Assembly (NCBI GenBank): GCA_048941285.1
Contig: JBHLNS010000007.1
Span: 41,686-105,685 of the forward strand
Reading direction: 5' to 3'
Source of the DNA: Promethearchaeota archaeon
GTDB taxonomy: Archaea > Asgardarchaeota > Lokiarchaeia > Sigyniarchaeales > SOKP01
DNA: 64,000 nucleotides
Both the position numbers and the translations under genes were made by a program. The notes below the pieces were generated by a model. The model was not told the origin of the DNA and searched no databases. It saw only the letters and a list, made by a program, of their open reading frames with translations. Below, one piece after another: positions 1 through 64,000 of the stretch. How positions within the stretch are numbered: the stretch's first letter is position 1; every line of letters begins with the position of its first letter.

Positions 1-56
1 GAAAATTTGAAGAAAAAAGGAATAATAAAATAGCTAAAAATAATATTTAATTTTAT

Positions 57-962
57 TTAGTGTGAAACTATCTTCTCTTCTATAAATCCACTATACTTTA
101 AACCATTAATCATCATATTTATAAAAATTTCAAATGCCTTCTCGGTCCAAAACTTAGAGTTAGGAGTTATAGTTTGGTAGTATTTACTTGTTATATACTC
201 AATTGAAGGATTTTCATTATACCATTCAATAAGGGAATTCTTAACTTTAAAATATGAATCTTCCATTTCATTCAAAATTTGAGTAAAATGTGCATCTTTC
301 CATATACCAAAATGAGCTAGGGATATTGAATCTATTTTATCCTCCAAATTTCTTAATTTATTAAAAGTTTTTAGAAGCTCTTCTTCGTTAAATTCAGGAG
401 GCATGAGAGGGACAAAAAAAGCATTCTCGTCTAATCTCATAATTATAGCATCCCCTACAAATAAATTTCTATTTTTTTTATCAAATAAAGCTATAGAATC
501 CATCGTATGTCCATAAAAGTTCATTACTTCTAATTCCAATCCATTTATATCAATGATATCACCTTCCTTTAACGGAGTTACTTCTTGTTCAAACGGATAT
601 AGATCACCCATACCTTCATATCCTTTCATCATTCTTTCTGGATTTCGCAAATTATCTACAGCATTTTCTGCCGCTAACACCTCAACTTCACTCTCTTTCA
701 TCGAATTTATTATCTTAGATAAACCTTGAGCGTGATCCCAATGGGAATGAGATAAAATAATTTTATCAATAGGATATACCCCAAGATCTTTGATTTTTTT
801 TATGATTTTGCGAGATTTTAATGTTTCTCCAACATCAATCATCAGACGCATTCCGCCATGTTCAATAATATAAATTGAAAGAAATTTTTGCGTTCCCATT
901 GTCATTCCATCTATAAGATAATAATTATCATTAATTTTGCCTTCGGAATTTATAATTGTCAT
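57..962 (-). CDS. MBL-fold metallo-hydrolase
   Basis: HSHWDH (HxHxDH), GHT, GD and distal AHFG motifs; AGGTGA SD upstream of ATG. Confidence 0.85.
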   Translation of the reverse strand: MTIINSEGKINDNYYLIDGMTMGTQKFLSIYIIEHGGMRLMIDVGETLKSRKIIKKIKDLGVYPIDKIILSHSHWDHAQGLSKIINSMKESEVEVLAAENAVDNLRNPERMMKGYEGMGDLYPFEQEVTPLKEGDIIDINGLELEVMNFYGHTMDSIALFDKKNRNLFVGDAIIMRLDENAFFVPLMPPEFNEEELLKTFNKLRNLEDKIDSISLAHFGIWKDAHFTQILNEMEDSYFKVKNSLIEWYNENPSIEYITSKYYQTITPNSKFWTEKAFEIFINMMINGLKYSGFIEEKIVSH

Positions 963-1087
963 TCAAATCACCTTACAATTTTTTTATAAGATAAGTATTT
1001 TGATTATGATTTAAATCTTAGGTAAGGCATCTAGAGCTGAAAAAAAGCCCCCTAAAATTTAGTATTTTAAAAAAAATAATAAAAAAA

Positions 1088-1441
1088 TTAAATCAATGAT
1101 GAGAGTGCTGAACTAGCAGCATCTAATTTTAAATTTATTATACCTAATTTTGCTTCACGGGTAGTTATTATAGTTAATATATTGCCCTTAATTTCACTAA
1201 ATAGGATTTTCCCTTTTTCAGATTCAATAATTGCACTAAAAAATTGACCTTGTTCCAATTCTTTTGTTGCTCTCTGGCTAGCTTTCAAAACTAGAGTAAC
1301 CATCGCGGCTACTGCCTCAGGATCTACCCATCCTGGCAAAGCACTTCCTTTTATTAGCCCAAATTTCTCAATTATGGCAGCTCCGTGAACTCCCTTTATT
1401 GCTTTCAAGCTATTAAGAATTTCAGTGATTCTTTCACTCAT
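1088..1441 (-). CDS. Roadblock/LC7 (MglB-like) domain protein
   Basis: ~117 aa; L..IKGVHGAAII...GL, 'EAVAAM' helix, EL..G....IIE.E.G.I pattern of the roadblock fold; ATG at 1441 preferred over TTG 1450. Confidence 0.85.
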   Translation of the reverse strand: MSERITEILNSLKAIKGVHGAAIIEKFGLIKGSALPGWVDPEAVAAMVTLVLKASQRATKELEQGQFFSAIIESEKGKILFSEIKGNILTIITTREAKLGIINLKLDAASSALSSLI

Positions 1442-1558
1442 ATAACTCAAACTATATTTATTTAATGAGAAAATTATTTCTTTATTTATTATGTAAGATT
1501 TAATTATATTTAAGTATAAGAATCTTGCTTAAAAAAGCTATTTTTTCTTAACTTATCA

Positions 1559-2731
1559 ATGGAAAAACAACAAAAAAGTATTGAGCCCCAAATGGTAGAT
1601 ATTATTTTTCGTCATTATAGAGAAGGAGATGAAAAACAACTTGCAGAATTATTTAATCAGGCATTCAAAAGAAGTGTTGTTATAAGAACATCTACTGGAT
1701 GGCATTGGAGATATGTCAAATCCCCGGGATTTGAACCAGAAATGTGTCAAATTGCAGAAGATGTTGATAGAAATATAATTGTTGGAGCTATTCTAGTTAA
1801 TTTAATAGAAACAAGACCATTTGGTCAAAAGAAATACTTAATAGGTGATTTAAATGATGTTTCTACTCATCCTAATTATACTAAAAGAGGAATAGCAACA
1901 AAATTGATGGAAAATTCAATCGATTATATGAAGAAAAAAGGATGTGACTTTTCAATGCTAAGTACAGGATTAAGAAGTTTTGCTAGAACTAATATATATC
2001 AAAAATTTGGATATTTTGATCTAGAAAAGGAGTATTATTTTGTTCAAATTCCCAGTGCTGTTCAACTTATCAGAAATTTTTTGGGATTTGCTTTTCTCTT
2101 TCCTATAGTTTTAACCCTCTCCTATTTACCACGATTTTTAAATAGACTAAGATTAAAATTCAATAATTTCCTTAAAGACTTTTCTTATGAAATTAATCAT
2201 AATACGAAACATTTTGAATTTATGAATAGCATTAATAGGATTAGCCCAAAAATTTATGAAGGCTATCCTAGATATGATCATTTAAAATTTAATTGGGCAA
2301 GAATAAATGTTCCTGCTAATAACAATAGACCGACTTATATTATAATAAAAAAAGGGGGAGAGCCTGTTGGTGGTGCTGTTATTACTCATCAACTTATTAA
2401 AGCCCATAAATATGGGTTGAAATTAAGATTAGGAATTATTCATGAAATATTTCTGAACAAAAGTACGTTTAATAACTTTTATAATCATTATCTAGGATAT
2501 GTTTATTTAGTTGATAAAATCCTTAAAGCTGCTACCCATAGACATTTAGGGATATTATTGTATACGTCTAGTTTTAACGCAAATTATTTAAACCAAGCAT
2601 TTAGAGGGATGAGTTTTTTCAAGATACAAAATGATGTAATAATGGTGAAAGAGTTAAAGAAGAATCTTAAGTTCCCTAAACTCAAAAAACCTCTATTTAT
2701 TCCAACGTATTTGACTTTAGGTGTGGTTTAA
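1559..2731 (+). CDS. GNAT family N-acetyltransferase
   Basis: VSTHPNYTKRGIATKLM acetyl-CoA motif A; YQKFGY motif B. Confidence 0.8.
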   Translation: MEKQQKSIEPQMVDIIFRHYREGDEKQLAELFNQAFKRSVVIRTSTGWHWRYVKSPGFEPEMCQIAEDVDRNIIVGAILVNLIETRPFGQKKYLIGDLNDVSTHPNYTKRGIATKLMENSIDYMKKKGCDFSMLSTGLRSFARTNIYQKFGYFDLEKEYYFVQIPSAVQLIRNFLGFAFLFPIVLTLSYLPRFLNRLRLKFNNFLKDFSYEINHNTKHFEFMNSINRISPKIYEGYPRYDHLKFNWARINVPANNNRPTYIIIKKGGEPVGGAVITHQLIKAHKYGLKLRLGIIHEIFLNKSTFNNFYNHYLGYVYLVDKILKAATHRHLGILLYTSSFNANYLNQAFRGMSFFKIQNDVIMVKELKKNLKFPKLKKPLFIPTYLTLGVV

Positions 2732-2801
2732 AAGACAAAAACATAAATATTCAATTTTTGATATTTATTGTAACTAAATTTTAATATTTGGAGTAGGGTT
2801 A

Positions 2802-3584
2802 ATGGGAAAAGAAGTTGATGAAGGTAAAAAAATATTTAAAGAAGCATTTGACGTACTAAATGATTATTTCGAAGAAAAACGATCTGACACCGTAATGGAA
2901 GAAGAAAAGAAAGCTAAAAAGGGAAAGGTAGCTTTAGCTAAATTTTCAAAAGGTCTGATTGGAAAAACAGATAAAATTAATTTCAGGATTTTAATTGGAC
3001 ATAAAAAAGAAATTGGAGACTGTATTTATGAAGCTGTCTATTTAAGTGATAAAAAGGAACCGAAAATTTACATTTTTAAAGTTAATTCGGGAAAGCCTTG
3101 CAGTACAGTCCTAATTAATTTCAAGGAAGAAGATTGGAATGGCTATAAAAAAGTTGAGAAATTCAAATCACTAACAAAATTCTTAGAATCTGCATATAAT
3201 GATGGGATTTATTACAAAGGAAAGAAGGAAAAAAAAGAAGACGCGTTAAATAGACTTATTAAAGGTCTAAAAAGATCCCTAGAAGCAGTTGAAGATGAAG
3301 AAAAAGCAAAAAAAGGAGATAATAGTCCAATTGCTTTGAAAATAGCCAAGTTTGTAGCGGTAGCGGCAGTAACTACGATAGTTTCAGCAGCATTAACTCC
3401 AGCAGCGGGTGTTATAGCCCAAGAAATTGCAGGGGGTGGATCTATCACAGGTGATGTTTTAGGCGCAGCTGCTCAGGCTGCAGGAGAAGGATTAAAAAAT
3501 TTAGTGGATCCCGCAAACATAGCAAAAAAAATTGTAACCAAAGTTATTACGAAAGGTAAAGATTTACCCGGAACAAATAAATAA
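2802..3584 (+). CDS. hypothetical protein with Ala/Gly-rich hydrophobic C-terminal segment
   Basis: 260-aa ORF, GGAG SD upstream; charged N-domain and hydrophobic C-terminal region. Confidence 0.6.
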   Translation: MGKEVDEGKKIFKEAFDVLNDYFEEKRSDTVMEEEKKAKKGKVALAKFSKGLIGKTDKINFRILIGHKKEIGDCIYEAVYLSDKKEPKIYIFKVNSGKPCSTVLINFKEEDWNGYKKVEKFKSLTKFLESAYNDGIYYKGKKEKKEDALNRLIKGLKRSLEAVEDEEKAKKGDNSPIALKIAKFVAVAAVTTIVSAALTPAAGVIAQEIAGGGSITGDVLGAAAQAAGEGLKNLVDPANIAKKIVTKVITKGKDLPGTNK

Positions 3585-3663
3585 AAAATAACAATAATAA
3601 ATTTCTTAAGTTATAAGATGTTTATTATCTAAATTTATTTAGATATTTATCGAGAAAAATAAA

Positions 3664-4134
3664 TTGTCAGAAGTAGCAAAATATCAAAATGTCTTTAGAA
3701 GTATATTAGTTTCAGGCGTGATCACTTTTACAGCTTATCTAATAACTTCGATAATATCATTTATAGTAGGTTTTCCTTTTCTCCCTGGCTATTTTCTTGT
3801 TGCGGATATACAATTTTTAATTGGAACCGTTTTTGGTGTAATTTATTTTATAAAAAAGCGGAGACCAGATCAATCAATTTTATTATATTGTGTAATAGTA
3901 GGGATAGTTGGAGGAATATTAGCTGCTTTATTTATTAGTATATATCAATGGGTTTTATTTCTCAACATTTATATGTTTGTTATATATTTCATACCTTGTC
4001 TTATTTCTGGAGTATTTATTGGGTTCTTAATTGGGGTTATTATAAGTGTATACAATATGTATAAAGAGGTAAAAGAAGAGAGACCAGAAAAGCATTATGA
4101 TGATGATTTCTTTAAAGAGTTGATTGAAGAATAA
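3664..4134 (+). CDS. 4-TM membrane protein
   Basis: four hydrophobic helices with GxxxG motifs, acidic tail. Confidence 0.65.
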   Translation: MSEVAKYQNVFRSILVSGVITFTAYLITSIISFIVGFPFLPGYFLVADIQFLIGTVFGVIYFIKKRRPDQSILLYCVIVGIVGGILAALFISIYQWVLFLNIYMFVIYFIPCLISGVFIGFLIGVIISVYNMYKEVKEERPEKHYDDDFFKELIEE

Positions 4135-4307
4135 TTATTAAAATACAATAAATCTTTTAATCTAAATTTTTAAGTGATTTTTAAGATTTTTAGTATCCTT
4201 TATCCTTGAATGAAGATATTTTGCTTAATAATTGGACTCTAAAAGAAATTAATTCCATAAATTTCTAATTTTTATTAATTAATAATAATTGAATTTAGGA
4301 TAGGAAA

Positions 4308-4601
4308 GTGAGTAAAGCAACTATCTGGCAATATAAAGAGTTTGTTCAGTCAAGAAAAGAAAAAATAGTAAATATGCTAATCAGTGAGATTATATTTCTA
4401 AAATCACGTTTTAAAAGGGCTCAGAATAAAGATGAATTACAATCTCTCAAAAAAGCACTGGAAAAATTAGATTATCTCCTAAATACGCTTAAAAGTAAGA
4501 GTTCTATAATTTCTGAAGAAGATTTTGATAAAATAGTCATGTTGATTTATCAAATTTTTAAAGATATTGCAGATAATTTAGAACAAACAATTAAAGTTTA
4601 A
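4308..4601 (+). CDS. small helical hypothetical protein
   Basis: 97-aa ORF, amphipathic helical composition. Confidence 0.5.
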   Translation: MSKATIWQYKEFVQSRKEKIVNMLISEIIFLKSRFKRAQNKDELQSLKKALEKLDYLLNTLKSKSSIISEEDFDKIVMLIYQIFKDIADNLEQTIKV

Positions 4602-5403
4602 GAACATTAAATTCCTTGAATGCTCTCAATGCACATATTGTAGCATTTACTCTATGTTCTTCTCCTTCACCTTCTTCCTGATCCCAACTTCCATCTGTTT
4701 TTTGTTTCATTTCTAGCTCTGAAAGTGATTTTAAAACTAATTTATGGTCAGATGATAACCTTGCATCTTTTAAGCAACGAATTAACCAGGCTATATATGC
4801 TCCTTTCCAATCCGGGGAGAAATTTTCTTCAACAACCTTAACCGCTTTATTGAATGATTCAGCATCTGCCCCAGAATAAAAAGCTAACATGGGTAGTGCT
4901 AACCAAGTAGCTCTTAAATAACCCTTTAATCTTCCAGAAGAATCACTATTCGCGAGTAAGAAATCAGTCGGACAATATGTCCCTTCTGCTTCTGCATAAC
5001 CAAAACGAATTAATATATGGGCACAATATGCAGTTAGCCAAACTCGAGTTTCAATACGCCCAGGGATCATCCACTTTGGTGGAGTATATTTGGAAATTTC
5101 AGAAATTTCATCCCAACCCCCGTCTTTTTGTTGATGAGATAATATATATTTACATGCGGGAACCACGATCTCTCCTTTATATATTTTCAAATCATCAAAC
5201 CATTCTAGAATATAACAAGTATCTGTAATATTACTCATTTCTTTTACCCAATAAGAAAAACCTCCATCAGTGTTCTGAAATAATTTCAATTTTTGTAAAA
5301 CCTCCTCAGATGGTTCTTCATCCCTCAAAATAGCTGAAAGGCGAGCCTTTTCTATGGAATTCCCATGGATTTTTACGAACCTAATAGATTTATGAATATT
5401 CAT
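4591..5403 (-). CDS. prenyltransferase/squalene oxidase (QW) repeat protein
   Basis: repeated QxxDGG[WF] motifs (QNTDGGF, QQKDGGW, QKTDGSW); ATG 5403 is the likely start. Confidence 0.75.
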   Translation of the reverse strand: MNIHKSIRFVKIHGNSIEKARLSAILRDEEPSEEVLQKLKLFQNTDGGFSYWVKEMSNITDTCYILEWFDDLKIYKGEIVVPACKYILSHQQKDGGWDEISEISKYTPPKWMIPGRIETRVWLTAYCAHILIRFGYAEAEGTYCPTDFLLANSDSSGRLKGYLRATWLALPMLAFYSGADAESFNKAVKVVEENFSPDWKGAYIAWLIRCLKDARLSSDHKLVLKSLSELEMKQKTDGSWDQEEGEGEEHRVNATICALRAFKEFNVLKL

Positions 5404-5606
5404 GAATTTCTTTTGAGATTTGAATTGTGCTTTCTCCAATTTTATGTATGAATTTATTGGTAAAGATTTTAATCTTTTGTACCAATGTGTTGTGAAATAA
5501 TCCTTAGATCATGTAATTCTCAAATAAATAATTGTGAAATATGTCAATTTTTTACTAGAAATCAAGAATTAGATATTAATTAAAAAGATAAAAAAAATGT
5601 TTAAAA

Positions 5607-6551
5607 TTACATTTTAATTAAAAGTCCAACAGCATCCATTAGGGTTTCTTTTCTTGGCAAACCTTTCATTAATTCACTTTTAACTCTTTCAGCAAGAATT
5701 TGAGGAGTCCATTTCTTACCGTCATTACTGATCATATTAACTGCATGCCATCCCTGATAAACCCAACACTTATCTCCAGACACTCTAAATACCTCGCCCG
5801 TTATTTTTCTTGCATTATCTGATGCTAAAAACACTGCCATAGGAGCAAAGTTCACAGGATTAAAAACATCAAAACCGGTTTCATCTGTTTTACTCATAAC
5901 ATCTGCCATTGATGGAGTTGCATCAGTAGTAAGCCGTGTTCGAGCAATCGGTACAAGACAGTTAACTGTAGCATACTTTTTTAACTCCATTGCGGATATA
6001 ATAGTAAAAGCAGCAATTCCTGCTTTTGCAGCACCATAATTAGATTGTCCCATATTCCCTAATAAACCAGCATCAGAAGCGGTGTTAATTATAGTCCCAA
6101 AATTTTTCAACTTCGGATCTGCCTTTCCTTGCTCTCTAAAATATGCTGCAGCATGACGAGTCATGTTAAAAGTACCTTTTAAATGTACTGCTATAACATC
6201 ATCAAATTCTTTTTCTGTCATGTTAAAAAGCATTCGATCCCGGAGAATTCCGGCATTGTTTAATAAAATATCTAATTTCCCAAACTCAGAGATCGCTTGA
6301 TCAATCATAGCTTTAGCTTTGTTAAAATCTGTAACAGAATCATAATTCCCAACAGCTTTAACGCCTAATTTTTTACACTCTTCAGCTACTTCGTCAGCAA
6401 TCTTAGTAGGAGCCCCACTCCCATCAAATCCGGCACCTAAATCGTTAATTACTAGATTACACCCTTCTCTCGCCATTGCTAAAGCTTCTTCACGTCCAAG
6501 ACCTCGACCAGCCCCAGTAATTATTGCTACCTTACCATCTAACATTCCCAT
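5607..6551 (-). CDS. SDR family oxidoreductase (3-hydroxyacyl-CoA dehydrogenase/MFE-2-like)
   Basis: TGAGRGLG, NDLG, NNAGILRD, YGAAK motifs. Confidence 0.9.
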   Translation of the reverse strand: MGMLDGKVAIITGAGRGLGREEALAMAREGCNLVINDLGAGFDGSGAPTKIADEVAEECKKLGVKAVGNYDSVTDFNKAKAMIDQAISEFGKLDILLNNAGILRDRMLFNMTEKEFDDVIAVHLKGTFNMTRHAAAYFREQGKADPKLKNFGTIINTASDAGLLGNMGQSNYGAAKAGIAAFTIISAMELKKYATVNCLVPIARTRLTTDATPSMADVMSKTDETGFDVFNPVNFAPMAVFLASDNARKITGEVFRVSGDKCWVYQGWHAVNMISNDGKKWTPQILAERVKSELMKGLPRKETLMDAVGLLIKM

Positions 6552-6701
6552 AATATTTTTTCCTCTTTAATATTATTTTTTTATTTTATTTCAAAATTTT
6601 ATGTGCTAAATAATATGTACTAATAAAAAATTATTTCTAAAATTAAGGATTTTTATATTTATCATATTTTTATAAAGAAGATTATATATACATTTGATTA
6701 A

Positions 6702-7214
6702 TTGGAGATATGCTTGGAATCCATCACTCATAATCTAACAGCGATTCTTATTCAGATACTATCCTTCAATTTTTTTTTATATCCGATAAATATCATTTCA
6801 ACAGTTATATTTGCTTTTTTATCCCATTTCCTGTCTGATGCCTTATCTAAATTAACATATCACACCCCTGAAGCAATGAAAAAGGATAAATTTTGGATTA
6901 TATGGCATATAATTATCTATTCTGCTTCCATAGTAAGTTCTATTATATTTTTTGTTCCATTCTGGTTCGCGATTTTATCTGTGAACTTTCCAGATATTAT
7001 AGATTGGTTTATTTTAAGACCTATTCAAAATAAAAAACAAAGAAAAAAGCTAAAAATTGAAGGGAAAAAGAATTATCTTCTCCATCAAATTTCAGATTGG
7101 ATTCGTGATAAAATATTTTTTTGGCTTCCAGATTTTACATATAAAAAATATGGAGTAATAAATGAATTATTAGTAATAGGAATTTTATCCTTTTTGATTT
7201 ATTTATATATTTGA
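6702..7214 (+). CDS. membrane protein (possible metal-dependent hydrolase-like)
   Basis: TM helices with TH, SHFLSD and PD motifs. Confidence 0.55.
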   Translation: MEICLESITHNLTAILIQILSFNFFLYPINIISTVIFAFLSHFLSDALSKLTYHTPEAMKKDKFWIIWHIIIYSASIVSSIIFFVPFWFAILSVNFPDIIDWFILRPIQNKKQRKKLKIEGKKNYLLHQISDWIRDKIFFWLPDFTYKKYGVINELLVIGILSFLIYLYI

Positions 7215-7613
7215 GTTATTCCTACTAAAGCAATCTATATTATTGAAATAAAATAAATGACTTATACACATGCAATCTGAGGAACCAAAATTTCTTATTA
7301 AATCATCACAGATTTCAGATAATCCTTGAGCGATTATACATTCTAATTGTTCAATTGAGGGAATTAAATAGATTTTAGTTATCATGGAATGATTCTCTGC
7401 TAGAAGATAATCTATATGCCAATGAATACTTTTATTTTTTCGACTTGAAAGATGTCTTTTAACTCTATTCAATAATGCTGAGGAACCATAATTCCCCATA
7501 GCTGATCCTACATATAAATAAAATCCTTTTCTGAATACAATCTCCCCTAAAGCCCCAACGATGAGACGAATATCATTCTCTACAAAAACGACTAAAATAT
7601 ATGATCCTTTCAT
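7203..7613 (-). CDS. GIY-YIG nuclease family protein (DUF123/Uri-like)
   Basis: KGSYIL, YLYVGSA, RVKRH, HWHIDYL, FGSSDC.C.SHL. Confidence 0.85.
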   Translation of the reverse strand: MKGSYILVVFVENDIRLIVGALGEIVFRKGFYLYVGSAMGNYGSSALLNRVKRHLSSRKNKSIHWHIDYLLAENHSMITKIYLIPSIEQLECIIAQGLSEICDDLIRNFGSSDCMCISHLFYFNNIDCFSRNNSNI

Positions 7614-7786
7614 TTACCGCATTTTATTTTATGATCGTGATAACAACCATCACAAAGGTATTCTCCGCATTTTTTACAAATGTTACCACATATTTCACAT
7701 ATTGGAGTAAAGCACTCCACACATTCATAAATTTCACCGGATATATTTTCCCCACAATTCTCGCAAATAACTTCTTCTTCACTCAT
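7610..7786 (-). CDS. 58-aa Cys-rich zinc-finger protein (absent from ORF track)
   Basis: manual translation MSEEEVICENCGENISGEIYECVECFTPICEICGNICKKCGEYLCDGCYHDHKIKCGK*; five CxxC; ATGA overlap with the DUF123 start. Confidence 0.85.
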   Translation of the reverse strand: MSEEEVICENCGENISGEIYECVECFTPICEICGNICKKCGEYLCDGCYHDHKIKCGK

Positions 7787-7972
7787 TTTGACAAATTAAA
7801 TATCATTTAATTAATTATGTTAAATATATAATTAAGCATAAAAACGCCTATTATTATACGATGAATAACTAAGTATACCTCTTTACTTTTAGATTATTAT
7901 TTTATTAACTAAAACTTTATTATAACTCTTTAATTCAATATTTGTAAACATTTTTGAGAAAACTACTAACTT

Positions 7973-9721
7973 ATGGCAATTCCACCAGAAGAAGAAAAGT
8001 TTCAAATTGAATTTGAGCGAGATCGGAAATTTTTTGAACGAGAGGGCAGTTCCCGTGCAGTCACTTCTGGTTCTCTCTACATGTTTTTTTCTTTAATTTA
8101 TGCGACTTGTATATGGGTTTTTGTTATATTAGCTACAGGTTGGCCAGGTTTAACCTATTTTGGATTAACAACAGCAATAAATGGTATTGTAAGTTTGATA
8201 GGAATTGGTATTACTCGATATTTCATTGCTGAAATTAAAGCAGCTTTTGTTATTAATGAAGAATTCGGACGTTTAAAAGCTTCTACTTACTCAAAATTAT
8301 TGTTTTTCATAGGATTATCGATAGGTCTAGCGCTGATACTTACACCTTTCATTTTTGGGTTTTTTTTAACAAATAATTTATTAAGAGGTTGTATCTTTGC
8401 TTCAGGTTTTTCAACAATTTTAATATATAGCATGTCTATTTTTCAGATTGGATTAGAAATAAAAAATAGATATGATATAATAGCATTCCTATCTATATTT
8501 GGAGGTATTTCTCTTTTGATTTCAGGGTTTATTTTTATTGTATTTAATCTTAATCCTTTCGGTTTTGCTTTTTATCCTTTTTTTAATTTTCCGACATTAT
8601 TTCTTTTTATTTATTACTTCTATAAATTAGCACCTTATTCAATTAGAGATATTATATATGCAAGTTTAAGAACTCGAAATATGAAAAAGAGAGCATCTCC
8701 AGAAATTAAAGATCTAATTGAGGATCATCAAATACTACTATATCTAAAAAATTCTATATATTCTATGATTACAAACATTCAAAACTCAAAATTTTTCGAA
8801 GATATTCTATTCTTAAGTGCTGCTTTTTATTTAGCTATTTTTACTGATGCTTCATATCAATTATTTGCGGTTAGTTTATTAACTGTTTTAATGACTTATG
8901 GTGCGGTAAAGGCTGTTATCTTGTATTACTCCTCACCTTTAAATATTGAAATAGCTGAAGCATGTGTTAGAGAAAGTCATCAAACAGTTGAAGATTCAAT
9001 TAACGCTTCTACGCGTATTGCAAGTATTTTAGCCTTAGGTTTCTTAACAGCTATGATAGCACTATCAGGTGAATTATTATTTTATTTACATCGAGAGCTT
9101 TTTTTTGAGGGGCTTATATTTAACAACGAAGCATTTCTGATGGCAAGAATTTTGTTTATCCTTATTATAACTGGTCAATTTATTTATGGATATGCTACTT
9201 TATTTGGTAATGCATTAATTGGATCTGGAAATGCCTCTTTAGCAGCGAAAGGATTTGGGATTACCTTGTGTATAATTATTGGAATTTCTCCAATTTTTAT
9301 TTTCCTTTTTGGAATACTAGGAATTGGAATAGTAATGTTAATTTCTGCGCTCTTTTTATTACCATATATTTTAATTCAACTTAAGAGAAAGCTTGAAATT
9401 ACATATAAATTTAGAATCTATAGATTGTTACCGAATTTAGCCATACTCTTTCTAATTATGGTATTAATCCCATTCAACAGTATATTAAGTATTTTATTAG
9501 GTATTATAATTGGAGCAACCCTTTATTTATTCTTAAATCCATTCTTTGGAGTTTCAATTCCTGAAGACCTACAAATGATCAACGATTTGTTTAACACCCT
9601 GAAATTAAGTTTTTTTGGAAATCTTATTGTAAATTTTATGAAAATAACTTATAATTTCAGCCCTTTGAATAAAAATAAAATAATTCTTGAACAGGATAAG
9701 TTAGTTTTAGTAAAAAAATAA
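7973..9721 (+). CDS. MOP/MATE-superfamily flippase-like membrane protein
   Basis: ~13-14 TM helices; C-terminal NALIGSG...LFGILGIG pattern of polysaccharide flippases. Confidence 0.6.
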   Translation: MAIPPEEEKFQIEFERDRKFFEREGSSRAVTSGSLYMFFSLIYATCIWVFVILATGWPGLTYFGLTTAINGIVSLIGIGITRYFIAEIKAAFVINEEFGRLKASTYSKLLFFIGLSIGLALILTPFIFGFFLTNNLLRGCIFASGFSTILIYSMSIFQIGLEIKNRYDIIAFLSIFGGISLLISGFIFIVFNLNPFGFAFYPFFNFPTLFLFIYYFYKLAPYSIRDIIYASLRTRNMKKRASPEIKDLIEDHQILLYLKNSIYSMITNIQNSKFFEDILFLSAAFYLAIFTDASYQLFAVSLLTVLMTYGAVKAVILYYSSPLNIEIAEACVRESHQTVEDSINASTRIASILALGFLTAMIALSGELLFYLHRELFFEGLIFNNEAFLMARILFILIITGQFIYGYATLFGNALIGSGNASLAAKGFGITLCIIIGISPIFIFLFGILGIGIVMLISALFLLPYILIQLKRKLEITYKFRIYRLLPNLAILFLIMVLIPFNSILSILLGIIIGATLYLFLNPFFGVSIPEDLQMINDLFNTLKLSFFGNLIVNFMKITYNFSPLNKNKIILEQDKLVLVKK

Positions 9722-9747
9722 ATCAGTGTTATTTTAAGAAAATTAAA

Positions 9748-10536
9748 TCATTTTCTATATTGATTAAAATCTGGTTTACGTTTCTCAATAAAAGCATTCT
9801 TTCCTTCAACGGCTTCTTCAGTTCCATAATACATGGATAATCCACCTACTCCTAATTGTGTAATACCAGTTACACCATCAGTTTCAGCTAAAAATGCATA
9901 TTTTAACATTTTAAGAGCTGTTGGACTTTTTTCTAATAATTCCTGGCACCATTGGTCTACCTCCTCATCTAACTTATCATAAGGTACAACATTATTTACA
10001 AGTCCCATTTGTAGAGCTTGTTGTGCTGTATATCTACGACATAAATACCATATTTCTTTAGCTCGTTTCACACCTACAGCACGCATCAAATCTCCTGTTC
10101 CATACCCCGGATCAAATGACCCAACACGAGGTCCAGCTTGCCCAAATTGTGCATGTTCTGCTGCAATACTAAGATCACAATTAACGTGCCATACATGCCC
10201 CCCTCCAATAGCATAACCATTTACTCTAGCAATTATAGGTTTTGGTAAGGTACGGATTAAAAGAGTTACTCGCTGCCAGCCAACTTCTAATGGTAAAATA
10301 TACTCTCCTGTATAACCTCCTACTTCTCGTGTACTTTGATCACCACCAGTACAGAAAGCTTTTTCTCCCTCTCCCGTAAAAACCACAACTCCAATTTTAT
10401 TATCCCAACATTGATCAAATGCATCAATTAATTCATGAACAGCTCGTAAATTACATGAATTATAACTTTCAGGGCGATTTATTGTTATACGAGCAATCCG
10501 ATCCTTCTTTTCAAAAATAATTTCTTTATATTCCAT
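9748..10536 (-). CDS. crotonase-family enzyme, BadI (2-ketocyclohexanecarboxyl-CoA hydrolase)/MenB-like
   Basis: AFCTGGDQST, GYAIGGG, GPRVGSFDPGYGT, EIWYLCRRY, EGKNAFIEKRKPDF. Confidence 0.8.
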   Translation of the reverse strand: MEYKEIIFEKKDRIARITINRPESYNSCNLRAVHELIDAFDQCWDNKIGVVVFTGEGEKAFCTGGDQSTREVGGYTGEYILPLEVGWQRVTLLIRTLPKPIIARVNGYAIGGGHVWHVNCDLSIAAEHAQFGQAGPRVGSFDPGYGTGDLMRAVGVKRAKEIWYLCRRYTAQQALQMGLVNNVVPYDKLDEEVDQWCQELLEKSPTALKMLKYAFLAETDGVTGITQLGVGGLSMYYGTEEAVEGKNAFIEKRKPDFNQYRK

Positions 10537-10711
10537 TTTTCTTATTCCAATTTTTTAATTAATTTCTTTTTGATAATTAATGTTTAAAAATGATTGTAAC
10601 ATATTAAACAATCTTTAATTACGAGTGAAAATTAGAAGATAACAAATCCAAATTTGCTATATATATAGAGAGGGTTTCTCTAAAATAGTGAAAACCTTGT
10701 TTCATGAAGTT

Positions 10712-11458
10712 TTATACTCTTCGTATCTGAGAATAGTCGTGTTTATGCTTAAGTCTCTCTTGTTGTTTTAAGGCTCTACTTATTTTAAAATCGTATTTTT
10801 TTATCATTTTTCTAATTTGTATCTCTGTTTTTACTAATTCAGAATCTGCGGGAACTAATCTTTTTGAATAGCCCGATTCCATCAATTTTACACGACAATA
10901 TGCAACAATGCTTTTAACATCACTCTGAGCAATTTTTTTTTCGACTCCTACTAACTCTTTACCATTTAGGAAAAGGGCTTTCCTGCTTCTACTGATCATG
11001 GGCCTACCAGAAATAATCTCAATAGGAGCAGCAACAATAGCTGCAATTCCATGTGCAAATTTTTCTTCTTTAGTTTTTGGTTTGCCAGTGGAACCAACAC
11101 TCGCTTTTTTTGCTCCTAGAGTTAATTGCTTCAAATTTACTAGGTTTTCTAGACCTTGTATATTAATAAATCTATTATTTTCAAGATTTAATGTTTTTAA
11201 ATTTATCAAATTATCTAATCCTTCAATTGCCCCAATTCTATTATTACTTAGATCTAACTTTTTTAATTTATTCAAATTATTTAAGCCTTGAATTTTATCG
11301 ATTTGATTATAACTGAGATTTAAAACTTGTAAGTCTGTCAAGTTTTCAAGGTTTTTAAGTTTAGCGATATCCTCTATACCTTTTCTTGATAGGTTAAGTG
11401 TTAGAAGATTGTTTTCAACAGTAGGTATAAATTCCTTATTATTATATATCACAGACAT
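10712..11458 (-). CDS. leucine-rich repeat protein (SDS22-like LRRs)
   Basis: ~4-5 repeats LxxLxxLxxLxLxxNxIxxIxGL. Confidence 0.85.
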   Translation of the reverse strand: MSVIYNNKEFIPTVENNLLTLNLSRKGIEDIAKLKNLENLTDLQVLNLSYNQIDKIQGLNNLNKLKKLDLSNNRIGAIEGLDNLINLKTLNLENNRFINIQGLENLVNLKQLTLGAKKASVGSTGKPKTKEEKFAHGIAAIVAAPIEIISGRPMISRSRKALFLNGKELVGVEKKIAQSDVKSIVAYCRVKLMESGYSKRLVPADSELVKTEIQIRKMIKKYDFKISRALKQQERLKHKHDYSQIRRV

Positions 11459-11638
11459 GGTTATTTGGACTACGTTGAATGTATTTAAAAAGAAATAGGA
11501 TGACTTTGTATAAAAGATAATTCATTATAATAACCCTATTTTTGATAAAGAAGTAGTAAATGGCGCAATTTACTAGTAAAATAATTTTTTTATACTAGCA
11601 GGCTATATTTGACTATTTTTCTAGATATAATAATGATT

Positions 11639-12169
11639 TTAGAAAACCATTTTTTGCTTAATTTCTTGAACCATTTTTTGACCATTCTCATTTATTTCGG
11701 TTATTATTTCTCTGAGAATCTCATTAATGGCCAAACCACGTAATTCACATGCAATATATAATAAAGAGAGGACTTCTTTCGCAAGGACACGAATATTTTT
11801 TACATCGCTTATTGGAATTCTAATTCCAAGAGCCTTCAGATCCATGTGAGTTTCTTTTTCTTGTTGTCTTATAGTAATTAAGATATCATTCTTCCTTCCT
11901 TTCCACTCCTCAGTAATAGCTCTTAAAGATAGTAAATATCGCTTTGTAGGACTTCCTATTCCCATAACATCTTTCGCAAATTCTAGTGGTTCAGAATTTC
12001 TAATAGTTTTTAATCCAAATGTTCGATTAACCTTATAATTTTTATCTAATTTTGTTTTCATTTTTGTAATTTCATCTGTGAGCTGTTCAATCTTTAATGA
12101 TAATTTTTCAAACTTCTTTAGAAAGATCTCTTCTGAACCAATTTCAAATTTACTCATTTTAAACATCAT
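11639..12169 (-). CDS. hypothetical protein (N-terminal coiled coil)
   Basis: 176-aa ORF, protein-like composition. Confidence 0.6.
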   Translation of the reverse strand: MMFKMSKFEIGSEEIFLKKFEKLSLKIEQLTDEITKMKTKLDKNYKVNRTFGLKTIRNSEPLEFAKDVMGIGSPTKRYLLSLRAITEEWKGRKNDILITIRQQEKETHMDLKALGIRIPISDVKNIRVLAKEVLSLLYIACELRGLAINEILREIITEINENGQKMVQEIKQKMVF

Positions 12170-12318
12170 TTAGATTAAGTATGATACTTTTTGAATTATT
12201 TGTTAATAAAACTAATTATTAAACGATTAATCTATGAGGAATTTTTAATTTATATTCCAATATCAATTCAAATAATAAAAGGATTATTTTAAAATAATAA
12301 AGTAATTTAAAGATTTAA

Positions 12319-13575
12319 TTAACCTAAGTTTGTATCCTCATTGTAATCATTATTAAAATCTTGTTCTGTACGGGGAATTACATCTTCTTTCTCTTTGATC
12401 TCATATTCTTCTCCCTCAGGTTGAGGTACATCAGCAGTCGATAAGGGTTGTTCGAATGTAGGCTGTGGAGATATAAGTTCTTTAACTTCATATTTGACTT
12501 CTTTTTTCAACTCCTTCTGTTGTCTTGTATATTTTCTAATCTCATATATCCCTATTACTAGTAAAAGGATTATAAAAAAGACTAATACTGCTACATTTTT
12601 ATAATAATTTATTGTATCATTATTTAGATCACTAAGAAATTGACTAAATGGAAAATTGAAGGTTTGAAATATATTGTAAGGAAAATAACGAATGAACTCA
12701 TATGAAACCTTGGAAAATATTAGCCAAATTATTGCCGTATCGATTCCTATATGTTTAGATCTTTTTGCTAATAATTCGGCATTTTTTCCCATTAAAGTAC
12801 TTAACACGTAAAGTATAATTGCTAAATCTACTATCAGTATCCCAATTGTAGTCCAGATTGATTGGGGTGTATTAGTTGCACTGTCATCAAGACCTAGATA
12901 TATTTTCACAACTAAAAACAAAGTATAAACAGCTACAAGAATAAAAAATGTACCTAACCAAGCATTAAAAGTCCTTTTAAACATCAGAACGACACCATAA
13001 ATTGCTAATCCTATAATCACACATCCTACTACTACATAAGCAAGGTTTAAAAAAAGAGGAACTTCCACTGTTGAGATAAGAGAAAAATCGAATAAAGTTG
13101 GACCCATTATAAATAAATACAATAAGAATAAAGATGCTGGAATGCCCCCGAAAAATAAGACTGTTCTAATAAAACCTCTTGACCTTGGAAATTTTAATAA
13201 TTTTTTTTCAATTCCAACCCCTATTAAATAACAAGCATACAAAATAAACCAAGAAGTGAAGAAAAAATATGATACTATTGAAATAGCAAATAAAGCAATG
13301 AGAATTACGGCGAGTAAGAATAATAAAGGTAAGGAGACTACGAGTAGTAAAATTATTTTCCATATTGGGTATTCCATGACATTTTTTCTAGTAGCCAAAG
13401 AAAGTAAAAAAAGAAACATCAAAAAAGTAAGGTATGGCAGAAAAATAATAATACCTACTATTGGAAGAAATTGGATTACAATTACACCAATAAGAAGCCA
13501 TAAAACAAGAATAGTTAATCTCCAATTCTCTTTCTTAAATATTTTCTTTAAATTATCAATGATTTCCATAAACAT
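12319..13575 (-). CDS. multi-pass membrane protein with acidic C-terminal tail
   Basis: ~10 hydrophobic segments. Confidence 0.65.
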   Translation of the reverse strand: MFMEIIDNLKKIFKKENWRLTILVLWLLIGVIVIQFLPIVGIIIFLPYLTFLMFLFLLSLATRKNVMEYPIWKIILLLVVSLPLLFLLAVILIALFAISIVSYFFFTSWFILYACYLIGVGIEKKLLKFPRSRGFIRTVLFFGGIPASLFLLYLFIMGPTLFDFSLISTVEVPLFLNLAYVVVGCVIIGLAIYGVVLMFKRTFNAWLGTFFILVAVYTLFLVVKIYLGLDDSATNTPQSIWTTIGILIVDLAIILYVLSTLMGKNAELLAKRSKHIGIDTAIIWLIFSKVSYEFIRYFPYNIFQTFNFPFSQFLSDLNNDTINYYKNVAVLVFFIILLLVIGIYEIRKYTRQQKELKKEVKYEVKELISPQPTFEQPLSTADVPQPEGEEYEIKEKEDVIPRTEQDFNNDYNEDTNLG

Positions 13576-13641
13576 ATAGTTAAATAAGAAATATTTAAAA
13601 TTATCCTATTAAAAATGAAGAGTTTCTTGGAATAAGATCAA

Positions 13642-14445
13642 TTAAGGGATGAAATCAGTTAAATGCGTTTGATTACTAAAGCTATGAGAAGTTAATCCAA
13701 ATTTATTTTTTATGATATTAACTGATTCAGGTGCAAAACCTTGGAAATGATTATTCACTATGATAAAAATCTCATGAATATTAGGTTTTTGCTTTAATTT
13801 TGCAACGTTGTTAAAAAGATCATTTAAAGCGCTACTCTGATCTCTCTGAATTCTGTTAAACACACTAAGTTTTCTATCCCCAATCATTCTTATATAATAA
13901 TATTTTTGATTTGGCATATAATAGGGGATAATTCCGGGCATATAAGTTGTTCCAAGTATTAGATTGTCAGCATCAATAAATTTATACAGAATTTCAGAAT
14001 TGAACCAAGAATTGTCACGCAACTCAATAATAAATTTATACTGTAAAGGAACCTTTTCAAGGAGTAACCGCAATTTTTCTAAATGGTTATCTGAATATTT
14101 AAACCAAGGAGGAAATTGTAATAAAAAACTGCTTATCTTTGGATTCAATTCTCTTAATCTCGAAAAAAATTCGATAATATATGAATCTAAATTTTGATCG
14201 TCTAAATTATGAGAAATTTGTTGCCAAACTTTAATAACAAATCGGAAATTTTTTGGAACACGATTATTCCAATTAAAAACGATGTCTTCAGGAGGTAGAT
14301 TATAGAAAGTTGAATTTATTTCAACTAAGCTAAAAAATTTGGAAAAATATTCTAAGTGTTGGGTTTTTTGTAATTTCTTTGGATAAAAAGGACCAATCCA
14401 ATCTTTATAAAAAAATCCAGCAGTTCCAATCGATATTTTCGCCAT
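13642..14445 (-). CDS. DUF72 domain protein
   Basis: IGTAGF.YKDW.G.FYP, VEINSTFY, LLQFPP, IELR..SW, NNH..G.AP. Confidence 0.9.
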   Translation of the reverse strand: MAKISIGTAGFFYKDWIGPFYPKKLQKTQHLEYFSKFFSLVEINSTFYNLPPEDIVFNWNNRVPKNFRFVIKVWQQISHNLDDQNLDSYIIEFFSRLRELNPKISSFLLQFPPWFKYSDNHLEKLRLLLEKVPLQYKFIIELRDNSWFNSEILYKFIDADNLILGTTYMPGIIPYYMPNQKYYYIRMIGDRKLSVFNRIQRDQSSALNDLFNNVAKLKQKPNIHEIFIIVNNHFQGFAPESVNIIKNKFGLTSHSFSNQTHLTDFIP

Positions 14446-14566
14446 TTGATAATAAATTAAAGTTTATGTAGTTTTTAATAATTCAATATTTTTTTAAACT
14501 GAAATAATTAATTTTTATGAAAAATTATTGCAAATTTATATAATTTCAAAAAAAAGATGATTTGAT

Positions 14567-15310
14567 ATGAAAGACAATGACTTTAATATTGATTGGGCAA
14601 AAATCGAAGAAAAACCTAACAAGAAAGTATCTATAGAGGGATATACTTTGTTAGAGATTAGAAAAAAGTTAAGAGAACTAGAACTGGAATTGGAAAAAAG
14701 ACATCAGAGTTTAGCAAAAGCATTGAATGACTTAGATGCTACTAGGGAGAAATTAGCTGGTCGCGAAAGAAGTTTGACTGAACTTACCGAAAGAAAATCG
14801 ATTGCCAGAAAGTCTCATGATCAAATCAAAGAAGAGAAATTACATGCTGATATTGAAATTGCCAAGTTATCATCTGAAAAATCCAATTTAGAAGAAAAAT
14901 TAACTGAATCAATCGTTAAAATTACAGCTCTCGAAAATCAATTAAACAAATTTACTAAAAAATCAGTTAAAATTGAGGAAAAATTATTAAATAGAGATAA
15001 AGAAATTCAGAATAAAGAGGAAGAAAGGTTAGAAAAAGCAAAAGAGATCTTAAATAAAGAGAAGGAATTAAGAAATTTCAAATCTGAAATAAGTATTAAG
15101 GATGAAGAAATTGAAAATTTAAAACAAAAATTAAATGAAGAAAAAAAATTCACGGATATTCAAATTAAAAAATTTCAAGACTTTGAAGTCCAAGTGTCTA
15201 AAGCTATACAATCGACTGAGATTATTGAAAAAATTAAAAAATTGATGGAATTAAAAGGCTTTCTGTCAGATAAAGAGCTTGAATCTTTACTAAATGAAAC
15301 AAAAGAATAA
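14567..15310 (+). CDS. coiled-coil protein with conserved IDWAK head and KGFLSDKE tail (paralog 1)
   Basis: E/K-rich heptads; head and tail shared with next gene. Confidence 0.75.
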   Translation: MKDNDFNIDWAKIEEKPNKKVSIEGYTLLEIRKKLRELELELEKRHQSLAKALNDLDATREKLAGRERSLTELTERKSIARKSHDQIKEEKLHADIEIAKLSSEKSNLEEKLTESIVKITALENQLNKFTKKSVKIEEKLLNRDKEIQNKEEERLEKAKEILNKEKELRNFKSEISIKDEEIENLKQKLNEEKKFTDIQIKKFQDFEVQVSKAIQSTEIIEKIKKLMELKGFLSDKELESLLNETKE

Positions 15311-15465
15311 AACACTAAGAATAGTTATTTTATCTTTTTTTATTAACAAATTCTTTAATGTAAAGTTTATAAATAATCAACTTTAAAAAAATAAATATAA
15401 AGCAATATAAAATTATCATACTCATAAAATTAAAATTATAAAATAATAGAAAAGGTGAAAATAAA

Positions 15466-16185
15466 ATTTCAATTGATTGGGCTAAGGCTGAAGAAAGACC
15501 AGAAAAGAAACTATCAGTTGAGGGAAAAGTTTTGTTGGATCTCAGATCTAAGATTAATAGTATAGAAAAACAGTTAACTCAAAATAGAAAGGATTTAGAC
15601 AAAGCCTCATCAGAACTGAAGGTAACAAAAGAAGATTTATCAGAATCTAAGAAAAAGATTGAAGATTTCAATGAGAAGATTAAGAATTTTGAGAGAATAA
15701 AAGAAGAGAAACTATATGGGGATGCAGAGATAAATAAGCTACGAAATATAAAATCAGAATTAGAATCAAAATTATCTGAATCGAATTCTAAAATTATTGA
15801 CTTGGAAAACAAGTTAAAAGAATCCTCTGCAAAACTCGATAATGCAGAAAAAGATAAAAATGATGCATTATCCAATTCAAGAAAGGAGATAGAAACTCTT
15901 AAAAACAATCTTCAGCAAAAAAATAATGAACTCGAGGATCTAAAGGATGAATTACAAAAATCCCGTTCAGATAAATATGTAGAAATTGAAAGTCTTAAAG
16001 ATGAAGTTGAAACCAAAGATAAAGAAATTAATGCACTCAACCAAAAAGTCATATCGTTAGAAGAAACAATTTCAGATGCAGAAGGAGCACCAGAACTCAT
16101 TGAAAACATAAAAAATATTATGATGTCTAAAGGATTCCTGAGTGATAGAGAGTTTGATGCTCTTTTGGAGCATAAAGATATTTAG
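15466..16185 (+). CDS. coiled-coil protein (paralog 2), probable ATT start
   Basis: frame is open upstream of TTG 15532 and encodes SIDWAKAEERPEKKLSVEGKV, homologous to the paralog 1 head; in-frame stop at 15439; AGGTGA at 15453-15458. Confidence 0.7.
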   Translation: MSIDWAKAEERPEKKLSVEGKVLLDLRSKINSIEKQLTQNRKDLDKASSELKVTKEDLSESKKKIEDFNEKIKNFERIKEEKLYGDAEINKLRNIKSELESKLSESNSKIIDLENKLKESSAKLDNAEKDKNDALSNSRKEIETLKNNLQQKNNELEDLKDELQKSRSDKYVEIESLKDEVETKDKEINALNQKVISLEETISDAEGAPELIENIKNIMMSKGFLSDREFDALLEHKDI

Positions 16186-16211
16186 TAAATTAAATTCTTT
16201 TTATTATTCAA

Positions 16212-17297
16212 ATGGTTAAATTAATTTGGGAAAACAAATCAGACTATAAATCTGAAGATAATAAAAATTACAATCTCAATTATTTTGAAGCTTTTGAAAG
16301 TAATTCATCTAAGATAAATGTTGGGTTAGGAGGCATCAAGGATTCTGATTTGTGGATCAACAAGCTATTTTGGGGAGATAGCCTTGATGTGTTATATTAT
16401 TTGTTAAATAATTTAAAAAGAAAAATAGATTTAATTTACATTGATCCCCCATTCTTTTCTGGAGTTAATTATAAAATTAAAGTTAAGGAAAAAGGCAAAA
16501 TTTATGATTTAATTGCATATTATGATCATTGGAACAGAGATTTAGACTCATACTTACAAATGCTCTATGAAAGGATAAAAATATTTAAAAAATTGCTCTC
16601 TAATTCTGGATTACTTTTTATCCATTCTGATTGGCACGCTAATCATTATGTAAGAGTAATTTTAGATGAAATTTTCGGAGATAATAGGTTTGTGAATAAT
16701 ATCATTTGGTATTATTATAACAAATATTCCGCGGGGAAAAAAAAACTTCCAAGAGCTCATGATACAATTTTAGTTTATTCCAATTCTAGTAATTATACAT
16801 TTAATGAATTAAGAATACCTCGGAAAAACCCAAGAAAGCAGCTAATGAGAGTAAATGTAGATGGTGTATTAAAGAATGTGAAAGATAAGAATGGACATGT
16901 TAAATATCGAATAGTAAAGGACAAAAAATTAGACGATGTCTGGCAAATTCCTTGTTTACAACCAGCTTCAAAAGAGTGGACGGGTTTTCCTACTCAAAAA
17001 CACCATAAATTACTAGAAAGAATTATTAAATTAGGTTCTAATGAAGGAGACTTAATTGCTGATTTTTTTTGTGGTTCTGGAACGTCCTTAGTGTTAGCTG
17101 AAAAATTAAAGAGAAGATGGATTGGATGTGACATTTCAGAGTATTCGATATATTTAACTAGAAATAGGATTTTGGACACCCAAAATACTACACATAAATT
17201 TTATCCATTTGAAATACTTACAAATTTGAACGCACATAAAAAAGATATAATCGAATCAGGATTTTTTCAAAAAGAGATTTCAATAAAAAGAACATAA
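16212..17297 (+). CDS. site-specific DNA amino-methyltransferase, beta class (Mod-like)
   Basis: IYIDPPF precedes FPTQK and DFFCGSGT. Confidence 0.9.
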   Translation: MVKLIWENKSDYKSEDNKNYNLNYFEAFESNSSKINVGLGGIKDSDLWINKLFWGDSLDVLYYLLNNLKRKIDLIYIDPPFFSGVNYKIKVKEKGKIYDLIAYYDHWNRDLDSYLQMLYERIKIFKKLLSNSGLLFIHSDWHANHYVRVILDEIFGDNRFVNNIIWYYYNKYSAGKKKLPRAHDTILVYSNSSNYTFNELRIPRKNPRKQLMRVNVDGVLKNVKDKNGHVKYRIVKDKKLDDVWQIPCLQPASKEWTGFPTQKHHKLLERIIKLGSNEGDLIADFFCGSGTSLVLAEKLKRRWIGCDISEYSIYLTRNRILDTQNTTHKFYPFEILTNLNAHKKDIIESGFFQKEISIKRT

Positions 17298-17383
17298 TAC
17301 AGCTGTCATTACTTTATAAAAAGACGAAAAATTTTTCTCTTTTTTATTCTTTTTATTAAAATAAATCATATTGGGACTAGATA

Positions 17384-18931
17384 TTGATGATTTTAAATAT
17401 GATAAATGATAAAAAATCCCGAGATTGGAAAGAATCGTCGATTAAACGCCATGATTTGTATAATTTTGAATCGAAAGTAGATTATACTTTAGAATTAACC
17501 GAAAAGAAGAAAACTACATACTCTCTTGATACATACTTCTTTATCCCTAGTTCATTACAGATAAACAAGGATTCATATGGAAAAGAGCTTTTTTTTTCAG
17601 ATATCAATAATCGGATAAGGTTTAAAACCCCTAAAATGACTATAGAAGGAATATTAGAAAAACAAAACAAGCTTTCTCCATTGAATACAATCCTTAAATC
17701 ACTGAAAGATATTGAATTAGAAAAATCCAATATAGTTATCAACATAAAAATAGAAAGAGAATTGTGCTTACTCGCGGATATAATAAAAGTTTCTTTAAGA
17801 GATCAACTCAATTATATCCACACTGGTTATAATAAATTAAAAGAGCAGCATCAAATGCAAACTATGATAATTTCTCACCTCGAATCAATAAAAAAATTAC
17901 AATTGGCACTGAAATCAATGGAAGAGAAATTTTTATTGCCTAAATTTTCTATAAGTTTACGTGAGGCTTTTCAATATGCTGATGAATATATAAGTTTACA
18001 GATTGAGAAGTCTCTTACAAGATTGTTAAAAGATTTTGAAGAAGAGTTTAATAAAGAGACCAAAAATCTGATAATTGAATTAATTGAAAAAGAACAAGAC
18101 CATCGTGAGTATTTGAAAAGCTCATTAATTATTTTTGAAAATTCAAATAACGAAACTTTTTCTTACCAAGAGGGAATTATGAAAAAATATGTACAAAGTG
18201 TTCTATATTTGGAAAAAAAGAAAAAAGATCCAAAATCACAATCATTAGAAATATTTTACTCTGTAGCTGCGGGGATTGCTATGTTTTTTTCCTTATTCTT
18301 TGGTTTTTTAATCCTATCATTCTTTACTATGTATTCTATTCCCTTTATTATTGCAACTGTTGTGATATATATGTTAAAAGACCGAATTAAGGATAATATA
18401 CGTGGAGTTTCACAGAGAGCAGTTGGATCTATTTTCCCAGATCAGCGTATTGACATTGTAGATGGATTTAATAAAGAAAAAATTGGAGAAAGTAAAGAAA
18501 TTGTTAATTTTAAAAAAAAAGAAAAAATTCCCCAAGAGATTTTAAGAATTAGAAAGTCCAGTAATATTAATTCTATAGAAGAAAGTGGTAAGCCAGAGCA
18601 AGTAATTCTGTATGAGAAAAAAATTACGTTATTTAATAAAAAAATAAAGCAATTCCATATAAGAAGAAACGATATTTCGGATGTTATTCGATTTAATGTA
18701 AGAGGCTTTTTGAGATATGCTGACGATCCAATTCAAATTATATCTAAATGGAATATAGATAAAAAGAAAATTGAAGATATACCAGTATCAAAAGTTTATC
18801 ATTTAAATCTTGTTTTAAAATTAACATCATTTAAAGGAAAAAAAATAAATAAAACCGATTATAAAAAGTATAGAGTAATAATAGATCAAAAAGGTATTAA
18901 AAGGGTTTTGGAACCTGAATTCGTACTATAA
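17384..18931 (+). CDS. hypothetical protein with two central TM helices
   Basis: 515-aa ORF; TM pair at ~aa 290-332; start uncertain (17384/17387/17399). Confidence 0.6.
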   Translation: MMILNMINDKKSRDWKESSIKRHDLYNFESKVDYTLELTEKKKTTYSLDTYFFIPSSLQINKDSYGKELFFSDINNRIRFKTPKMTIEGILEKQNKLSPLNTILKSLKDIELEKSNIVINIKIERELCLLADIIKVSLRDQLNYIHTGYNKLKEQHQMQTMIISHLESIKKLQLALKSMEEKFLLPKFSISLREAFQYADEYISLQIEKSLTRLLKDFEEEFNKETKNLIIELIEKEQDHREYLKSSLIIFENSNNETFSYQEGIMKKYVQSVLYLEKKKKDPKSQSLEIFYSVAAGIAMFFSLFFGFLILSFFTMYSIPFIIATVVIYMLKDRIKDNIRGVSQRAVGSIFPDQRIDIVDGFNKEKIGESKEIVNFKKKEKIPQEILRIRKSSNINSIEESGKPEQVILYEKKITLFNKKIKQFHIRRNDISDVIRFNVRGFLRYADDPIQIISKWNIDKKKIEDIPVSKVYHLNLVLKLTSFKGKKINKTDYKKYRVIIDQKGIKRVLEPEFVL

Positions 18932-20353
18932 TTGAGTATAAACCTTCCATCCTAAGTAATTAGAAAGAGCCTCAATTATTATATCTCCAACTTCATTCAG
19001 CGATACCGCAACATGGTGTGCAAATCCCTCTTTACATACTATCTTTAAAATATCTTGTAGATTTGGAATTTCTATAACTCCATAACCTCCAAATGTGTCT
19101 AATTGGTCATCTGTATAATTACCTTCTACAACTAATGCTTTTATTTCTCCAAATAAATCATCAGTTTCCACTCGTAACAGTGTACAAGGTTTAGTTTTGA
19201 TACGCCCTTGAATTGCTCCAAAACTAACTTCTCCACCTTTTTGATCTGCAATTATTGGATGAATTGTCATTTTAGTATCTTGAAAAAAGGATTTAGGCAG
19301 ATTGCTGCAATGGAATAGGACCATTTTGTTTGGATCTGCACCATAATTATTATTCCAATCCAATATTGCTGATGGGCTATCTGAAGCAATTTGTAAGATT
19401 AACATCCCGATTAGACCAGAGATATCAACTTCACACGCAGCAGGAATTAATCCTTCACTAAACATACTCATAACAGCGCATGGTACTATACCAAAATTAT
19501 CTTGAATACTCGGCCAACATTGAAAAGCAAATCCATCTAATTCATATTCATTAACCCAATTTTCAATTACAACTGCTAATTTTGCGAGTTTTATTAAACT
19601 ATCTTCAGGAATTATTTTAGTTGAAGTATAATTCTTTATAAATTCGATTTTATCTAGTACTTTTGGATGATTGTCAGCTAGATTATTAATATAACCAAAA
19701 ATCTCTGATAAGTCTATAGGTTCTATGCTTATCCCATTAAATTCTAAAATCTTTTCACTATACCTAACAGTTTCAAAAGCGTTAGGTCTTGTTCCTATTT
19801 GACCTAATCTGGTAGATCTAAGCTCTCTCACTATTCTGCATATTTTTTCAAATCTTTTAATTTCTTCCTCAAAAATATCAGATTTTAATTGGCATGTATG
19901 GTATCTAGTTAATGTAAATGGAATTCCATATTGATATAATACATTAGTAACAGAAATTTTTCCACAAAAGGCATCTCTTCTATGAATTCTGTCCATTTTA
20001 TCAATTTCATCTGCAGCAGCATGAACTAGAACAGGAACATTAAGATTTGACAGTTTTATAGCATTAGCAATTCCTTTTTCATCTCCAAAATTAGGTAAAA
20101 TAACTAATATTCCACAAATCTTGTTTTTATTAATTTTAAATAACTGTGCACATTTTTTTGCGTCTTGATAAGTTTCTACAACTCCAAATTTAGTATCATC
20201 TTCACTTAATATAACATAATCGTATCCCAATTCATTTAAAACTTCAATTATTTCAATTCTTCCTTCTTTAGCAAGGTTATCTGGAAAAACATCTCTATTA
20301 CCAACAATTACTCCAAATGTTACCTTTTCAAATTTCTTTTTAAGAATTGACAT
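18926..20353 (-). CDS. L-fucose/L-arabinose isomerase family protein
   Basis: NFGDE, RRDAFCGKIS, QCWP, ACEVD, FHCSN, GFAHH motifs. Confidence 0.85.
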   Translation of the reverse strand: MSILKKKFEKVTFGVIVGNRDVFPDNLAKEGRIEIIEVLNELGYDYVILSEDDTKFGVVETYQDAKKCAQLFKINKNKICGILVILPNFGDEKGIANAIKLSNLNVPVLVHAAADEIDKMDRIHRRDAFCGKISVTNVLYQYGIPFTLTRYHTCQLKSDIFEEEIKRFEKICRIVRELRSTRLGQIGTRPNAFETVRYSEKILEFNGISIEPIDLSEIFGYINNLADNHPKVLDKIEFIKNYTSTKIIPEDSLIKLAKLAVVIENWVNEYELDGFAFQCWPSIQDNFGIVPCAVMSMFSEGLIPAACEVDISGLIGMLILQIASDSPSAILDWNNNYGADPNKMVLFHCSNLPKSFFQDTKMTIHPIIADQKGGEVSFGAIQGRIKTKPCTLLRVETDDLFGEIKALVVEGNYTDDQLDTFGGYGVIEIPNLQDILKIVCKEGFAHHVAVSLNEVGDIIIEALSNYLGWKVYTQL

Positions 20354-20445
20354 TCTAATTACCTTGATAATAAATATTGAAAAATTTAATTTTAGTAATT
20401 TAATTTAAGAATTTAAAATTAAAATAAAAATTTTTTAATTATTCA

Positions 20446-21702
20446 ATGAATTTCAAATTTCATATTATCAAGAGGATAAAAGAGCTATATAAACATAAAA
20501 TTTTCAGATATGCTCTAGTCCTTCAAAGTTTTTATTTTATACTATCAATTATTCTTTATTTTTCTCTCTATCAAGAAAAAAATGACTTCGTAATTTTTTA
20601 TAATGTAGGGAACGTATTCCTCAATGATATTGAGAATCTTTATAATCAAACTTATTATTTATGGGATTTTAGATATTTTCCATTGTCAGCATTGTTTTTT
20701 ATTCCTTTTTCTCTCTTAAGTACTGATTCTGCATTTATAATTTTTAATATTTTCAATGTATTTTTGAATATTTTAATTTGTAACTATTTATATAAAATAA
20801 TCTTGCTGGTTAGAAAGGAAGATCATGAAAAAGATGATAAGAGAGTTATTTTATATATATGTATTTACTTAATGGGATTACCGCATGTGCTCAATTATAT
20901 TTATGGACAAATAAATTTATATATTACATTTTTTATTGTCTTATCTCTTTATATTTTTCTTAAGTATAAAGATATTAAGTGGCAATTTATAGCAAGTCTA
21001 ATTTTAGGCATAAGTATAATCATTAAACCTACAGCATTTTTATTAATACCTTTTCTTATAATAATAAATTTCAATTTAACAAATAAAAAGTTCAGAATTG
21101 AGTTTTTAAGAAGTTTGACTCGTATCATTGGAGTTTTAGTTCCTGTTTTATTAAATTTTATTCCTTTCTTTTTATATCCAACTCTATGGGAAGGGTTTTT
21201 GGAGACTAATTTTACGGGTAGTAATCCAGTCGCCTTAAATTTTTCTTTCAGTTTTACTAAGCTAATAACTAACTTCTGTTATTTTTATAATATCCCTTTT
21301 AACCAACTTATTCTTTTTTTAGGCGTTGTTGCTATAATTGGAGGATTAGGATTTATAACATTCTTAATCAGGAGATTTGAGAAAAATTCAATAATATATG
21401 GTTATGCTTTTGGCATCCTAATCATGTTACTTGCATATTTTGACTCATGGGATCATCATTTACTCAATTTAACTCCAATTTTAATTATTATTATGTTTAA
21501 TTTACCACGTCGTTCTAAAATTACAGCCCCTTTTAAATTGAGTTTATTTTTCTTTAGTTTTTTAGATCTTGCTTTTGTAGGAATATGGTACTTAATTTAT
21601 CCATTATTCCCATATAATTTAGAGCCAACATTCTTTTTAATAATAACATTCTATGGGATTGGTAAATATTGTTTGATAAAGAAAAATAGAGAGGAGATCT
21701 AA
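20446..21702 (+). CDS. GT-C fold glycosyltransferase, family 87/DUF2029-like (copy 1)
   Basis: TM1 followed by NDF..FY, FRYFPLS.LFF.PF, GQIN, IKP, SWDHH. Confidence 0.75.
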   Translation: MNFKFHIIKRIKELYKHKIFRYALVLQSFYFILSIILYFSLYQEKNDFVIFYNVGNVFLNDIENLYNQTYYLWDFRYFPLSALFFIPFSLLSTDSAFIIFNIFNVFLNILICNYLYKIILLVRKEDHEKDDKRVILYICIYLMGLPHVLNYIYGQINLYITFFIVLSLYIFLKYKDIKWQFIASLILGISIIIKPTAFLLIPFLIIINFNLTNKKFRIEFLRSLTRIIGVLVPVLLNFIPFFLYPTLWEGFLETNFTGSNPVALNFSFSFTKLITNFCYFYNIPFNQLILFLGVVAIIGGLGFITFLIRRFEKNSIIYGYAFGILIMLLAYFDSWDHHLLNLTPILIIIMFNLPRRSKITAPFKLSLFFFSFLDLAFVGIWYLIYPLFPYNLEPTFFLIITFYGIGKYCLIKKNREEI

Positions 21703-21706
21703 AAAA

Positions 21707-22447
21707 TTGAAGCGAAAAGGATATATCTTCAATATATTTTTATTTTTCTTATTAATGAGCAATATAATATCTATTGTGAATGCTCTCGATTATGGTGTAG
21801 GAGTTAGTGAGAGTCAGGAATTAATCTGGACTTGTAAAAAATGCAATCAAATAGAGATGAATAATATTTTTGGAAATGAATGGAAAGATTCTGGAGTCTT
21901 CAAAAATTTAAGTGCTGGAAAACGAATGAAATGGAAAATTAATAGTATTGAAGTCAATCAATCATTCTCTAAGATAAATATTAGCATTTGGGATTGGACT
22001 AGTGAAAAAATATGGGGAATAAAAGATAATGATTCTGAAATAACTTATTTTTTTGATACATTAGAATCGAATTTTACTACATATACGTCTCTAGTTCCAT
22101 TTTGGTTTCCAGTTCCCGTAGGAGAATTTATTGGAAGTTTAGAATTAAATAATTGGTATGATGTGGATAATAGAGTTTTACCTACTCTAAACGTGGAAAT
22201 TGAAAAAGATGAGATATCTCTCGGATTTCCTCTAAAAAGGATAAAGATTATTGCAATTTATAATAACCAAGGGATTTTAAATTCCTATAAACTCTATACT
22301 ACGGGTAATGTTGTTATTATAGACATTAGTCTTGAATTTTTACCTATTTATGTAATACCAACTTTAGTAGGATTATTAACTGCATTATCTGTTAGTATTA
22401 TAATATATTTGTCAAAAAAGAGAAAATTAATTTTAAAACAATTATAA
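21707..22447 (+). CDS. secreted protein with C-terminal TM anchor
   Basis: N-terminal signal peptide; C-terminal TM followed by KKRK; several NxS/T sequons. Confidence 0.7.
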   Translation: MKRKGYIFNIFLFFLLMSNIISIVNALDYGVGVSESQELIWTCKKCNQIEMNNIFGNEWKDSGVFKNLSAGKRMKWKINSIEVNQSFSKINISIWDWTSEKIWGIKDNDSEITYFFDTLESNFTTYTSLVPFWFPVPVGEFIGSLELNNWYDVDNRVLPTLNVEIEKDEISLGFPLKRIKIIAIYNNQGILNSYKLYTTGNVVIIDISLEFLPIYVIPTLVGLLTALSVSIIIYLSKKRKLILKQL

Positions 22448-22466
22448 AAATGTGGGTATTTTAGAA

Positions 22467-23726
22467 ATGGATTTTAAAGATTTATATATTAAAATTATCA
22501 AGAGATTTAAGGAGCTTTGGGGCTATAAAATATTCCGATTTGCTGTTATTATTCAAATTTTTTATTTAATCTTTTCAATGGTTTTAACACTTATCTTTTT
22601 AAGAGAACAAAATGACTTTTTAGTATATTATAAGGTTGGTGAGGTTTTTATTACAGATATCACTAACCTTTATACAGCAGATTATTTGTGGCCATTCAGA
22701 TATTTTCCAATTTCAGCTATTTTCTTTGTTCCTTTTTATTTATTGGGTTTCGATTTTGGTTATGTCGTGTTTACTTTACTCAATTTATTATTGAATGTTA
22801 TAATATGTGTCCTTTTATATAAAATAATAATTCTTATAAAAGGTTTAGACCATGAGAAAGATGATAAGAGAATGGTCACGTATGTTTGTTTATTTCTAAT
22901 GGGATTACCTAACCTTTTTAATTACATTTTGGGCCAAATTAATTTATATGTAACTCTACTAATTTTATTATCCCTCTTTTTGTTTTTAACTCGAGAAACT
23001 ATTAAATGGGATTTAATATCTAGTTTCATTTTGGGATGTAGTATAATTATAAAGCCTATTACTATTTTCATGATACCATTCTTATTAGTATTAAATTTTA
23101 GATTTAAGAAAAGAAGATTTGAATTTAAAGCTCTTAAAAGTGTCATCAGAATGATTGGAGTTATTTTACCTTTAAGTTTAAACCTTTTCTTATTTCTACT
23201 TTATCCAACACTATGGGAAGGTTTCATTACCACTAATTTTACGGGGAGCGAACCAATTATCGTAAACCATTCATTTAGTTTAACTAAGATAATCTTAAAC
23301 TTCCTTATTTTCTATAATATCTCTCATAATCCATTATTAATCTTTCTATTTATTTTGCTCATTATAGGGGGATTAGGTTTTATTGTTTATGTTTTTCGAA
23401 GGATTACTAAAAATTCCATAATTCTGGCTTATCTTTTTGGTATTTTAATAATGTTACTTGTATATTATGACTCATGGCCACATCATCTGTTAGTATTAAT
23501 ACCTCTTTTAATAATTCTGATATTCTATGTCCCTCGAAATTCTAAAATAACAAGTAAATATTTAAAGCCGAGTTTTTTCTTTTTAAATTTTTTTGATTTA
23601 GCATTTATGGGCATTTGGTTTATTACACAGTATTTTTTTCCATATAATTTTGTTAGTACTATCTTTTTGTTAATAGTTCTTTACGGATCTGCTAAATTTT
23701 GTTTAACTGAAGATTCAAATTATTAA
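22467..23726 (+). CDS. GT87/DUF2029-like glycosyltransferase (copy 2)
   Basis: full-length paralog of 20446..21702 (DHEKDDKR, GQINLY, LYPTLWEGF..TNFTGS); ATG 22467 aligns with the paralog start. Confidence 0.75.
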   Translation: MDFKDLYIKIIKRFKELWGYKIFRFAVIIQIFYLIFSMVLTLIFLREQNDFLVYYKVGEVFITDITNLYTADYLWPFRYFPISAIFFVPFYLLGFDFGYVVFTLLNLLLNVIICVLLYKIIILIKGLDHEKDDKRMVTYVCLFLMGLPNLFNYILGQINLYVTLLILLSLFLFLTRETIKWDLISSFILGCSIIIKPITIFMIPFLLVLNFRFKKRRFEFKALKSVIRMIGVILPLSLNLFLFLLYPTLWEGFITTNFTGSEPIIVNHSFSLTKIILNFLIFYNISHNPLLIFLFILLIIGGLGFIVYVFRRITKNSIILAYLFGILIMLLVYYDSWPHHLLVLIPLLIILIFYVPRNSKITSKYLKPSFFFLNFFDLAFMGIWFITQYFFPYNFVSTIFLLIVLYGSAKFCLTEDSNY

Positions 23727-23858
23727 AAAAGTTGATTTAATTTATTAAAAATTTGAAAAATATTTAAAATAAGAAATTCTAATTATATTCATAGAGAATA
23801 TATTAACACTTAGTAAATTCCAATAATTTTTAAGACAAATTATCAATAAAAAAGTAAT

Positions 23859-24593
23859 ATGCTCCAATTTTATCCCCCACCTTTATTTCTGATTTTTGCG
23901 CCAGCGTTTCTTTTAGGCATATTACATACATTAATTCCATGTGAAGATAAAGCAATCTTTTTCTTTTGGTCTTTTGGTATATCTAAAACGCTTAAAAAAA
24001 GTCTTTTTATATTAATTTTTTATGGATTAGGCTTAATGTCCTCTAATTTGATAATAGCAACTGGCACAATTTTGATTAGTTTTATTCCACAGATTTTAAT
24101 TCCAGGAATTAGTGATATAAAACCTACTACAATAAACTTTTTCGGGTCATTAACTTCTATGTTTGCAGGAGTTATTTTGCTGTTCTTTATCACAAGACGA
24201 GGTTATTTTCCTCATTCAAAGCAAAAAGATGAGATATTTCAATTTAATTGGGAAAAGAGAAAGACTCCGTATCTATTTGGAATCCTTGCAGGATTTGCTC
24301 CTTGTATCTTTGAGTTTTTTATATATTCTCAATGCTTAACCTTTTCTTTAAGCTATGAATTAGGATTCATTGATGGGATTTTCACAGTGTTCTATTTTTC
24401 TTTAGGCACGTTTATTGGATTATTTCCCATTGCTTTAGCGAAACATGGAACATCTCAAATAATAAAATCAAAAGAGACAAGAAAAAATTGGATCCTTATT
24501 CTTATGATTATCATAATAATTGTATTTAACACGGTTGTTATGATTTTATCATTTTTAGGAATTCCTGTTTTCCCAGAAGTACCAATTCCTTAA
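23859..24593 (+). CDS. NiCoT/UreH/DsbD-like membrane protein
   Basis: LGILHTLIPC and G.LAGFAPC, F.LGT motifs; 6 TM. Confidence 0.6.
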   Translation: MLQFYPPPLFLIFAPAFLLGILHTLIPCEDKAIFFFWSFGISKTLKKSLFILIFYGLGLMSSNLIIATGTILISFIPQILIPGISDIKPTTINFFGSLTSMFAGVILLFFITRRGYFPHSKQKDEIFQFNWEKRKTPYLFGILAGFAPCIFEFFIYSQCLTFSLSYELGFIDGIFTVFYFSLGTFIGLFPIALAKHGTSQIIKSKETRKNWILILMIIIIIVFNTVVMILSFLGIPVFPEVPIP

Positions 24594-24748
24594 TTATAGA
24601 CTTGCTAATAGATTACAACAATAAATTTAAAAATTAATACAAGATTCATATGTTATTGAAACAATAAAATTTGGGCTATATAAAAAATATTAAGCACGAA
24701 TTTTTTTTATAATAATATAATTCATAAATTAAATTATAATATTAAACT

Positions 24749-27118
24749 ATGAAATGTTTATTCTGTGAAAATCAAAAAATCGATTTCACATGCGAAAAAT
24801 GTAAATCTAGCTTTTGCATTAATCATATTGCTACAACTGAAATACATGAATGTAGAAAACATAATTTAATCTATTCTAAAGTAAAAGCAATTGAAAGAAA
24901 TTTTAAATGCACGGTTGTAGAAAGCAGTGAATGCCCAGTTTGTAAAAATCTCTTAAGATTAGAAAGATTATCTTCAGGGCAGTATTATTTAGAATGTATT
25001 AATCCGAATTGTCCTGAAGCATGGAATTCATATTTGAAAACACCAGGGTTATTTTTCCCTTCAAAGGAAAAACTTGCAAGAGAAGCTTTAAGATATAATC
25101 TCATAAAAGTTAATAGATTAATCTTATGTAGTAAGAAATTACGCCATATAATTGGAAAAGAAGTTTGTCCTAAATGTTTTCTAGACTTGTTACAAATAGC
25201 TCCGATTACTAATTTTTCAACAATAATGAATTCTTTTAATATATCTGCAGAACAAATGATTAAATTTATAAACAAATACATTGAGGAAGAACGAATATAT
25301 GGAATTATTGATCAAAAAAATCAGATGTTTTATTACATATCTCCCGAAATGCGGGAAAATATATTAGCTAAATTTCAAAATGAAGGGATAATTAAAGTAA
25401 GCGATTTAGGAACTATGCTTGATATGAGTTCGGAGATCGCTTTAAAAGTAATTTACAAGTTAATAAATCAGTTTCAAATTAAAGGTTCTTTCTCATTAGA
25501 TAAAGATATATATTATACTCAAAAGTATATATTAGACAGTTTGATAAAAGAGATTAATAAAAAAGGGAGGGTAAATCTTAAAGAACTTGCTGATATTTTT
25601 GATATCCCAAAAGAACTTGTTAAATCATTTTGTGTGAATTTAATGAGAACTAAAGCTGTTAATGGTTTTTTCGCTGATCGTGGAAATGAAATCATTACAG
25701 CTGATCAAATTTACACAGATATAAGAAATTATTCCAAAGAAACAGGATTGTTTGAACTTTCAAAGCTTGCTATAAAATTAAAAATTGCAGTAGAATTAGC
25801 AAGAAAAAGCCTTCATGAGTTAATAAAAACCGGTGATATTAAAGGCCTCTTTACTCAAAGAAGAGAATTTATGACTAATAAACACATGGAGAAAAAGATA
25901 AGAGAAATCGCTAGAGCATATAGAACAATGCCTTTACGAGAACTTTCAAATAGATTAGGAGTCACTGAATCAAGTATTGAAGAAAATTTAGCTCAAATTA
26001 TAGCTCGTGGAGATATAGATGGATATATCGATATGTCTAAGAAAGTTTTTGTTGCGTACAGTGTCCCTATGGAAACAACATCAAAAGCTAAATCAACAGC
26101 CAAAGAACCTCTCGATGAAGGTAAAATTGAAGTTGTTCGTGATTATGATTTCGTAGGTGGTCAATTACATTTCAAGGTAGCTATCCGCAATCAAAGTAAT
26201 ATGGCAATAAATACAGTGAAAGTCCTTTTAGATGTACCTTCAAGTTATAATGCAAAAAGTCCTCTCATTACTGTGCCTGTTATAGAAGCAAAAAACTCTA
26301 GAGGTGTTGATTTCTATTTGGAGCCAAAAGAATGCGGAATTTCGAATATTACTGGTGATGTTATCTACAAAACCGCTACTGGAGAAAAAAAAACGGTTCA
26401 CATACGTAAAAAAGAAGTTCAAATAAAATGTCCCTTAGTAGTTTCATGTTTAGCAACAATCGAAGATATTCAAATAGCCATCGCAGATCTTCCCAATGAT
26501 GCTCGAGCATTTTTAATTGCAGATCTGGATCCTCGTTTAGCTTTTAGAGCAGCAGTAAGAACCATTAAGCGTTTTGAAGTAAGCACAGTGACTTCTCATG
26601 AAGGAACTGATTCTAAAGGTAAATATGAAGCGGAGAGTTGGCATTGTTCAGAAGCGAAGATAGGTGGAGGAAGAATTGTTACACGAATATATGTATCTGA
26701 AGCGAATCAGTCATTAGAAGTTAGAGTTTGGTGTAATCATCCTGGTCAATTAACAGGGTTTTTAGCTAAAGTGATTGAGCTATTATTTGAGGAGATCAAT
26801 TTAATAAGAAAGATTAAAAGTGAAGAACGTGAAAAAACAATCGATGTTATGGCAATAACTCAAAATATTGCAGAGATGTCGGATTATTGCATGCTAAGAT
26901 GGAAAGCGCAAAACATTAGAACTAAATTACATGATACTTTTGTTAGAGTAAGAAAAATTATGGGAGATAAAGAAGCTATTCTAGGGAGAATGGAATTTTG
27001 GTTAACAAACTTGAATAAATATGGAAAAGATGATAAGATTTCCGATGAGGACGCAGATAAACTTGTGGTAGAACTTGAAAACTTTAGGAATGTTATCGCT
27101 CGTTCTATCAAATTGTAG
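24749..27118 (+). CDS. multidomain protein: Zn fingers + PCI/winged-helix repeats (DDRGK1/UFL1-like) + adaptin-ear-like sandwich/platform
   Basis: CxxC clusters aa 1-145; five ~59-aa wH repeats ending in G.I.G.[IF]; beta-rich sandwich then alpha/beta platform. Confidence 0.7.
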   Translation: MKCLFCENQKIDFTCEKCKSSFCINHIATTEIHECRKHNLIYSKVKAIERNFKCTVVESSECPVCKNLLRLERLSSGQYYLECINPNCPEAWNSYLKTPGLFFPSKEKLAREALRYNLIKVNRLILCSKKLRHIIGKEVCPKCFLDLLQIAPITNFSTIMNSFNISAEQMIKFINKYIEEERIYGIIDQKNQMFYYISPEMRENILAKFQNEGIIKVSDLGTMLDMSSEIALKVIYKLINQFQIKGSFSLDKDIYYTQKYILDSLIKEINKKGRVNLKELADIFDIPKELVKSFCVNLMRTKAVNGFFADRGNEIITADQIYTDIRNYSKETGLFELSKLAIKLKIAVELARKSLHELIKTGDIKGLFTQRREFMTNKHMEKKIREIARAYRTMPLRELSNRLGVTESSIEENLAQIIARGDIDGYIDMSKKVFVAYSVPMETTSKAKSTAKEPLDEGKIEVVRDYDFVGGQLHFKVAIRNQSNMAINTVKVLLDVPSSYNAKSPLITVPVIEAKNSRGVDFYLEPKECGISNITGDVIYKTATGEKKTVHIRKKEVQIKCPLVVSCLATIEDIQIAIADLPNDARAFLIADLDPRLAFRAAVRTIKRFEVSTVTSHEGTDSKGKYEAESWHCSEAKIGGGRIVTRIYVSEANQSLEVRVWCNHPGQLTGFLAKVIELLFEEINLIRKIKSEEREKTIDVMAITQNIAEMSDYCMLRWKAQNIRTKLHDTFVRVRKIMGDKEAILGRMEFWLTNLNKYGKDDKISDEDADKLVVELENFRNVIARSIKL

Positions 27119-27183
27119 GGTTATCTTCCCTAAAAAAAGATTTATATTCTTTAGAATCTATATTTATTATTAAAAACTAATTT

Positions 27184-27612
27184 TTGGTGTTAATTATTCC
27201 TATTATCAGTGTTTCTTTGAATGAGAATCTGAAAAAATTCATTAATAAGCTTGTTTCAAAAAACCAGTACGAGAATAAATCTAAATTAATTAGAGATGCT
27301 CTATTACGTTTAATGTCTACAGAAGATATATCTTCTTCCCTTGATTCTTTTAGTGATTTTACTCCAGTTGCAAAAAAGGTGATTGGTAACATGATTATTG
27401 TTGCTCCTAATGATTCAAATGTTCAAAAAAAATTAAATAGAATAGAAAGTGAATATAACAAACAGATTGTTAGTAAAAATCAGAATTTTGTAAATCAAAA
27501 TTTCATAATATTTATGATTTATGAAGGAAATCTTCAAGAATTTCAAAAACTTGTTGTAGAGATAAATAGTATCGAAGAAATAAAAAATTTTAGATACCTA
27601 ATTATTAACTAA
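27184..27612 (+). CDS. NikR/CopG-like ribbon-helix-helix regulator
   Basis: PIISVSL.E.L...I..LV....Y.NKS.LIRDAL; ACT-like C-terminal domain; true start uncertain (27184, 27187 or ATT 27196). Confidence 0.75.
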   Translation: MVLIIPIISVSLNENLKKFINKLVSKNQYENKSKLIRDALLRLMSTEDISSSLDSFSDFTPVAKKVIGNMIIVAPNDSNVQKKLNRIESEYNKQIVSKNQNFVNQNFIIFMIYEGNLQEFQKLVVEINSIEEIKNFRYLIIN

Positions 27613-27696
27613 AATTATCTTTCTATTTCCAAAAAATTTAGAATAATTATTAAATATAACTGCAATCATATAAAGGTCAAATAAAGTAATATAAAA

Positions 27697-28056
27697 ATGG
27701 GAAAAAACAAATACGGGAAAGCATTTCAAAAAGAAACGCATTTGAAGCACGGTGGAGTCAAGCAAGGAGGAGATCCTATTCGCGGAGGAAAAATTAAGGC
27801 AAGTCACATCTTAGTTGAGAAGTTTAGTAAAGCTAAAGAGATTCATGAAGATTTAATGGCTGGAGATAAGTTTGAACAATTAGCAAGTCAATATTCTAGC
27901 TGTTCAAGTAAGAAGAGAGGAGGAAATTTAGGTGAATTTAGTAAAGGAGATATGGTCCCCGAATTTTGGGACGCATGTACAAAATTAAAAATTGGTGAAA
28001 TTTCTCAACCCGTAAAATCTCAGTATGGATACCATATTATCAAACGCACAGGATAA
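27697..28056 (+). CDS. parvulin-type peptidyl-prolyl cis-trans isomerase
   Basis: ASHILV, F..LA..YS, GGNLG.F.KG.MVPEF, SQPVKSQYGYHII. Confidence 0.92.
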   Translation: MGKNKYGKAFQKETHLKHGGVKQGGDPIRGGKIKASHILVEKFSKAKEIHEDLMAGDKFEQLASQYSSCSSKKRGGNLGEFSKGDMVPEFWDACTKLKIGEISQPVKSQYGYHIIKRTG

Positions 28057-28064
28057 AATATAAG

Positions 28065-28166
28065 TAGCCCAGCACGGATTCGAACCGTGGTCCAGGGGTA
28101 TCTCCAAAAACTTAGTTAAAAAGATTTATCAGAGCCCCCGATGCTTGACCTCTACACCACTGGGCT
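28065..28166 (-). tRNA. tRNA-Gln(CUG) with 29-nt canonical intron (37/38; 28100-28128)
   Basis: acceptor AGCCCAG/CTGGGCT, T arm CACGG-TTCGAAT-CCGTG, anticodon stem GGGGG/CCCCT; BHB central helix CTCT:GGAG. Confidence 0.92.
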
Positions 28167-28350
28167 TTTAAAGCGTTTTTATGAACCTTATTTATTTGAT
28201 AATAATAATTTGGAAACTCTAAAAAACCTTTCTCAATTAACTAAATTTAACCGTACATTAGTTAAATGCTTCCAAAATATAAATTAATAACCAAAAAAAT
28301 TTCTTTTTTAAATAAGATAAATTTTTATTTATTAATCTCTATATGTATAT

Positions 28351-28490
28351 TGGATTACACACACTTGATCTGGAGGACACGAAAAGATATCAGTTTAATA
28401 AACTAGTTTTTAAACCCCGTGTGACTGAAAAAAAAAACCCCGTAAACTGAAAACACTTTTTAAATTATTCCTCCATTGTGTAATCCACCC
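28351..28490 (-). ncRNA. candidate structured ncRNA (~140 nt)
   Basis: perfect 11-bp and 7-bp nested terminal stems, further 8-bp stem, internal direct repeat; TATA-like ATAAATA ~30 nt upstream on minus strand. Confidence 0.5.
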
Positions 28491-28563
28491 TTTAGAATTA
28501 AATATGATTATGATATTTATGTAACATCTTAATTCATTATTTAGATCATAAAAAGTATTTGTG

Positions 28564-29766
28564 TTAGTTATTTTTCCTAAATTTATTATAGATTTCATTA
28601 AAATACTTATCAGACATGCCGGCAATATAATCTCGTACTATAAGGGTTAATTGATTTTTTTTTTGGAGCGATTTGAAATAGGTACTAAAACTTTTATCAT
28701 CAATATATTCAATATGATCTTTAAAAATGGGTGCTTTATAATTTTCTTGTTCTAAATCTTTCAAGGATCTACTAAAAATTAATAAAAACCTCTCTTTTAA
28801 TTTATCAATAAAATTTTTATCAGTAGAGTTTTTTTGAAGCAAATCCCTTCTTATGTATATATTATCGTAATTAAATGCTTTCAATTCTTTTAAAGCTTGG
28901 AAAATTTCATCTGAATATCCTATAACATCATTATCTAAACTGAAATTAAGTAGATCTGTAATTAAAGTATCAATAATTTTTGGATTTGTATCTCCAAGAA
29001 TCTTTGTACAATTTTTAGGAATCTGTTTTCGATCTATTAACTTTAATAATATGGCATCTTCAATGTCCCTTCCTATATAACTAATAGTATCACTAAACCT
29101 AGTAACAATTGCTTCATAAGTCATAGGAATTCTCTTGATTTTATTCTCATTGAAACAATCGTCATACTCTTTGAAATGTTCTTCCCAAGATTTTCCATTT
29201 CTTTTGTTGGGTTTCAGTTGTTGTTCATTGACCTCCCCATCATGACAAAGTATTCCATCAAGGACTTGTAATGTTAAGTTAAGGCCATTAGCTGGCTGGT
29301 CAGGATGTCTTTTCTCTAGATATGAAAGCCATCGAATTCCTTGGGCATTATGGCTGAAAGTCCCCATATTATATTCTTTACTAATTTCATTTAAAAGATC
29401 TTCACCCAAATGCCCGAAAGGGGCATGTCCAACATCATGACCTAACGCAATTGCTTCTATTAAATCGGTATTCAATCTTAAAACTCTTCCTATTTGGCGG
29501 GCAATCCTAGAAACTATGTGAACATGAAGTGAACGATGAGTGATATTTGCATTATTTATATCAAAAAATACTTGGGATTTATCAATATAACGAGCATAAG
29601 CTTTGGAATGGACAATTTTATCAACATCTCGAAAGAAAGGAGGTCTAATCTCTTCACTTTCTTCTTTATGATATCTGATTGCCTCAGAATCCAATATTCC
29701 GTGAATTCCTACATTCACATCTCTTTTCATTCGAGTTTGTAAGAGATCAATTCTACGCTTATCCAT
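28564..29766 (-). CDS. HD-domain dGTP triphosphohydrolase-like protein
   Basis: F.RD.DKI.HSKA..R...KSQV, HRSLH, GHDVGHAPFGH.GE, HNAQG.R, DYIAGMSD. Confidence 0.88.
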   Translation of the reverse strand: MDKRRIDLLQTRMKRDVNVGIHGILDSEAIRYHKEESEEIRPPFFRDVDKIVHSKAYARYIDKSQVFFDINNANITHRSLHVHIVSRIARQIGRVLRLNTDLIEAIALGHDVGHAPFGHLGEDLLNEISKEYNMGTFSHNAQGIRWLSYLEKRHPDQPANGLNLTLQVLDGILCHDGEVNEQQLKPNKRNGKSWEEHFKEYDDCFNENKIKRIPMTYEAIVTRFSDTISYIGRDIEDAILLKLIDRKQIPKNCTKILGDTNPKIIDTLITDLLNFSLDNDVIGYSDEIFQALKELKAFNYDNIYIRRDLLQKNSTDKNFIDKLKERFLLIFSRSLKDLEQENYKAPIFKDHIEYIDDKSFSTYFKSLQKKNQLTLIVRDYIAGMSDKYFNEIYNKFRKNN

Positions 29767-29891
29767 CTTGGCAAGATCTTTTTTTTTCTTAAAGACTATT
29801 GATATAAGATTAGATTGATTATTATAAAGATTTTTCTAGCTCAGTATTAAAATAAATAGTATTTTATTCTCAGTAATAAATTTAATTTCGA

Positions 29892-30854
29892 TTACCCTAT
29901 TTTAATATCAATTGCTTTATATGGGCATGATTCTTTACACTTTAAACATAGATTGCACTCTCCCTTTCCAGTGAAGAATTCAAAAGGTTCATCTAATATC
30001 CTAATTTGTTTAGGACAAACTCTTTCACATACTCCACATTCAGCCCTTCCTACGCATTTAACTGGGCTCCTTGATAGTTTCAAGAAAGAATACTCACTAA
30101 TAACAGAAGATAAAGCCGCAAAGGGGCAAAAATATCTACAATATAGCCTTGGATACCAAATTGATAAAATTAACACAGCAATATAGAAAATTGAAATTAT
30201 GAAAACTAAAAAATTGGTAAAAATTGGATCAATACTCCTTGTTACAATAATCTGCCGAATTAAATCAGGAAAAAATACAAAAATGAATTCAGATAAAGAA
30301 AAATAAGATAGGGGTTTATCTCCAAAATCTCCTAAATTAGCTCTAAATTCTATATAAAAAGACCAATTTATCAATGCTGAGATCGCTAAAGGAACGACAA
30401 GTAGAATTAGAAATATTACTATAATATACTTTATTTTCAATAAAGACTTGTGATTAATAATGCCTAAAAATCCTCCACTAAGCTTTACGGTCCTTTTTTT
30501 TGTAGGTATTGCGGCACATGCATCTTGAATAGTTCCAATAGGACATATCCATCCACAAAAAATTCTACTTGTTAATAAAATTATTAATATAAAAACACCA
30601 ATAAGAAAAATTGGTATTATTCCTACTGTAAAAGAATAGAAAATTATTTCTATAATTCCAGTACTATTTGAAAGAGGATTTCTAGCAGAATTTAAAACTG
30701 GAATTACTCTTAAAAATCCTTCTAAGCCTATTAAATTAATAGAGAAAATTAGTTCTAAGATTGTATAATTTATTATTAGGAACGCTATAATTTGAAAAAT
30801 ACGCCTAAATATTGTTATTAAATGGTTTTTTATTTTTAATTCTTTTAAATTCAA
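29892..30854 (-). CDS. membrane 4Fe-4S binding protein (NapH/MauN/YccM-like)
   Basis: FCGWICP and YCRYFCP motifs plus two C-terminal ferredoxin motifs. Confidence 0.85.
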   Translation of the reverse strand: MNLKELKIKNHLITIFRRIFQIIAFLIINYTILELIFSINLIGLEGFLRVIPVLNSARNPLSNSTGIIEIIFYSFTVGIIPIFLIGVFILIILLTSRIFCGWICPIGTIQDACAAIPTKKRTVKLSGGFLGIINHKSLLKIKYIIVIFLILLVVPLAISALINWSFYIEFRANLGDFGDKPLSYFSLSEFIFVFFPDLIRQIIVTRSIDPIFTNFLVFIISIFYIAVLILSIWYPRLYCRYFCPFAALSSVISEYSFLKLSRSPVKCVGRAECGVCERVCPKQIRILDEPFEFFTGKGECNLCLKCKESCPYKAIDIKIG

Positions 30855-31063
30855 AAATTACCACTAAGCTCGATAAAAGTATAAAAAGATTAATTAATAC
30901 TGGTTAAAAAAAATTTTTTTTTCCTTATCAAAAAGCTAAGAAAAAAAGAATTGAATTATTAAAATGAGTTCAATAATTTCAAATTTATAATTATTCAAAA
31001 TAATAAATAGCAAATTTTGAAGAAAAATTTAACTTAAAAAATAAAAAAATTGCATTAAATAGT

Positions 31064-32974
31064 TTACTTAAGTAAAACTGTTTCTAAGTTTTTAGGGGCA
31101 GCTGTGGATTTTCGTAGTTTCTTATGAATCATTGTTGATAAACTAATTGCTTTAGATTCTTCTCCATGACAAACAAGAACTTTTTTAGGTCTTGGTTGAA
31201 TTCTCCTTAGGAATTGGGAAATTTGACTACGAGATGAATGTCCACTAAACCCTTCGAGAGTGAAAGTTTTCATATTGAGTTTAACGAGCTGTGTTCGGCC
31301 CTTTGAATCTATATAAGTGAATTCCCTGAAACCACGCTGGATTCTATTACCTAATGTTCCTGAAACTTGATATGAGACAAAGATCAGTGAGTTTTTAGGA
31401 TCATTGGCTAATTCTTTTAGATATTGTACAGATGGACCCCCTATAAGCATACCACTTGTAGCTAAAATAATACAAGGACCACCCTTGATAATATCAAGCC
31501 TTTCATCTTGTACTGATACAGTTTCGAAATAATCACTTAGAAATGGATTTTTACCTTGGTGTAAAATTTTTTCTCTTAGATCACTACTAAGAAAATCTGG
31601 ATTAGCAGTATGTATTGCTGTCGCTTCGCTAATTAGTCCATCAATAAAGATAGGTACTTTATCAATAAACCCTTTCGAAATATATTCCTCTAAAACAATT
31701 AATAACTCTTGAGCTCGTCCTACAGCCAATACGGGTACAAGAACTTTGCCACCTCTTTTGAGGGTTAAATTTAATATTTGTTTGAGTTCTCTTTCAGACT
31801 CTTGTCTACTAGGAATACGATCTTGAGGCCCTCCATATGTAGATTCAATTAAGAGACTTTCTACTCTTGGAAATTTAACTGCAGCTTTTTCTAATAATCG
31901 AGTCTTTTGAAATTTAAAATCTCCTGTATATACAAAATTATAATCTCCTTTTCCAAAATGCAAATGTATCATTGATGATCCTAAAATATGGCCAGAATTA
32001 TGCAGTGTTAATTTAATATCAGGGGCAATATCTGTTACTTTTCCCCAAGAAAGGGGAATTGTATGAAGCACTGTGGATTTTACATCTCTCTTTGAATATG
32101 GTAATGGAGAGCCCTCTTTTTCACAAATCTGAATAAAATCAAGTTGTAGCATTGTAGATAGGTTACGTGTGGGTAAAGTACTATAAACTGGGCCTCTATA
32201 TCCGTATTTATATAAAAATGGAACAAGTCCACAATGATCCAAATGTGCATGTGATATAATGACGGCATCAAGATCTCTTATAGTAAATTCAGGTATTTCA
32301 AAGAATGGAAATTTCTCATTTGGATTTCCGACATTTAGACCAACATCCAATAAAACATTGCTATCTCTTGTCTGCATCAATATACAAGATCTTCCAACTT
32401 CTCTAAAACCACCTAAAGCACTTAATCTAATATTCAAGTCTTTAAAGATTACAGGTCTATGGATCCTTTTACCAATTTCTAGTAAAATATCTTTTTGTGT
32501 TTGTCTTTCCTTTGAAAGCATCCCTCTTATTAACTGAATTGTTCTTGAATTGAGTGGAGGAGTTCGAATGGTTCTAGGTTGCCAAAAAGTGTTTGTTCTT
32601 ATTTCTTTTAAATTCGCACCTTTTTTTCCGATAACAAGTCCAGGTTTCCCAGATTCTATTATGACTTCACCTTTAGTATGATCAAATTCAATACTTGTAA
32701 TCTCTGCATCATCATTAACAAGATTTTTAATATAGATTTCAGTCTCAGCTGGATCTTTTCGCTTATCTACATTCCACCTAAAAACAACTCGTTTTCGCAT
32801 GGTTTTTGCTAGATCCTTCAAGATCGTTGAGCTTTCTATTGCATCTACATCTGAATTTTCAGAATATACTGCAATTTCAGGACCTTCAAACTCAATTTTC
32901 TTAACATGAATTTCAGGTGGAAGGTTATGGGTAATTTCATCCTTAATTCGTTTTAATTCACTTTCATAACTCAT
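31064..32974 (-). CDS. fttA: beta-CASP ribonuclease aCPSF1 (transcription termination factor FttA)
   Basis: N-terminal KH domains (KPGLVIGK), HAHLDH, GHILGS, ESTYG, GFSGHS, HGE. Confidence 0.95.
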   Translation of the reverse strand: MSYESELKRIKDEITHNLPPEIHVKKIEFEGPEIAVYSENSDVDAIESSTILKDLAKTMRKRVVFRWNVDKRKDPAETEIYIKNLVNDDAEITSIEFDHTKGEVIIESGKPGLVIGKKGANLKEIRTNTFWQPRTIRTPPLNSRTIQLIRGMLSKERQTQKDILLEIGKRIHRPVIFKDLNIRLSALGGFREVGRSCILMQTRDSNVLLDVGLNVGNPNEKFPFFEIPEFTIRDLDAVIISHAHLDHCGLVPFLYKYGYRGPVYSTLPTRNLSTMLQLDFIQICEKEGSPLPYSKRDVKSTVLHTIPLSWGKVTDIAPDIKLTLHNSGHILGSSMIHLHFGKGDYNFVYTGDFKFQKTRLLEKAAVKFPRVESLLIESTYGGPQDRIPSRQESERELKQILNLTLKRGGKVLVPVLAVGRAQELLIVLEEYISKGFIDKVPIFIDGLISEATAIHTANPDFLSSDLREKILHQGKNPFLSDYFETVSVQDERLDIIKGGPCIILATSGMLIGGPSVQYLKELANDPKNSLIFVSYQVSGTLGNRIQRGFREFTYIDSKGRTQLVKLNMKTFTLEGFSGHSSRSQISQFLRRIQPRPKKVLVCHGEESKAISLSTMIHKKLRKSTAAPKNLETVLLK

Positions 32975-33361
32975 AAATCTTCATTAGACTAGGTAATTAC
33001 TTTTTAATTTTGACAATATGATAAATTCCTAAAACTTAGATTTTTTTTTATTAATATAATCGTCTATTGATTAAGAACACATGAAATTTGATTTATTTAT
33101 GAATATGGTTTGTATATTTGTAATTGCCAATTTTGAATAAATAGTATTACATTCTCTTACATTATAGCTTATTTTCGGAAGAGAATAATCTTGAGAATGA
33201 AATATTACTAAATTTCTAAGATAAATATGAATTAATCAAATAAAAACTTTAGTTTTATGTATTAATACTAATTATATAAAAACTTTTTTTTAATCTCTTT
33301 TTCTTACAATAATTATTCATTAATAAGTATATTTTTTTTGAAGAAAATCGGAGAATTTATT

Positions 33362-33994
33362 ATGGAAAAAATAAAAATAGGCGCAATTGCTTCTGGCTCA
33401 GGATCGAATTTTGAGGCAATAGTCAATGCTTGTGAAACGGGGATTTTAAAAGATAAAGCCACAGTTGAAATATTATTATGTAATAAAACCGGAGCTTATT
33501 GTATGGAAAGAGCTAAAAATCATAATATACCATATGTATTAATTGAATCGGATAAGTATAAAGGATCAAGAGAGGAATTTGACCAAAAAATGATAGAAGT
33601 ACTTGATAAATACGAATGTAAACTCATAGTGCTTGTAGGATACATGCGTTTTGTCAGTGAATTGTTTTTAAAACATTTTAAGGGAAATATTATGAATATC
33701 CATCCAGCACTTCTTCCAAGTTTTAAAGGTATGCATGCTCATGAAGACGCATTAGCATATGGTGTAAAAGTTTCGGGTGTAACCGTCCATTTTGTTGATA
33801 TTCATGAAGATCATGGACCAATTATCATTCAAAAATGTGTACCTGTTTATGATACGGATACTAAAGATACTTTAGGCCCCAGAATTTTAAAATGGGAGCA
33901 TAAAGCTTTTCCAAAAGCTATAGAACTATTCTGTGATGAAAGATTGCATATTGATGGAAGAATAGTCAGAATTGATGGAGAAGTTAAATTATAA
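33362..33994 (+). CDS. purN: phosphoribosylglycinamide formyltransferase
   Basis: ASGSGSN, GYMR, NIHPALLPSF.G, GVTVHFV..D.GPII.Q. Confidence 0.93.
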   Translation: MEKIKIGAIASGSGSNFEAIVNACETGILKDKATVEILLCNKTGAYCMERAKNHNIPYVLIESDKYKGSREEFDQKMIEVLDKYECKLIVLVGYMRFVSELFLKHFKGNIMNIHPALLPSFKGMHAHEDALAYGVKVSGVTVHFVDIHEDHGPIIIQKCVPVYDTDTKDTLGPRILKWEHKAFPKAIELFCDERLHIDGRIVRIDGEVKL

Positions 33995-34013
33995 CTTTTA
34001 CTTTAGTAACTTA

Positions 34014-34113
34014 GGGAAATGAGTTTGATGTGCTATCTGACCCAACGGATTATTTCAACTACAAAGTTGTATTTAAGATGACGAAGATCTTGAGTAGCTA
34101 AAATTCATTTCCC
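34014..34113 (+). ncRNA. candidate structured RNA (13-bp closing stem, multibranch)
   Basis: GGGAAATGAGTTT/AAATTCATTTCCC closing stem, GCTA/TAGC, three hairpins; G-U pairs favour the plus strand. Confidence 0.45.
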
Positions 34114-34201
34114 GCTAATTTTCCCTTCATAGAAATACTAAGATTTTAATCGAAGTATTTATAATCCTAAATAATGTAATAGAAAAATTTTTGATTGAAT
34201 C

Positions 34202-36391
34202 ATGCCTCGTAGAAAAGAAATCACTGAAATCTTAAACTTAATGGAAAAAACTAAAAATATTATTAATTTTGGACTCGTAGGGCATATAGATCACGGTAAA
34301 ACAACTCTTTCTGACTCACTACTAAGTGAAGCAGGATTCTTATCACCAGATTTAGCAGGTGAAGCTCGTGCTTTAGATTTTCTTGAAGAAGAGCAAAGAA
34401 GAGGAATCACGATGAAATCAGCAAATATATCTTTGTATTATGAAAAATCTCTTGAAGAGCATGAACCCTTTCTTATCAATTTAGTTGATACACCAGGTCA
34501 TTTAGATTTTAGTGGGAAAGTTACTCGAGCATTAAGATTAGTAGATGGTGTTGTAGTGGTTGTCGACGCAGTTGAGGAAGTAATTACACAATCCGAAACG
34601 GTAATTAAGCAAGCATTACAAGAAGGTGTTAAACCTGTATTATTTATAAATAAAGTAGATCGATTAATCCGAGAATTGAAACTTTCTGATGAACAAATAA
34701 AAGAAAAATATATAAGAATTATTAAATCGTTTAACATTTTAATAGAAAGATATGCTGATCACCCATTCAATAAAAGATGGAAAGTCTCACCTTTAGCTGG
34801 AAACGTTGCATTTGGTTCAGCTCTTCATAAATGGGGATTTACATTAAAAATTCTAGAAAAAAGCGATTTAAAATTTAAAGAAATTAGAGAAAGATATAAT
34901 AAGGATACCTATACAAAAGAGAGTTATGCAGATTTAGTTCATTATTTTCCAATTCATAAAGCAATATTAGAAATGGTGGTAGATCATTTACCAAATCCCA
35001 TAGAAGCACAAAAATATAGAATTGAAAAAATATGGGATGGAGATATTAATTCTGAAATAGGGAAAGCAATGGTTAATTGTGACCCTAAAGGTCCTTTAAT
35101 TGTATGTCTGAGTAAAGTACAAGTTGATAAACATGGTTTAATATCTACAGGAAGGATTTTTTCTGGAAATTGTACTAACAAAAAGGAAATTTTTCTACTA
35201 AATGAAAATAAGTATGAGAAAATACAACGAATCGCTATATTTATGGGACAAAGAAGAGAACAAGTGGATAAGATTCCCGTAGGAAATATTGTAGCAATTG
35301 AAGGCCTCAAGATGATAAAAAGTGGTGAAACTATAATAGATAGTAATAAAATCGATGAGATGGTCCCATTTGAAAGCGTAAAGTATGTCACTACTCCTGT
35401 TGTAACTGTTTCAATCGAACCAGAATATCTAAGAGATTTGGATAAAATGAAAGAATTAATTGAAAATCTATTAATTGAAGATCCAAATTTGAAATTTGAC
35501 ATAAACGAAGAAAATGGCGAATTTCTCTTGTCAGGTGCGGGACCTCTCCATCTGGAAGTAACTGCAAATGAGATCGGAAAAAGAGGCGTAAATGTTTCTA
35601 TTTCTGAACCAAGAGCAGTTTTCAAAGAATCTTGTCGTATTTCTTCCTCTTTAATTTCAGTAAAATCTGCAAATAGTCAAAGTTCTATTAAATTGAAAAT
35701 TGAGCGGTTGGACAATAAAACTGTAAAGTTTTTTCAGAATATCGATTATAGAACAATAAAGCCTTTCACGAAATTGAAGGAAATATTGAATGATAAAACA
35801 GCTCTTAATAAGGTAGAAATCGAAAATTTTTGGATGTGTGATTATGATCAAAATATTTTGATATATAATGGTGAATTTGAATTAAATGAATTTTATAAAA
35901 GCGTAATTCTGGAAATAATCGAAAATATCCACTTAAATGGCCCACTCTGCAGTGAAAAATTAGCAGAGGTTAAAATTACCATTGAAAAGTTAAATATTCA
36001 AAATATTTCAGATGAAAATATATTTACTGAACTATCTGCTATGTTTTACGAGGCTATTAAGAAAGGATTAAATCAAGCAGAATTAATTCTTTTAGAACCA
36101 ATATATCATACGATTATTCAACTTCCTCCCGATTATATTAAAAATACGATCACATTGCTTACAAAATATTCAGCTAAAATTAGGACTATAGATCAGGATA
36201 AGGAATATCAAGCCATCATGGAAATATTAATCCCAGTAAGGCATTCAATTAAATTTGCTGAAGAAATTCGTTCAGCGAGTTCTGGAAGAGCATTTTGGCA
36301 GAATGAATTTTATGCATTTATGGAGGTTCCACACCATGAATCTCAAAAACTAGTTCAAGATATAAAGTTTATTAAGGGAATATCATGGTAA
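34202..36391 (+). CDS. elongation factor 2 paralog (aEF-2p type, no diphthamide motif)
   Basis: GHIDHGKTT, RGITM, DTPGH, NKVD, G.GPLHLEV, LLEP; HRG diphthamide loop absent. Confidence 0.88.
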   Translation: MPRRKEITEILNLMEKTKNIINFGLVGHIDHGKTTLSDSLLSEAGFLSPDLAGEARALDFLEEEQRRGITMKSANISLYYEKSLEEHEPFLINLVDTPGHLDFSGKVTRALRLVDGVVVVVDAVEEVITQSETVIKQALQEGVKPVLFINKVDRLIRELKLSDEQIKEKYIRIIKSFNILIERYADHPFNKRWKVSPLAGNVAFGSALHKWGFTLKILEKSDLKFKEIRERYNKDTYTKESYADLVHYFPIHKAILEMVVDHLPNPIEAQKYRIEKIWDGDINSEIGKAMVNCDPKGPLIVCLSKVQVDKHGLISTGRIFSGNCTNKKEIFLLNENKYEKIQRIAIFMGQRREQVDKIPVGNIVAIEGLKMIKSGETIIDSNKIDEMVPFESVKYVTTPVVTVSIEPEYLRDLDKMKELIENLLIEDPNLKFDINEENGEFLLSGAGPLHLEVTANEIGKRGVNVSISEPRAVFKESCRISSSLISVKSANSQSSIKLKIERLDNKTVKFFQNIDYRTIKPFTKLKEILNDKTALNKVEIENFWMCDYDQNILIYNGEFELNEFYKSVILEIIENIHLNGPLCSEKLAEVKITIEKLNIQNISDENIFTELSAMFYEAIKKGLNQAELILLEPIYHTIIQLPPDYIKNTITLLTKYSAKIRTIDQDKEYQAIMEILIPVRHSIKFAEEIRSASSGRAFWQNEFYAFMEVPHHESQKLVQDIKFIKGISW

Positions 36392-36487
36392 AATGTGATA
36401 TCAGTTTTGATTTTGAAAAATTTACAGATGATATTTAAAATTTGATTCCTTAAAGTAAGTACTTATTAATAATAAATAAATAAGATA

Positions 36488-36589
36488 TGCGCCCGCCGGG
36501 AATTGAAGTCCCTAGCACCTCCGAGATGGAGAAGCTTCCCGGGTCGCGAGGTTGGGAACCTAGCATACTTACCACTATACTACGAGCGC
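36488..36589 (-). tRNA. tRNA-Gly(CCC) with 30-nt non-canonical intron at 53/54 (36508-36537)
   Basis: acceptor GCGCTCG/CGGGCGC, anticodon loop TT-CCC-AA; T stem CCGGG/CCCGG with TTCAATT loop restored by intron removal. Confidence 0.88.
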
Positions 36590-36720
36590 AATTCTTTATC
36601 CCAGTTCCATTATTTAAGACTTACTATAGAAATATATATAACAATAATTAGGATTAATAATTAAAACTTTTTATCTAACTAACAAATACTGGAAAATGAC
36701 TCTATCTCTACATAAAGGAG

Positions 36721-36940
36721 GTAGTTATTGGATTAAATAATAAAGAAAAAAGATTATTATTTCTAAAATATGGATAGATTAGAAATAGTTATGAAAGAAT
36801 TAGATGTTAATATTCAGGGATCAGGTATAGGTTTAATCCTTTCTAGAGAGATTGTGGAAATTCACCATGATAATATTTTAGTTGAGCCTAAGGAGGGATA
36901 CAAAGTTTCCAATTCTATTATAACATTACCCATATCTTAG
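36721..36940 (+). pseudogene. histidine kinase HATPase_c remnant
   Basis: IGLNNKEKRLLFLKYG* then, after a frameshift, ELDVNIQGSGIGLILSREIVEIHH...ITLPIS* (G1/F/G2-box region). Confidence 0.75.
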
Positions 36941-37035
36941 ATAATGGTCAAATTTTTCGAAATACTTTTCTTTTTCTTTCTATTTTCATATATAAGATAT
37001 TTTTTTATACATTTATCGTTTTGAATTCTTAATTT

Positions 37036-37689
37036 ATGGAGAAATTGGATTTAGTTATAGCAAAGATAAATAAAGTAATACCTGGAAGAATATTTGGGTT
37101 ACTTTCGATCACTTTTGGGATTTTAGGCGATATATTAGCTTTTTTAATGTTCCCTGAATACAATTTTTTAACTATGCCAGTAAGTACATTATGTCTGGGA
37201 TCAGGTGGAATATTTTTCAATATTGGGAACATTTTTTCAGGAATATTTGCTGTGATATTTGTAAATACTCTTATAAGAACATTTAATGAAAAATATATTA
37301 GTATAAAATTAAAAAAAATCGCACTTATTTGCGCAAATATCTCTTGCATTAGTTTTATTGTACTAGGAGCATTCTGTGGTTCTAATACTATAGTCAAATA
37401 TCTTCATGGTACTGCAGCTATTATTAGTTGGGGATTTGGTTATTGTTATCTTACCTTGTATAATATATTAATGCTAAAAGATAATAAATACTCAATAAAA
37501 CTTGCCATTTTTGGCATCATTATCACTTTTCCTCTTCTTATATTAATGGTATTGTTTTTCTTACATTTTATTCCTGTGTTAAATGCTCCCTTAATAATAA
37601 TTTTACCAGGTTTAGAGTGGATAAATACAATTTCAGTAATCTTGTGGTATTTATGTGTCTCGACATATATGATCTATAAAAGGTTTTAA
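37036..37689 (+). CDS. DUF998-like membrane protein
   Basis: YNF....VS.L, FN.G, LHG..A, LEW; 5-6 TM. Confidence 0.7.
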   Translation: MEKLDLVIAKINKVIPGRIFGLLSITFGILGDILAFLMFPEYNFLTMPVSTLCLGSGGIFFNIGNIFSGIFAVIFVNTLIRTFNEKYISIKLKKIALICANISCISFIVLGAFCGSNTIVKYLHGTAAIISWGFGYCYLTLYNILMLKDNKYSIKLAIFGIIITFPLLILMVLFFLHFIPVLNAPLIIILPGLEWINTISVILWYLCVSTYMIYKRF

Positions 37690-37765
37690 GTCTAAACTAA
37701 CCTTATTTTGTTATTTTGATATATTATAGAAATTTTTTTAAATTATAAAAGGTAGACAGATTATT

Positions 37766-38500
37766 ATGAGCAGTGTGTTGTCTATGGTTCTATTTTTTGG
37801 TTTTTTTTTTGTTTGTTTTAATTTTTTGTTTTTTTTATATATTTTTTTTAATATACCTGAATATATTTTCGGATTAGTAGCATTTATAATTGGAATTTTA
37901 GGATATATAATTTCATTAATTCTAACACCGGATTATATAATGTGGAGACTATCTATTAGTAATTTATTACTTGAAGAATTTGGCTATTTCGCTAGAATCG
38001 GGTTAATAGTCTCTAATACTATTGCAATTCCTTATATTATTGTTTTAGGAAGAACTCAAATACATGAAAATGCAAATGAATTTATTAGAAAGATAGCAGT
38101 TTTTGCAGGAATCTTTGCTTGCGTGAATGCAATATTAACTGGGATTGTTGCAGCACACCATCCTATCATTGCTACTTTGCATGGTTTGTTTGTACTCTTA
38201 AGTTGGATTAGTGGTGCAATAACCACTTTTGCTTTTAGTCTTTTAATGTTGAAAAATCCAAATTTTTCGAAGTTAATAATAATTAGTGGTTTTCTTGTAG
38301 CAGGGATTTTTATAGGCTTTTTGATACCCTTTTTCATCACTAACTTTTGTTCGTATTTTCCCGCTTTTTGTTATTCTTTTGGTCAAATGGTATATGTTGT
38401 ATTACCTACTTGGGAATGGGCAGTAGTTTTATCTATTCTTTATTGGTACTTTTCTAATTCTCTATATATGTTTTATAAAAAAGATTTATTATTTTCATAA
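37766..38500 (+). CDS. DUF998-like membrane protein (paralog)
   Basis: SISNL, LHG, WEW motifs; T-rich low-complexity 5' end. Confidence 0.65.
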   Translation: MSSVLSMVLFFGFFFVCFNFLFFLYIFFNIPEYIFGLVAFIIGILGYIISLILTPDYIMWRLSISNLLLEEFGYFARIGLIVSNTIAIPYIIVLGRTQIHENANEFIRKIAVFAGIFACVNAILTGIVAAHHPIIATLHGLFVLLSWISGAITTFAFSLLMLKNPNFSKLIIISGFLVAGIFIGFLIPFFITNFCSYFPAFCYSFGQMVYVVLPTWEWAVVLSILYWYFSNSLYMFYKKDLLFS

Positions 38501-38532
38501 CTAGTTTTGATAAATGAAATTCAAGATGTGAT

Positions 38533-39213
38533 ATGTTAATGAATAAAATAAAATTTGAAAAAGATCTTAAAATTGATAAAAATGATGCTCTAATTGTCGT
38601 GGATATGCAATATGATTTTATACCAGGAGGGTCATTACCAGTTGAGGAAGGAGATGTTATTATAGATGGAATTAATCAAATTTCAGAATTGTTCAAAAAA
38701 CATAAAGCAACCATAATATTGACTCAGGATTGGCACCCTCAAAATCATGCATCATTTGCGAGTACCCATCCTGGTAAAAATCCGGGTGATGAATTTACGT
38801 CTGAAAATGGAGCAATAGGCCCAGTACTATGGCCAGATCATTGTGTACAAAATACGAAAGGAGCAGAATTTCATTATGATTTAAAAATTGATTTAGCGGA
38901 CAAAGTAATTAGAAAGGGTACGAATCATACTGTTGATAGTTATTCTGGATTCCTAGAAAACGATAAGAAAACAGAAACAGGAATGAGAGATTATTTAGAT
39001 TCAAAAAAAATCCAGCGAATTTTCATTTGCGGATTAGCATTAGATTACTGTTGTTACTATACTGCTATGGATGGGTTTGAATTTGGGTATGAAGTATATT
39101 TATTAGTAGAGCTTACAAGGGGTATCGATCTACCGAAAGGAAGTGTTAGAAACGCTTTAGAAACTATGAGTAAGACTGGCATTAAATTTGTTAATATTAA
39201 CAGTTTTTTATAA
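38533..39213 (+). CDS. pncA: nicotinamidase/pyrazinamidase
   Basis: VVDMQYDF.PGGSL, QDWHP.NH.SF, WPDHCVQ, KG...DSYSGF, GLALDYC. Confidence 0.92.
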   Translation: MLMNKIKFEKDLKIDKNDALIVVDMQYDFIPGGSLPVEEGDVIIDGINQISELFKKHKATIILTQDWHPQNHASFASTHPGKNPGDEFTSENGAIGPVLWPDHCVQNTKGAEFHYDLKIDLADKVIRKGTNHTVDSYSGFLENDKKTETGMRDYLDSKKIQRIFICGLALDYCCYYTAMDGFEFGYEVYLLVELTRGIDLPKGSVRNALETMSKTGIKFVNINSFL

Positions 39214-39249
39214 AAATAGTTTTTTTAAATCGTTCTTTCTATCTTATTA

Positions 39250-39729
39250 ATGAATATTAAATTTCCTTATCAAAATATCTTAATTGTATGTTCGGTTAAT
39301 ACAGCTAGGTCACGTATGGCTGAAGGCTTTTTAAAAGACTTTTTTTCGAAAGTAAGGTTAAACGTTATTGTATCTTCTGGGGGAATAGCTTCAAACGCTC
39401 GAGATGGCATGTTAATATCAATGGATGCTAAACTAGCTATGGAAGAATTAGGGATTAAATTATCTGAAACTGCTTTATCTAAGGATTTGAAAAAGAATCC
39501 TAAGTTAATCGAGAGGGCAGATTTAATTCTCACCTTAACAGATAAACATAAGGAAGAACTCTATAATTTTTTTAATGTTGATGGCAAAGTAATATTAACT
39601 ATTAAAGAATTTGCAGGAGAAACTGGAGATATTGAAGATCCAAGTATGAAAGAACTTGAAGGTTTTAGAAAAGCCCGAAATGAGATTATTGATTGTTTAA
39701 TGAAGGGATTAAATAAATATGAGTTTTGA
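39250..39729 (+). CDS. low-molecular-weight phosphatase (LMW-PTP/ArsC family)
   Basis: CSVNTARS.MAE (CX5R), ADLIL, IEDP. Confidence 0.85.
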   Translation: MNIKFPYQNILIVCSVNTARSRMAEGFLKDFFSKVRLNVIVSSGGIASNARDGMLISMDAKLAMEELGIKLSETALSKDLKKNPKLIERADLILTLTDKHKEELYNFFNVDGKVILTIKEFAGETGDIEDPSMKELEGFRKARNEIIDCLMKGLNKYEF

Positions 39730-39732
39730 AAT

Positions 39733-40575
39733 ATGATACAGTATATCTTTATTGCAATATTACAAGGTCTGTTTGAATGGCTTCCAATATCTTCTAGTGG
39801 TCAAACATTTCTCATAGCTATAAATATCTTTAATATTTCTCCTGATGAAGCATATAGTTTATCTATTTGGCTTCATTTAGGTACTACTTTGGCTGTTTTA
39901 GTAAAATTTAGAAATGATTATTATAAAATATTTAAAAGTTTTTTACCAAATAAGTCTATTGTAGATGAAATTGATATAAAAAAAAGAAATTGGCTTATTT
40001 ATGCTACTTTAGGAACTGGAATTACTGCTCTGCCACTTTATTTTATTTTCAGAATTATCATTTTAGGCGCATTTACAGCCTTTCAAGGTGATTTGATAAC
40101 TCTGATTATTTCAGGTTTATTAATTCTTACAGGGATAATTCTTCTCAAAACTAGAAAAATATATGGAAAAAATACTGTAGAAGAAATTTCGAAAGATATA
40201 ATACTAAAAGACAGTTTTATATCTGGTATTATTCAAGGTACTTCTATATTACCAGGCATTTCTCGTTCAGGAGTTACTGTATCTGCCATTTTATTGGAAA
40301 AATATAACCAGGATAATGCCTTAAAATTAAGCTTTTTAATGTCAGTACCAGTTGTTATCGCTTCTATTATTGTTGATACTCTATTTGGAAATGGTTCAAT
40401 TTTTGGATTCGGAGTAATCTTAATTAGTATTACAACCTTAATTAGTTTTTTAGTTGGTTATTTAACAATAGAAGTATTACTCCGAATTGCTCAAAAGATT
40501 AGTTTTGGCTATTTTTGTATTTCATATGGACTGGTAACTTATCTAATAATTGTACCTTTTTTATTTTTAGCCTAA
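39733..40575 (+). CDS. uppP: undecaprenyl/polyprenyl-diphosphate phosphatase (BacA family)
   Basis: QGL.EWLPISSSG, HLGT, PGISRSG.T, SFLMS.P. Confidence 0.88.
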   Translation: MIQYIFIAILQGLFEWLPISSSGQTFLIAINIFNISPDEAYSLSIWLHLGTTLAVLVKFRNDYYKIFKSFLPNKSIVDEIDIKKRNWLIYATLGTGITALPLYFIFRIIILGAFTAFQGDLITLIISGLLILTGIILLKTRKIYGKNTVEEISKDIILKDSFISGIIQGTSILPGISRSGVTVSAILLEKYNQDNALKLSFLMSVPVVIASIIVDTLFGNGSIFGFGVILISITTLISFLVGYLTIEVLLRIAQKISFGYFCISYGLVTYLIIVPFLFLA

Positions 40576-41465
40576 AGATTTAACACGTAATCTTTAATAA
40601 AGTCTTTTAACACATTTTCTATGTTTGAAATGCCTACGAAACTTGGAAAATCATTCAAGTCTATAATATAATAGATATTTTGGTTAATAGGGCGAACTAG
40701 GTCAAATCCAAAAATTTTAAGGTTTAATTTTGCAGATAAAATATTTGATAATTTTACAATATCTTTTGTCACTCTAAACCTTTCCCTTTCAATTAAGCTC
40801 ACATCAATATTTTCAGGTTTTTCTCTTAAAAATTTATAAATTGGATTTTCTCTTTTAATTCCAAAAACTTTATCTCCAACTACATATATCTTACGCTCGA
40901 TTCCATCACTCTCGATGAATTTTTGTATATATACATCATAATATAAAAACTCCTTATATCTTTCACAAAACTTATCAACCTCCTCAATCTTTTGCACTAA
41001 AAAATTAAATCGATTATATTTATCATGCTGATAATGACTTTTGATAACTATTGGTAATTTTGGTAAAGCCCATTCTTTAAATTTTTCAACGTCTGATAAA
41101 GTTTGATTCCATGAGTCAGGCATTAGAAAATTTTTTAGTTCTTTTTTATGATCTTCCAATGTTTTTCTCAATCCATAATCCAGAGCAATTTTATTCTTAC
41201 AATTTAGGATTGTATCTACATTGTGTAGAGTAGGTATATTATAAAGTTTAGCGAAATGCAAAAGATCGATAGAACATTCATTCCTTACCTTTAAAATGAT
41301 TAGATCAGCATTTTTGAACTTTTCTGGCATATTAGAAAGAGAAAAAAAATCTTTTGTCGGATCATGGAGAATTAATTCAAAATCTCTTATCTTTTTTAAT
41401 TTCATAACTAACTTTTTAACTATTACATGATCTTGATTTGCTGAAAAAACTACTTTTTTAACCAT
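40572..41465 (-). CDS. ATP-grasp protein, ITPK1 (inositol phosphate kinase)-like A
   Basis: QKFI...KIYVVG, IFGFDLV, IIDLNDFPSF.GI; ATG 41465 is the likely start. Confidence 0.75.
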   Translation of the reverse strand: MVKKVVFSANQDHVIVKKLVMKLKKIRDFELILHDPTKDFFSLSNMPEKFKNADLIILKVRNECSIDLLHFAKLYNIPTLHNVDTILNCKNKIALDYGLRKTLEDHKKELKNFLMPDSWNQTLSDVEKFKEWALPKLPIVIKSHYQHDKYNRFNFLVQKIEEVDKFCERYKEFLYYDVYIQKFIESDGIERKIYVVGDKVFGIKRENPIYKFLREKPENIDVSLIERERFRVTKDIVKLSNILSAKLNLKIFGFDLVRPINQNIYYIIDLNDFPSFVGISNIENVLKDFIKDYVLNL

Positions 41466-41507
41466 ATTATCTGATTCCAAATTTTTAATGATTTTTTAAC
41501 CTGTATG

Positions 41508-43940
41508 TTATAAATAGATTGATATAGCTTTTTTATTAAATTCCTCAAATTTTAAAGTCAATTCTATTTTATTCATTAAGTTATAATATTGCCATGAATC
41601 TATAATATTATTATTAACTTGAATTGATGATGGCTTTTTTTCAGAATAAATTAATACTTTAATTATATTATTTTTTGTATATTCTATTATAAAATTTAAA
41701 CATTCTTCAGTGGCCTTAACATCTAGAATTAATTTTTTCGATAAAGTAATATATTTATCTGGGCATCCAATTAAAGCCATTCCATTAACTAAAATGGGAC
41801 ATAAAATATAGTATTTATATTCATATCTTCTCAGTCGACCTACTTCAATAGATTCATCAAAATTAATCCGATTTATCCTATCAGAATTATAGTCATAGAG
41901 GATATATTGTTTATCTGTAAATCCAAGTTCTTGAAGTGTAAAATATGTTTCTTTGACTCTTTTAGGCCAAATATTAGAGATTAAGATGTAATTCCATTTT
42001 AAGTTATCTATTTTAGTATAAGTATTACATATATAATATTTCCTGTGTTTCTTAAACATTAAATCGTTTGCTGTTAATGCTTTATCAGGTTTCAATAATA
42101 AACCGTCATCCCTGCATGTTTTCTGCAGAAGTGTCCAATTAACATTCTCTTTTTTATCCCCGGGAGCAACCACACCTGCGTTTAAAATCTGATATAAACA
42201 GTTAAACTTAGGAAAGTTGTCACTAAATGGCCTGAATCTGATATTTTCCTTTGGGCGAGAACGAAACACATCTGGATGTGAATTAATTCCTATCGCATTA
42301 AAAAGAATGTTTGTTTGAGTAGAATGTATAAATCTATATGTTAATGGCCATCTATGATTATAGTCCTCTGAGCATCGAGAAATACTAATATTTGAGTGTT
42401 TTATACTATAAAGTAAGATTCCTGGGGTTTGCATACAATAGAAAATATCAAGCCCTTTTTCTTTAGCAGCAGTAGCCATGTTATTTAGCCAATTTTCTTG
42501 AGCATCACACTTTTGCCTCAAAATAGGCATACTTGAAATTTGATTCTTCAACCAATCCTGTTCATAAACTTGAATCCCATATTCTTTAGCATGATTCATT
42601 AACCATTGCCAAAATGCTTTTTTCAGAGGTACAGCATGATTTTTATAGGTTTCAAACTCAAATTTATGAATATAAGGAGATCTTGCATCCCAACGGCGAT
42701 TATGAGCTGTAATCGGCTTTTTAAATTTTTCATGATAAAAAGTTTTTAAATCTGTATTGAAATTTTTTGGATCTGCCTCCCAACGTAATGTATTACCATA
42801 TAATCCCCCTCCCATTATTCGAATTAAAGGTCTAAACAACGTTGTAAAAGTTTTATTAGTGTGCTTTAAATACCACCAACTATCAAAATTGTAATACCTT
42901 ATAGGAATATTATTTGCTTCAAAATATTCCTTAATTGCTAACATTGTATCTTGATAGTTCATTTTTTTTTCTTTTTTATAATAATAATAAGCACCATTAT
43001 TTGTCCAATATCCTAAATAAGATGTAACAATATTAGCGTAGAGACTTTTTCGGTTAGAATTATGGTATTTTAAAAGAATATCTCCTAAGTGTTCCAATGA
43101 TTTATTAATGCCTTTACCAAGGAGGAGTATAAATTTTTGGGAAAATCCAATCGGTAATTCTTTAATTTCACCTTGAATACCGCAATAAATTCTATTCTTT
43201 TTATCTTTTAAAATTCTTGAATTTAAAAAACCATCTAAAGGTGATAGTATAACACAATCTAAATTTTCATCATAAAATATAACAGGTGCTGAAGTAATAT
43301 TAAGCTCTCTTGAAGGAGGACAAAATTTTGTATTTCTAAATGTAAAAATATTGTTATTAGGGCTTTGAATTACGAATGATGGGAAGGACGTAAGAAGTTC
43401 TGAATTTTCCCCAGAGAATGTATTTTGTAAACCTTCCGGAATAAAAAGATTAAATACAATGAATCCTTGTGTATGATAATTTCTGGTTGATATATTCACA
43501 TATCTTTCTTCATCTTCTAATCGAAATTGGGCCTCTATTGATGCAAATTCACCTAATTTATCATCTCCATCACTTTCAGTAATACTTGTTAATTTAAGAA
43601 TTTTTGAATCAGTTTTAATGGAATTGTAATTACTGTATTCTTTTGAGTGATGTCTTATTTTTATATTTCCATTTATTAATTTTCTTTTCGTACCGAATGA
43701 AATTGAGTAGATTCCTGAAGTATCATTAAATTTTATCTTGAATGATTGTTTTTGATTTAAAACTGGCTTAAATCTTTGTTCCTTTTTAAAATCCTTTGAT
43801 TTGTATACATAACTAGCATTAAACCTAGGAGAAATAAAAATATTAAAAAACCATGGCAAAAGTAAATATAAAAACATAAAAAACAAGGTTAAAATGAAAA
43901 TAACTAACAAAATTATAAGCAAATAAAAATTAAATGTCAA
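41508..43940 (-). CDS. membrane-anchored glycoside hydrolase-like protein (clan GH-D/GH36-like TIM barrel)
   Basis: N-terminal TM; YLGYWTNNGAYYYY, FDSWWY, YEQDW, YCM, RCSEDY, DG.LLKPD motifs. Confidence 0.55.
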   Translation of the reverse strand: MTFNFYLLIILLVIFILTLFFMFLYLLLPWFFNIFISPRFNASYVYKSKDFKKEQRFKPVLNQKQSFKIKFNDTSGIYSISFGTKRKLINGNIKIRHHSKEYSNYNSIKTDSKILKLTSITESDGDDKLGEFASIEAQFRLEDEERYVNISTRNYHTQGFIVFNLFIPEGLQNTFSGENSELLTSFPSFVIQSPNNNIFTFRNTKFCPPSRELNITSAPVIFYDENLDCVILSPLDGFLNSRILKDKKNRIYCGIQGEIKELPIGFSQKFILLLGKGINKSLEHLGDILLKYHNSNRKSLYANIVTSYLGYWTNNGAYYYYKKEKKMNYQDTMLAIKEYFEANNIPIRYYNFDSWWYLKHTNKTFTTLFRPLIRIMGGGLYGNTLRWEADPKNFNTDLKTFYHEKFKKPITAHNRRWDARSPYIHKFEFETYKNHAVPLKKAFWQWLMNHAKEYGIQVYEQDWLKNQISSMPILRQKCDAQENWLNNMATAAKEKGLDIFYCMQTPGILLYSIKHSNISISRCSEDYNHRWPLTYRFIHSTQTNILFNAIGINSHPDVFRSRPKENIRFRPFSDNFPKFNCLYQILNAGVVAPGDKKENVNWTLLQKTCRDDGLLLKPDKALTANDLMFKKHRKYYICNTYTKIDNLKWNYILISNIWPKRVKETYFTLQELGFTDKQYILYDYNSDRINRINFDESIEVGRLRRYEYKYYILCPILVNGMALIGCPDKYITLSKKLILDVKATEECLNFIIEYTKNNIIKVLIYSEKKPSSIQVNNNIIDSWQYYNLMNKIELTLKFEEFNKKAISIYL

Positions 43941-44050
43941 ATCAACACCAAAAATTTATTTCCATAAGATTATATCTAAGAGATATTTTAGATAAATATT
44001 GAAGAATTTTAATTTATTTTGCCTTGAATTAAATATCATGAAAAATAATA

Positions 44051-44064
44051 TGTCAATTTTGACA
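44051..44064. promoter_or_regulatory. palindrome TGTCAA-TT-TTGACA in divergent promoter region
   Basis: perfect 6-2-6 inverted repeat between the GH-like gene and ino1. Confidence 0.35.
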
Positions 44065-44111
44065 ATAAAATTAGTCCTTAAATTAAAGGGTTTAAAATCT
44101 TTATGATATTT

Positions 44112-44138
44112 TAAAATGATTTAAATATAATCATTTTA
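44112..44138 (+). promoter_or_regulatory. 10-bp inverted repeat straddling the ino1 TATA box
   Basis: TAAAATGATT-N7-AATCATTTTA; TTTAAATA at 44120-44127, 26-33 nt before ATG 44153. Confidence 0.45.
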
Positions 44139-44152
44139 TTATACAAAATATT

Positions 44153-45247
44153 ATGGCGAATAAAATTATTAATGTTGCCATAGTTGGAGTAGGTGATGTA
44201 GCCTCAGCTTTAGTGCAAGGGATTGAAAATTATAAAAAAAATCCGGAAAAAACTCTGGGTATACTTCCCGAGATTAACCAATATAGTCTTAGTGATATTA
44301 ATTTTGTACTAGGTATAGATGTTAATTCAAATAAAGTTGGAAAAGATTTAAGCCAAGCTATTTTTGCAGAACCAAATTGTAATATGAAACTTTTTAAACC
44401 TGATTATTTGAATGCTCCGGTAATCAAAGGTCCCATAATGGATGGATTAGACAGTAACATTAAAAATATAATTCCAGTAGATAATAATCAGCCCCCTGCA
44501 GATATTATTAATGAAATAAAAATCCGAAATATAGATGTTACTGTGATCTTGCTTCCAACGGGGTCTCATCAAGCTGTTAAATTTTATGCATTGAGTGCCC
44601 TCGAAGCGGGATCATGTGTCGTAAATGGAATGCCTTCATATGTTGCTAAAAATTCAGAAATTGTTGATAAAGCAGAGAAATGTAACCTATCTTTAATTGG
44701 AGATGATGTAAAATCACAAATTGGAGCGACAATTGTTCATAGAGCTTTAACCAATCTCTTTCCAATGCGAGGTGCTATATTGGATAAAACCATTCAACTG
44801 GATTGGGGTGGATCTAGTGATTTTTGTAATCTTTTAACACCAATGCCAAGTGGTACTTTAAGATACGAGGAGGGAAAACGACAATCTAAAACAGAAGCAG
44901 TAATTTCAAACCTTCAAAATAAAGAAATTGTGGATTGCCAAATTTCTGCTGTAGATTATATTCCATTTCTAAAAAATCAAAAAGAAGCATATATGAGACT
45001 CGAGGGGCGAGTATTTGGAGGTGCACCAGTAAGAATTGATGTAACTATGTTTGTTGAAGATGGAAATAATTCAGCAGGAATCATTGCAGATTCTATAAGA
45101 GTCAGTAAGATCGCAAAAGATAGAAATATCGGAGGTGTTCTTCATTCGGCTTGTTCTTTTTTTGCAAAACATCCTCCTGAGCAATTAGAGGATTATATTG
45201 CCAAGGAGAGACTTATAGAATTTTTAAAAAATAATCGAGATCGTTAA
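44153..45247 (+). CDS. ino1: myo-inositol-1-phosphate synthase (divergent)
   Basis: GVG..ASALVQG, KVGKDL, LP.GS, GDDVKSQIGAT..HR, SKT, NSAG, K.PP. Confidence 0.85.
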   Translation: MANKIINVAIVGVGDVASALVQGIENYKKNPEKTLGILPEINQYSLSDINFVLGIDVNSNKVGKDLSQAIFAEPNCNMKLFKPDYLNAPVIKGPIMDGLDSNIKNIIPVDNNQPPADIINEIKIRNIDVTVILLPTGSHQAVKFYALSALEAGSCVVNGMPSYVAKNSEIVDKAEKCNLSLIGDDVKSQIGATIVHRALTNLFPMRGAILDKTIQLDWGGSSDFCNLLTPMPSGTLRYEEGKRQSKTEAVISNLQNKEIVDCQISAVDYIPFLKNQKEAYMRLEGRVFGGAPVRIDVTMFVEDGNNSAGIIADSIRVSKIAKDRNIGGVLHSACSFFAKHPPEQLEDYIAKERLIEFLKNNRDR

Positions 45248-45285
45248 TTAGTCTTTAGGTTCATAATCGATAAATATTCCAAATT

Positions 45286-46200
45286 TTAGCCTCTAACTGA
45301 AGCACTTATTTTATACATTTGTTGTTGCAATTCTACTATATTGTATATATAATCCGATATTAAACTTACTGCCTCAGGGATGCTTCTAAAACTTGGAAAA
45401 TCATTAATATCAATAATATATGGTTTTCCTTCATTTGTTAATACATAATCAACACCAAAAATAGAGAGTCCCATTTTTCGACCCAGTCGTAAAATACGTC
45501 TCTTCAGTTGTTTTTCAATTGGCACGCGAATATGAATTAATTCTAAGGGAGATAGATATTCTTTCTGTTTTAATCGATTATGGGAAGTAATTGAAACAGT
45601 CCATCGCCCTATAATATATACTTTATAAATAATATCAAATTTGCCCAAAAATTCTTGAAAAAATAATTCATTTTCATCAAAACCCCTTGTTAATTGTTTA
45701 AATTCGGAACAGTCTTTTGCTATACCTATAATTCTATCATCTCTTGGGAGTCTAGGAATATTATGCTTATCTAATTTAATAACTAATTTTGTTCCATTAG
45801 AGCATGCTTCAAAAGCTTCATCAAATGTATAAAAACAACGAGGGAAAATAGGTTTCTTATATTTTTGCTCAACACTTCTAAATGTGTGTTTTCTACTTTC
45901 ACATATTTGAACCGCGTCTAAACTATTTAAAACAGGGATCCGAGGTGTTACTTGTTTAATGGTTTTGTAAATTTCTTGATTTCCCTTTTCAGATAATAAC
46001 TTAACAATAATAAATGAAATAGGGTATTTTTTAATTTGTTTCTTGAAGTGTTTGGCACTAAATGTATTAGAATCTTTTTTTAGAAGATTAACTATAGAGA
46101 TATTATAGTTTTTCTTGCAGAACTTTTTGATCTTATCAAAAATTTCGAGATCACGATTACAAATAGAGCCTATGTAAATTCTACTAAGCTTATTTGACAA
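45286..46200 (-). CDS. ATP-grasp protein, ITPK1-like B
   Basis: FQEFL..YKVYIIG, LSIFGVDY, IIDINDFPSF. Confidence 0.75.
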   Translation of the reverse strand: MSNKLSRIYIGSICNRDLEIFDKIKKFCKKNYNISIVNLLKKDSNTFSAKHFKKQIKKYPISFIIVKLLSEKGNQEIYKTIKQVTPRIPVLNSLDAVQICESRKHTFRSVEQKYKKPIFPRCFYTFDEAFEACSNGTKLVIKLDKHNIPRLPRDDRIIGIAKDCSEFKQLTRGFDENELFFQEFLGKFDIIYKVYIIGRWTVSITSHNRLKQKEYLSPLELIHIRVPIEKQLKRRILRLGRKMGLSIFGVDYVLTNEGKPYIIDINDFPSFRSIPEAVSLISDYIYNIVELQQQMYKISASVRG

Positions 46201-46450
46201 CCAAAAAACCCTATTTATTTTGATACATTATGAATAAATAATCTTATATAAATGTATTGTTTATGAATAAGCTTACAGATATTATAAATAAGAAGAATCT
46301 TCATAATTTAACAAGATGTAACTAAATCAAGTTTTAATTTTCAGCAAAATAATTTAAAATTTATTGATAAACGTATTTAAATTGTATATTTTTTTTAATT
46401 AATATTAAAGAGAAAGTGAGTTTTTTGAAAAGGATTTTGAGGGAGATTTA

Positions 46451-47266
46451 TTGAAAAAAATAGGTATAATCATCGACAAATATCATTTGAAATATAAAGT
46501 TTCTGATTTCTTAAGTTATCTAAAATCTAAAGCAGAAATTAAACTTTATATTGAGGACTCATTTCTACTGAGTGCCTCGGAATTAGAATTTGAAGAAGAT
46601 ATATTTTTTGTTAAAGCAAAAGGTGATTTAGTCCTAAGTCTTGTAAAGTTACTTGAGGAAGAGACATCTATTCCAGTTATTAATTCTTATAGAGGTACAT
46701 GGTTAGCAATTAATAGATTTTTAAATAGTTTGTATTTACAAAAAGCGGGAATACCTATTCCAGATTTTTCATTAAATCCTAAAGGAAATCCCCCCCCATT
46801 TCGGGATTATATTATTAAAAATATCATAGATCAAAAAAATTATAAATTCATACCTATCATTCATAAAGAGGATGGACAACTAAGAGTTGCTGATGAGAGA
46901 GCTTTAAATGAAGTTGATAAAATCGATCCAAGATATAACTATTTATATTATCAAAAGTTCATCAAAAGTAAATGGGAATATAAGATCTATGGAATTGGTG
47001 AAAATGTTTATTTTTATAAACAAATCCCCATATTAGTTAATCCTAATAAGATGGAATCAAGGAGAAAAATCGATGAGATTCCTGAATTAAAAGAGTATTG
47101 CTATAAAGCAATGGAAATTATGGGCTTAAAATTGACTTCATTAGATTTTTTAAAATCAAAAGATCAATTTTATCTGACGGACATCAACTGCACTCCAAAT
47201 TTTAATTATATTAAAAATGGGCACCAGATTGTAGCAGATTATTTATTAAAACAAGCAAAAATGTGA
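46451..47266 (+). CDS. ATP-grasp protein, ITPK1/RimK-like C
   Basis: YQKFI..EYKIYGIG, LDFL, LTDINCTPNF. Confidence 0.7.
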   Translation: MKKIGIIIDKYHLKYKVSDFLSYLKSKAEIKLYIEDSFLLSASELEFEEDIFFVKAKGDLVLSLVKLLEEETSIPVINSYRGTWLAINRFLNSLYLQKAGIPIPDFSLNPKGNPPPFRDYIIKNIIDQKNYKFIPIIHKEDGQLRVADERALNEVDKIDPRYNYLYYQKFIKSKWEYKIYGIGENVYFYKQIPILVNPNKMESRRKIDEIPELKEYCYKAMEIMGLKLTSLDFLKSKDQFYLTDINCTPNFNYIKNGHQIVADYLLKQAKM

Positions 47267-47271
47267 TTTTA

Positions 47272-48069
47272 ATGGAAAATGTGAAAATAGGGATCCTTTC
47301 GAAAAGAAAAACAATGTTGACTGGCAGATTAAAGGTTTGCCTTGAGAATAAAGGATATAGCGTTTCAATTTATACCCTAGAAAATTTGGTGATAAATGAA
47401 ACTCTTTTAAAGCAAGATTTTTACATATTGAAATCAAAAAGTCTTTTTTTTCTTTATGCTGGTTTTTTTTTAGAAGCAAATAATAAAATTGTTATTCCTT
47501 CCCCTCAAATTTCTTTTGTTCAGAAAAATCGTATCCACTCTCACTTTTTAATGAAAAAAGTTGGTCTTTTAACTCCAGATATTTATTTGGGGACTGCAGA
47601 TACATTTAAGAATCAGTTAGATGTGGGAGATTTTCCCTTTATTTTAAAACCCATTATGGGTTCAGGAAGCAAGGGGGTTAGAGTTATTAAATCTTATAAT
47701 GACCTAGAATCAAAAGATAATTCAATATTGTATTTAGAAGAGTTCATTAAAGGAATCCATTATAATGTGTATTTCATAGATAATAATATTTGTACCTTAA
47801 TTAAACCTCCATTAGCTCATGAACATGTTGATATGAAGAAAGTAGAAACACCAAATGATATAAAAGGTTTAATTTATAAATGGAGAAATTACTTTAATGG
47901 AGATCTTTTATTTGGGCATTTAGATATTGTAAGGGAAGAATCTAGTAATAAATTATATGTAGTTGATCCAGGTTCATTTCCAGAGTTTTCAAATTGGAAG
48001 TGTGGTATTAATCCCGCAGAAACAATATGTAATTTAATAATTGATAAATATAGCCAAAAAAATAAATAA
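47272..48069 (+). CDS. ATP-grasp protein, divergent ITPK1/RimK-like D
   Basis: PFILKP.MGSGSKGV, YLEEFI, GHLDIV, VVDPGSFPEF; ATG 47272 is the likely start. Confidence 0.7.
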   Translation: MENVKIGILSKRKTMLTGRLKVCLENKGYSVSIYTLENLVINETLLKQDFYILKSKSLFFLYAGFFLEANNKIVIPSPQISFVQKNRIHSHFLMKKVGLLTPDIYLGTADTFKNQLDVGDFPFILKPIMGSGSKGVRVIKSYNDLESKDNSILYLEEFIKGIHYNVYFIDNNICTLIKPPLAHEHVDMKKVETPNDIKGLIYKWRNYFNGDLLFGHLDIVREESSNKLYVVDPGSFPEFSNWKCGINPAETICNLIIDKYSQKNK

Positions 48070-48098
48070 TTACTAATCCTAATAAGAAATTAGTAAAA

Positions 48099-49067
48099 AT
48101 GACTACACAAAAACAACTAGAAAAATACAAGATTTATGGAGAAAAACAAAAAGTCCGATTATACAAAATCAAACACTTCATCTTTGATTTTGGGGGGGTC
48201 TTGATTGAAAAAACATTTGTGTTGAAGAATTTATTTGATATGCTTGAAGCAGATTTAAAGATATCAATTCCTCGTGAGGATAATTCATTTATAAGAAAAA
48301 TTAAAAGAAGTTTAAGTTCTGGGAGAATTTCTTCAAAAGAATTTTTAGAGAAAATTTTTGATAAGTATTATTATCCATTTCAAAAAAAAGATGGAGCCTT
48401 ACCCCCAAAAAAAATAAATGCTGAATACTACGTCGAGTTATGGTTTGATCTCTACTCTCAGGTAACAAATGTATCTTCAGAGATGGCAGAAATAATAGAA
48501 CGTTTACACCAAGCAGATTATACTGTCAGTTTAATGTCAAATACTCACGATATCCATGCGAAATCAAATTTATTAAGAGGTTTTTACGATAATTTTGATC
48601 ATGTTTTTTTATCGAATGAGATTGGAATGATAAAACCAGATATGGATAAATATAAGTATGTGTTAAAAAATTTAGATACAAAACCAAAAAGATGCGTTTT
48701 TATTGATGATAAAATCCAAAATCTGGTACCAGCTAGAGAATTAGGATTTATTGTAATTAGATTTGAATCATTTGAAAAGTTTAAAAAGCAACTAAATGAA
48801 TTGGGTATTGGGGAAATAAGTAAAGATCTAAGGCATAAAATAAAGAAAAGATATAAAAAATACGAAAAAACGAAAAAGGAATATAAGAAAGCTAAAAAAG
48901 AATATAAGAAAGCTAAAAAGGATTATTTAAAGAAGAAGGGAAAATCTTTAAAGAGAAAATTAGAATACCAACGAAAAAGATCTCAATATCGCAAAAAAAA
49001 GGCAGAATATAAGCAAGAGAAGGATAAAAAGGATAAAGAACTTGAAACTAAACTTAGAATAACATAA
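48099..49067 (+). CDS. HAD-superfamily phosphatase with Lys/Arg-rich C-terminal extension
   Basis: FDFGGV, MSN, KP, FIDD..N motifs; ~80-aa basic tail. Confidence 0.85.
   Translation: MTTQKQLEKYKIYGEKQKVRLYKIKHFIFDFGGVLIEKTFVLKNLFDMLEADLKISIPREDNSFIRKIKRSLSSGRISSKEFLEKIFDKYYYPFQKKDGALPPKKINAEYYVELWFDLYSQVTNVSSEMAEIIERLHQADYTVSLMSNTHDIHAKSNLLRGFYDNFDHVFLSNEIGMIKPDMDKYKYVLKNLDTKPKRCVFIDDKIQNLVPARELGFIVIRFESFEKFKKQLNELGIGEISKDLRHKIKKRYKKYEKTKKEYKKAKKEYKKAKKDYLKKKGKSLKRKLEYQRKRSQYRKKKAEYKQEKDKKDKELETKLRIT
48879..48920 (+). repeat. 21-bp tandem repeat (x2) encoding EYKKAKK
   Basis: GAATATAAGAAAGCTAAAAA(A/G) twice. Confidence 0.8.
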
Positions 49068-49083
49068 GATTTTTTATATCTTG

Positions 49084-50169
49084 TTATTCTTGAGTGTCTT
49101 CTTTATTTTCTTGGTCCTTATTAAATTCCTCAACTTTTTTCATAACAGATTCAGATGGTATTTCTGGTATGGTAATTTTTTCAAAAAGTTCAATAAACTT
49201 AACATCACCAATGTCATCTGACATGTGAGTTTGAAGATCCATAGCTAAACCGAATTTGATATATGTTAAATTTTGAAAAAGAAACATTTTAGGGATAGTA
49301 ATTTCAAGAGACTTAGTTTTAGGGTTGTAACTAATTTGAAAATCTTTAATATTTTCCTGGGGAATTCCCTTGTTAATCATAAAATATTCTATTTTTTCAT
49401 TGAAATCTTCGATTTTATTTATAATTTCTAAGTTATAATCAATACTTTGTCCTGCTAAAGGATGATTATAATCAATAATAACTCTACCTTGAACTATATT
49501 AGTAACAGTACCTCGTTGTACCTGACCTTGAGATTGTTTAACAAACTCTTTTCCAATTTCTGGATTTTTACCCTCATTTAACTTTCTGAATTTCGCAATT
49601 CCAATTCTCTCTATTTTTTGCGGATCTCGTTTTCCAAAAGCTTTTGTAGGAGGGATTCTTACAGATTTTTTCTCAAAATAGTTCATCTCCTTAATAACTT
49701 CGGTGAGACCTTCATTTAGAAATCCTGGTTTTCCAACGATAACAAATTCGGGAGTATAATATCCTTGTTTCGCCTTTTTCTCATCATATATCCCTGCTTT
49801 TTTGGCATCTTCTTCAGAGGAAACTCTAAAAATTGTACCTTTTTGAGTACGAGCAGTTAGATTTACTAAAACGAAATCTCCGTCTTCAACTTTTTTTCCT
49901 TGTAAATTTGTTTTTTTCTCTTCTGATTTTTTGATATCTTCTTCTATTTTTTTCTGATCTACTACTGCCAAAGAGCCATCTTGAGAATTCTTTAACAATT
50001 CTTTTGCGCTTTCAACCATTTTTTCAGCTGTGGCTTTACCAATTCCTTTAAGCTCAACTAATTCTTCTATTTTTGAATTTGCAAGTTTTTCAACTGAATC
50101 TATGCCTGCTTCTTTTAACGTATCAACTTTTTTTCCTAATCCTTTAACATCTTCTAACTTAAGAGTCAT
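49084..50169 (-). CDS. long-type archaeal FKBP PPIase with N-terminal helix-hairpin-helix domain
   Basis: KGLG and LKGIG..TA HhH motifs; IPP.KAFG.RD, IDYNHPLAG. Confidence 0.85.
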   Translation of the reverse strand: MTLKLEDVKGLGKKVDTLKEAGIDSVEKLANSKIEELVELKGIGKATAEKMVESAKELLKNSQDGSLAVVDQKKIEEDIKKSEEKKTNLQGKKVEDGDFVLVNLTARTQKGTIFRVSSEEDAKKAGIYDEKKAKQGYYTPEFVIVGKPGFLNEGLTEVIKEMNYFEKKSVRIPPTKAFGKRDPQKIERIGIAKFRKLNEGKNPEIGKEFVKQSQGQVQRGTVTNIVQGRVIIDYNHPLAGQSIDYNLEIINKIEDFNEKIEYFMINKGIPQENIKDFQISYNPKTKSLEITIPKMFLFQNLTYIKFGLAMDLQTHMSDDIGDVKFIELFEKITIPEIPSESVMKKVEEFNKDQENKEDTQE

Positions 50170-50392
50170 TTTGATTCATTTATGTGTATTCTTAAAAGTA
50201 TAGTGCTATATAATAACGGTAATAATAATTGATTACTTATAGATTTTTCTAAAATAAAGGAATCCTTAAGAAGCAAGCTTATAGTATATCCCTTATTTTT
50301 AATTAAACAATTATATTCTATGAAATTATTCAGAAAGAGATTTCTCATTTATTAGAATAGTTTTGAGGTTAGTAATTATTAATAAAACAGTT

Positions 50393-51346
50393 ATGATTAA
50401 TAGAATTATGAGCGCGAAATTTTATAAAATTAGAAAGTATGATTCAACAGAATTTCCTACTTTGGTAACATTGTATAATCAAATGGCTAGATATTTGGAC
50501 CCAGGAGCATTAGAATACACAGAAGAGCTTGCTTCAGTGTTTTTGAGTTCTACTCCTAATTTATCTGATCATACTTTGGTCTTTGAAAATAACCAAAATG
50601 AAATCATTGGTTTTTTGATTATTTTCCAAGTTCCACAACAAAAGGATACTTCTATGTGGTCTGCAGTATATGGAATAATACCAGAATATTTTAAAAGTGA
50701 GCTTCCAGGAGACTTAATTGAAGCCATCCTGACGTTAGGAATCAAACTAAAAGTTCCAGAACTCTTTATTGATACAATAGGAGAACTGTCAGCGCCTTTT
50801 GATGATAAATTAAATATATTAGGATTTAAACCAATTCATTATTATATCTTTATGAGTATAGATGATTTAGATATAGTTCCCCCTCCAGATAATCCATCAG
50901 GAATCGTAATTCGAAGCCAAGAGGAAATTGTGGATTATAAAAGCGTAGTATCGGTAATTAACGAAGGATTTAAAGACTCTTTCATGTGGGCAGAAGTGAG
51001 ACCCTCACGATGGAAAAGACAGGCCCAATCGTTTAAGAAAAGTCATATTGTTGAATATACCATGGCTTATGATAAAGAAAAAGTTGTGGGTTTTATTCAG
51101 AGCTATTTTAATATGAAAAAACCAAATATCGGCTTAATGAATACTCTAAGTGTTCTGCCTAATTATCGCCAACGCGGAATTGGAAGTGCTTTATTCGCTA
51201 CTGGAGCTGAATTTCTTAGAAATAGAGGGTGCGAAAAAATCGATTTAATGGTGGATGCTAAAAATGAAAAAGCCGCAAGAATCTATGAGAAATTTGGCTT
51301 TTATTGGCAAAAAAACAAGACAATAAAGACTTATAAACTTATATAA
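50393..51346 (+). CDS. tandem GNAT acetyltransferase
   Basis: VLPNYRQRGIGSAL, N..A..IYEKFGF; start 50393 or 50408. Confidence 0.8.
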   Translation: MINRIMSAKFYKIRKYDSTEFPTLVTLYNQMARYLDPGALEYTEELASVFLSSTPNLSDHTLVFENNQNEIIGFLIIFQVPQQKDTSMWSAVYGIIPEYFKSELPGDLIEAILTLGIKLKVPELFIDTIGELSAPFDDKLNILGFKPIHYYIFMSIDDLDIVPPPDNPSGIVIRSQEEIVDYKSVVSVINEGFKDSFMWAEVRPSRWKRQAQSFKKSHIVEYTMAYDKEKVVGFIQSYFNMKKPNIGLMNTLSVLPNYRQRGIGSALFATGAEFLRNRGCEKIDLMVDAKNEKAARIYEKFGFYWQKNKTIKTYKLI

Positions 51347-51357
51347 CTTTCATAGAA

Positions 51358-52470
51358 CTAAGAAACTGGTCTCCAGAGAATCCCTAATTTATCTGCATAA
51401 TTTTTGACTTCTAGCATTTCTTGTGAAGTAGGTCGTCGATTTATTTCAGGAAACTTAGAGGCCTTCCATTGGGGTCGATATTGCCCCATAATATTTACAA
51501 CAGCTTTTGGAAGTTCCTTAGCTACATAGTCTAATATTGGTTTAGAACAACATTCATTATGATTTGGCATAACTAAATGCCTAATACAAATTTCACCACT
51601 TCCTTCATCATGAATCCGTTTATGATTTCTAGCAACAAAATCAAAATAATTATCAATTCCAGAATATTTTTTTCCGCACTCATTATTCCCATATTTAAAA
51701 TCAGGAAGCCAAAAATCCATAAAATCGATTATTAAGGATAAAGATTTATCAGTTAAGTAAAAGTTTGAATTCCATAGCTGACAAATGTTAGATTTTTGAA
51801 AATTTAAACTTCCTATAATTGTGTGAATATTGGGTATTGGATCTCCTCCGACATAATTAATGTTTATTGCTCCTCTATCAACAAGCTTTTCTGCAACCGC
51901 AGCTAATTCTTTTGTATTAACCTTCTGAGCTACATCTTCAATTTTCTTTTTACCTTTCCAAGCTTGAGAAATATCATAATTCTGGCAGAAAACGCAACCA
52001 AAGTTACAACCTTGAAAAAAAATTGTGCCAGAAGGGATTAGGTGGGGTTCTTCGCCCATGTGAAGGAAAGCGGAAGAAATATATGAATCTTTAGATATTA
52101 AACAGAAGCCTTTTTTTCCATCTTTTCTATTAACTTCACATTGCCGCTCGCAAAAAATACAGCTTTCAAGATACTTATTAGCAATAGTTTCAGCTAAGTT
52201 AATATAAGAGCTTGTAGTAATCTTACGATTTTTAATTTCCTCGATATCTTTTTCCAAAAGTTCTTTGAATTCCAAGGATTTTTCTTGTAAAAGTTTTTCA
52301 AGATTTTCAATTGATTCATTTGAATTATATTCGCAATCAACAGTTTTAGCAATGAAGTACCTTGCTACTTGAGTGCCATCAATTATTCCTCTATACTTCG
52401 AAAATCGTTTTAGAATTTCTTGATTCTGCCAGACTGAAACGCTATCAGGGCGAAGAATTCTAAAAACCAT
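51358..52470 (-). CDS. radical SAM protein, PflX family
   Basis: CIFCERQC.VNR..G.C, H.GEE, CNFGCVFCQN.DIS, RHLVMP, NIMGQYRP. Confidence 0.88.
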   Translation of the reverse strand: MVFRILRPDSVSVWQNQEILKRFSKYRGIIDGTQVARYFIAKTVDCEYNSNESIENLEKLLQEKSLEFKELLEKDIEEIKNRKITTSSYINLAETIANKYLESCIFCERQCEVNRKDGKKGFCLISKDSYISSAFLHMGEEPHLIPSGTIFFQGCNFGCVFCQNYDISQAWKGKKKIEDVAQKVNTKELAAVAEKLVDRGAININYVGGDPIPNIHTIIGSLNFQKSNICQLWNSNFYLTDKSLSLIIDFMDFWLPDFKYGNNECGKKYSGIDNYFDFVARNHKRIHDEGSGEICIRHLVMPNHNECCSKPILDYVAKELPKAVVNIMGQYRPQWKASKFPEINRRPTSQEMLEVKNYADKLGILWRPVS

Positions 52471-52495
52471 AATAAATAAGATTTAGTTTAATTTG

Positions 52496-53227
52496 TTACC
52501 TCTCAAAAGAAAGCCATTCAATAATATTTGACAAGAACTTAAGATTATCTCCAGCATCGAGCCCATAATCACTGTCTTCGACCATCCATTCAGATGATCC
52601 TACAGTCACACATCTACCTTCATAAAATTCAGAAACTACACAAATTGGTACTGGTCCAATTATATCTATTTCTTCATCAACATAGTATTTGAATTCCGCT
52701 TTTTCAGAAGTTACTATTATATCATCAACATCTTCTTCTGAAATTGTGAAGAATGTACTGTTAGGAAAGACAACTTCAGTAATTCCTTCTGTGATTGGAT
52801 GGTTGAACAATTCTGTAATTAGAAGATTTTTCTTTTTTACTAAAAAATTAGAGGGAGCTTCTTGAATTATACCGTTCCAAAATCTTCTAACACCTGTCAT
52901 TTTATATAAGACTCTGATGGAACCTTTTTTCATAGGTATATCTTTATCACCACCTGCTCCACTCGTTAAAAGTAACCCTCCACCTTCTCCGATAAACCTT
53001 TTAATAGCTTTTAATTCTTCTTGAGTAAATTTGTCTTGACTCCCTTCATTAGAATGTTGGATATTTCCAATGAAAAGAACATCAAAATCTTCAAGCATAT
53101 CAAATTCAATGGGTCCCTCATTTTTATCGATATAGCTAATTTCATAATCATCCTCACCGAGGCTAAACTCCGGAAACTCTTCTAATTTTTCTTTATGAGA
53201 CAAATCCACTATGACTTCATAAGGCAT
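52496..53227 (-). CDS. cytoplasmic GIFT/DUF4350 (IFT52 N-domain-like) protein
   Basis: D.SH.E, KFT.EE..AIKRF..GGGLL, HPITEG, GR.V.VGSS, N.KF..NIIEWL; no signal peptide. Confidence 0.65.
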   Translation of the reverse strand: MPYEVIVDLSHKEKLEEFPEFSLGEDDYEISYIDKNEGPIEFDMLEDFDVLFIGNIQHSNEGSQDKFTQEELKAIKRFIGEGGGLLLTSGAGGDKDIPMKKGSIRVLYKMTGVRRFWNGIIQEAPSNFLVKKKNLLITELFNHPITEGITEVVFPNSTFFTISEEDVDDIIVTSEKAEFKYYVDEEIDIIGPVPICVVSEFYEGRCVTVGSSEWMVEDSDYGLDAGDNLKFLSNIIEWLSFER

Positions 53228-53466
53228 TTTAATACACCGTAATATTTTTGTTTTCTATTGATTACCACTGGTTTGAACTGATAATTCCAAGATCCTTTAA
53301 GAGATAATCCTTCTAATTTAAGAATTTGTAAATTATTTTGATAAAAATATGCTATTACTATTATTAAATATTTTCTTTTAAATTTTTTTAAAAGATAATT
53401 GTTAAAGAGAAAACTTTAATAGGAAGAAATTAGGATTTTAGGACGATAATGCATAGAAATTCAATT

Positions 53467-54159
53467 TTATATCGGAATAAATTCTCGTTCAGCAGGTTTA
53501 TCTTGATAAACTACAGCAATATCGATGCCATTTCCTGAAGCCATATCTCTTATTATTGAGGAAGTGACAGCCCTTTTTACAATCTCTTTACCTTCATTAA
53601 TAGTTAAATTATCTTTATATCTTGCTTCTAAAACGCCATAAGAAAAATTCTGTCCACTTCCTACTGCACAATATTTTTGAGGTAAAATTGAACCATAAGC
53701 ACTAATATCTAATAGCGAGGGCCCCTCTTCTTCAGTCACTCCTCCAAGCATAAGTCCCACTTCAAAAGGAAATAATTTATTTTGATATAAAACATTTGAT
53801 AACATTTTTCCAGCAGATTTAACCATCATGGGCTTATCTTCATGCGCTAGTTGGTATATTGTTGTCTCAGCTTTTAAAATATCAACTAAGTATTGAGCAT
53901 CTGCAACTCCTCCAGCTGTAGTCATCCAAAGATGTTCTTGAATTTTGTATAATTTCTCTGATATTTTACTTGCTATGAAATATGCCATTGTGGCTCTTTT
54001 ATCTGTTCCAAAAATAATAGCATCTTTACAAATTAAACCTACTGTAGTAGTACCCGTTTTTAAAGTATTAGAAATGACTTTTTGATTTTTGGAAGTAAGG
54101 CTTTCAGTATTTATCACGAATTCAGAATTGATCGGCTTTATCAAATCTTCTTTTCTCAT
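53467..54159 (-). CDS. psmB: proteasome subunit beta
   Basis: propeptide then KTG|TTTVG, DKRAT, AG.VADAQ, GSG, RDMASG. Confidence 0.93.
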   Translation of the reverse strand: MRKEDLIKPINSEFVINTESLTSKNQKVISNTLKTGTTTVGLICKDAIIFGTDKRATMAYFIASKISEKLYKIQEHLWMTTAGGVADAQYLVDILKAETTIYQLAHEDKPMMVKSAGKMLSNVLYQNKLFPFEVGLMLGGVTEEEGPSLLDISAYGSILPQKYCAVGSGQNFSYGVLEARYKDNLTINEGKEIVKRAVTSSIIRDMASGNGIDIAVVYQDKPAEREFIPI

Positions 54160-54289
54160 AATTTCATTAAAGAACTCTTATTTTTATAATTTTTTTTAAT
54201 TTTTTATTAATCCTAAATTGATTATGTATTAATTTTCTTAAGACTTAATAACTTAATAAGAGTACAATTTTAGAGTTTAAAAATTTAAA

Positions 54290-55468
54290 ATGTATGATGT
54301 TGTAATATCTGGAGCTGGACCTGCAGGTTCTAAATGTGCTGAAATTTTAGCCAAAAATGGTTATAAGGTTGCTTTAATTGAAAAGGATACAACTTGGCGA
54401 AAACCTTGTGGCGGAGCTGTAAATTCAAGGATCTTTAAATATTACCCTCAGTTAAGAAAATTAAATTTTCATAGAATAAATAGCATAAACATATATTCTT
54501 CTGAATTCTATAAATTTGGCTATAGATGGAAAGAATTAATTGACTACTCAATAAATGTTGATCGATTAGAATTTGATAATGTTTTAAGAAACATTGCAAT
54601 TGATGCAGGTGCTGAGTTATTTGATAAGAATATATCTTATGATTTTATCAATAAAGAGAGCCAGAGAATTGGAATAAAAACAAAATCTCTCTCAGGAATA
54701 CAAGAATATAAGGGTAAAATTATTGTAATTGCCGATGGTATGAGTTCAAAATTAGCTCTAAAATCCGGATTGAGGACCAAATGGAAACGAGAAGAAATAA
54801 TGATAGCTAAAAGCGCGATTATGCAAGGTGATAACAACTTTGATAAAGATACTATTTTGCTTTTTTTTAAATCGTTTAGGGGATATGGATGGTTATTTCC
54901 TCTCGAGGAGAACAAATTTAATATAGGAATAGGCACAATAGGTAATGATAATTTGAAATATAATCTTAATGAGATATTTAATGAGTTCATTCACGATTTA
55001 AATATTAAGAATTTTATTCCTGGAAACAATTATAATAAAATTTGGAGGGGAGCATATCCGATTCCTGCTGTAGGTGTCACAGAGAAAAGTTTATATAGTG
55101 ATAATATAATGCTGATTGGAGATGCTGCTGGTTTTGTTAATCCGATCAGCGGGGAGGGAATTTGTCCAAGTATAGCATCAGGAAAAGCTGCTGCTGAAAC
55201 AGCAATTAATGCATTGAGAAGTGAGGACATATCTCAACAAAGTTTAAGAAATTATAAATTCCATCCAACTATACGAAAAATTACTAGAAGTTATAAATTG
55301 ACTCATTCTCTTCTTGATTTTTGTTTTGAAAACCAAGGTCAAAATTTTTCAAGAATGTGTAAAATTGCTGAGAGTGATCCAGATTTTAGAGAAAAAGTTG
55401 TGAATATGTTCCTCTTTAGTAAGGCCCCACCAAAAGATTTTATAAAAAGGTTAAATTCAAGAAATTAA
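54290..55468 (+). CDS. geranylgeranyl reductase family FAD-dependent oxidoreductase
   Basis: GAGPAG, KPCGG, R..FD, ADG, GYGWLFP, GDAAGFVNP.SGEGI. Confidence 0.88.
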   Translation: MYDVVISGAGPAGSKCAEILAKNGYKVALIEKDTTWRKPCGGAVNSRIFKYYPQLRKLNFHRINSINIYSSEFYKFGYRWKELIDYSINVDRLEFDNVLRNIAIDAGAELFDKNISYDFINKESQRIGIKTKSLSGIQEYKGKIIVIADGMSSKLALKSGLRTKWKREEIMIAKSAIMQGDNNFDKDTILLFFKSFRGYGWLFPLEENKFNIGIGTIGNDNLKYNLNEIFNEFIHDLNIKNFIPGNNYNKIWRGAYPIPAVGVTEKSLYSDNIMLIGDAAGFVNPISGEGICPSIASGKAAAETAINALRSEDISQQSLRNYKFHPTIRKITRSYKLTHSLLDFCFENQGQNFSRMCKIAESDPDFREKVVNMFLFSKAPPKDFIKRLNSRN

Positions 55469-55516
55469 AAATATTTTAAAAACACTTTTAAATACATTTT
55501 AAATTTAATTTCTTAA

Positions 55517-56452
55517 ATGGTCGAGTTAATAGGTTTAGTTTTCATAATATTTACAATTTTTGTATGGGCATTAGCCTCTCTTGTCTATAAAAAAGGTTTG
55601 GAAAAGACACAACCAAAGGCAAACTTATTTTTTAGATTATGCTGTACTAGTTTAGGGACATTTATTTTCGCTTTAATTTTTGGTAATTATTTTTTATTAA
55701 ACACTTTGACTAATAGAGAATTAATTGATTATCTAATAGCTTGTCTTATATCTGGATTAAGTGTTACCTTAGGAGATTTACTTTATTATATGTCCCTGAC
55801 AAAGATAGAAGCTTCTCGTACTTATCCACTCGTACAACTCTCACTTATATTCGTAATTTTCTTTTCTGTGATTTTCTTTGGTAAACCGATCTCAGTTGCG
55901 ATATTAATTGGAAGTAGCGTGATGTTATCAAGTGTTTTTATATTGAGTTCGAAAGATAAATCAGAAAAAAATAATAAAAATAGAACTTTAAAAGAAAAAA
56001 TTTCTGAAGATTTAATCCTAGGTGTATTATTAGCCATTAGTACCGCATTTTTTTGGGCACTTGCTTATATTTCATTTAATCAAGCAGCAATTTTATCCGG
56101 AGATGTTTTTATATCTAATTTTTTTAGGGTAATTTTTGGTATGGTTGCTATTGCTATTTTAGGTCTATTTCGACATGATTATTACGGTGGATTTAAAAAA
56201 GAAAATAGGACAAATTTAAAGTATTTTATATATATTGGAATCGCTGGAATCTTATCTTTAGGTTTCGCAGATGCATTATATATCAAAGCCGGAGAAATTA
56301 ATGGATTAGTTTTAACATCTGCATTCGCAATAAATACTCCAATGGTTCAACAAATTCTTTCAATATTGATTCTGAAGGAAAAGTTTCGTAAAAGATTTAT
56401 AATTGCGGTGATCCTAATTATAGTAGGTAATTATATAATCCTTTTCTTGTAA
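55517..56452 (+). CDS. DMT/EamA family transporter
   Basis: two 5-TM repeats, WA motifs, ILILKEK. Confidence 0.82.
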   Translation: MVELIGLVFIIFTIFVWALASLVYKKGLEKTQPKANLFFRLCCTSLGTFIFALIFGNYFLLNTLTNRELIDYLIACLISGLSVTLGDLLYYMSLTKIEASRTYPLVQLSLIFVIFFSVIFFGKPISVAILIGSSVMLSSVFILSSKDKSEKNNKNRTLKEKISEDLILGVLLAISTAFFWALAYISFNQAAILSGDVFISNFFRVIFGMVAIAILGLFRHDYYGGFKKENRTNLKYFIYIGIAGILSLGFADALYIKAGEINGLVLTSAFAINTPMVQQILSILILKEKFRKRFIIAVILIIVGNYIILFL

Positions 56453-56597
56453 AAAAAAACTTGATCAAAATTTCAAGTTGAATATTTATCCATCCATGAT
56501 ATTTTGAATTATTAAAATAAATATTAGAGATAATTAAAAATAAAAGAATGCATTATATAATTATTAGACATAGAAACATTTATGTAAGTTCGGAAAT

Positions 56598-57251
56598 ATG
56601 AGCCTAGATTTAATAAACAAAAAAAAAATTAAAGCTGATGACTATATCACTGTTTTAATAGTCGTTAATTATATTATTTTTGCCCTGTTTTTCCATTTAG
56701 AGGCGCTTATCTCGATTTATGTCTACCCTTTCGTATCCCTTGCTTTCTATGGCATTTTAAAGATAATAAATTTTCTTAATAAAAAGAATACAAGGGAAAC
56801 AAATCCTATTAAGTTTTTTTTTGGTATTGTTAGTATAATTGTCTCAACATTCTTTTTATGGCTCATATTAATACAACCCAACTTCACTCTTCGGGTTTTA
56901 ATATTTTTAATTTCATTACCAATGATAATTGTTGGATTTGCAGGTATTATAAAAGGATCTCTAATTGATATCTATTCAATAAGACACCGAGTAATGACAA
57001 TTTTAGTTGGTATCATTACAATACTTGTAAGCTTATCAGTCTTCATCAATATATTAAATGATCTTTTATTTAGTATTGTTGCATTATCTCTCACGCTTTT
57101 TCTTAATATATTTAGTAGAGCTGCCTTATACTTAAGTGAATTTGGATTATCTATCATTCATATAAGGAATTTTAAAATCTTCTTATATATAATCTCTGAT
57201 TACTTAATATATATTGATAGAGATGGGAATTTAGTATTATCCAAATTATAA
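56598..57251 (+). CDS. membrane protein (DUF308/HdeD-like)
   Basis: 6 TM arranged as two 3-TM repeats. Confidence 0.55.
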   Translation: MSLDLINKKKIKADDYITVLIVVNYIIFALFFHLEALISIYVYPFVSLAFYGILKIINFLNKKNTRETNPIKFFFGIVSIIVSTFFLWLILIQPNFTLRVLIFLISLPMIIVGFAGIIKGSLIDIYSIRHRVMTILVGIITILVSLSVFINILNDLLFSIVALSLTLFLNIFSRAALYLSEFGLSIIHIRNFKIFLYIISDYLIYIDRDGNLVLSKL

Positions 57252-57342
57252 ATAAAAAATAATAAATCCTATAATTCCCATTTCAATTTATCCATAATAC
57301 CATATACTAAAAATTTTAATTATTCAAAAAATTGAAAAAATT

Positions 57343-58458
57343 ATGACTGATATTCATTTTAATAAAGATAAAGGCTCACCGTTAATGTTATTTACACCAG
57401 GGCCCGTATATGTGCCAGATCGTGTTTTAAAGGCAATGGCAATGCCTAATGATACACATCGTTCAACTTTTTATAGAGAAATGCATCAAATAGCGAAAGA
57501 AGGACTTCAAAAAGTTTTATATACAAAAAATGAATGTGTAATTTTTGCTTCTAGCGCAACAGGAATAATGGAAGCTTGTGTTCGAAATTTGCTTAAAGAT
57601 GGTGAAAAAGGATTATTTTTATCTATTGGAGATTTTGGTGAAAGATGGTATAAGATTGGGAAAGAGAATGGAAAGGATTCTGTTAAAGAGGGAGTAGAAT
57701 GGGGAAATGCAATAAAACCAGAGTTTTTAAAAGAAGTTTTATCAAAAGATAAATATTCTGTTGTTTTTTTGCAATCAAATGAAACTTCAACAGGAGTTTA
57801 TAATCCAATATATGAATTGGTTCCAATAATTAAGGATTATGGTGCTCTTGTATGTATTGATGGGACATCGTCAATGTGTGGAGTTAAAGTGGAAGTTGAT
57901 AAATTAGATATTGATGTATTCCTTGCTTCAGTTCAGAAATGCTTTGCTCTACCTCCTGGGATAGCAGTAGCCTCAATTTCTGAAAAAGCACTACAAAAAG
58001 CAGCTGAAGTTAAGAATAGAGGGGTTTATTTTGACTTTCTTGGAACAATAAAGAAAAATAAAGATAATGAAACTCCCACTACACCTCCTATCCCCCAAAT
58101 TAGAGGTTTAGTAGTACAGTTGGATTATATTCTTAATCAAGAAGGGTTAGAAAATAGATTCATAAGACATGAACAATTGGGAAAACAAGCAAGATTATGG
58201 GTAAATGGTTCGGGTTTAGAAATGTTTCCTGAGGAGGGTTATGAATCCAATACCGTCTCAACGATAAAAAACACATTTAATCTCGACATTCCAGTAATGT
58301 TAAAGAATCTTACAAATAAAGGATACAAAATTGTAAATGGATACGGATCTTTAGTAAATAAAACATTTAGAATTGGTCACATGGGGGAAATTCAACTTAG
58401 TGATCTTCAAAAAATGTTAAATACTCTAAAAGAGATAATAATTGATTTAAAATCATAA
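57343..58458 (+). CDS. class V PLP aminotransferase (AGT/archaeal SerC-like)
   Basis: LFTPGPV, HRS, NETSTGV, D.TSS, SVQKCF.LPPG, FRIGHMG; upstream of serA. Confidence 0.88.
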   Translation: MTDIHFNKDKGSPLMLFTPGPVYVPDRVLKAMAMPNDTHRSTFYREMHQIAKEGLQKVLYTKNECVIFASSATGIMEACVRNLLKDGEKGLFLSIGDFGERWYKIGKENGKDSVKEGVEWGNAIKPEFLKEVLSKDKYSVVFLQSNETSTGVYNPIYELVPIIKDYGALVCIDGTSSMCGVKVEVDKLDIDVFLASVQKCFALPPGIAVASISEKALQKAAEVKNRGVYFDFLGTIKKNKDNETPTTPPIPQIRGLVVQLDYILNQEGLENRFIRHEQLGKQARLWVNGSGLEMFPEEGYESNTVSTIKNTFNLDIPVMLKNLTNKGYKIVNGYGSLVNKTFRIGHMGEIQLSDLQKMLNTLKEIIIDLKS

Positions 58459-58626
58459 AATTTCGTTAATTAATCTTTTTTTTACCTTTAATTTATTTTG
58501 AATGTTTCTTGATTCTTATAAAATTAAAAAAAAAAAAGATAATTCGATAGAATAACAAAAACTCTTTAAATATTTATAAACTAAAAAAAATATTCAATCT
58601 AAGTAAATTAAATCCATGTGATATTA

Positions 58627-59556
58627 ATGAAAATTTTAATTAGCGACAAACTTGAAGAGGAAGGAATTAAAATATTTGAGGATAACGGATTTGAAGTTAT
58701 AAAAAAATTTACAATCACAAAAGAAGACCTAAAAAAGGAGATAGGAGAATATGATGGTATTGTAATCCGCTCTAGAACTAAATTAACCTCTGATGTATTA
58801 GAAAACGCTAAAAAATTAAAAGTCATTGGGCGAGCAGGAGTGGGATTAGATAACGTAGATTTGCAAAAAGCTAGTGAGATGAATATAGAAGTTTTTAATA
58901 CCCCTGAAGCACCTGCAGTATCAGTGGCAGAATTAGCTTTAGGTTTAATGCTATCATTAGCAAGAAAGATATCGCATGCTGATCGCACTATGCATCAAGG
59001 TAAATGGAATAAAAATGATTATTTAGGATATACTTTAGAAGGAAAGAAGCTTGGATTAGTTGGATTTGGAAATACAGCAAAACATTTAGCTAAAATTGCA
59101 ATTAGTATGGGGATGAAAGTTGGTGTTTATTCTAGATTTAGTAAAGGGAAAGCTGCCATAGATGAAGCAAGAAAAATCGGATGCTCAATTTATTCATCAG
59201 TTGATGATTTAATAAAGGAAGCTCAAGTAATCTCCTTGCATCTTCCTGCTTCACCCGAAACTGAGAGCTTAATAAATGAAAAGCGAATAAAAATGATGAG
59301 AAAAGATGCTATATTAATAAATACAGCGAGGGGTAACTTAATCGACGAAAAAGCATTAACAAATGCCTTAAAAACCAAATCTATCGCAGGCGCTGCTCTT
59401 GATGTATATCGTGAAGAACCATTAAAAGATCAAGAATTAATTAACTGGGATGAGAATCTTATACTTACTCCTCATATAGCTTCTCAGAGTATTGAAAACC
59501 AAACAGCTGCAGCTACTATGATTGCAGAAAAAATATCAAATTTTCTGAAGAAATAA
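58627..59556 (+). CDS. serA: D-3-phosphoglycerate dehydrogenase (no ACT domain)
   Basis: IRSRTK, GRAGVGLDNVD, SVAE, GFGN, INTARG, LDVY.EEP, TPHI. Confidence 0.85.
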   Translation: MKILISDKLEEEGIKIFEDNGFEVIKKFTITKEDLKKEIGEYDGIVIRSRTKLTSDVLENAKKLKVIGRAGVGLDNVDLQKASEMNIEVFNTPEAPAVSVAELALGLMLSLARKISHADRTMHQGKWNKNDYLGYTLEGKKLGLVGFGNTAKHLAKIAISMGMKVGVYSRFSKGKAAIDEARKIGCSIYSSVDDLIKEAQVISLHLPASPETESLINEKRIKMMRKDAILINTARGNLIDEKALTNALKTKSIAGAALDVYREEPLKDQELINWDENLILTPHIASQSIENQTAAATMIAEKISNFLKK

Positions 59557-59567
59557 TTCTTTTTTTT

Positions 59568-60767
59568 TTATTCTGCTAAATCGTGCATTATTAAGCCAGA
59601 GAGAACTTTTGGATCGAACCAAGTAGATTTTGGTGGTAATACTCCTCCTTCATCGGCGATTGATTCAATATCTCTAATATCTACTGGATATAAGTTAATG
59701 AGTAAATCATTTCCTTTTTCTGTTATATATCTTTCCATATCAATAGGATCTTGTGTTCCTCCAACAAAGAAAATATTTTCATCTAAACGAGGATCAACAA
59801 TACCTAAAATTGGTTCTAAAATTTCGTCTTGAACAATAGAAACATCTAGACTATCTCGTTTAGTGTTAAATTTTTTATTTTTAACAGTTAGCTTATACCA
59901 CTTACCTCTTAAACAAATCGCAAACTCATTTTTCTTCTCAGGATTGAAAGCTGTTTCCATATTTATTACCTTAAATTGCTTTTCTAATTTCTTTAAGAAT
60001 TGATCTTCTGCTAATGGCAGTTTTCTAATGATACGATTATAGGGTAGAATTCGAATTTGATCATCAGAAGCGATATATGAGAGTAGATATTGCCAAGGAG
60101 CGTTTATGTCTTCATCTGAACTAGATTTTTTTAATTTTAGTTTACGGTATTCTGCAGCACTAGCCGCTCTATGATGTCCATCAGCGATATAAATCTTTTT
60201 ATTTCTAAATAGATCTACTAATTTATGGATTATTTCAGCATCAGTTTCTTGCCATAAGAGATGATTGTATCCATACTTCCTAAAGTTAAACTTAGGTTCT
60301 TTTTTTTTAATAGTTTCAATTAAAGTATTAATTTTTTTAGTAGCTTGAAAAACTGTCCAAACTAAACCTGCTGCTACATTTGAGGTTACAATATGATTCG
60401 TGCGATCTTTAAGCGGTTTCTCTCGAGTATGTTCATGTTTTACTATATTTCCATCTTCATAATCCTGAAGTGAAACACCAACTATTAATCCTTGATGACT
60501 AAAATCTGCTGATTCCTGGCGATACAAAAATACACTTTGAGTTTGTTCTTTTTTAATGAGTGCTTTCTCTTTAAAATTTTTGTATGCTTTTGCAGCATTT
60601 TCATAAATCATATCCCCTTCCCCATCAGGTAAAATAAGATGGATTAAAGAATTAGGATTCTTTTTTAGCTCTTGTTCTTCTTCTTTGTTAATAATATCAT
60701 ATGGATTGGTGCAAAATTCTTCTGGATTAATCGGTATATATGGTTTTAAAGGAGTTATCAATACCAT
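59568..60767 (-). CDS. DUF1015 family protein (ParB/Srx-like fold)
   Basis: PYD.I, HE.T, YIADGHHR.ASA, LPPKSTWF.PK..SGL; ATG 60767 is the likely start. Confidence 0.85.
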   Translation of the reverse strand: MVLITPLKPYIPINPEEFCTNPYDIINKEEEQELKKNPNSLIHLILPDGEGDMIYENAAKAYKNFKEKALIKKEQTQSVFLYRQESADFSHQGLIVGVSLQDYEDGNIVKHEHTREKPLKDRTNHIVTSNVAAGLVWTVFQATKKINTLIETIKKKEPKFNFRKYGYNHLLWQETDAEIIHKLVDLFRNKKIYIADGHHRAASAAEYRKLKLKKSSSDEDINAPWQYLLSYIASDDQIRILPYNRIIRKLPLAEDQFLKKLEKQFKVINMETAFNPEKKNEFAICLRGKWYKLTVKNKKFNTKRDSLDVSIVQDEILEPILGIVDPRLDENIFFVGGTQDPIDMERYITEKGNDLLINLYPVDIRDIESIADEGGVLPPKSTWFDPKVLSGLIMHDLAE

Positions 60768-60988
60768 AATATTAATTAAAAGCTTCACCAATATATATTA
60801 ATTTTCATAATAAGAAGCATTAAAATTCAATAATTTCATAGTTTAAAATTAGCTTTTTATTTCGAAAATTATTTAAAACTAATCTCTCTTAATAATAACA
60901 AGTCTTATTTAAAAAATTAAATAAATTTTTTAATTATATAAAAATCTTAAAATATCTATTTTAAATTAAATTTAAGAGAAATTTAACG

Positions 60989-61993
60989 ATGCCTAAAGAT
61001 TTAAGAAAAGCTTTGGACAGTATTGAATCCAGCGAAAAAGAAATGGCTAATTTACAAGCAAAAGTTGATAAATTAGTTGCATTAGTAGAACGGCAAAAAC
61101 GTATAATTAGTGAACAAGAGGGTATAATTGAGGAACAAAAAACAAAACTTTCAAAAATGACTGATATTCCAGAGGATATACTTGAATTAAAAGAATTAAT
61201 TGGAGCGCAACGCCAAATTATTAATGAAAAGGAGCTTGAATTAGAGTATGCTAAAGGTGAAGTGGCTCAATCTCAAAAAGAATTAGAATTAGTAAAAAAA
61301 CAAATAGTTCCTACTCAAAGTAAATTAGAAGAAGCTTATGAAACAATGGGTAATTTAAGAACAGAACTAGCTGAAAAAAATTCTGAGTTAATTTTGAAAA
61401 ACGAGGCAATAAAAAATTTGGAAAATAAAGTACAAGAATTAGAAGCATTTACAGATAAATTTAAAGAAGAACAAGTTAAAATGATCCAAGAATTGGAAGA
61501 AAAACATAGAAAAGAAACAATGGAATTAAAAGAAGAAATAACAAAACTCGATACCTTTCTAATGGATAGTAAGTTAATTTCCACTGAAAAAACATCTGAG
61601 GCTAAAGATTTTGCTTCCAGATTTGAAAGTATGAGATCAAAATATGATGAACTAATTGCGAAAGTAGGAGAATTAAGTGATAAAAATCGAGATGCGAATG
61701 AGGAAGTTGAAAAGTTAAATAGGCAGCTTAATGAAATAAGAAATCTCCAAAATGATAATATTGCTAAAATAACTTATTATGATAAATTAAAACCTATAAT
61801 GGAAAAAGAACCCCTTTTTAAAACTTTTTTAATCGTAGAAGAAGTAGGAGGAATATCATTAGAAGATCTTAAAAATGCGTTAGGAATTCCAATAGTAACA
61901 GTAAAAAAAAATGTCCAAGAACTAGAAAATATTGGTCTCATCGAAACAAATGATAGAGGGAAAATTGTAGTAAAAAAAATAGTCGATTTTTAA
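60989..61993 (+). CDS. long coiled-coil protein with C-terminal winged-helix domain
   Basis: ~270-aa heptad rod; ISLEDLKNALG...VQELENIGLIETNDRGKIV. Confidence 0.75.
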   Translation: MPKDLRKALDSIESSEKEMANLQAKVDKLVALVERQKRIISEQEGIIEEQKTKLSKMTDIPEDILELKELIGAQRQIINEKELELEYAKGEVAQSQKELELVKKQIVPTQSKLEEAYETMGNLRTELAEKNSELILKNEAIKNLENKVQELEAFTDKFKEEQVKMIQELEEKHRKETMELKEEITKLDTFLMDSKLISTEKTSEAKDFASRFESMRSKYDELIAKVGELSDKNRDANEEVEKLNRQLNEIRNLQNDNIAKITYYDKLKPIMEKEPLFKTFLIVEEVGGISLEDLKNALGIPIVTVKKNVQELENIGLIETNDRGKIVVKKIVDF

Positions 61994-62084
61994 ACCTCTT
62001 TAATTAAGAATCTAATTTTAGAACTATTTACTTAAAGTAAATTTAATGTTTAGCTAAAAAACTAAATATTAAATAAAAAAAGCA

Positions 62085-62462
62085 TCAAATCTTTGCCAAT
62101 TGTTCATACAAACCAGGTAGAGCTTCATTAAATGTATCATCTGGTATTCTTTCGAGGATTTCAGCAGCAATCGTTTTTAATATCTCCCGATATTTACCCG
62201 GTTTTTCATCTCTTCGAAGCAAAAGAGCAACTACATAGTTTTCTACAGAAATAAAATCTTGTCCAACCCCAGAAAAGAAGGAAACAACCTTATTATTTTT
62301 AAGTGCAATGCTTGCGAAGCCAGGCTTAAGAGATTGATAACGATGGCTGGAATATACTTGCGTTAGTAAATTATTTGTTATTTTTAGAGTATCAGGATAA
62401 AAACCTTCATTGATTGGACCGATTTCATTGTCCCAACGAATTACAAGAATACCCACGGGCAT
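62085..62462 (-). CDS. stand-alone longin/uDENN-like domain protein
   Basis: ILVIRWDNEIGP..YP hairpin; beta-beta-alpha-beta-beta-beta-alpha-alpha layout in 125 aa. Confidence 0.7.
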   Translation of the reverse strand: MPVGILVIRWDNEIGPINEGFYPDTLKITNNLLTQVYSSHRYQSLKPGFASIALKNNKVVSFFSGVGQDFISVENYVVALLLRRDEKPGKYREILKTIAAEILERIPDDTFNEALPGLYEQLAKI

Positions 62463-62736
62463 GATCTTATACCTTTTAATTTACTTATTCTATGACTATT
62501 ATGAAAATTTAATTGTACACATAATAGAATAATACTTATGTTATTAATTTAATATCTTACTTTTATTTATTTCTTATTATTTTTATGTATATCATATCTG
62601 ACTATTAATACTAGTTCAATCCCAAATGCTCTTTTCTCTAAGAAAAAATTTAAATTAAAATTATAACTTTGATTTATTGTCACTCTTAAAAGCTGAGAAT
62701 TACTGTTTTGAAATCGTAATTTCTCGCTTTTATAAT

Positions 62737-62912
62737 GGAGGGATTACCGAGCATGGTCAATCGCCGTTTTACACCAAAATGGGTCAAGACTATAGGTGCT
62801 GGACTTAAGATCCAGTGGCAATTCATCTGCATTTAGCGGTAGAGCCAATAGGCCTTCGTGGGTTCGAATTAAGTAAGGGATTCTCTTATTTATAAAAGTC
62901 CCACTCCCTCCA
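62737..62912 (+). tRNA. tRNA-Leu(UAA) with three non-canonical introns (62761-62793, 62822-62849, 62869-62898)
   Basis: acceptor GGAGGGA/TCCCTCC, anticodon arm CTGGA-CTTAAGA-TCCAG, T stem GTGGG/CCCAC; removing 33+28+30 nt gives an 85-nt class II tRNA. Confidence 0.88.
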
Positions 62913-63034
62913 CACTTTACATTTGCTTTTTCAATCACTTAATTAATTTTATCAATATCTAAAAATGTTTTACTTTAAAAAGTGTAGTCAGAATTTAATT
63001 ATATCTGAAGAATTTTAATAATTTTATATTAAAT

Positions 63035-63235
63035 ATGACAGTAAGAAATTGGAATACTTTAAAATGGGGAAAAAATGGAAGATCAAAAAGAGAAACTATT
63101 GCTAATACTGCCGTTATATTAAAAAATATACTTAATAATGGTTTGAAAGAAAAATTAAATCTAAAAGATTACCAAGCCCCTACAAAAAGACAATTAGAGC
63201 AAAATGGTTATAAGACATATTTAAATGGTACTTGA
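63035..63235 (+). CDS. short hypothetical ORF or gene fragment
   Basis: 66 aa; KW...APT..QL...GY pattern; reading continues RLGLKL past TGA. Confidence 0.4.
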   Translation: MTVRNWNTLKWGKNGRSKRETIANTAVILKNILNNGLKEKLNLKDYQAPTKRQLEQNGYKTYLNGT

Positions 63236-63250
63236 AGATTAGGATTAAAA

Positions 63251-64000
63251 CTATAAAGTTACAAACTCTCGACTACTCGTTTCATATAATTTCTTGACTT
63301 GGCTAAGAGCATCATCAAGACTAAGTCGCTCATCTGGTTCTTTCTTTAGTAAATTCTGCGAAATTTTTAATAATTCGATTAAAGTCTCATTTTCATGTGA
63401 TAGACTCTTAAATTTTAGATTATGAGCGTTTTTTAAATTAATCAATTTCACAAAGTATTGTTCTTCGTCAAAAATATGGTAACCATATATTAATAAATAC
63501 AGGATCGCACCAACTGCATATGCATCCATTTTAATCGAATTATAATCTAAGTTTAAAAGATACTCAGGGGCAGAATATCTAATTGAACCAAGAAAATCTT
63601 GACTTGAATATTGCAGAGTGGTATCACTTAAATCTTTAATCACTCCAAGATCCATGAGTTTGATAGATCCATTATTTAGGATCATAACATTATCGGGCTT
63701 TATGTCACGATGGATAATTCTGTTCTGATTGAGAAAATTGACAACGGAACAAATATTTTCTGACAAATTAATGATTATGTCCGTGTCAATTGGATAATTA
63801 TCTTTTACAAAATTGTTAAGTGTCGTTCCTTCTAAAAATTCCATTAAAAGATAGGGATTCCCATTCGCTGACAATCCATAATAATGCAGTTTAACCAAAT
63901 TAGGATGTTCTAACTTAATTCCCGTCTTAAATTCTCTTTGAATTCTCTTTTCTTGATTTTTTACATGAAGTTTTTCTTTCTTATAGATTTTTATTGCATA
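63251..64000 (-). CDS. Hanks-type Ser/Thr protein kinase (5'-partial, runs off the window)
   Basis: frame open to window end: YAIK..RE...LEHPNLV, HRDIKPDN, DLG, YSAPE, D.YA.G. Confidence 0.92.
   Translation of the reverse strand, partial: YAIKIYKKEKLHVKNQEKRIQREFKTGIKLEHPNLVKLHYYGLSANGNPYLLMEFLEGTTLNNFVKDNYPIDTDIIINLSENICSVVNFLNQNRIIHRDIKPDNVMILNNGSIKLMDLGVIKDLSDTTLQYSSQDFLGSIRYSAPEYLLNLDYNSIKMDAYAVGAILYLLIYGYHIFDEEQYFVKLINLKNAHNLKFKSLSHENETLIELLKISQNLLKKEPDERLSLDDALSQVKKLYETSSREFVTL

What the first reader, a model, noticed from the sequence alone, without database searches (positions are those of the whole stretch)
25190..26060. Winged-helix array reading like a natural DDRGK1(UFBP1)-UFL1 fusion
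Seen: five ~59-aa wH repeats. The first junction, YIEEERIYGIIDQKNQMFYYISPEMRENILAKFQNEGIIKVSDL, parallels the DDRGK1 C-terminus as I recall it (G.I.GVIDDRGKFIYITPEE...IRQRGRVSIAEL). The next, FSLDKDIYYTQKYILDSLIKEINKKGRVNLKEL, parallels the UFL1 N-terminus (TLDGKEYIT...ELHVRGGRVNIVDL). Established: in the UFM1 E3 ligase, partial wH domains of these two subunits complement each other to form one wH backbone that clamps the 60S subunit. Inference: a single-chain ancestral form of that scaffold, preceded by AN1/B-box-like Zn fingers.
Basis: partly seen in the sequence, partly recalled or inferred. Interest (0 to 1): 0.8.

Follow-up and report, generated by a model that had tools for sequence, protein, structure and literature searches.

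The report
Single-chain archaeal UFL1–UFBP1-like scaffold protein
An Asgard archaeal gene encodes, in one chain, the winged-helix rod that eukaryotes build from two proteins (UFBP1 and UFL1), joined here to membrane-trafficking modules; this protein family has already been described in print, so the find is real but only modestly new.

Summary
Window 25169-26068 encodes five ~60-aa winged-helix (wH) repeats inside a 789-aa ORF (24749-27118, +).

As a whole, the array resembles UFL1/DDRGK1 far more than generic PCI or ESCRT-II wH:
- The best structural match is the engineered human DDRGK1-UFL1 chimera 8B9X (Foldseek E 1.6e-13; VIA Z 16.1, 242 residues at 3.4 Å).
- The family profile scores 2.6e-18 against 8B9X, against 3.6e-4 for the best PCI protein.

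The match is collinear. DDRGK1 196-304 aligns to aa 122-226 and UFL1 29-247 aligns to aa 228-438. The domain that eukaryotes assemble from two partial wH is therefore one continuous wH here.

Caveats:
- Single repeats are generic PCI-like.
- The native register wins by only 4-8 bits.

Several ligase features are absent:
- UFL1's UFC1-binding helix, its C-terminal domain and UFBP1's membrane anchor are not present.
- Pfam finds no Ufm1, UFC1 or CDK5RAP3 in the genome.
- Ubiquitin, E2s, Vps22 and Vps28 are present.

The likely role is a non-catalytic adaptor linked to ESCRT. This architecture, and the Asgard origin of UFL1 and DDRGK1, are already published. I did not find the single-chain, gene-fission reading in print.

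The parts
24749..27118 (+). Whole ORF, 789 aa plus stop. It is a soluble multidomain protein. The best 19-aa Kyte-Doolittle window scores 1.62 at aa 561, inside a confidently folded domain, and there is none at the N-terminus.
   Evidence: 287 relatives at E<=1e-3, of which the best 120 are 73-94% identical and mostly about 789 aa, some partial
24749..24868 (+). Cys/His module 1 (aa 1-40). The ligands C3, C6, C15, C18, C23, H26, C35 and H38 are conserved in the family consensus. It is a cross-brace-like two-zinc finger of unassigned type.
   Evidence: zf-AN1 only 14.4 bits, E 0.042; weak BRE1/TRIM56 hits at E 0.07-0.2
24905..25018 (+). Cys4 zinc-ribbon-like module (aa 53-90; C53, C61, C64, C82, C87).
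   Evidence: Zn_ribbon_Top1 13.1 bits, E 0.087, below cut-off
25031..25168 (+). Linker helix plus a C127/H133/C140/C143 knuckle (aa 95-140). The model confidence here is low.
   Evidence: (C33, C46, C49 of the fragment nearly invariant)
25169..25342 (+). wH repeat 1 (aa 141-198), the counterpart of UFBP1/DDRGK1 WH1'.
   Evidence: 8oj0_C DDRGK1 196-304 = aa 122-226; profile 139-219 = DDRGK1 218-297
25343..25519 (+). wH repeat 2 (aa 199-257), the counterpart of the eukaryotic composite pWH'-pWH domain. The point where eukaryotes are split falls in the 4-residue H2-H3 loop (aa 224-227). This loop has no insertion in 22 of 22 full-length orthologs aligned.
25520..25699 (+). wH repeat 3 (aa 258-317), the counterpart of UFL1 WH1.
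25700..25876 (+). wH repeat 4 (aa 318-376), the counterpart of UFL1 WH2.
   Evidence: 8b9x_A covers aa 133-379
25877..26068 (+). wH repeat 5 (aa 377-440). It is the most PCI-like repeat (PCI 38.1 bits) and structurally aligns to UFL1 up to residue 247.
   Evidence: (8ohd_A 29-247 = aa 228-438)
26126..26737 (+). Adaptin/COPI-type appendage ('ear'): beta-sandwich (aa 460-560) plus platform (aa 561-663). It is the most conserved part across distant orthologs (49-67% identity).
   Evidence: COPI 9qpq_H E 3.7e-9; AP2 beta2 1e42_A 5.9e-9; AP-4 beta 2mj7 Z 13.8; AP2 ears Z about 13
26738..27115 (+). Long helix (from aa 665) running into a Vps28 C-terminal four-helix bundle (aa 693-788).
   Evidence: VPS28 23.8 bits, profile 88-182; 24.9 bits; ortholog 36.7 bits; Vps28-CTD chains E 0.0025; 20 of 30 alignment members; 2j9w_B Z 14.5, rmsd 1.9, 96 of 99 residues

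Best explanation
The ORF encodes a conserved multidomain scaffold of an Asgard archaeon of the Lokiarchaeia/Promethearchaeota type.

Domain order:
1. Two to three Cys/His zinc modules.
2. A rigid rod of five tandem PCI-like winged helices.
3. An adaptin/COPI-type appendage (sandwich plus platform).
4. A Vps28 C-terminal bundle.

What is shown:
- The rod is homologous to, and best aligned collinearly with, UFBP1 WH1', then the composite pWH'-pWH, then UFL1 WH1 to WH3 of the eukaryotic UFM1 E3.
- In the archaeon the rod is a single polypeptide, so the domain that eukaryotes assemble from two half-domains is an ordinary continuous wH.
- The parts that make the eukaryotic complex a UFM1 ligase on ER-bound 60S subunits are not there. 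These are the UFL1 alpha1 helix that binds UFC1, the UFL1 C-terminal domain, and the UFBP1 membrane anchor and long helix.

What is inferred:
- The protein is a non-catalytic, UFM1-independent adaptor.
- Its Vps28-C domain docks it to ESCRT-II/III.
- Its ear recruits partners that carry short motifs.
- The wH rod and zinc modules bind the target. The target may be ubiquitylated cargo, an E2~ubiquitin conjugate, or a large particle such as the ribosome.
- Eukaryotic UFL1 and UFBP1 would then descend from such a chain through a break inside one wH domain.
For: Whole-array preference for UFL1/DDRGK1:
- Pfam DDRGK matches aa 142-220 (48.5 bits) and E3_UFM1_ligase matches aa 228-436 (63.2 bits). 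They abut in that order and both pass their cut-offs.
- The same ranges recur in orthologs of 45-47% identity.
- In a scan of 301 genomes, the 55 best matches all start at E3_UFM1_ligase profile positions 11-30.
- The single sequence hits only 8b9x_A significantly (E 2.2e-5, one stretch across the fusion point).
- The family profile scores: 8b9x 2.6e-18; DDRGK1 alone about 1e-7; UFL1 alone 3e-7; best PCI (CSN4) 3.6e-4. No ESCRT-II chain appears at E<=1.
- Foldseek ranks 1-5 are 8b9x and UFL1 bound to 60S (E 1.6e-13 to 4e-11). The next hits are SelB 4e-6, ESCRT-II 1.7e-3 and CSN about 3e-3.
- VIA gives 8b9x_A Z 16.1, 242 of 256 residues at 3.4 Å. DDRGK1 196-304 maps to aa 122-226 and UFL1 29-247 maps to aa 228-438.

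Continuity of repeat 2:
- The H2-H3 loop of repeat 2 has no insertion in 22 of 22 orthologs.

C-terminal half:
- The appendage is supported.
- Vps28-C is supported.

Pathway context in the window's own genome (94% complete):
- Ufm1, UFC1 and CDK5RAP3 are not found by Pfam.
- Ufm1 is over its cut-off in 0 of 301 genomes of the phylum.
- Four UQ_con matches over cut-off, five ubiquitin matches, one EAP30/Vps22 and a full Vps28 are present.

Conservation:
- The family is found in 61 of 68 sampled genomes of the window's own family, mostly as a single copy.

Published context (passages read):
- Peter 2022 and Makhlouf 2024 on the seven-wH backbone and UFL1 alpha1.
- Liu 2020 on this same architecture.
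- Picchianti 2023 on the Asgard origin of UFL1 and DDRGK1 and a UFM1-independent role.
- Hatano 2022 on Lokiarchaeal Vps28-Vps22 two-hybrid contacts.
Against: - Single repeats are not specific. Repeat 1 scores PCI 31.0 against DDRGK 21.7. Repeat 5 scores PCI 38.1 against UFL1 13.9. DDRGK matches repeats 1, 3 and 4 almost equally (21.7, 18.6, 20.3 bits).
- The register signal is small. DDRGK on 'wH plus half wH' fragments scores 29.1 bits in the native register and 25.1, 22.5 and 21.5 when shifted. E3_UFM1_ligase scores 39.2 native against 32.3 and 34.1 shifted.
- With repeat 1 removed, the native stretch scores 10.6 bits and a shifted one 6.9 bits.
- Repeat 2, the supposed composite equivalent, is among the least conserved parts (22-29% identity to distant orthologs).
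- Similar wH arrays sit in many other Asgard architectures and draw DDRGK and UFL1 hits in other positions.
- No neighbouring gene is conserved beyond the family level, so context gives no functional link.
- The absence of Ufm1, UFC1 and CDK5RAP3 rests on Pfam models. For UFC1 and CDK5RAP3 no control genome rang, and Ufm1 rang weakly in one, below its cut-off.
- Köstlbacher 2026 (passage) reports structure-detected Ufm1 homologues in nine Asgard clades.
- No binding, localisation or expression data exist for this protein.
Confidence: 0.6

Rival explanations
1. It is a working UBL E3 of the UFL1 type. In this reading the wH rod activates an archaeal E2 charged with ubiquitin or a divergent Ufm1-like protein, and the rest of the protein targets that activity to membranes or ESCRT.
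For: - In humans, three tandem wH (WH1', composite, WH1) suffice for scaffold-type E3 activity (Peter 2022, passage). All three have counterparts here.
- The genome encodes E2s and ubiquitin-like proteins.
- Hatano 2022 uses IPR018611 as the Asgard 'E3' marker (passage).
- Köstlbacher 2026 reports Ufm1-like proteins in Asgard.
Against: - UFL1 alpha1, whose deletion abolishes UFC1 binding (Makhlouf 2024, passage), has no counterpart. The equivalent place is a 4-residue loop in 22 of 22 orthologs.
- UFC1 and Ufm1 are not found by Pfam in this genome.
- Ufm1 is over its cut-off in 0 of 301 genomes of the phylum.
Confidence: 0.12
2. It is a generic array of PCI-like winged helices. In this reading the DDRGK and UFL1 hits arise only because those Pfam models are themselves wH repeats, and there is no special one-to-one relation to the UFBP1/UFL1 junction.
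For: - Single repeats score as well or better with PCI.
- Shifted registers lose only 4-8 bits.
- Other Asgard wH arrays hit both models in shuffled positions.
- VIA finds single PCI wH at Z 11-13, rmsd about 1 Å, for repeat 5.
Against: - Over the whole array, UFL1/DDRGK1 beat every other multi-wH protein by 7 or more orders of magnitude in Foldseek and by 14 in the profile search.
- 242 residues spanning four domains superpose at 3.4 Å on the chimera.
- The native register is the best in every test and is reproduced across the family.
Confidence: 0.15
3. It is a UFM1-independent factor that binds the large ribosomal subunit. In this reading the wH rod lies along the subunit, as in the eukaryotic E3, and hands membrane-bound or stalled ribosomes to ESCRT.
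For: - In the human complex all wH except WH1' touch ribosomal proteins RPL13, RPL36 and RPL36A (Makhlouf 2024, passage). Counterparts of the composite wH and WH1-3 are present.
- Picchianti 2023 suggests a UFM1-independent ancestral role.
Against: - The main eukaryotic ribosome anchors are absent: the UFL1 C-terminal domain and PTC loop, the UFBP1 helix and CDK5RAP3.
- No ribosomal or translocon gene is a conserved neighbour.
- No contact residues were tested here.
Confidence: 0.1
4. It is a DNA-binding regulator built from winged helix-turn-helix domains and zinc ribbons.
For: There are weak hits to HTH families such as FeoC, HTH_DeoR, Sigma70_r4 and Lrp-type regulators.
Against: - All these hits are at or below their cut-offs and far weaker than the UFL1/DDRGK/PCI hits.
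- Fusion to an adaptin ear and Vps28-C does not fit a transcription factor.
Confidence: 0.03

Closest known systems
Human UFL1/UFBP1 (DDRGK1) core of the UFM1 E3 ligase, and its engineered single-chain chimera PDB 8B9X
   Same: - Both are tandem PCI-like wH domains whose first helices form a backbone.
- They run in the same order: WH1', composite, WH1, WH2, WH3.
- 242 residues superpose at 3.4 Å, Z 16.1.
- Both Pfam models pass their cut-offs.
   Different: - The archaeal protein is naturally one chain. It has 5 wH, against 7 in the eukaryotic complex.
- It has no UFL1 alpha1, no UFL1 WH4-5 or C-terminal domain, and no UFBP1 transmembrane or long-helix region.
- The 'DDRGK' wing loop reads DQKNQ.
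- The C-terminus is replaced by an adaptin ear and Vps28-C.
- Ufm1, UFC1 and CDK5RAP3 are not detected.
Asgard multidomain protein 'Vps28 + adaptin/COPI C-terminal domain + E3 UFM1-protein ligase 1' (Liu et al. 2020 preprint, Fig. 5a text; Makarova et al. 2024, Vps28-C/adaptin/HTH-PCI proteins)
   Same: The domain combination is the same (against passages). Near-identical proteins are deposited as 'PCI domain-containing protein' from Asgard MAGs.
   Different: - The passages I read do not mention the DDRGK1 part or the continuous composite wH.
- Makarova et al. speak of a longin domain next to the appendage. Here the alpha/beta domain matches the appendage platform (AP-4 beta, Z 13.8).
PCI-domain subunits of the proteasome lid, COP9 signalosome and eIF3
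   Same: Each repeat, above all repeat 5, has the PCI-type wH fold (PCI 38.1 bits; CSN and Rpn chains Z 11-13, rmsd about 1 Å over about 63 residues).
   Different: There is no helical-repeat part in front of the wH. There are five wH in tandem instead of one. Whole-array scores are far lower than for UFL1/DDRGK1.
ESCRT-I subunit Vps28
   Same: The C-terminal four-helix bundle matches (2j9w_B Z 14.5, rmsd 1.9 Å, 96 of 99 residues; Pfam profile 88-182).
   Different: It lacks the N-terminal core (steadiness-box) half. The genome has a separate full-length Vps28 matching profile 2-188.
Appendage ('ear') domains of AP-2 alpha/beta2, AP-4 beta and COPI beta/gamma
   Same: The two-subdomain sandwich-plus-platform fold matches.
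   Different: It is not attached to an adaptin trunk. The relative orientation of the subdomains differs (overall rmsd about 13 Å). No motif-binding residues were tested.

Membership tests
UFL1 (E3 UFM1-protein ligase 1, Pfam PF09743) | N-terminal tandem wH region matching the family model above its curated cut-off | tested here: met
   63.2 bits against a cut-off of 23.2, with aa 228-436 = profile 23-234. 30 of 30 alignment members match. UFL1 chains score E 3e-7 with the family profile.
UFL1 (E3 UFM1-protein ligase 1, Pfam PF09743) | N-terminal helix alpha1 (aa 1-25) that binds UFC1 | tested here: not met
   UFL1 residue 29 aligns to aa 228, directly after DDRGK1 304 = aa 226. The gap is a 4-residue loop with no insertion in 22 of 22 orthologs. 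The role of alpha1 is from Makhlouf 2024 (passage).
UFL1 (E3 UFM1-protein ligase 1, Pfam PF09743) | A partial wH that must be completed in trans by UFBP1 | tested here: not met
   Repeat 2 is a complete H-E-H-H-E-E wH in one chain.
UFL1 (E3 UFM1-protein ligase 1, Pfam PF09743) | WH4-5 and the helical C-terminal domain that occupies the tRNA sites and PTC | tested here: not met
   After repeat 5 come an appendage domain and Vps28-C. No UFL1 chain is among the 50 rows listed for the C-terminal model in either.
UFL1 (E3 UFM1-protein ligase 1, Pfam PF09743) | Cognate pathway (UFM1, UFC1, CDK5RAP3) encoded in the genome | tested here: inconclusive
   There are no Pfam matches in the 94%-complete genome. 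For UFC1 and CDK5RAP3 no control genome rang. Ufm1 is over its cut-off in 0 of 301 genomes of the phylum. UBA5 and UFSP2 were not searched.
DDRGK1/UFBP1 (Pfam PF09756) | C-terminal WH1' plus partial wH matching the family model above its cut-off | tested here: met
   48.5 bits against a cut-off of 27.8, with the best stretch aa 142-220 = profile 102-179. The native fragment alone scores 29.1 bits. DDRGK1 chains score E 1e-7 to 8e-7.
DDRGK1/UFBP1 (Pfam PF09756) | N-terminal membrane anchor and long charged helix (profile positions 1-100), and the DDRGK loop | tested here: not met
   - The profile is matched only from position about 98-102.
- The N-terminus consists of zinc modules.
- There is no hydrophobic segment at the N-terminus.
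- The wing loop reads DQKNQ where human reads DDRGK.
PCI-domain proteins (PF01399) | wH of the PCI type | tested here: met
   80.2 bits in 5 stretches. Repeat 5 alone scores 38.1 bits.
PCI-domain proteins (PF01399) | Helical-repeat segment preceding a single C-terminal wH, as in lid, CSN and eIF3 subunits | tested here: not met
   The model shows five bare wH with no helical-repeat segment. That this feature defines PCI subunits is my own knowledge.
ESCRT-I Vps28 (PF03997) | C-terminal four-helix bundle | tested here: met
   - 2j9w_B Z 14.5, rmsd 1.9 Å, 96 of 99 residues.
- Pfam scores 23.8 bits and 24.9 bits against a cut-off of 24.5.
- Orthologs score 29.4 and 36.7 bits.
ESCRT-I Vps28 (PF03997) | N-terminal core that joins the ESCRT-I headpiece | tested here: not met
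   Only profile positions 88-182 of 188 are matched. A separate gene matches 2-188.
Adaptin/COPI appendage | Beta-sandwich plus platform subdomains | tested here: met
   Foldseek E 3.7e-9 to 1e-6 for COPI and AP-2 ears. VIA Z 12.8-13.8.
zf-AN1 (PF01428) | Match to the family model above its cut-off | tested here: not met
   14.4 bits, E 0.042, against a cut-off of 27.9. It is not among the families matched at E<=0.01. The ligand spacing resembles AN1 or B-box only loosely (the consensus patterns are recalled).

The most novel reading that the evidence does not exclude
The eukaryotic UFM1 E3 ligase arose when a single-chain Asgard adaptor of this kind was broken inside its second winged helix. 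The upstream piece gained a membrane anchor and became UFBP1. The downstream piece gained the UFC1-binding helix and a ribosome-plugging C-terminal domain and became UFL1. Before UFM1 existed, the ancestral rod already worked on a large cytosolic particle, possibly the ribosome at the membrane, and delivered it to ESCRT through its Vps28-C and adaptin-ear modules.
Probability: 0.2. Interest if true: 0.75.

Novelty: already known. Interest (0 to 1): 0.4.

Why it matters
UFMylation is an ER and ribosome quality-control pathway found in most eukaryotes. Its E3 is odd in two ways: it has no catalytic domain, and it is held together by a wH domain split between two proteins.

An archaeal protein in which that domain is whole gives a simple account of the split as a gene fission. 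It also provides a natural single-chain version for structural and biochemical work. Because its genome shows no UFM1 or UFC1, it lets one ask what the scaffold did before UFM1 existed.

Its fusion to an adaptin ear and Vps28-C ties the question to the origin of eukaryotic trafficking.

The value is tempered. The architecture (Liu et al.) and the Asgard origin of UFL1 and DDRGK1 (Picchianti et al.) are already in print. What is added here is the residue-level collinearity, the structural match to 8B9X, and the list of ligase parts that are missing.

Tried and rejected
- Complex prediction of the Vps28-C part (aa 675-789) with the genome's Vps22-like protein, both given as alignments. The verdict was 'no answer' (score 0.00), so it is not evidence either way.
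- hhalign of alignment A2 against the genome's own Vps28. Probability was 0.3. A2 mixes full-length rows of several architectures and the target was a single sequence, so I set this aside in favour.
- Expression. No RNA holder was listed among 20 runs, so nothing can be said on expression.
- Earlier findings of this scan.
- ESM Atlas look-up of the N-terminal 140 aa. There was no usable hit.
- Conserved gene neighbours.
  - Synteny holds only within the window's own family (6 of 6 loci from family f1).
  - The two orthologs from the sister family share no neighbour.
- A eukaryote-like split form in other Asgard lineages.
  - Six loci from other families were examined.
  - In the five UFL1-like frames scanned, the UFL1-like match lies well inside a 252-678-aa protein, not at an N-terminus.
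  - This is a small sample, not a survey.
- Ufm1 in the phylum. There were only 8 weak matches (16.9-20.4 bits) among 301 genomes, 6 of them inside frames of 277-918 aa. They were not followed up.
- Supplement of Picchianti 2023. One held file was searched and had no occurrence of the terms. Appendix Fig. S1B,C, which may show whether their UFL1 and DDRGK1 hits are the same archaeal proteins, could not be seen.
- Literature searches for a statement of the single-chain form. None was found in the held library.
- The name of the N-terminal zinc finger (AN1, B-box or RING) could not be settled.


Full report
**Where the finding lies**

The finding (25190-26060) lies inside one ORF on the + strand, 24749-27118, 789 aa. 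The window has about 29% G+C. It carries archaeal genes such as an FttA/aCPSF1-type nuclease and aEF2. It belongs to a 3.55-Mb assembly of 101 contigs, 94% complete. Near-identical proteins (73-94% identity) are deposited from Asgard MAGs, mostly labelled Promethearchaeota or Lokiarchaeota. They are named 'PCI domain-containing protein', with one 'E3 UFM1-protein ligase' and one 'DUF2042'.

**The observation**

- A self-offset scan of aa 141-445 peaks at 60 aa (z 4.5 against 200 shuffles), with harmonics at 120 and 181.
- Five units align on a conserved Gly at aa 185, 246, 306, 366 and 425.
- An AlphaFold2 model of aa 95-445 (30-row alignment, pLDDT 86.4, pTM 0.70) shows five successive H-E-H-H-E-E winged helices.
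- The domain bounds are aa 141-198, 199-257, 258-317, 318-376 and 377-440, which is nt 25169-26068.

**Is the array UFL1/DDRGK1-like or generic?**

Over the whole protein, three Pfam models pass their cut-offs:
- PCI: 80.2 bits in five stretches.
- E3_UFM1_ligase: 63.2 bits, aa 228-436 = profile 23-234.
- DDRGK: 48.5 bits, best stretch aa 142-220 = profile 102-179.

The DDRGK and UFL1 matches abut in the order DDRGK1 then UFL1.

Against PDB sequences:
- The single protein hits only one chain significantly. That chain is 8b9x_A, an engineered human DDRGK1-UFL1 chimera, matched in one stretch that runs across the fusion point (E 2.2e-5).
- A family profile raises this to 2.6e-18.
- The same profile scores DDRGK1 alone at about 1e-7 (its residues 218-297 against profile 139-219) and UFL1 alone at 3e-7 (residues 26-104 against profile 221-298).
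- The best PCI protein, CSN4, scores 3.6e-4. No ESCRT-II chain appears at E<=1.

By structure:
- Foldseek ranks 8b9x first (E 1.6e-13, TM 0.72 on the target, 3.6 Å over 245 columns). UFL1 from three 60S complexes follows (1e-12 to 4e-11).
- The next hits are SelB (4e-6), Pol III/TFIIIC wH proteins (about 1e-4), ESCRT-II (1.7e-3) and CSN (about 3e-3).
- VIA-align gives 8b9x_A Z 16.1, with 242 of 256 residues at 3.4 Å, covering aa 133-379.
- VIA maps DDRGK1 196-304 to aa 122-226 and UFL1 29-247 to aa 228-438.

For the array as a whole, this does not occur.

**Limits of that conclusion**

- Taken one at a time, the repeats are generic.
  - Repeat 1 scores PCI 31.0, DDRGK 21.7, UFL1 16.2.
  - Repeat 5 scores PCI 38.1, UFL1 13.9, DDRGK 13.3.
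  - DDRGK matches repeats 1, 3 and 4 almost equally.
- I tested the register with fragments.
  - DDRGK on 'one wH plus the next half' scores 29.1 bits in the native register. It scores 25.1, 22.5 and 21.5 bits when shifted.
  - E3_UFM1_ligase on fragments starting at helix 3 scores 39.2 bits native (profile 28-164). It scores 32.3 and 34.1 bits shifted, and the model then re-aligns to its later repeats.
- With repeat 1 removed, the chimera is still matched best in the native register, but only at 10.6 against 6.9 bits.

The native register wins every test. It also recurs in orthologs of 45-47% identity, and in the 55 best matches of a 301-genome scan, all of which start at profile positions 11-30. 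The margin is nevertheless small.

Similar wH arrays occur in other Asgard architectures, with DDRGK and UFL1 hits in other positions.

**The junction**

In eukaryotes, UFBP1 ends in a partial wH. UFL1 starts with helix alpha1 (aa 1-25) followed by a partial wH. The two halves form a composite domain within a seven-wH backbone (Peter 2022 and Makhlouf 2024, passages).

Here the counterpart is repeat 2. The eukaryotic break point falls in its four-residue loop between helices 2 and 3 (aa 224-227). That loop has no insertion in 22 of 22 full-length orthologs aligned. There is therefore no room for UFL1 alpha1, which binds UFC1 and is needed for activity.

The archaeal rod corresponds to WH1', the composite, and WH1-3.

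**The rest of the protein**

- The N-terminal 140 aa hold conserved Cys/His ligands. No zinc-finger family passes threshold: zf-AN1 scores 14.4 bits and Zn_ribbon_Top1 13.1 bits.
- A model of aa 440-789 (pLDDT 89.3) shows a beta-sandwich and an alpha/beta platform. Together they match adaptin and COPI appendages (Foldseek E 3.7e-9 to 1e-6; AP-4 beta Z 13.8, AP-2 ears Z about 13).
- It also shows a four-helix bundle that matches the Vps28 C-terminal domain (2j9w_B Z 14.5, 1.9 Å, 96 of 99 residues).
- Pfam VPS28 scores for that bundle are:
  - 23.8 to 24.9 bits in the window protein.
  - 29.4 and 36.7 bits in orthologs.
  - A match in 20 of 30 alignment members, about 8 of which are fragments or differ C-terminally.
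- The appendage and the helix after it are the most conserved parts across distant orthologs (49-77% identity). The wH repeats show 19-51% identity.
- No convincing transmembrane segment exists.

**Genome context**

Found in the genome:
- Four UQ_con matches over cut-off.
- Five ubiquitin-family matches.
- One EAP30/Vps22.
- One full-length Vps28.

Not found by Pfam:
- Ufm1, UFC1 and CDK5RAP3. For UFC1 and CDK5RAP3 no control genome rang, so absence is not shown.
- Ufm1 passes its cut-off in 0 of 301 genomes of the phylum. Köstlbacher et al. 2026 nevertheless report structure-detected Ufm1 homologues in nine Asgard clades (passage).

Distribution and neighbours:
- The gene is present in 61 of 68 sampled genomes of its own family, mostly once, and in 107 of 301 genomes of the phylum in some form.
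- Its neighbours are conserved only within the family.

**Mechanism**

Shown:
- The domain order.
- The homology and best-fit collinearity of the rod with UFBP1-UFL1.
- The absence of the ligase-specific and ribosome-anchoring parts.

Inferred:
- The protein is a non-catalytic adaptor.
- Vps28-C docks it to ESCRT-II/III. Lokiarchaeal Vps28-Vps22 contacts are reported by two-hybrid in Hatano 2022 (passage).
- The ear recruits motif-bearing partners.
- The rod and zinc modules hold the target.

My attempt to test Vps28-C with Vps22 by complex prediction gave no verdict.

**What is already known**

- Liu et al. [quoted passage not shown] They predict a role in ubiquitin-dependent membrane remodelling.
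- Makarova et al. 2024 list Vps28-C/adaptin proteins with HTH/PCI domains.
- Hatano et al. 2022 use IPR018611 as the Asgard 'E3' marker.
- Picchianti et al. [quoted passage not shown] Their Appendix figures could not be read.
- From recall, not seen here: earlier Asgard genome papers also listed UFL1-like proteins among eukaryotic signature proteins.
- I found no paper in the held library stating that the two are one chain in Asgard, or that the eukaryotic split lies inside a wH.

**Verdict**

It is not supported in its polarity, its zinc-finger naming or its implied ribosome function.

The protein belongs to a published Asgard family. What is added here is the residue-level collinearity, the structural match to the engineered chimera, and the list of ligase parts that are missing.

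Noticed in passing
L048:510-4935 (another Asgard family, G070): A 666-aa wH-array protein (E3_UFM1_ligase 30.9 bits) is followed on the same strand by a 796-aa protein with CARDB, TRAP_beta and Alpha_adaptinC2 matches. The wH rod and an adaptin-like module, fused in the window's protein, are neighbouring genes here.
   Followed up: partly
L046:1883-6783 and L047:5203-10120 (two genomes of family f9): In both loci a 666-678-aa UFL1-like protein sits directly downstream of, and overlaps, a P-type cation ATPase gene. This pairing recurs in two genomes of different genera.
   Followed up: no
G000 contig C41, about 2000-6300: An E2 (UQ_con, 85.7 bits) and three ubiquitin-family matches lie within about 4 kb. 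This is probably the genome's ubiquitin gene cluster.
   Followed up: no
window 20446-23726: Two paralogous GT87-family glycosyltransferase genes flank a 246-aa ORF. A DsbD_2-like membrane protein (23859-24593) follows, directly upstream of the gene under study. This order is kept within the family.
   Followed up: partly
window 27184-28056: Directly downstream lie a small NikR-like ribbon-helix-helix protein (142 aa) and a parvulin-type PPIase (119 aa). Both are syntenic within the family only.
   Followed up: partly
proteins P0127-P0270: The appendage module (aa about 455-700) is shared by well over a hundred 50%-identity clusters with very different lengths (104-2169 aa) and N-termini. It is a widely shuffled module in these archaea.
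   Followed up: no
L004-L007 and rows: The only Ufm1-model matches in 301 genomes of the phylum are weak (16.9-20.4 bits). Six of the 8 lie inside frames of 277-918 aa, four of them in family f29. This fits the remark in Köstlbacher 2026 that some Ufm1-like hits are parts of larger proteins.
   Followed up: no
window 15532-17297: A 217-aa coiled-coil protein is followed by an N6/N4 DNA methylase (361 aa).
   Followed up: no

Follow-up and report, generated by a model that had tools for sequence, protein, structure and literature searches.

The gene analyzed here encodes a single-copy, soluble 789 amino acid scaffold protein of Lokiarchaeia-type Asgard archaea. As seen in the sequence and the structure models, its domains run in the order zinc modules, five UFL1/DDRGK1-type winged helices, disordered linker, adaptin/COPI-type appendage (ear) and Vps28 C-terminal-type bundle. 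The presence of the ear and the Vps28-type bundle on one scaffold suggests that the protein is likely to be a multivalent adaptor. Components that belong to three separate systems in eukaryotes (coat adaptors, ESCRT-I and the scaffold of the UFM1 ligase) are here joined in a single archaeal chain. All positions are those of the window, that is, the whole 64,000-nucleotide stretch of DNA that was analyzed. The segment flagged in an initial annotation made from the sequence alone (26120-27118) corresponds to the C-terminal 332 residues of the open reading frame at 24749-27118 (+), with position 26120 falling at residue 458 and position 27118 being the final base of the stop codon. The strings quoted in that annotation (LHFKVAIRNQS, INTVKV, SRGVDFYLEP, ECG, NITGDVIY and LEVRVWCNHPGQLTGFLAKV) are all present in the translation of this frame. 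The features are listed in Table 1.

Table 1. Features of the scaffold gene, with positions in the window and the basis of each assignment.
Feature	Residues	Positions	Strand	Basis
Whole gene, multidomain scaffold protein	789 aa	24749..27118 (stop codon included)	+	ORF list and translation
N-terminal Cys-rich zinc modules	1-140	24749..25168	+	CxxC pairs in translation
Five tandem winged-helix domains, UFL1/DDRGK1/PCI-like	141-436	25169..26056	+	Pfam, AF2, Foldseek
Linker, predicted disordered	437-459	26057..26125	+	Low pLDDT
Appendage beta-sandwich subdomain	460-566	26126..26446	+	Model strands, ear alignments
Alpha/beta platform subdomain, TBP-like	567-664	26447..26740	+	VIA-align to AP-4 beta platform
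Helical tail: long connecting helix, then four-helix bundle	665-789	26741..27115	+	Model helices
Vps28 C-terminal-type four-helix bundle	~695-787	26831-27109	+	VIA-align, Pfam, hhalign

An AlphaFold2 (AF2) model of residues 455-789, built from a 50-row alignment, had a mean pLDDT of 94.1 and a pTM of 0.67. In model numbering, residues 6-112 contain strands, residues 117-208 form an alpha/beta unit and residues 211-334 contain helices, which agrees with the order of beta-rich, alpha/beta and helical segments read earlier from the sequence. Using Foldseek to search the PDB with this model, we found the best matches to be beta2-adaptin, alpha-adaptin, COPI appendages and BBS9, with E values between 5.6e-10 and 2e-7. 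The top match was the beta2-appendage 1e42_A (E value 5.6e-10, 235 columns), and the other leading ones included 2iv9, the COPI structures 9qpq_H, 5a1u_E, 1pzd and 1r4x, the alpha-appendage structures 1w80 and 2vj0, and BBS9 6vbu_9. VIA-align ranked the platform of the AP-4 beta appendage (2mj7) first, with a Z score of 13.4 and an rmsd of 2.7 Å over 119 residues (model residues 106-235), and also returned beta2 3h1z (Z 13.2, 198 residues), alpha 1w80 (Z 12.9) and gamma-COP (Z 11.1). Both sandwich and platform were covered in the matches to 3h1z, 1w80, 1r4x and 5a1u_E. The strands at 6-112, which aligned inside the ear matches, form an Ig-like beta-sandwich, and a TBP-like platform follows directly after it, as seen from 2mj7 and the two-domain matches. 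The adaptin/COPI-type sandwich and platform proposed in the initial annotation are thus borne out by the model and by both structure searches. A generic Ig or CARDB domain lacking a platform was considered and rejected, since a platform is evident in the model and in the Foldseek and VIA-align matches. The sandwich alone matches generic Ig-like and MG domains equally well (VIA-align Z 12-13).

The ears of AP-2 alpha and beta2, AP-4 beta, and COPI beta and gamma share with the Asgard protein a flexible linker, a beta-sandwich and then a TBP-like platform. In our models, the linker had pLDDT values below 50 at residues 441-460 of the N-terminal model and at residues 1-3 of the C-terminal model. 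Superpositions of both domains on adaptin ears gave an rmsd of 6.5-10 Å, indicating that the relative orientation of sandwich and platform differs from that in the adaptin ears. Sequence identity to the adaptin and COPI ears is about 10%, and no Pfam adaptin ear family matched either the whole protein or the fragment at E ≤ 1; among 50 relatives, weak matches were found to Alpha_adaptinC2 in two (E value 2e-3) and to GAE_BBS1 in two (E value 5e-3). The most conserved motif of the family, with the consensus VWxxDxxQxTGFLA, lies at the end of the platform. Adaptin ears are hinged to an alpha-solenoid trunk, whereas the Asgard protein has no such trunk and carries zinc modules and five winged helices upstream. 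Unlike the AP and COPI ears, it continues from the platform directly into a helical bundle.

The helices of the tail lie at model residues 211-261, 266-284, 289-301 and 312-334. VIA-align superposed the yeast Vps28 C-terminal domain 2j9u_A on the tail with a Z score of 13.0 and an rmsd of 2.1 Å over 93 residues of the 94-residue chain; generic four-helix bundles follow at a distance of just 1 Z unit (CheA P1, for example, has Z 12.0). The Pfam family VPS28 (PF03997) matched the fragment with an E value of 1.9e-5 at profile positions 88-182 of 188, with scores of 25.0 bits for the fragment, 23.8 for the whole protein and 24.9 in the genome search, against a gathering cut-off of 24.5. This match was found in 10 of the 50 family members. 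Across 10 same-family genomes (G000 included), nine orthologue frames of about 790 amino acids, or fragments of such frames, matched VPS28 positions 87-186 with scores of 22.8-28.5 bits, seven of them above the cut-off. An hhalign comparison of the family with a 28-sequence alignment of Asgard Vps28 gave a probability of 94.2% (E value 1.1e-7) over 88 columns in the C-terminal part of Vps28. The family profile did not match the Vps28 of the same genome taken as a single sequence, and profile-profile comparison was needed. On these sequence profiles and the model, the tail is predicted to be a four-helix bundle of the Vps28 C-terminal type, a part of ESCRT-I. Thus, the helices expected after the platform are present, but their reading as a BBSome-type hairpin gives way to the Vps28-type bundle on the strength of the 2j9u_A superposition and the VPS28 and hhalign matches.

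The Vps28 C-terminal domain (2j9u, 2j9w, 2g3k) is a four-helix bundle, about 95 residues long, and resembles the tail by both Pfam and profile-profile matches. Only the C-terminal positions of the VPS28 profile matched; in contrast to full-length Vps28, the scaffold has no N-terminal core (steadiness box), the part from which the ESCRT-I headpiece is built. BBS2, BBS7 and BBS9, all of which are among the structure matches, have the same order of sandwich, platform and helices, and BBS9 6vbu_9 was matched by Foldseek (E value 2e-7) and by VIA-align (Z 12.4 over 236 residues), but with an rmsd of about 20 Å. The BBS proteins possess a beta-propeller and an alpha-helical hairpin, whereas the Asgard protein has no propeller and ends in a four-helix bundle. 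A complex prediction of the tail (residues 665-789) with the Vps22 of the same genome returned a score of 0.00 in two runs with the controls not folded, a result that gives no answer either way.

In the N-terminal half, the block of zinc modules was modeled by AF2 with pLDDT values of 86-93 and contains short strands; compared with PDB sequences, it had weak, non-significant matches (E values of 1.5-4.3) to the small zinc-finger chains 1wys and 1x4v. The region downstream was modeled as five H-E-H-H-E-E repeats. Pfam identified it as PCI (E value 1.3e-22), E3_UFM1_ligase (E value 4e-17, 63.2 bits against a cut-off of 23.2) and DDRGK (E value 1e-12, 48.5 bits against a cut-off of 27.8), and it is a tandem PCI-like winged-helix array scoring above the UFL1 and DDRGK1 family cut-offs. 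The top Foldseek match of residues 1-460 was the UFL1-DDRGK1 chimera 8b9x_A (E value 1.6e-13, TM (target) 0.72, rmsd 3.6 Å, 245 columns), and structures of 60S-bound UFL1 (8qfc_B and 8ohd_A) matched with E values between 9e-12 and 4e-11. Other proteins with tandem winged helices trailed all of these by a wide margin (SelB 1lva, for example, with an E value of 9e-6). The initial annotation had placed a Ubl-ligase-like scaffold on the same protein, and a UFL1/DDRGK1-like array is indeed present. Human UFL1-DDRGK1 (8b9x, 8qfc, 8ohd) shares the tandem PCI-like winged-helix rod by sequence and structure; the Asgard protein differs in being a single chain, fused to zinc modules, ear and Vps28-type bundle. 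The scaffold is probably not a UFM1 ligase. No match to Ufm1 (PF03671) or UFC1 (PF08694) was found in the 94.1%-complete genome, with the UFC1 control positive in no control genome, so that the absence of UFC1 is not proven. Ufm1 and UFC1 are eukaryote-only according to a passage of PMC10183829.

The initial annotation regarded the linkage of a ligase-like scaffold to a coat-type appendage as the best candidate for an undescribed system. This does not hold, because the domain combination already appears in two preprints. The text of Fig. 5a of Liu et al. 2020 (10.1101/2020.10.19.343400) names Vps28/Vps23 with adaptin/COPI C-terminal domains and E3 UFM1-protein ligase 1, and that of Fig. 6B of Makarova et al. 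2024 (10.1101/2024.02.06.579148) names Vps28-C with the adaptin appendage (plus HTH/PCI, TPR, IG and longin). Proteins combining Vps28-C, adaptin appendage and UFL1/PCI are described in these passages as putative ESCRT-linked adaptors, and the architecture of ear, Vps28-C and UFL1-type rod is, on their wording, already known. Compared with the proteins named in these figure texts, the present one has the same domain set, recovered independently here, and nothing essential differs; it presumably has exactly the architecture drawn in the two figures. Since the architecture is published, little is added as discovery. Because parts of three eukaryotic systems occur in one chain, the protein would nevertheless provide a good experimental handle on the wiring of the eukaryote-like membrane machinery of Asgard archaea.

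The way in which such an adaptor might work is drawn from the eukaryotic roles of these domains and from what Makarova et al. 2024 proposed. The appendage would be the hub to which partner or cargo proteins bind through short peptide motifs, the Vps28-type bundle would dock the scaffold onto ESCRT-II/III machinery encoded elsewhere in the genome, and the zinc and winged-helix rod may act as a rigid arm for holding one more partner.

The second half of the protein is also related to Sel_Asgard, a putative selenocysteine system protein. The NCBIfam profile NF045535 (Sel_Asgard) matched residues 592-781 at profile positions 2-188 of 195 (E value 9e-9), with scores of 35.5 bits and, in a second search, 38.9 bits, against a curated cut-off of 132. 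The true Sel_Asgard member in the same genome, whose gene directly follows SepSecS, scored 228.7 bits. An hhalign comparison of the scaffold family with 21 Sel_Asgard sequences gave 97.2% (E value 3.5e-11) over 195 columns, and the C-terminal fragment alone found Sel_Asgard genes in three genomes (E values of 4e-7 to 9e-6). When the tail was compared with the Sel_Asgard of its own genome by pairwise BLASTP, nothing was found (E value 2.6); the relationship is visible only with profiles and with more distant Sel_Asgard members. By sequence profiles, then, the scaffold is a homologue of NF045535 over platform and bundle and not a member of it. Encoded beside SepSecS, Sel_Asgard stands alone and has about 195-230 amino acids, as opposed to the 789 amino acids of the scaffold. 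The platform and Vps28-C-type bundle may form a portable two-domain cassette, common to the scaffold, to dozens of other Asgard architectures and to Sel_Asgard. As the cassette also occurs in a SepSecS-adjacent protein, it need not be ESCRT-specific. The homology would give the unexplained Sel_Asgard family a fold. That this cassette is homologous to the Asgard-only Sel_Asgard is possibly a new observation.

In eukaryotes, the UFL1/DDRGK1-type rod rides on the ribosome. The protein might, then, be a UFM1-independent forerunner of UFL1-DDRGK1, with a rod that docks on a large particle such as the ribosome and with further factors recruited by ear and bundle, which would make it a translation or quality-control adaptor and not one of endosomal-type sorting. 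The scores above cut-off for E3_UFM1_ligase and DDRGK, the lead of 8b9x, 8qfc_B and 8ohd_A far ahead of SelB 1lva among the structural matches of residues 1-460, and a passage of Picchianti et al. count in favor of this reading. We nonetheless consider it unlikely, given the empty searches for Ufm1 and UFC1 (the latter a weak search) and the finding that the ear and Vps28-type half is the better conserved one: in the relatives P0121-P0123, identity is 50-59% in the C-terminal half versus 31-37% in the N-terminal half. It is at least as doubtful that the unsplit rod marks a UFM1-independent ancestor of the UFMylation scaffold, one that links ESCRT-type membrane remodelling to ribosomes or to nascent or membrane cargo, instead of a plain sorting adaptor.

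Bacterial SelB binds SECIS RNA via tandem winged helices, and SelB is among the fold matches of the N-terminal half. Together with the cassette homology and the position of the genome's own Sel_Asgard gene directly after SepSecS, this might place the scaffold functionally with Sel_Asgard, in a selenocysteine- or tRNA-linked process. Such a role seems very improbable, as the NF045535 score is far under the family cut-off, Sel_Asgard is found in many Asgard families without a scaffold orthologue, and the fold of the N-terminal half matches UFL1 far better than SelB. Even less likely is that the protein is homologous to a large adaptin or COPI subunit and builds a vesicle coat as a genuine adaptor subunit. 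The appendages of beta2- and alpha-adaptin and of beta- and gamma-COP do give the best matches to the ear fold, but the architecture disfavors this reading: zinc modules and winged helices stand in place of an alpha-solenoid trunk, and adaptin Pfam matches are limited to the weak Alpha_adaptinC2 hits in 2 of 50 relatives.

As for the genes with which an ESCRT-linked adaptor would be expected to work, none lies among the neighbors of the scaffold gene, which encode a GT87 glycosyltransferase, a DsbD-like membrane protein, a NikR-like regulator and a parvulin, in a synteny kept among close relatives. A canonical Vps28 of 206 amino acids is encoded by a separate gene on contig C52 of the same genome, and Vps22, Vps25 and a Vps4-like AAA fragment (assigned by eye on the basis of its ORF) on contig C36. 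An operon with ESCRT genes was therefore rejected, the scaffold gene itself being on C66. The protein was found in 35 of 40 same-family and in all three sister-family genomes, and 100 stretches from species-representative genomes, 80 of which were kept, were confirmed to contain orthologues 68-96% identical over the flagged segment. Residues 455-789 matched 391 clusters (50% identity) at E ≤ 1e-3, of which 102 still matched at E ≤ 1e-10, which indicates that the flagged stretch is not a chance one. Among 5423 candidates, 332 were homologues at E ≤ 1e-3; the 120 of these that were listed had 79-100% identity over residues 455-789, and the complete proteins among them were 754-820 amino acids long. 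One homologue, P0087, comes from a marine-sediment metagenome record (LCGC14_1751350).

The region at 26120-27118 lies wholly within the open reading frame of the scaffold gene (see Table), starting at aa 458 and ending on the last base of the stop codon. All peptide strings quoted in the initial annotation are present in the translation, and the earlier observation at this position is confirmed. The window, with a G+C content of ~29%, corresponds to C66:41686-105685 of a host genome of 3.55 Mb (101 contigs, 94.1% complete), in which a sequence search found the scaffold gene in single copy.

Table. Features of the scaffold protein, its gene neighbors and the Sel_Asgard genes
Feature	Location	Strand	Details
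Scaffold ORF	24749..27118	+	789 aa; ORF list and translation
Small zinc modules	aa 1-140	+	predicted model
Five regular winged-helix repeats	aa 141-436	+	predicted model
Disordered linker	aa 441-460	+	predicted model
Beta-sandwich	aa 460-566 (model residues 6-112)	+	predicted model
Alpha/beta unit	~aa 567-664 (model residues 117-208)	+	predicted model
50-residue helix, then three more helices	aa 665-788 (model residues 211-334)	+	predicted model
GT87 glycosyltransferase, DsbD-like membrane protein	upstream of scaffold gene
NikR-like RHH protein, then parvulin	downstream of scaffold gene
NikR-like gene	27184-27612	+	RHH_1 E 3.5e-4, NikR_C E 3.9e-5
Sel_Asgard, own genome	C52:86085-86663	-	NF045535
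Sel_Asgard, related locus L086	1486-2163	-

Residues 455-789 were aligned with 49 relatives of 20-88% identity (alignment A1), and the structure predicted from this alignment had a mean pLDDT of 94.1 and a pTM of 0.67, with pLDDT >=90 in 290 of the 335 residues. Using Foldseek to search the PDB with this model, we found the beta2-adaptin appendage 1e42_A first (E value 5.6e-10, 235 columns), followed by 2iv9, the COPI chains 9qpq_H and 5a1u_E, alpha-adaptin 1w80 and 2vj0, BBS9 6vbu_9 (E value 2e-7) and gamma-COP 1pzd and 1r4x; BBS2 and BBS7 came lower in the list. VIA-align, run over 48,161 representative chains, ranked the AP-4 beta platform 2mj7 first (Z 13.4, rmsd 2.7 Å over 119 residues, model residues 106-235), with beta2 3h1z at Z 13.2 (198 residues), alpha 1w80 at 12.9, BBS9 at 12.4 and gamma-COP 1r4x at 11.1. 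These matches bear out the sandwich and TBP-like platform that had been proposed. The sandwich by itself is fitted equally well by generic Ig-like, MG and transglutaminase domains (VIA-align Z 12-13); what marks an ear is the platform together with its place after the sandwich. Since the platform is present, and since the next platform-type match outside the adaptors was the Bet v 1-like 1vjh at Z 10.1, the model is not that of a generic Ig domain lacking a platform, the alternative named in the initial annotation. Two-domain superpositions of the solved ears on the scaffold model gave an rmsd of 6.5-10 Å, and the relative setting of the subdomains is therefore unlike that in the solved ears.

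The helices after the platform were originally compared with the BBSome order of GAE, platform and hairpin. Helices do follow the platform, and their best VIA-align match was the C-terminal domain of yeast Vps28, 2j9u_A, a chain of 94 residues of which 93 align with model residues 241-333 (Z 13.0, rmsd 2.1 Å). This is just one Z unit over generic four-helix bundles (CheA P1, 12.0), so that structure alone is not decisive here and the sequence evidence decides. The Pfam VPS28 profile matched the whole protein at 23.8 bits, marginally under the cut-off of 24.5 (E value 4.3e-5), with aa 690-781 aligned to positions 88-182 of its 188, and aa 455-789 on their own at 25.0 bits. It also matched 10 of the 50 family members (best E value 8.5e-7), and among 10 genomes of the same family (G000 being one of them) nine orthologous frames of ~790 aa, or fragments of such frames, matched positions 87-186, seven of them over the cut-off. 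Comparison by hhalign of A1 with 28 canonical Asgard Vps28 proteins gave a 94.2% probability (E value 1.1e-7, 88 columns) on the Vps28 C-terminal domain, and a PDB search with the A1 profile picked up the Vps28-CTD structures 2j9w (E value 0.004) and 2g3k, 2j9v and 2j9u (E value 0.16), although that profile did not detect the genome's own Vps28 as a single sequence. Unlike Vps28, the scaffold tail lacks the N-terminal core. We read the tail as a Vps28-C-type bundle, not a BBSome-type hairpin; the fold interpretation is thus supported, with the tail re-assigned.

Pfam hits to the whole protein were PCI (E value 1.3e-22, three stretches), E3_UFM1_ligase (4e-17, aa 228-436) and DDRGK (1e-12), and the top PDB sequence match was the UFL1-DDRGK1 chimera 8b9x (2.2e-5, aa 152-287). 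A model of aa 1-460 (18-row alignment, pLDDT 88.1) had the human chimera 8b9x_A as its best Foldseek match (E value 1.6e-13, TM(target) 0.72, rmsd 3.6 Å, 245 columns), together with UFL1 on the 60S subunit (8qfc_B, 8ohd_A, 9gy4_E); SelB (1lva, E value 9e-6), RPC62 and PCI proteins lay far behind. "Ubl-ligase-like scaffold" was therefore an apt label for fold and family. The first zinc module (window 24749-24870, aa 1-40) has a CxxC...CxxC...CxxH...HxC pattern; its matches among PDB sequences were weak and non-significant (1wys and 1x4v, both small zinc-finger chains; E value 1.5-4.3).

NCBIfam gave one sub-threshold match, aa 592-781 to NF045535, "Sel_Asgard" (E value 9e-9, 35.5 bits against a cut-off of 132). 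Comparison by hhalign of A1 with 21 Sel_Asgard proteins from genomes of the phylum gave 97.2% (E value 3.5e-11, 195 columns), and aa 455-789 alone match the Sel_Asgard genes of three genomes. The genome's own NF045535 member (228.7 bits) directly follows SepSecS (PF05889, E value 1.9e-112). On this evidence the platform-and-bundle cassette (window 26450-27115) is homologous to this Asgard-only family, which suggests that Sel_Asgard is a stand-alone ear-platform/four-helix cassette, its fold taken from homology, rather than a dedicated selenocysteine factor. A 2024 ISME J paper (PMC11227280) refers to a hypothetical protein, restricted to Asgard archaea, in the vicinity of Sec genes, without a fold assignment in the accessible part of its text.

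The scaffold is a known Asgard architecture. The initial annotation had taken the fusion for a candidate undescribed system, and this is not supported, as the available text of Liu et al. 2020 (10.1101/2020.10.19.343400) and Makarova et al. 2024 (10.1101/2024.02.06.579148) already describes proteins with this set of domains. The former predicts ubiquitin-dependent membrane remodelling for Asgard multidomain proteins with these domains; the latter, in the portion available, reports TPR, IG-like and HTH/PCI as extra domains of Vps28-C plus adaptin appendage proteins and proposes direct ESCRT-II binding and an ESCRT-0-analogue role. The accessible text of Eme et al. 2023 (PMC10307638) notes that Asgard archaea have Pfam domains of the adaptin ear, and that of Hatano et al. 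2022 (PMC9192718) an interaction of Lokiarchaeal ESCRT-I with Vps22 by Y2H. While the domain order and folds are established here, the function is one that we infer: the protein may be a multivalent adaptor, whose ear would serve as a hub for peptide motifs, whose Vps28-C bundle would dock on ESCRT-II/III and whose zinc/winged-helix rod would hold another partner.

The matches to UFL1 on the 60S subunit might instead point to a UFM1-independent forerunner of UFL1 at the ribosome. Ufm1 had zero matches in the 94.1% complete genome, as did UFC1 in a weak search whose control was silent everywhere; according to PMC10183829 both are confined to eukaryotes. We consider this reading unlikely. A link to the Sel_Asgard protein, to which the shared cassette might point, is very improbable. 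That the protein is a true coat subunit, as the adaptin and COPI matches could be taken to imply, we regard as barely credible. The multivalent adaptor remains our preferred reading.

A census of the module used HMMs cut from A1 and is partly circular, as ~45 representatives are themselves A1 rows. Among the best 150 representatives, 40 had sandwich, platform and Vps28-C-like bundle, 84 sandwich and platform, and 18 the sandwich only, the remainder being six bundle-only fragments, one platform plus bundle and one platform only. Pfam (E value <=1e-4) was run on 36 of the 40 triple-module proteins, excluding the orthologue-like P0121-P0123 and the truncated P0164. HTH_HVO_0163_N-type winged helices were present in 11, PCI in three (one with E3_UFM1_ligase/DDRGK too), Big_13/FG-GAP in three, double zinc ribbons in two and TPR repeats in one, while 17 had no recognisable partner domain at that threshold. 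These figures match the published picture of variable partners. The genome also encodes an ear-like paralogue (C23:595-1605, minus strand, 337-aa frame) that matches the sandwich and platform profile (E value 6.9e-7, positions 4-197) and carries a C-terminal CxxC...CxxC zinc ribbon in place of the bundle.

A word-indexed search confirmed 332 homologues (E value <=1e-3) among 5423 candidates; the best 120 were 79-100% identical over aa 455-789, the complete ones measured 754-820 aa, and most of the named homologues among those listed are annotated "PCI domain-containing protein". An exhaustive search of 50%-identity representatives gave 391 clusters at E<=1e-3, of which 102 reached E<=1e-10 and 10 reached E<=1e-30. 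Species-representative genomes yielded 178 candidate stretches, 100 of them confirmed, and the 80 kept loci, titled mostly Promethearchaeota/Promethearchaeia, were 68-96% identical. Vps22 of the same genome set shows 81-91% identity among the 119 relatives listed, and the high scaffold identities are therefore largely due to closely related genomes. Among 201 genomes sampled from the phylum, orthologues (E value <=1e-113) were present in 35 of the 40 belonging to the window's family and in all three from a sister family of the same order; beyond these there were weak matches only, to sandwich and platform (E value >=2e-33), and 61 genomes overall had matches at E<=1e-5. The nearest representatives (P0121-P0123) are 50-59% identical in the C-terminal half and 31-37% in the N-terminal half; ear and bundle are the more constrained part.

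Across the 80 related loci, the 790-aa scaffold frame (>=50% coverage) and the NikR-like gene were each found in 75, the DsbD-like gene in 69, parvulin in 62 and GT87 in 61. This neighborhood reflects the synteny that close relatives share in general and does not point to a function. The NikR-like gene begins 65 bases past the end of the scaffold gene and is likewise on the plus strand. An operon with ESCRT genes is ruled out, as those of this genome lie on other contigs: C36 carries Vps22 (PF04157, 57.3 bits), a Vps25-like protein (PF05871, E value 5.6e-13) and a Vps4-like AAA fragment assigned by eye from its ORF, and canonical Vps28 is at C52:79016-79576. Vps28 and the Sel_Asgard/SepSecS pair lie ~6.5 kb apart on C52; six further genomes from the family (G049, G008, G030, G065, G071 and G057) also have Vps28 and Sel_Asgard on a single contig, separated by ~7-17 kb, and the two are far apart in a complete genome of another family (G038). 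Several genome records whose titles name Hermodarchaeota, Hodarchaeota, Thorarchaeota or Odinarchaeota (L006, L007, L010, L012, L018, L026 and others) contain orthologues 74-96% identical to this Promethearchaeota-type protein over 335 aa, and their Vps22 is similarly close; the submitters' phylum labels in that assembly series look inconsistent.
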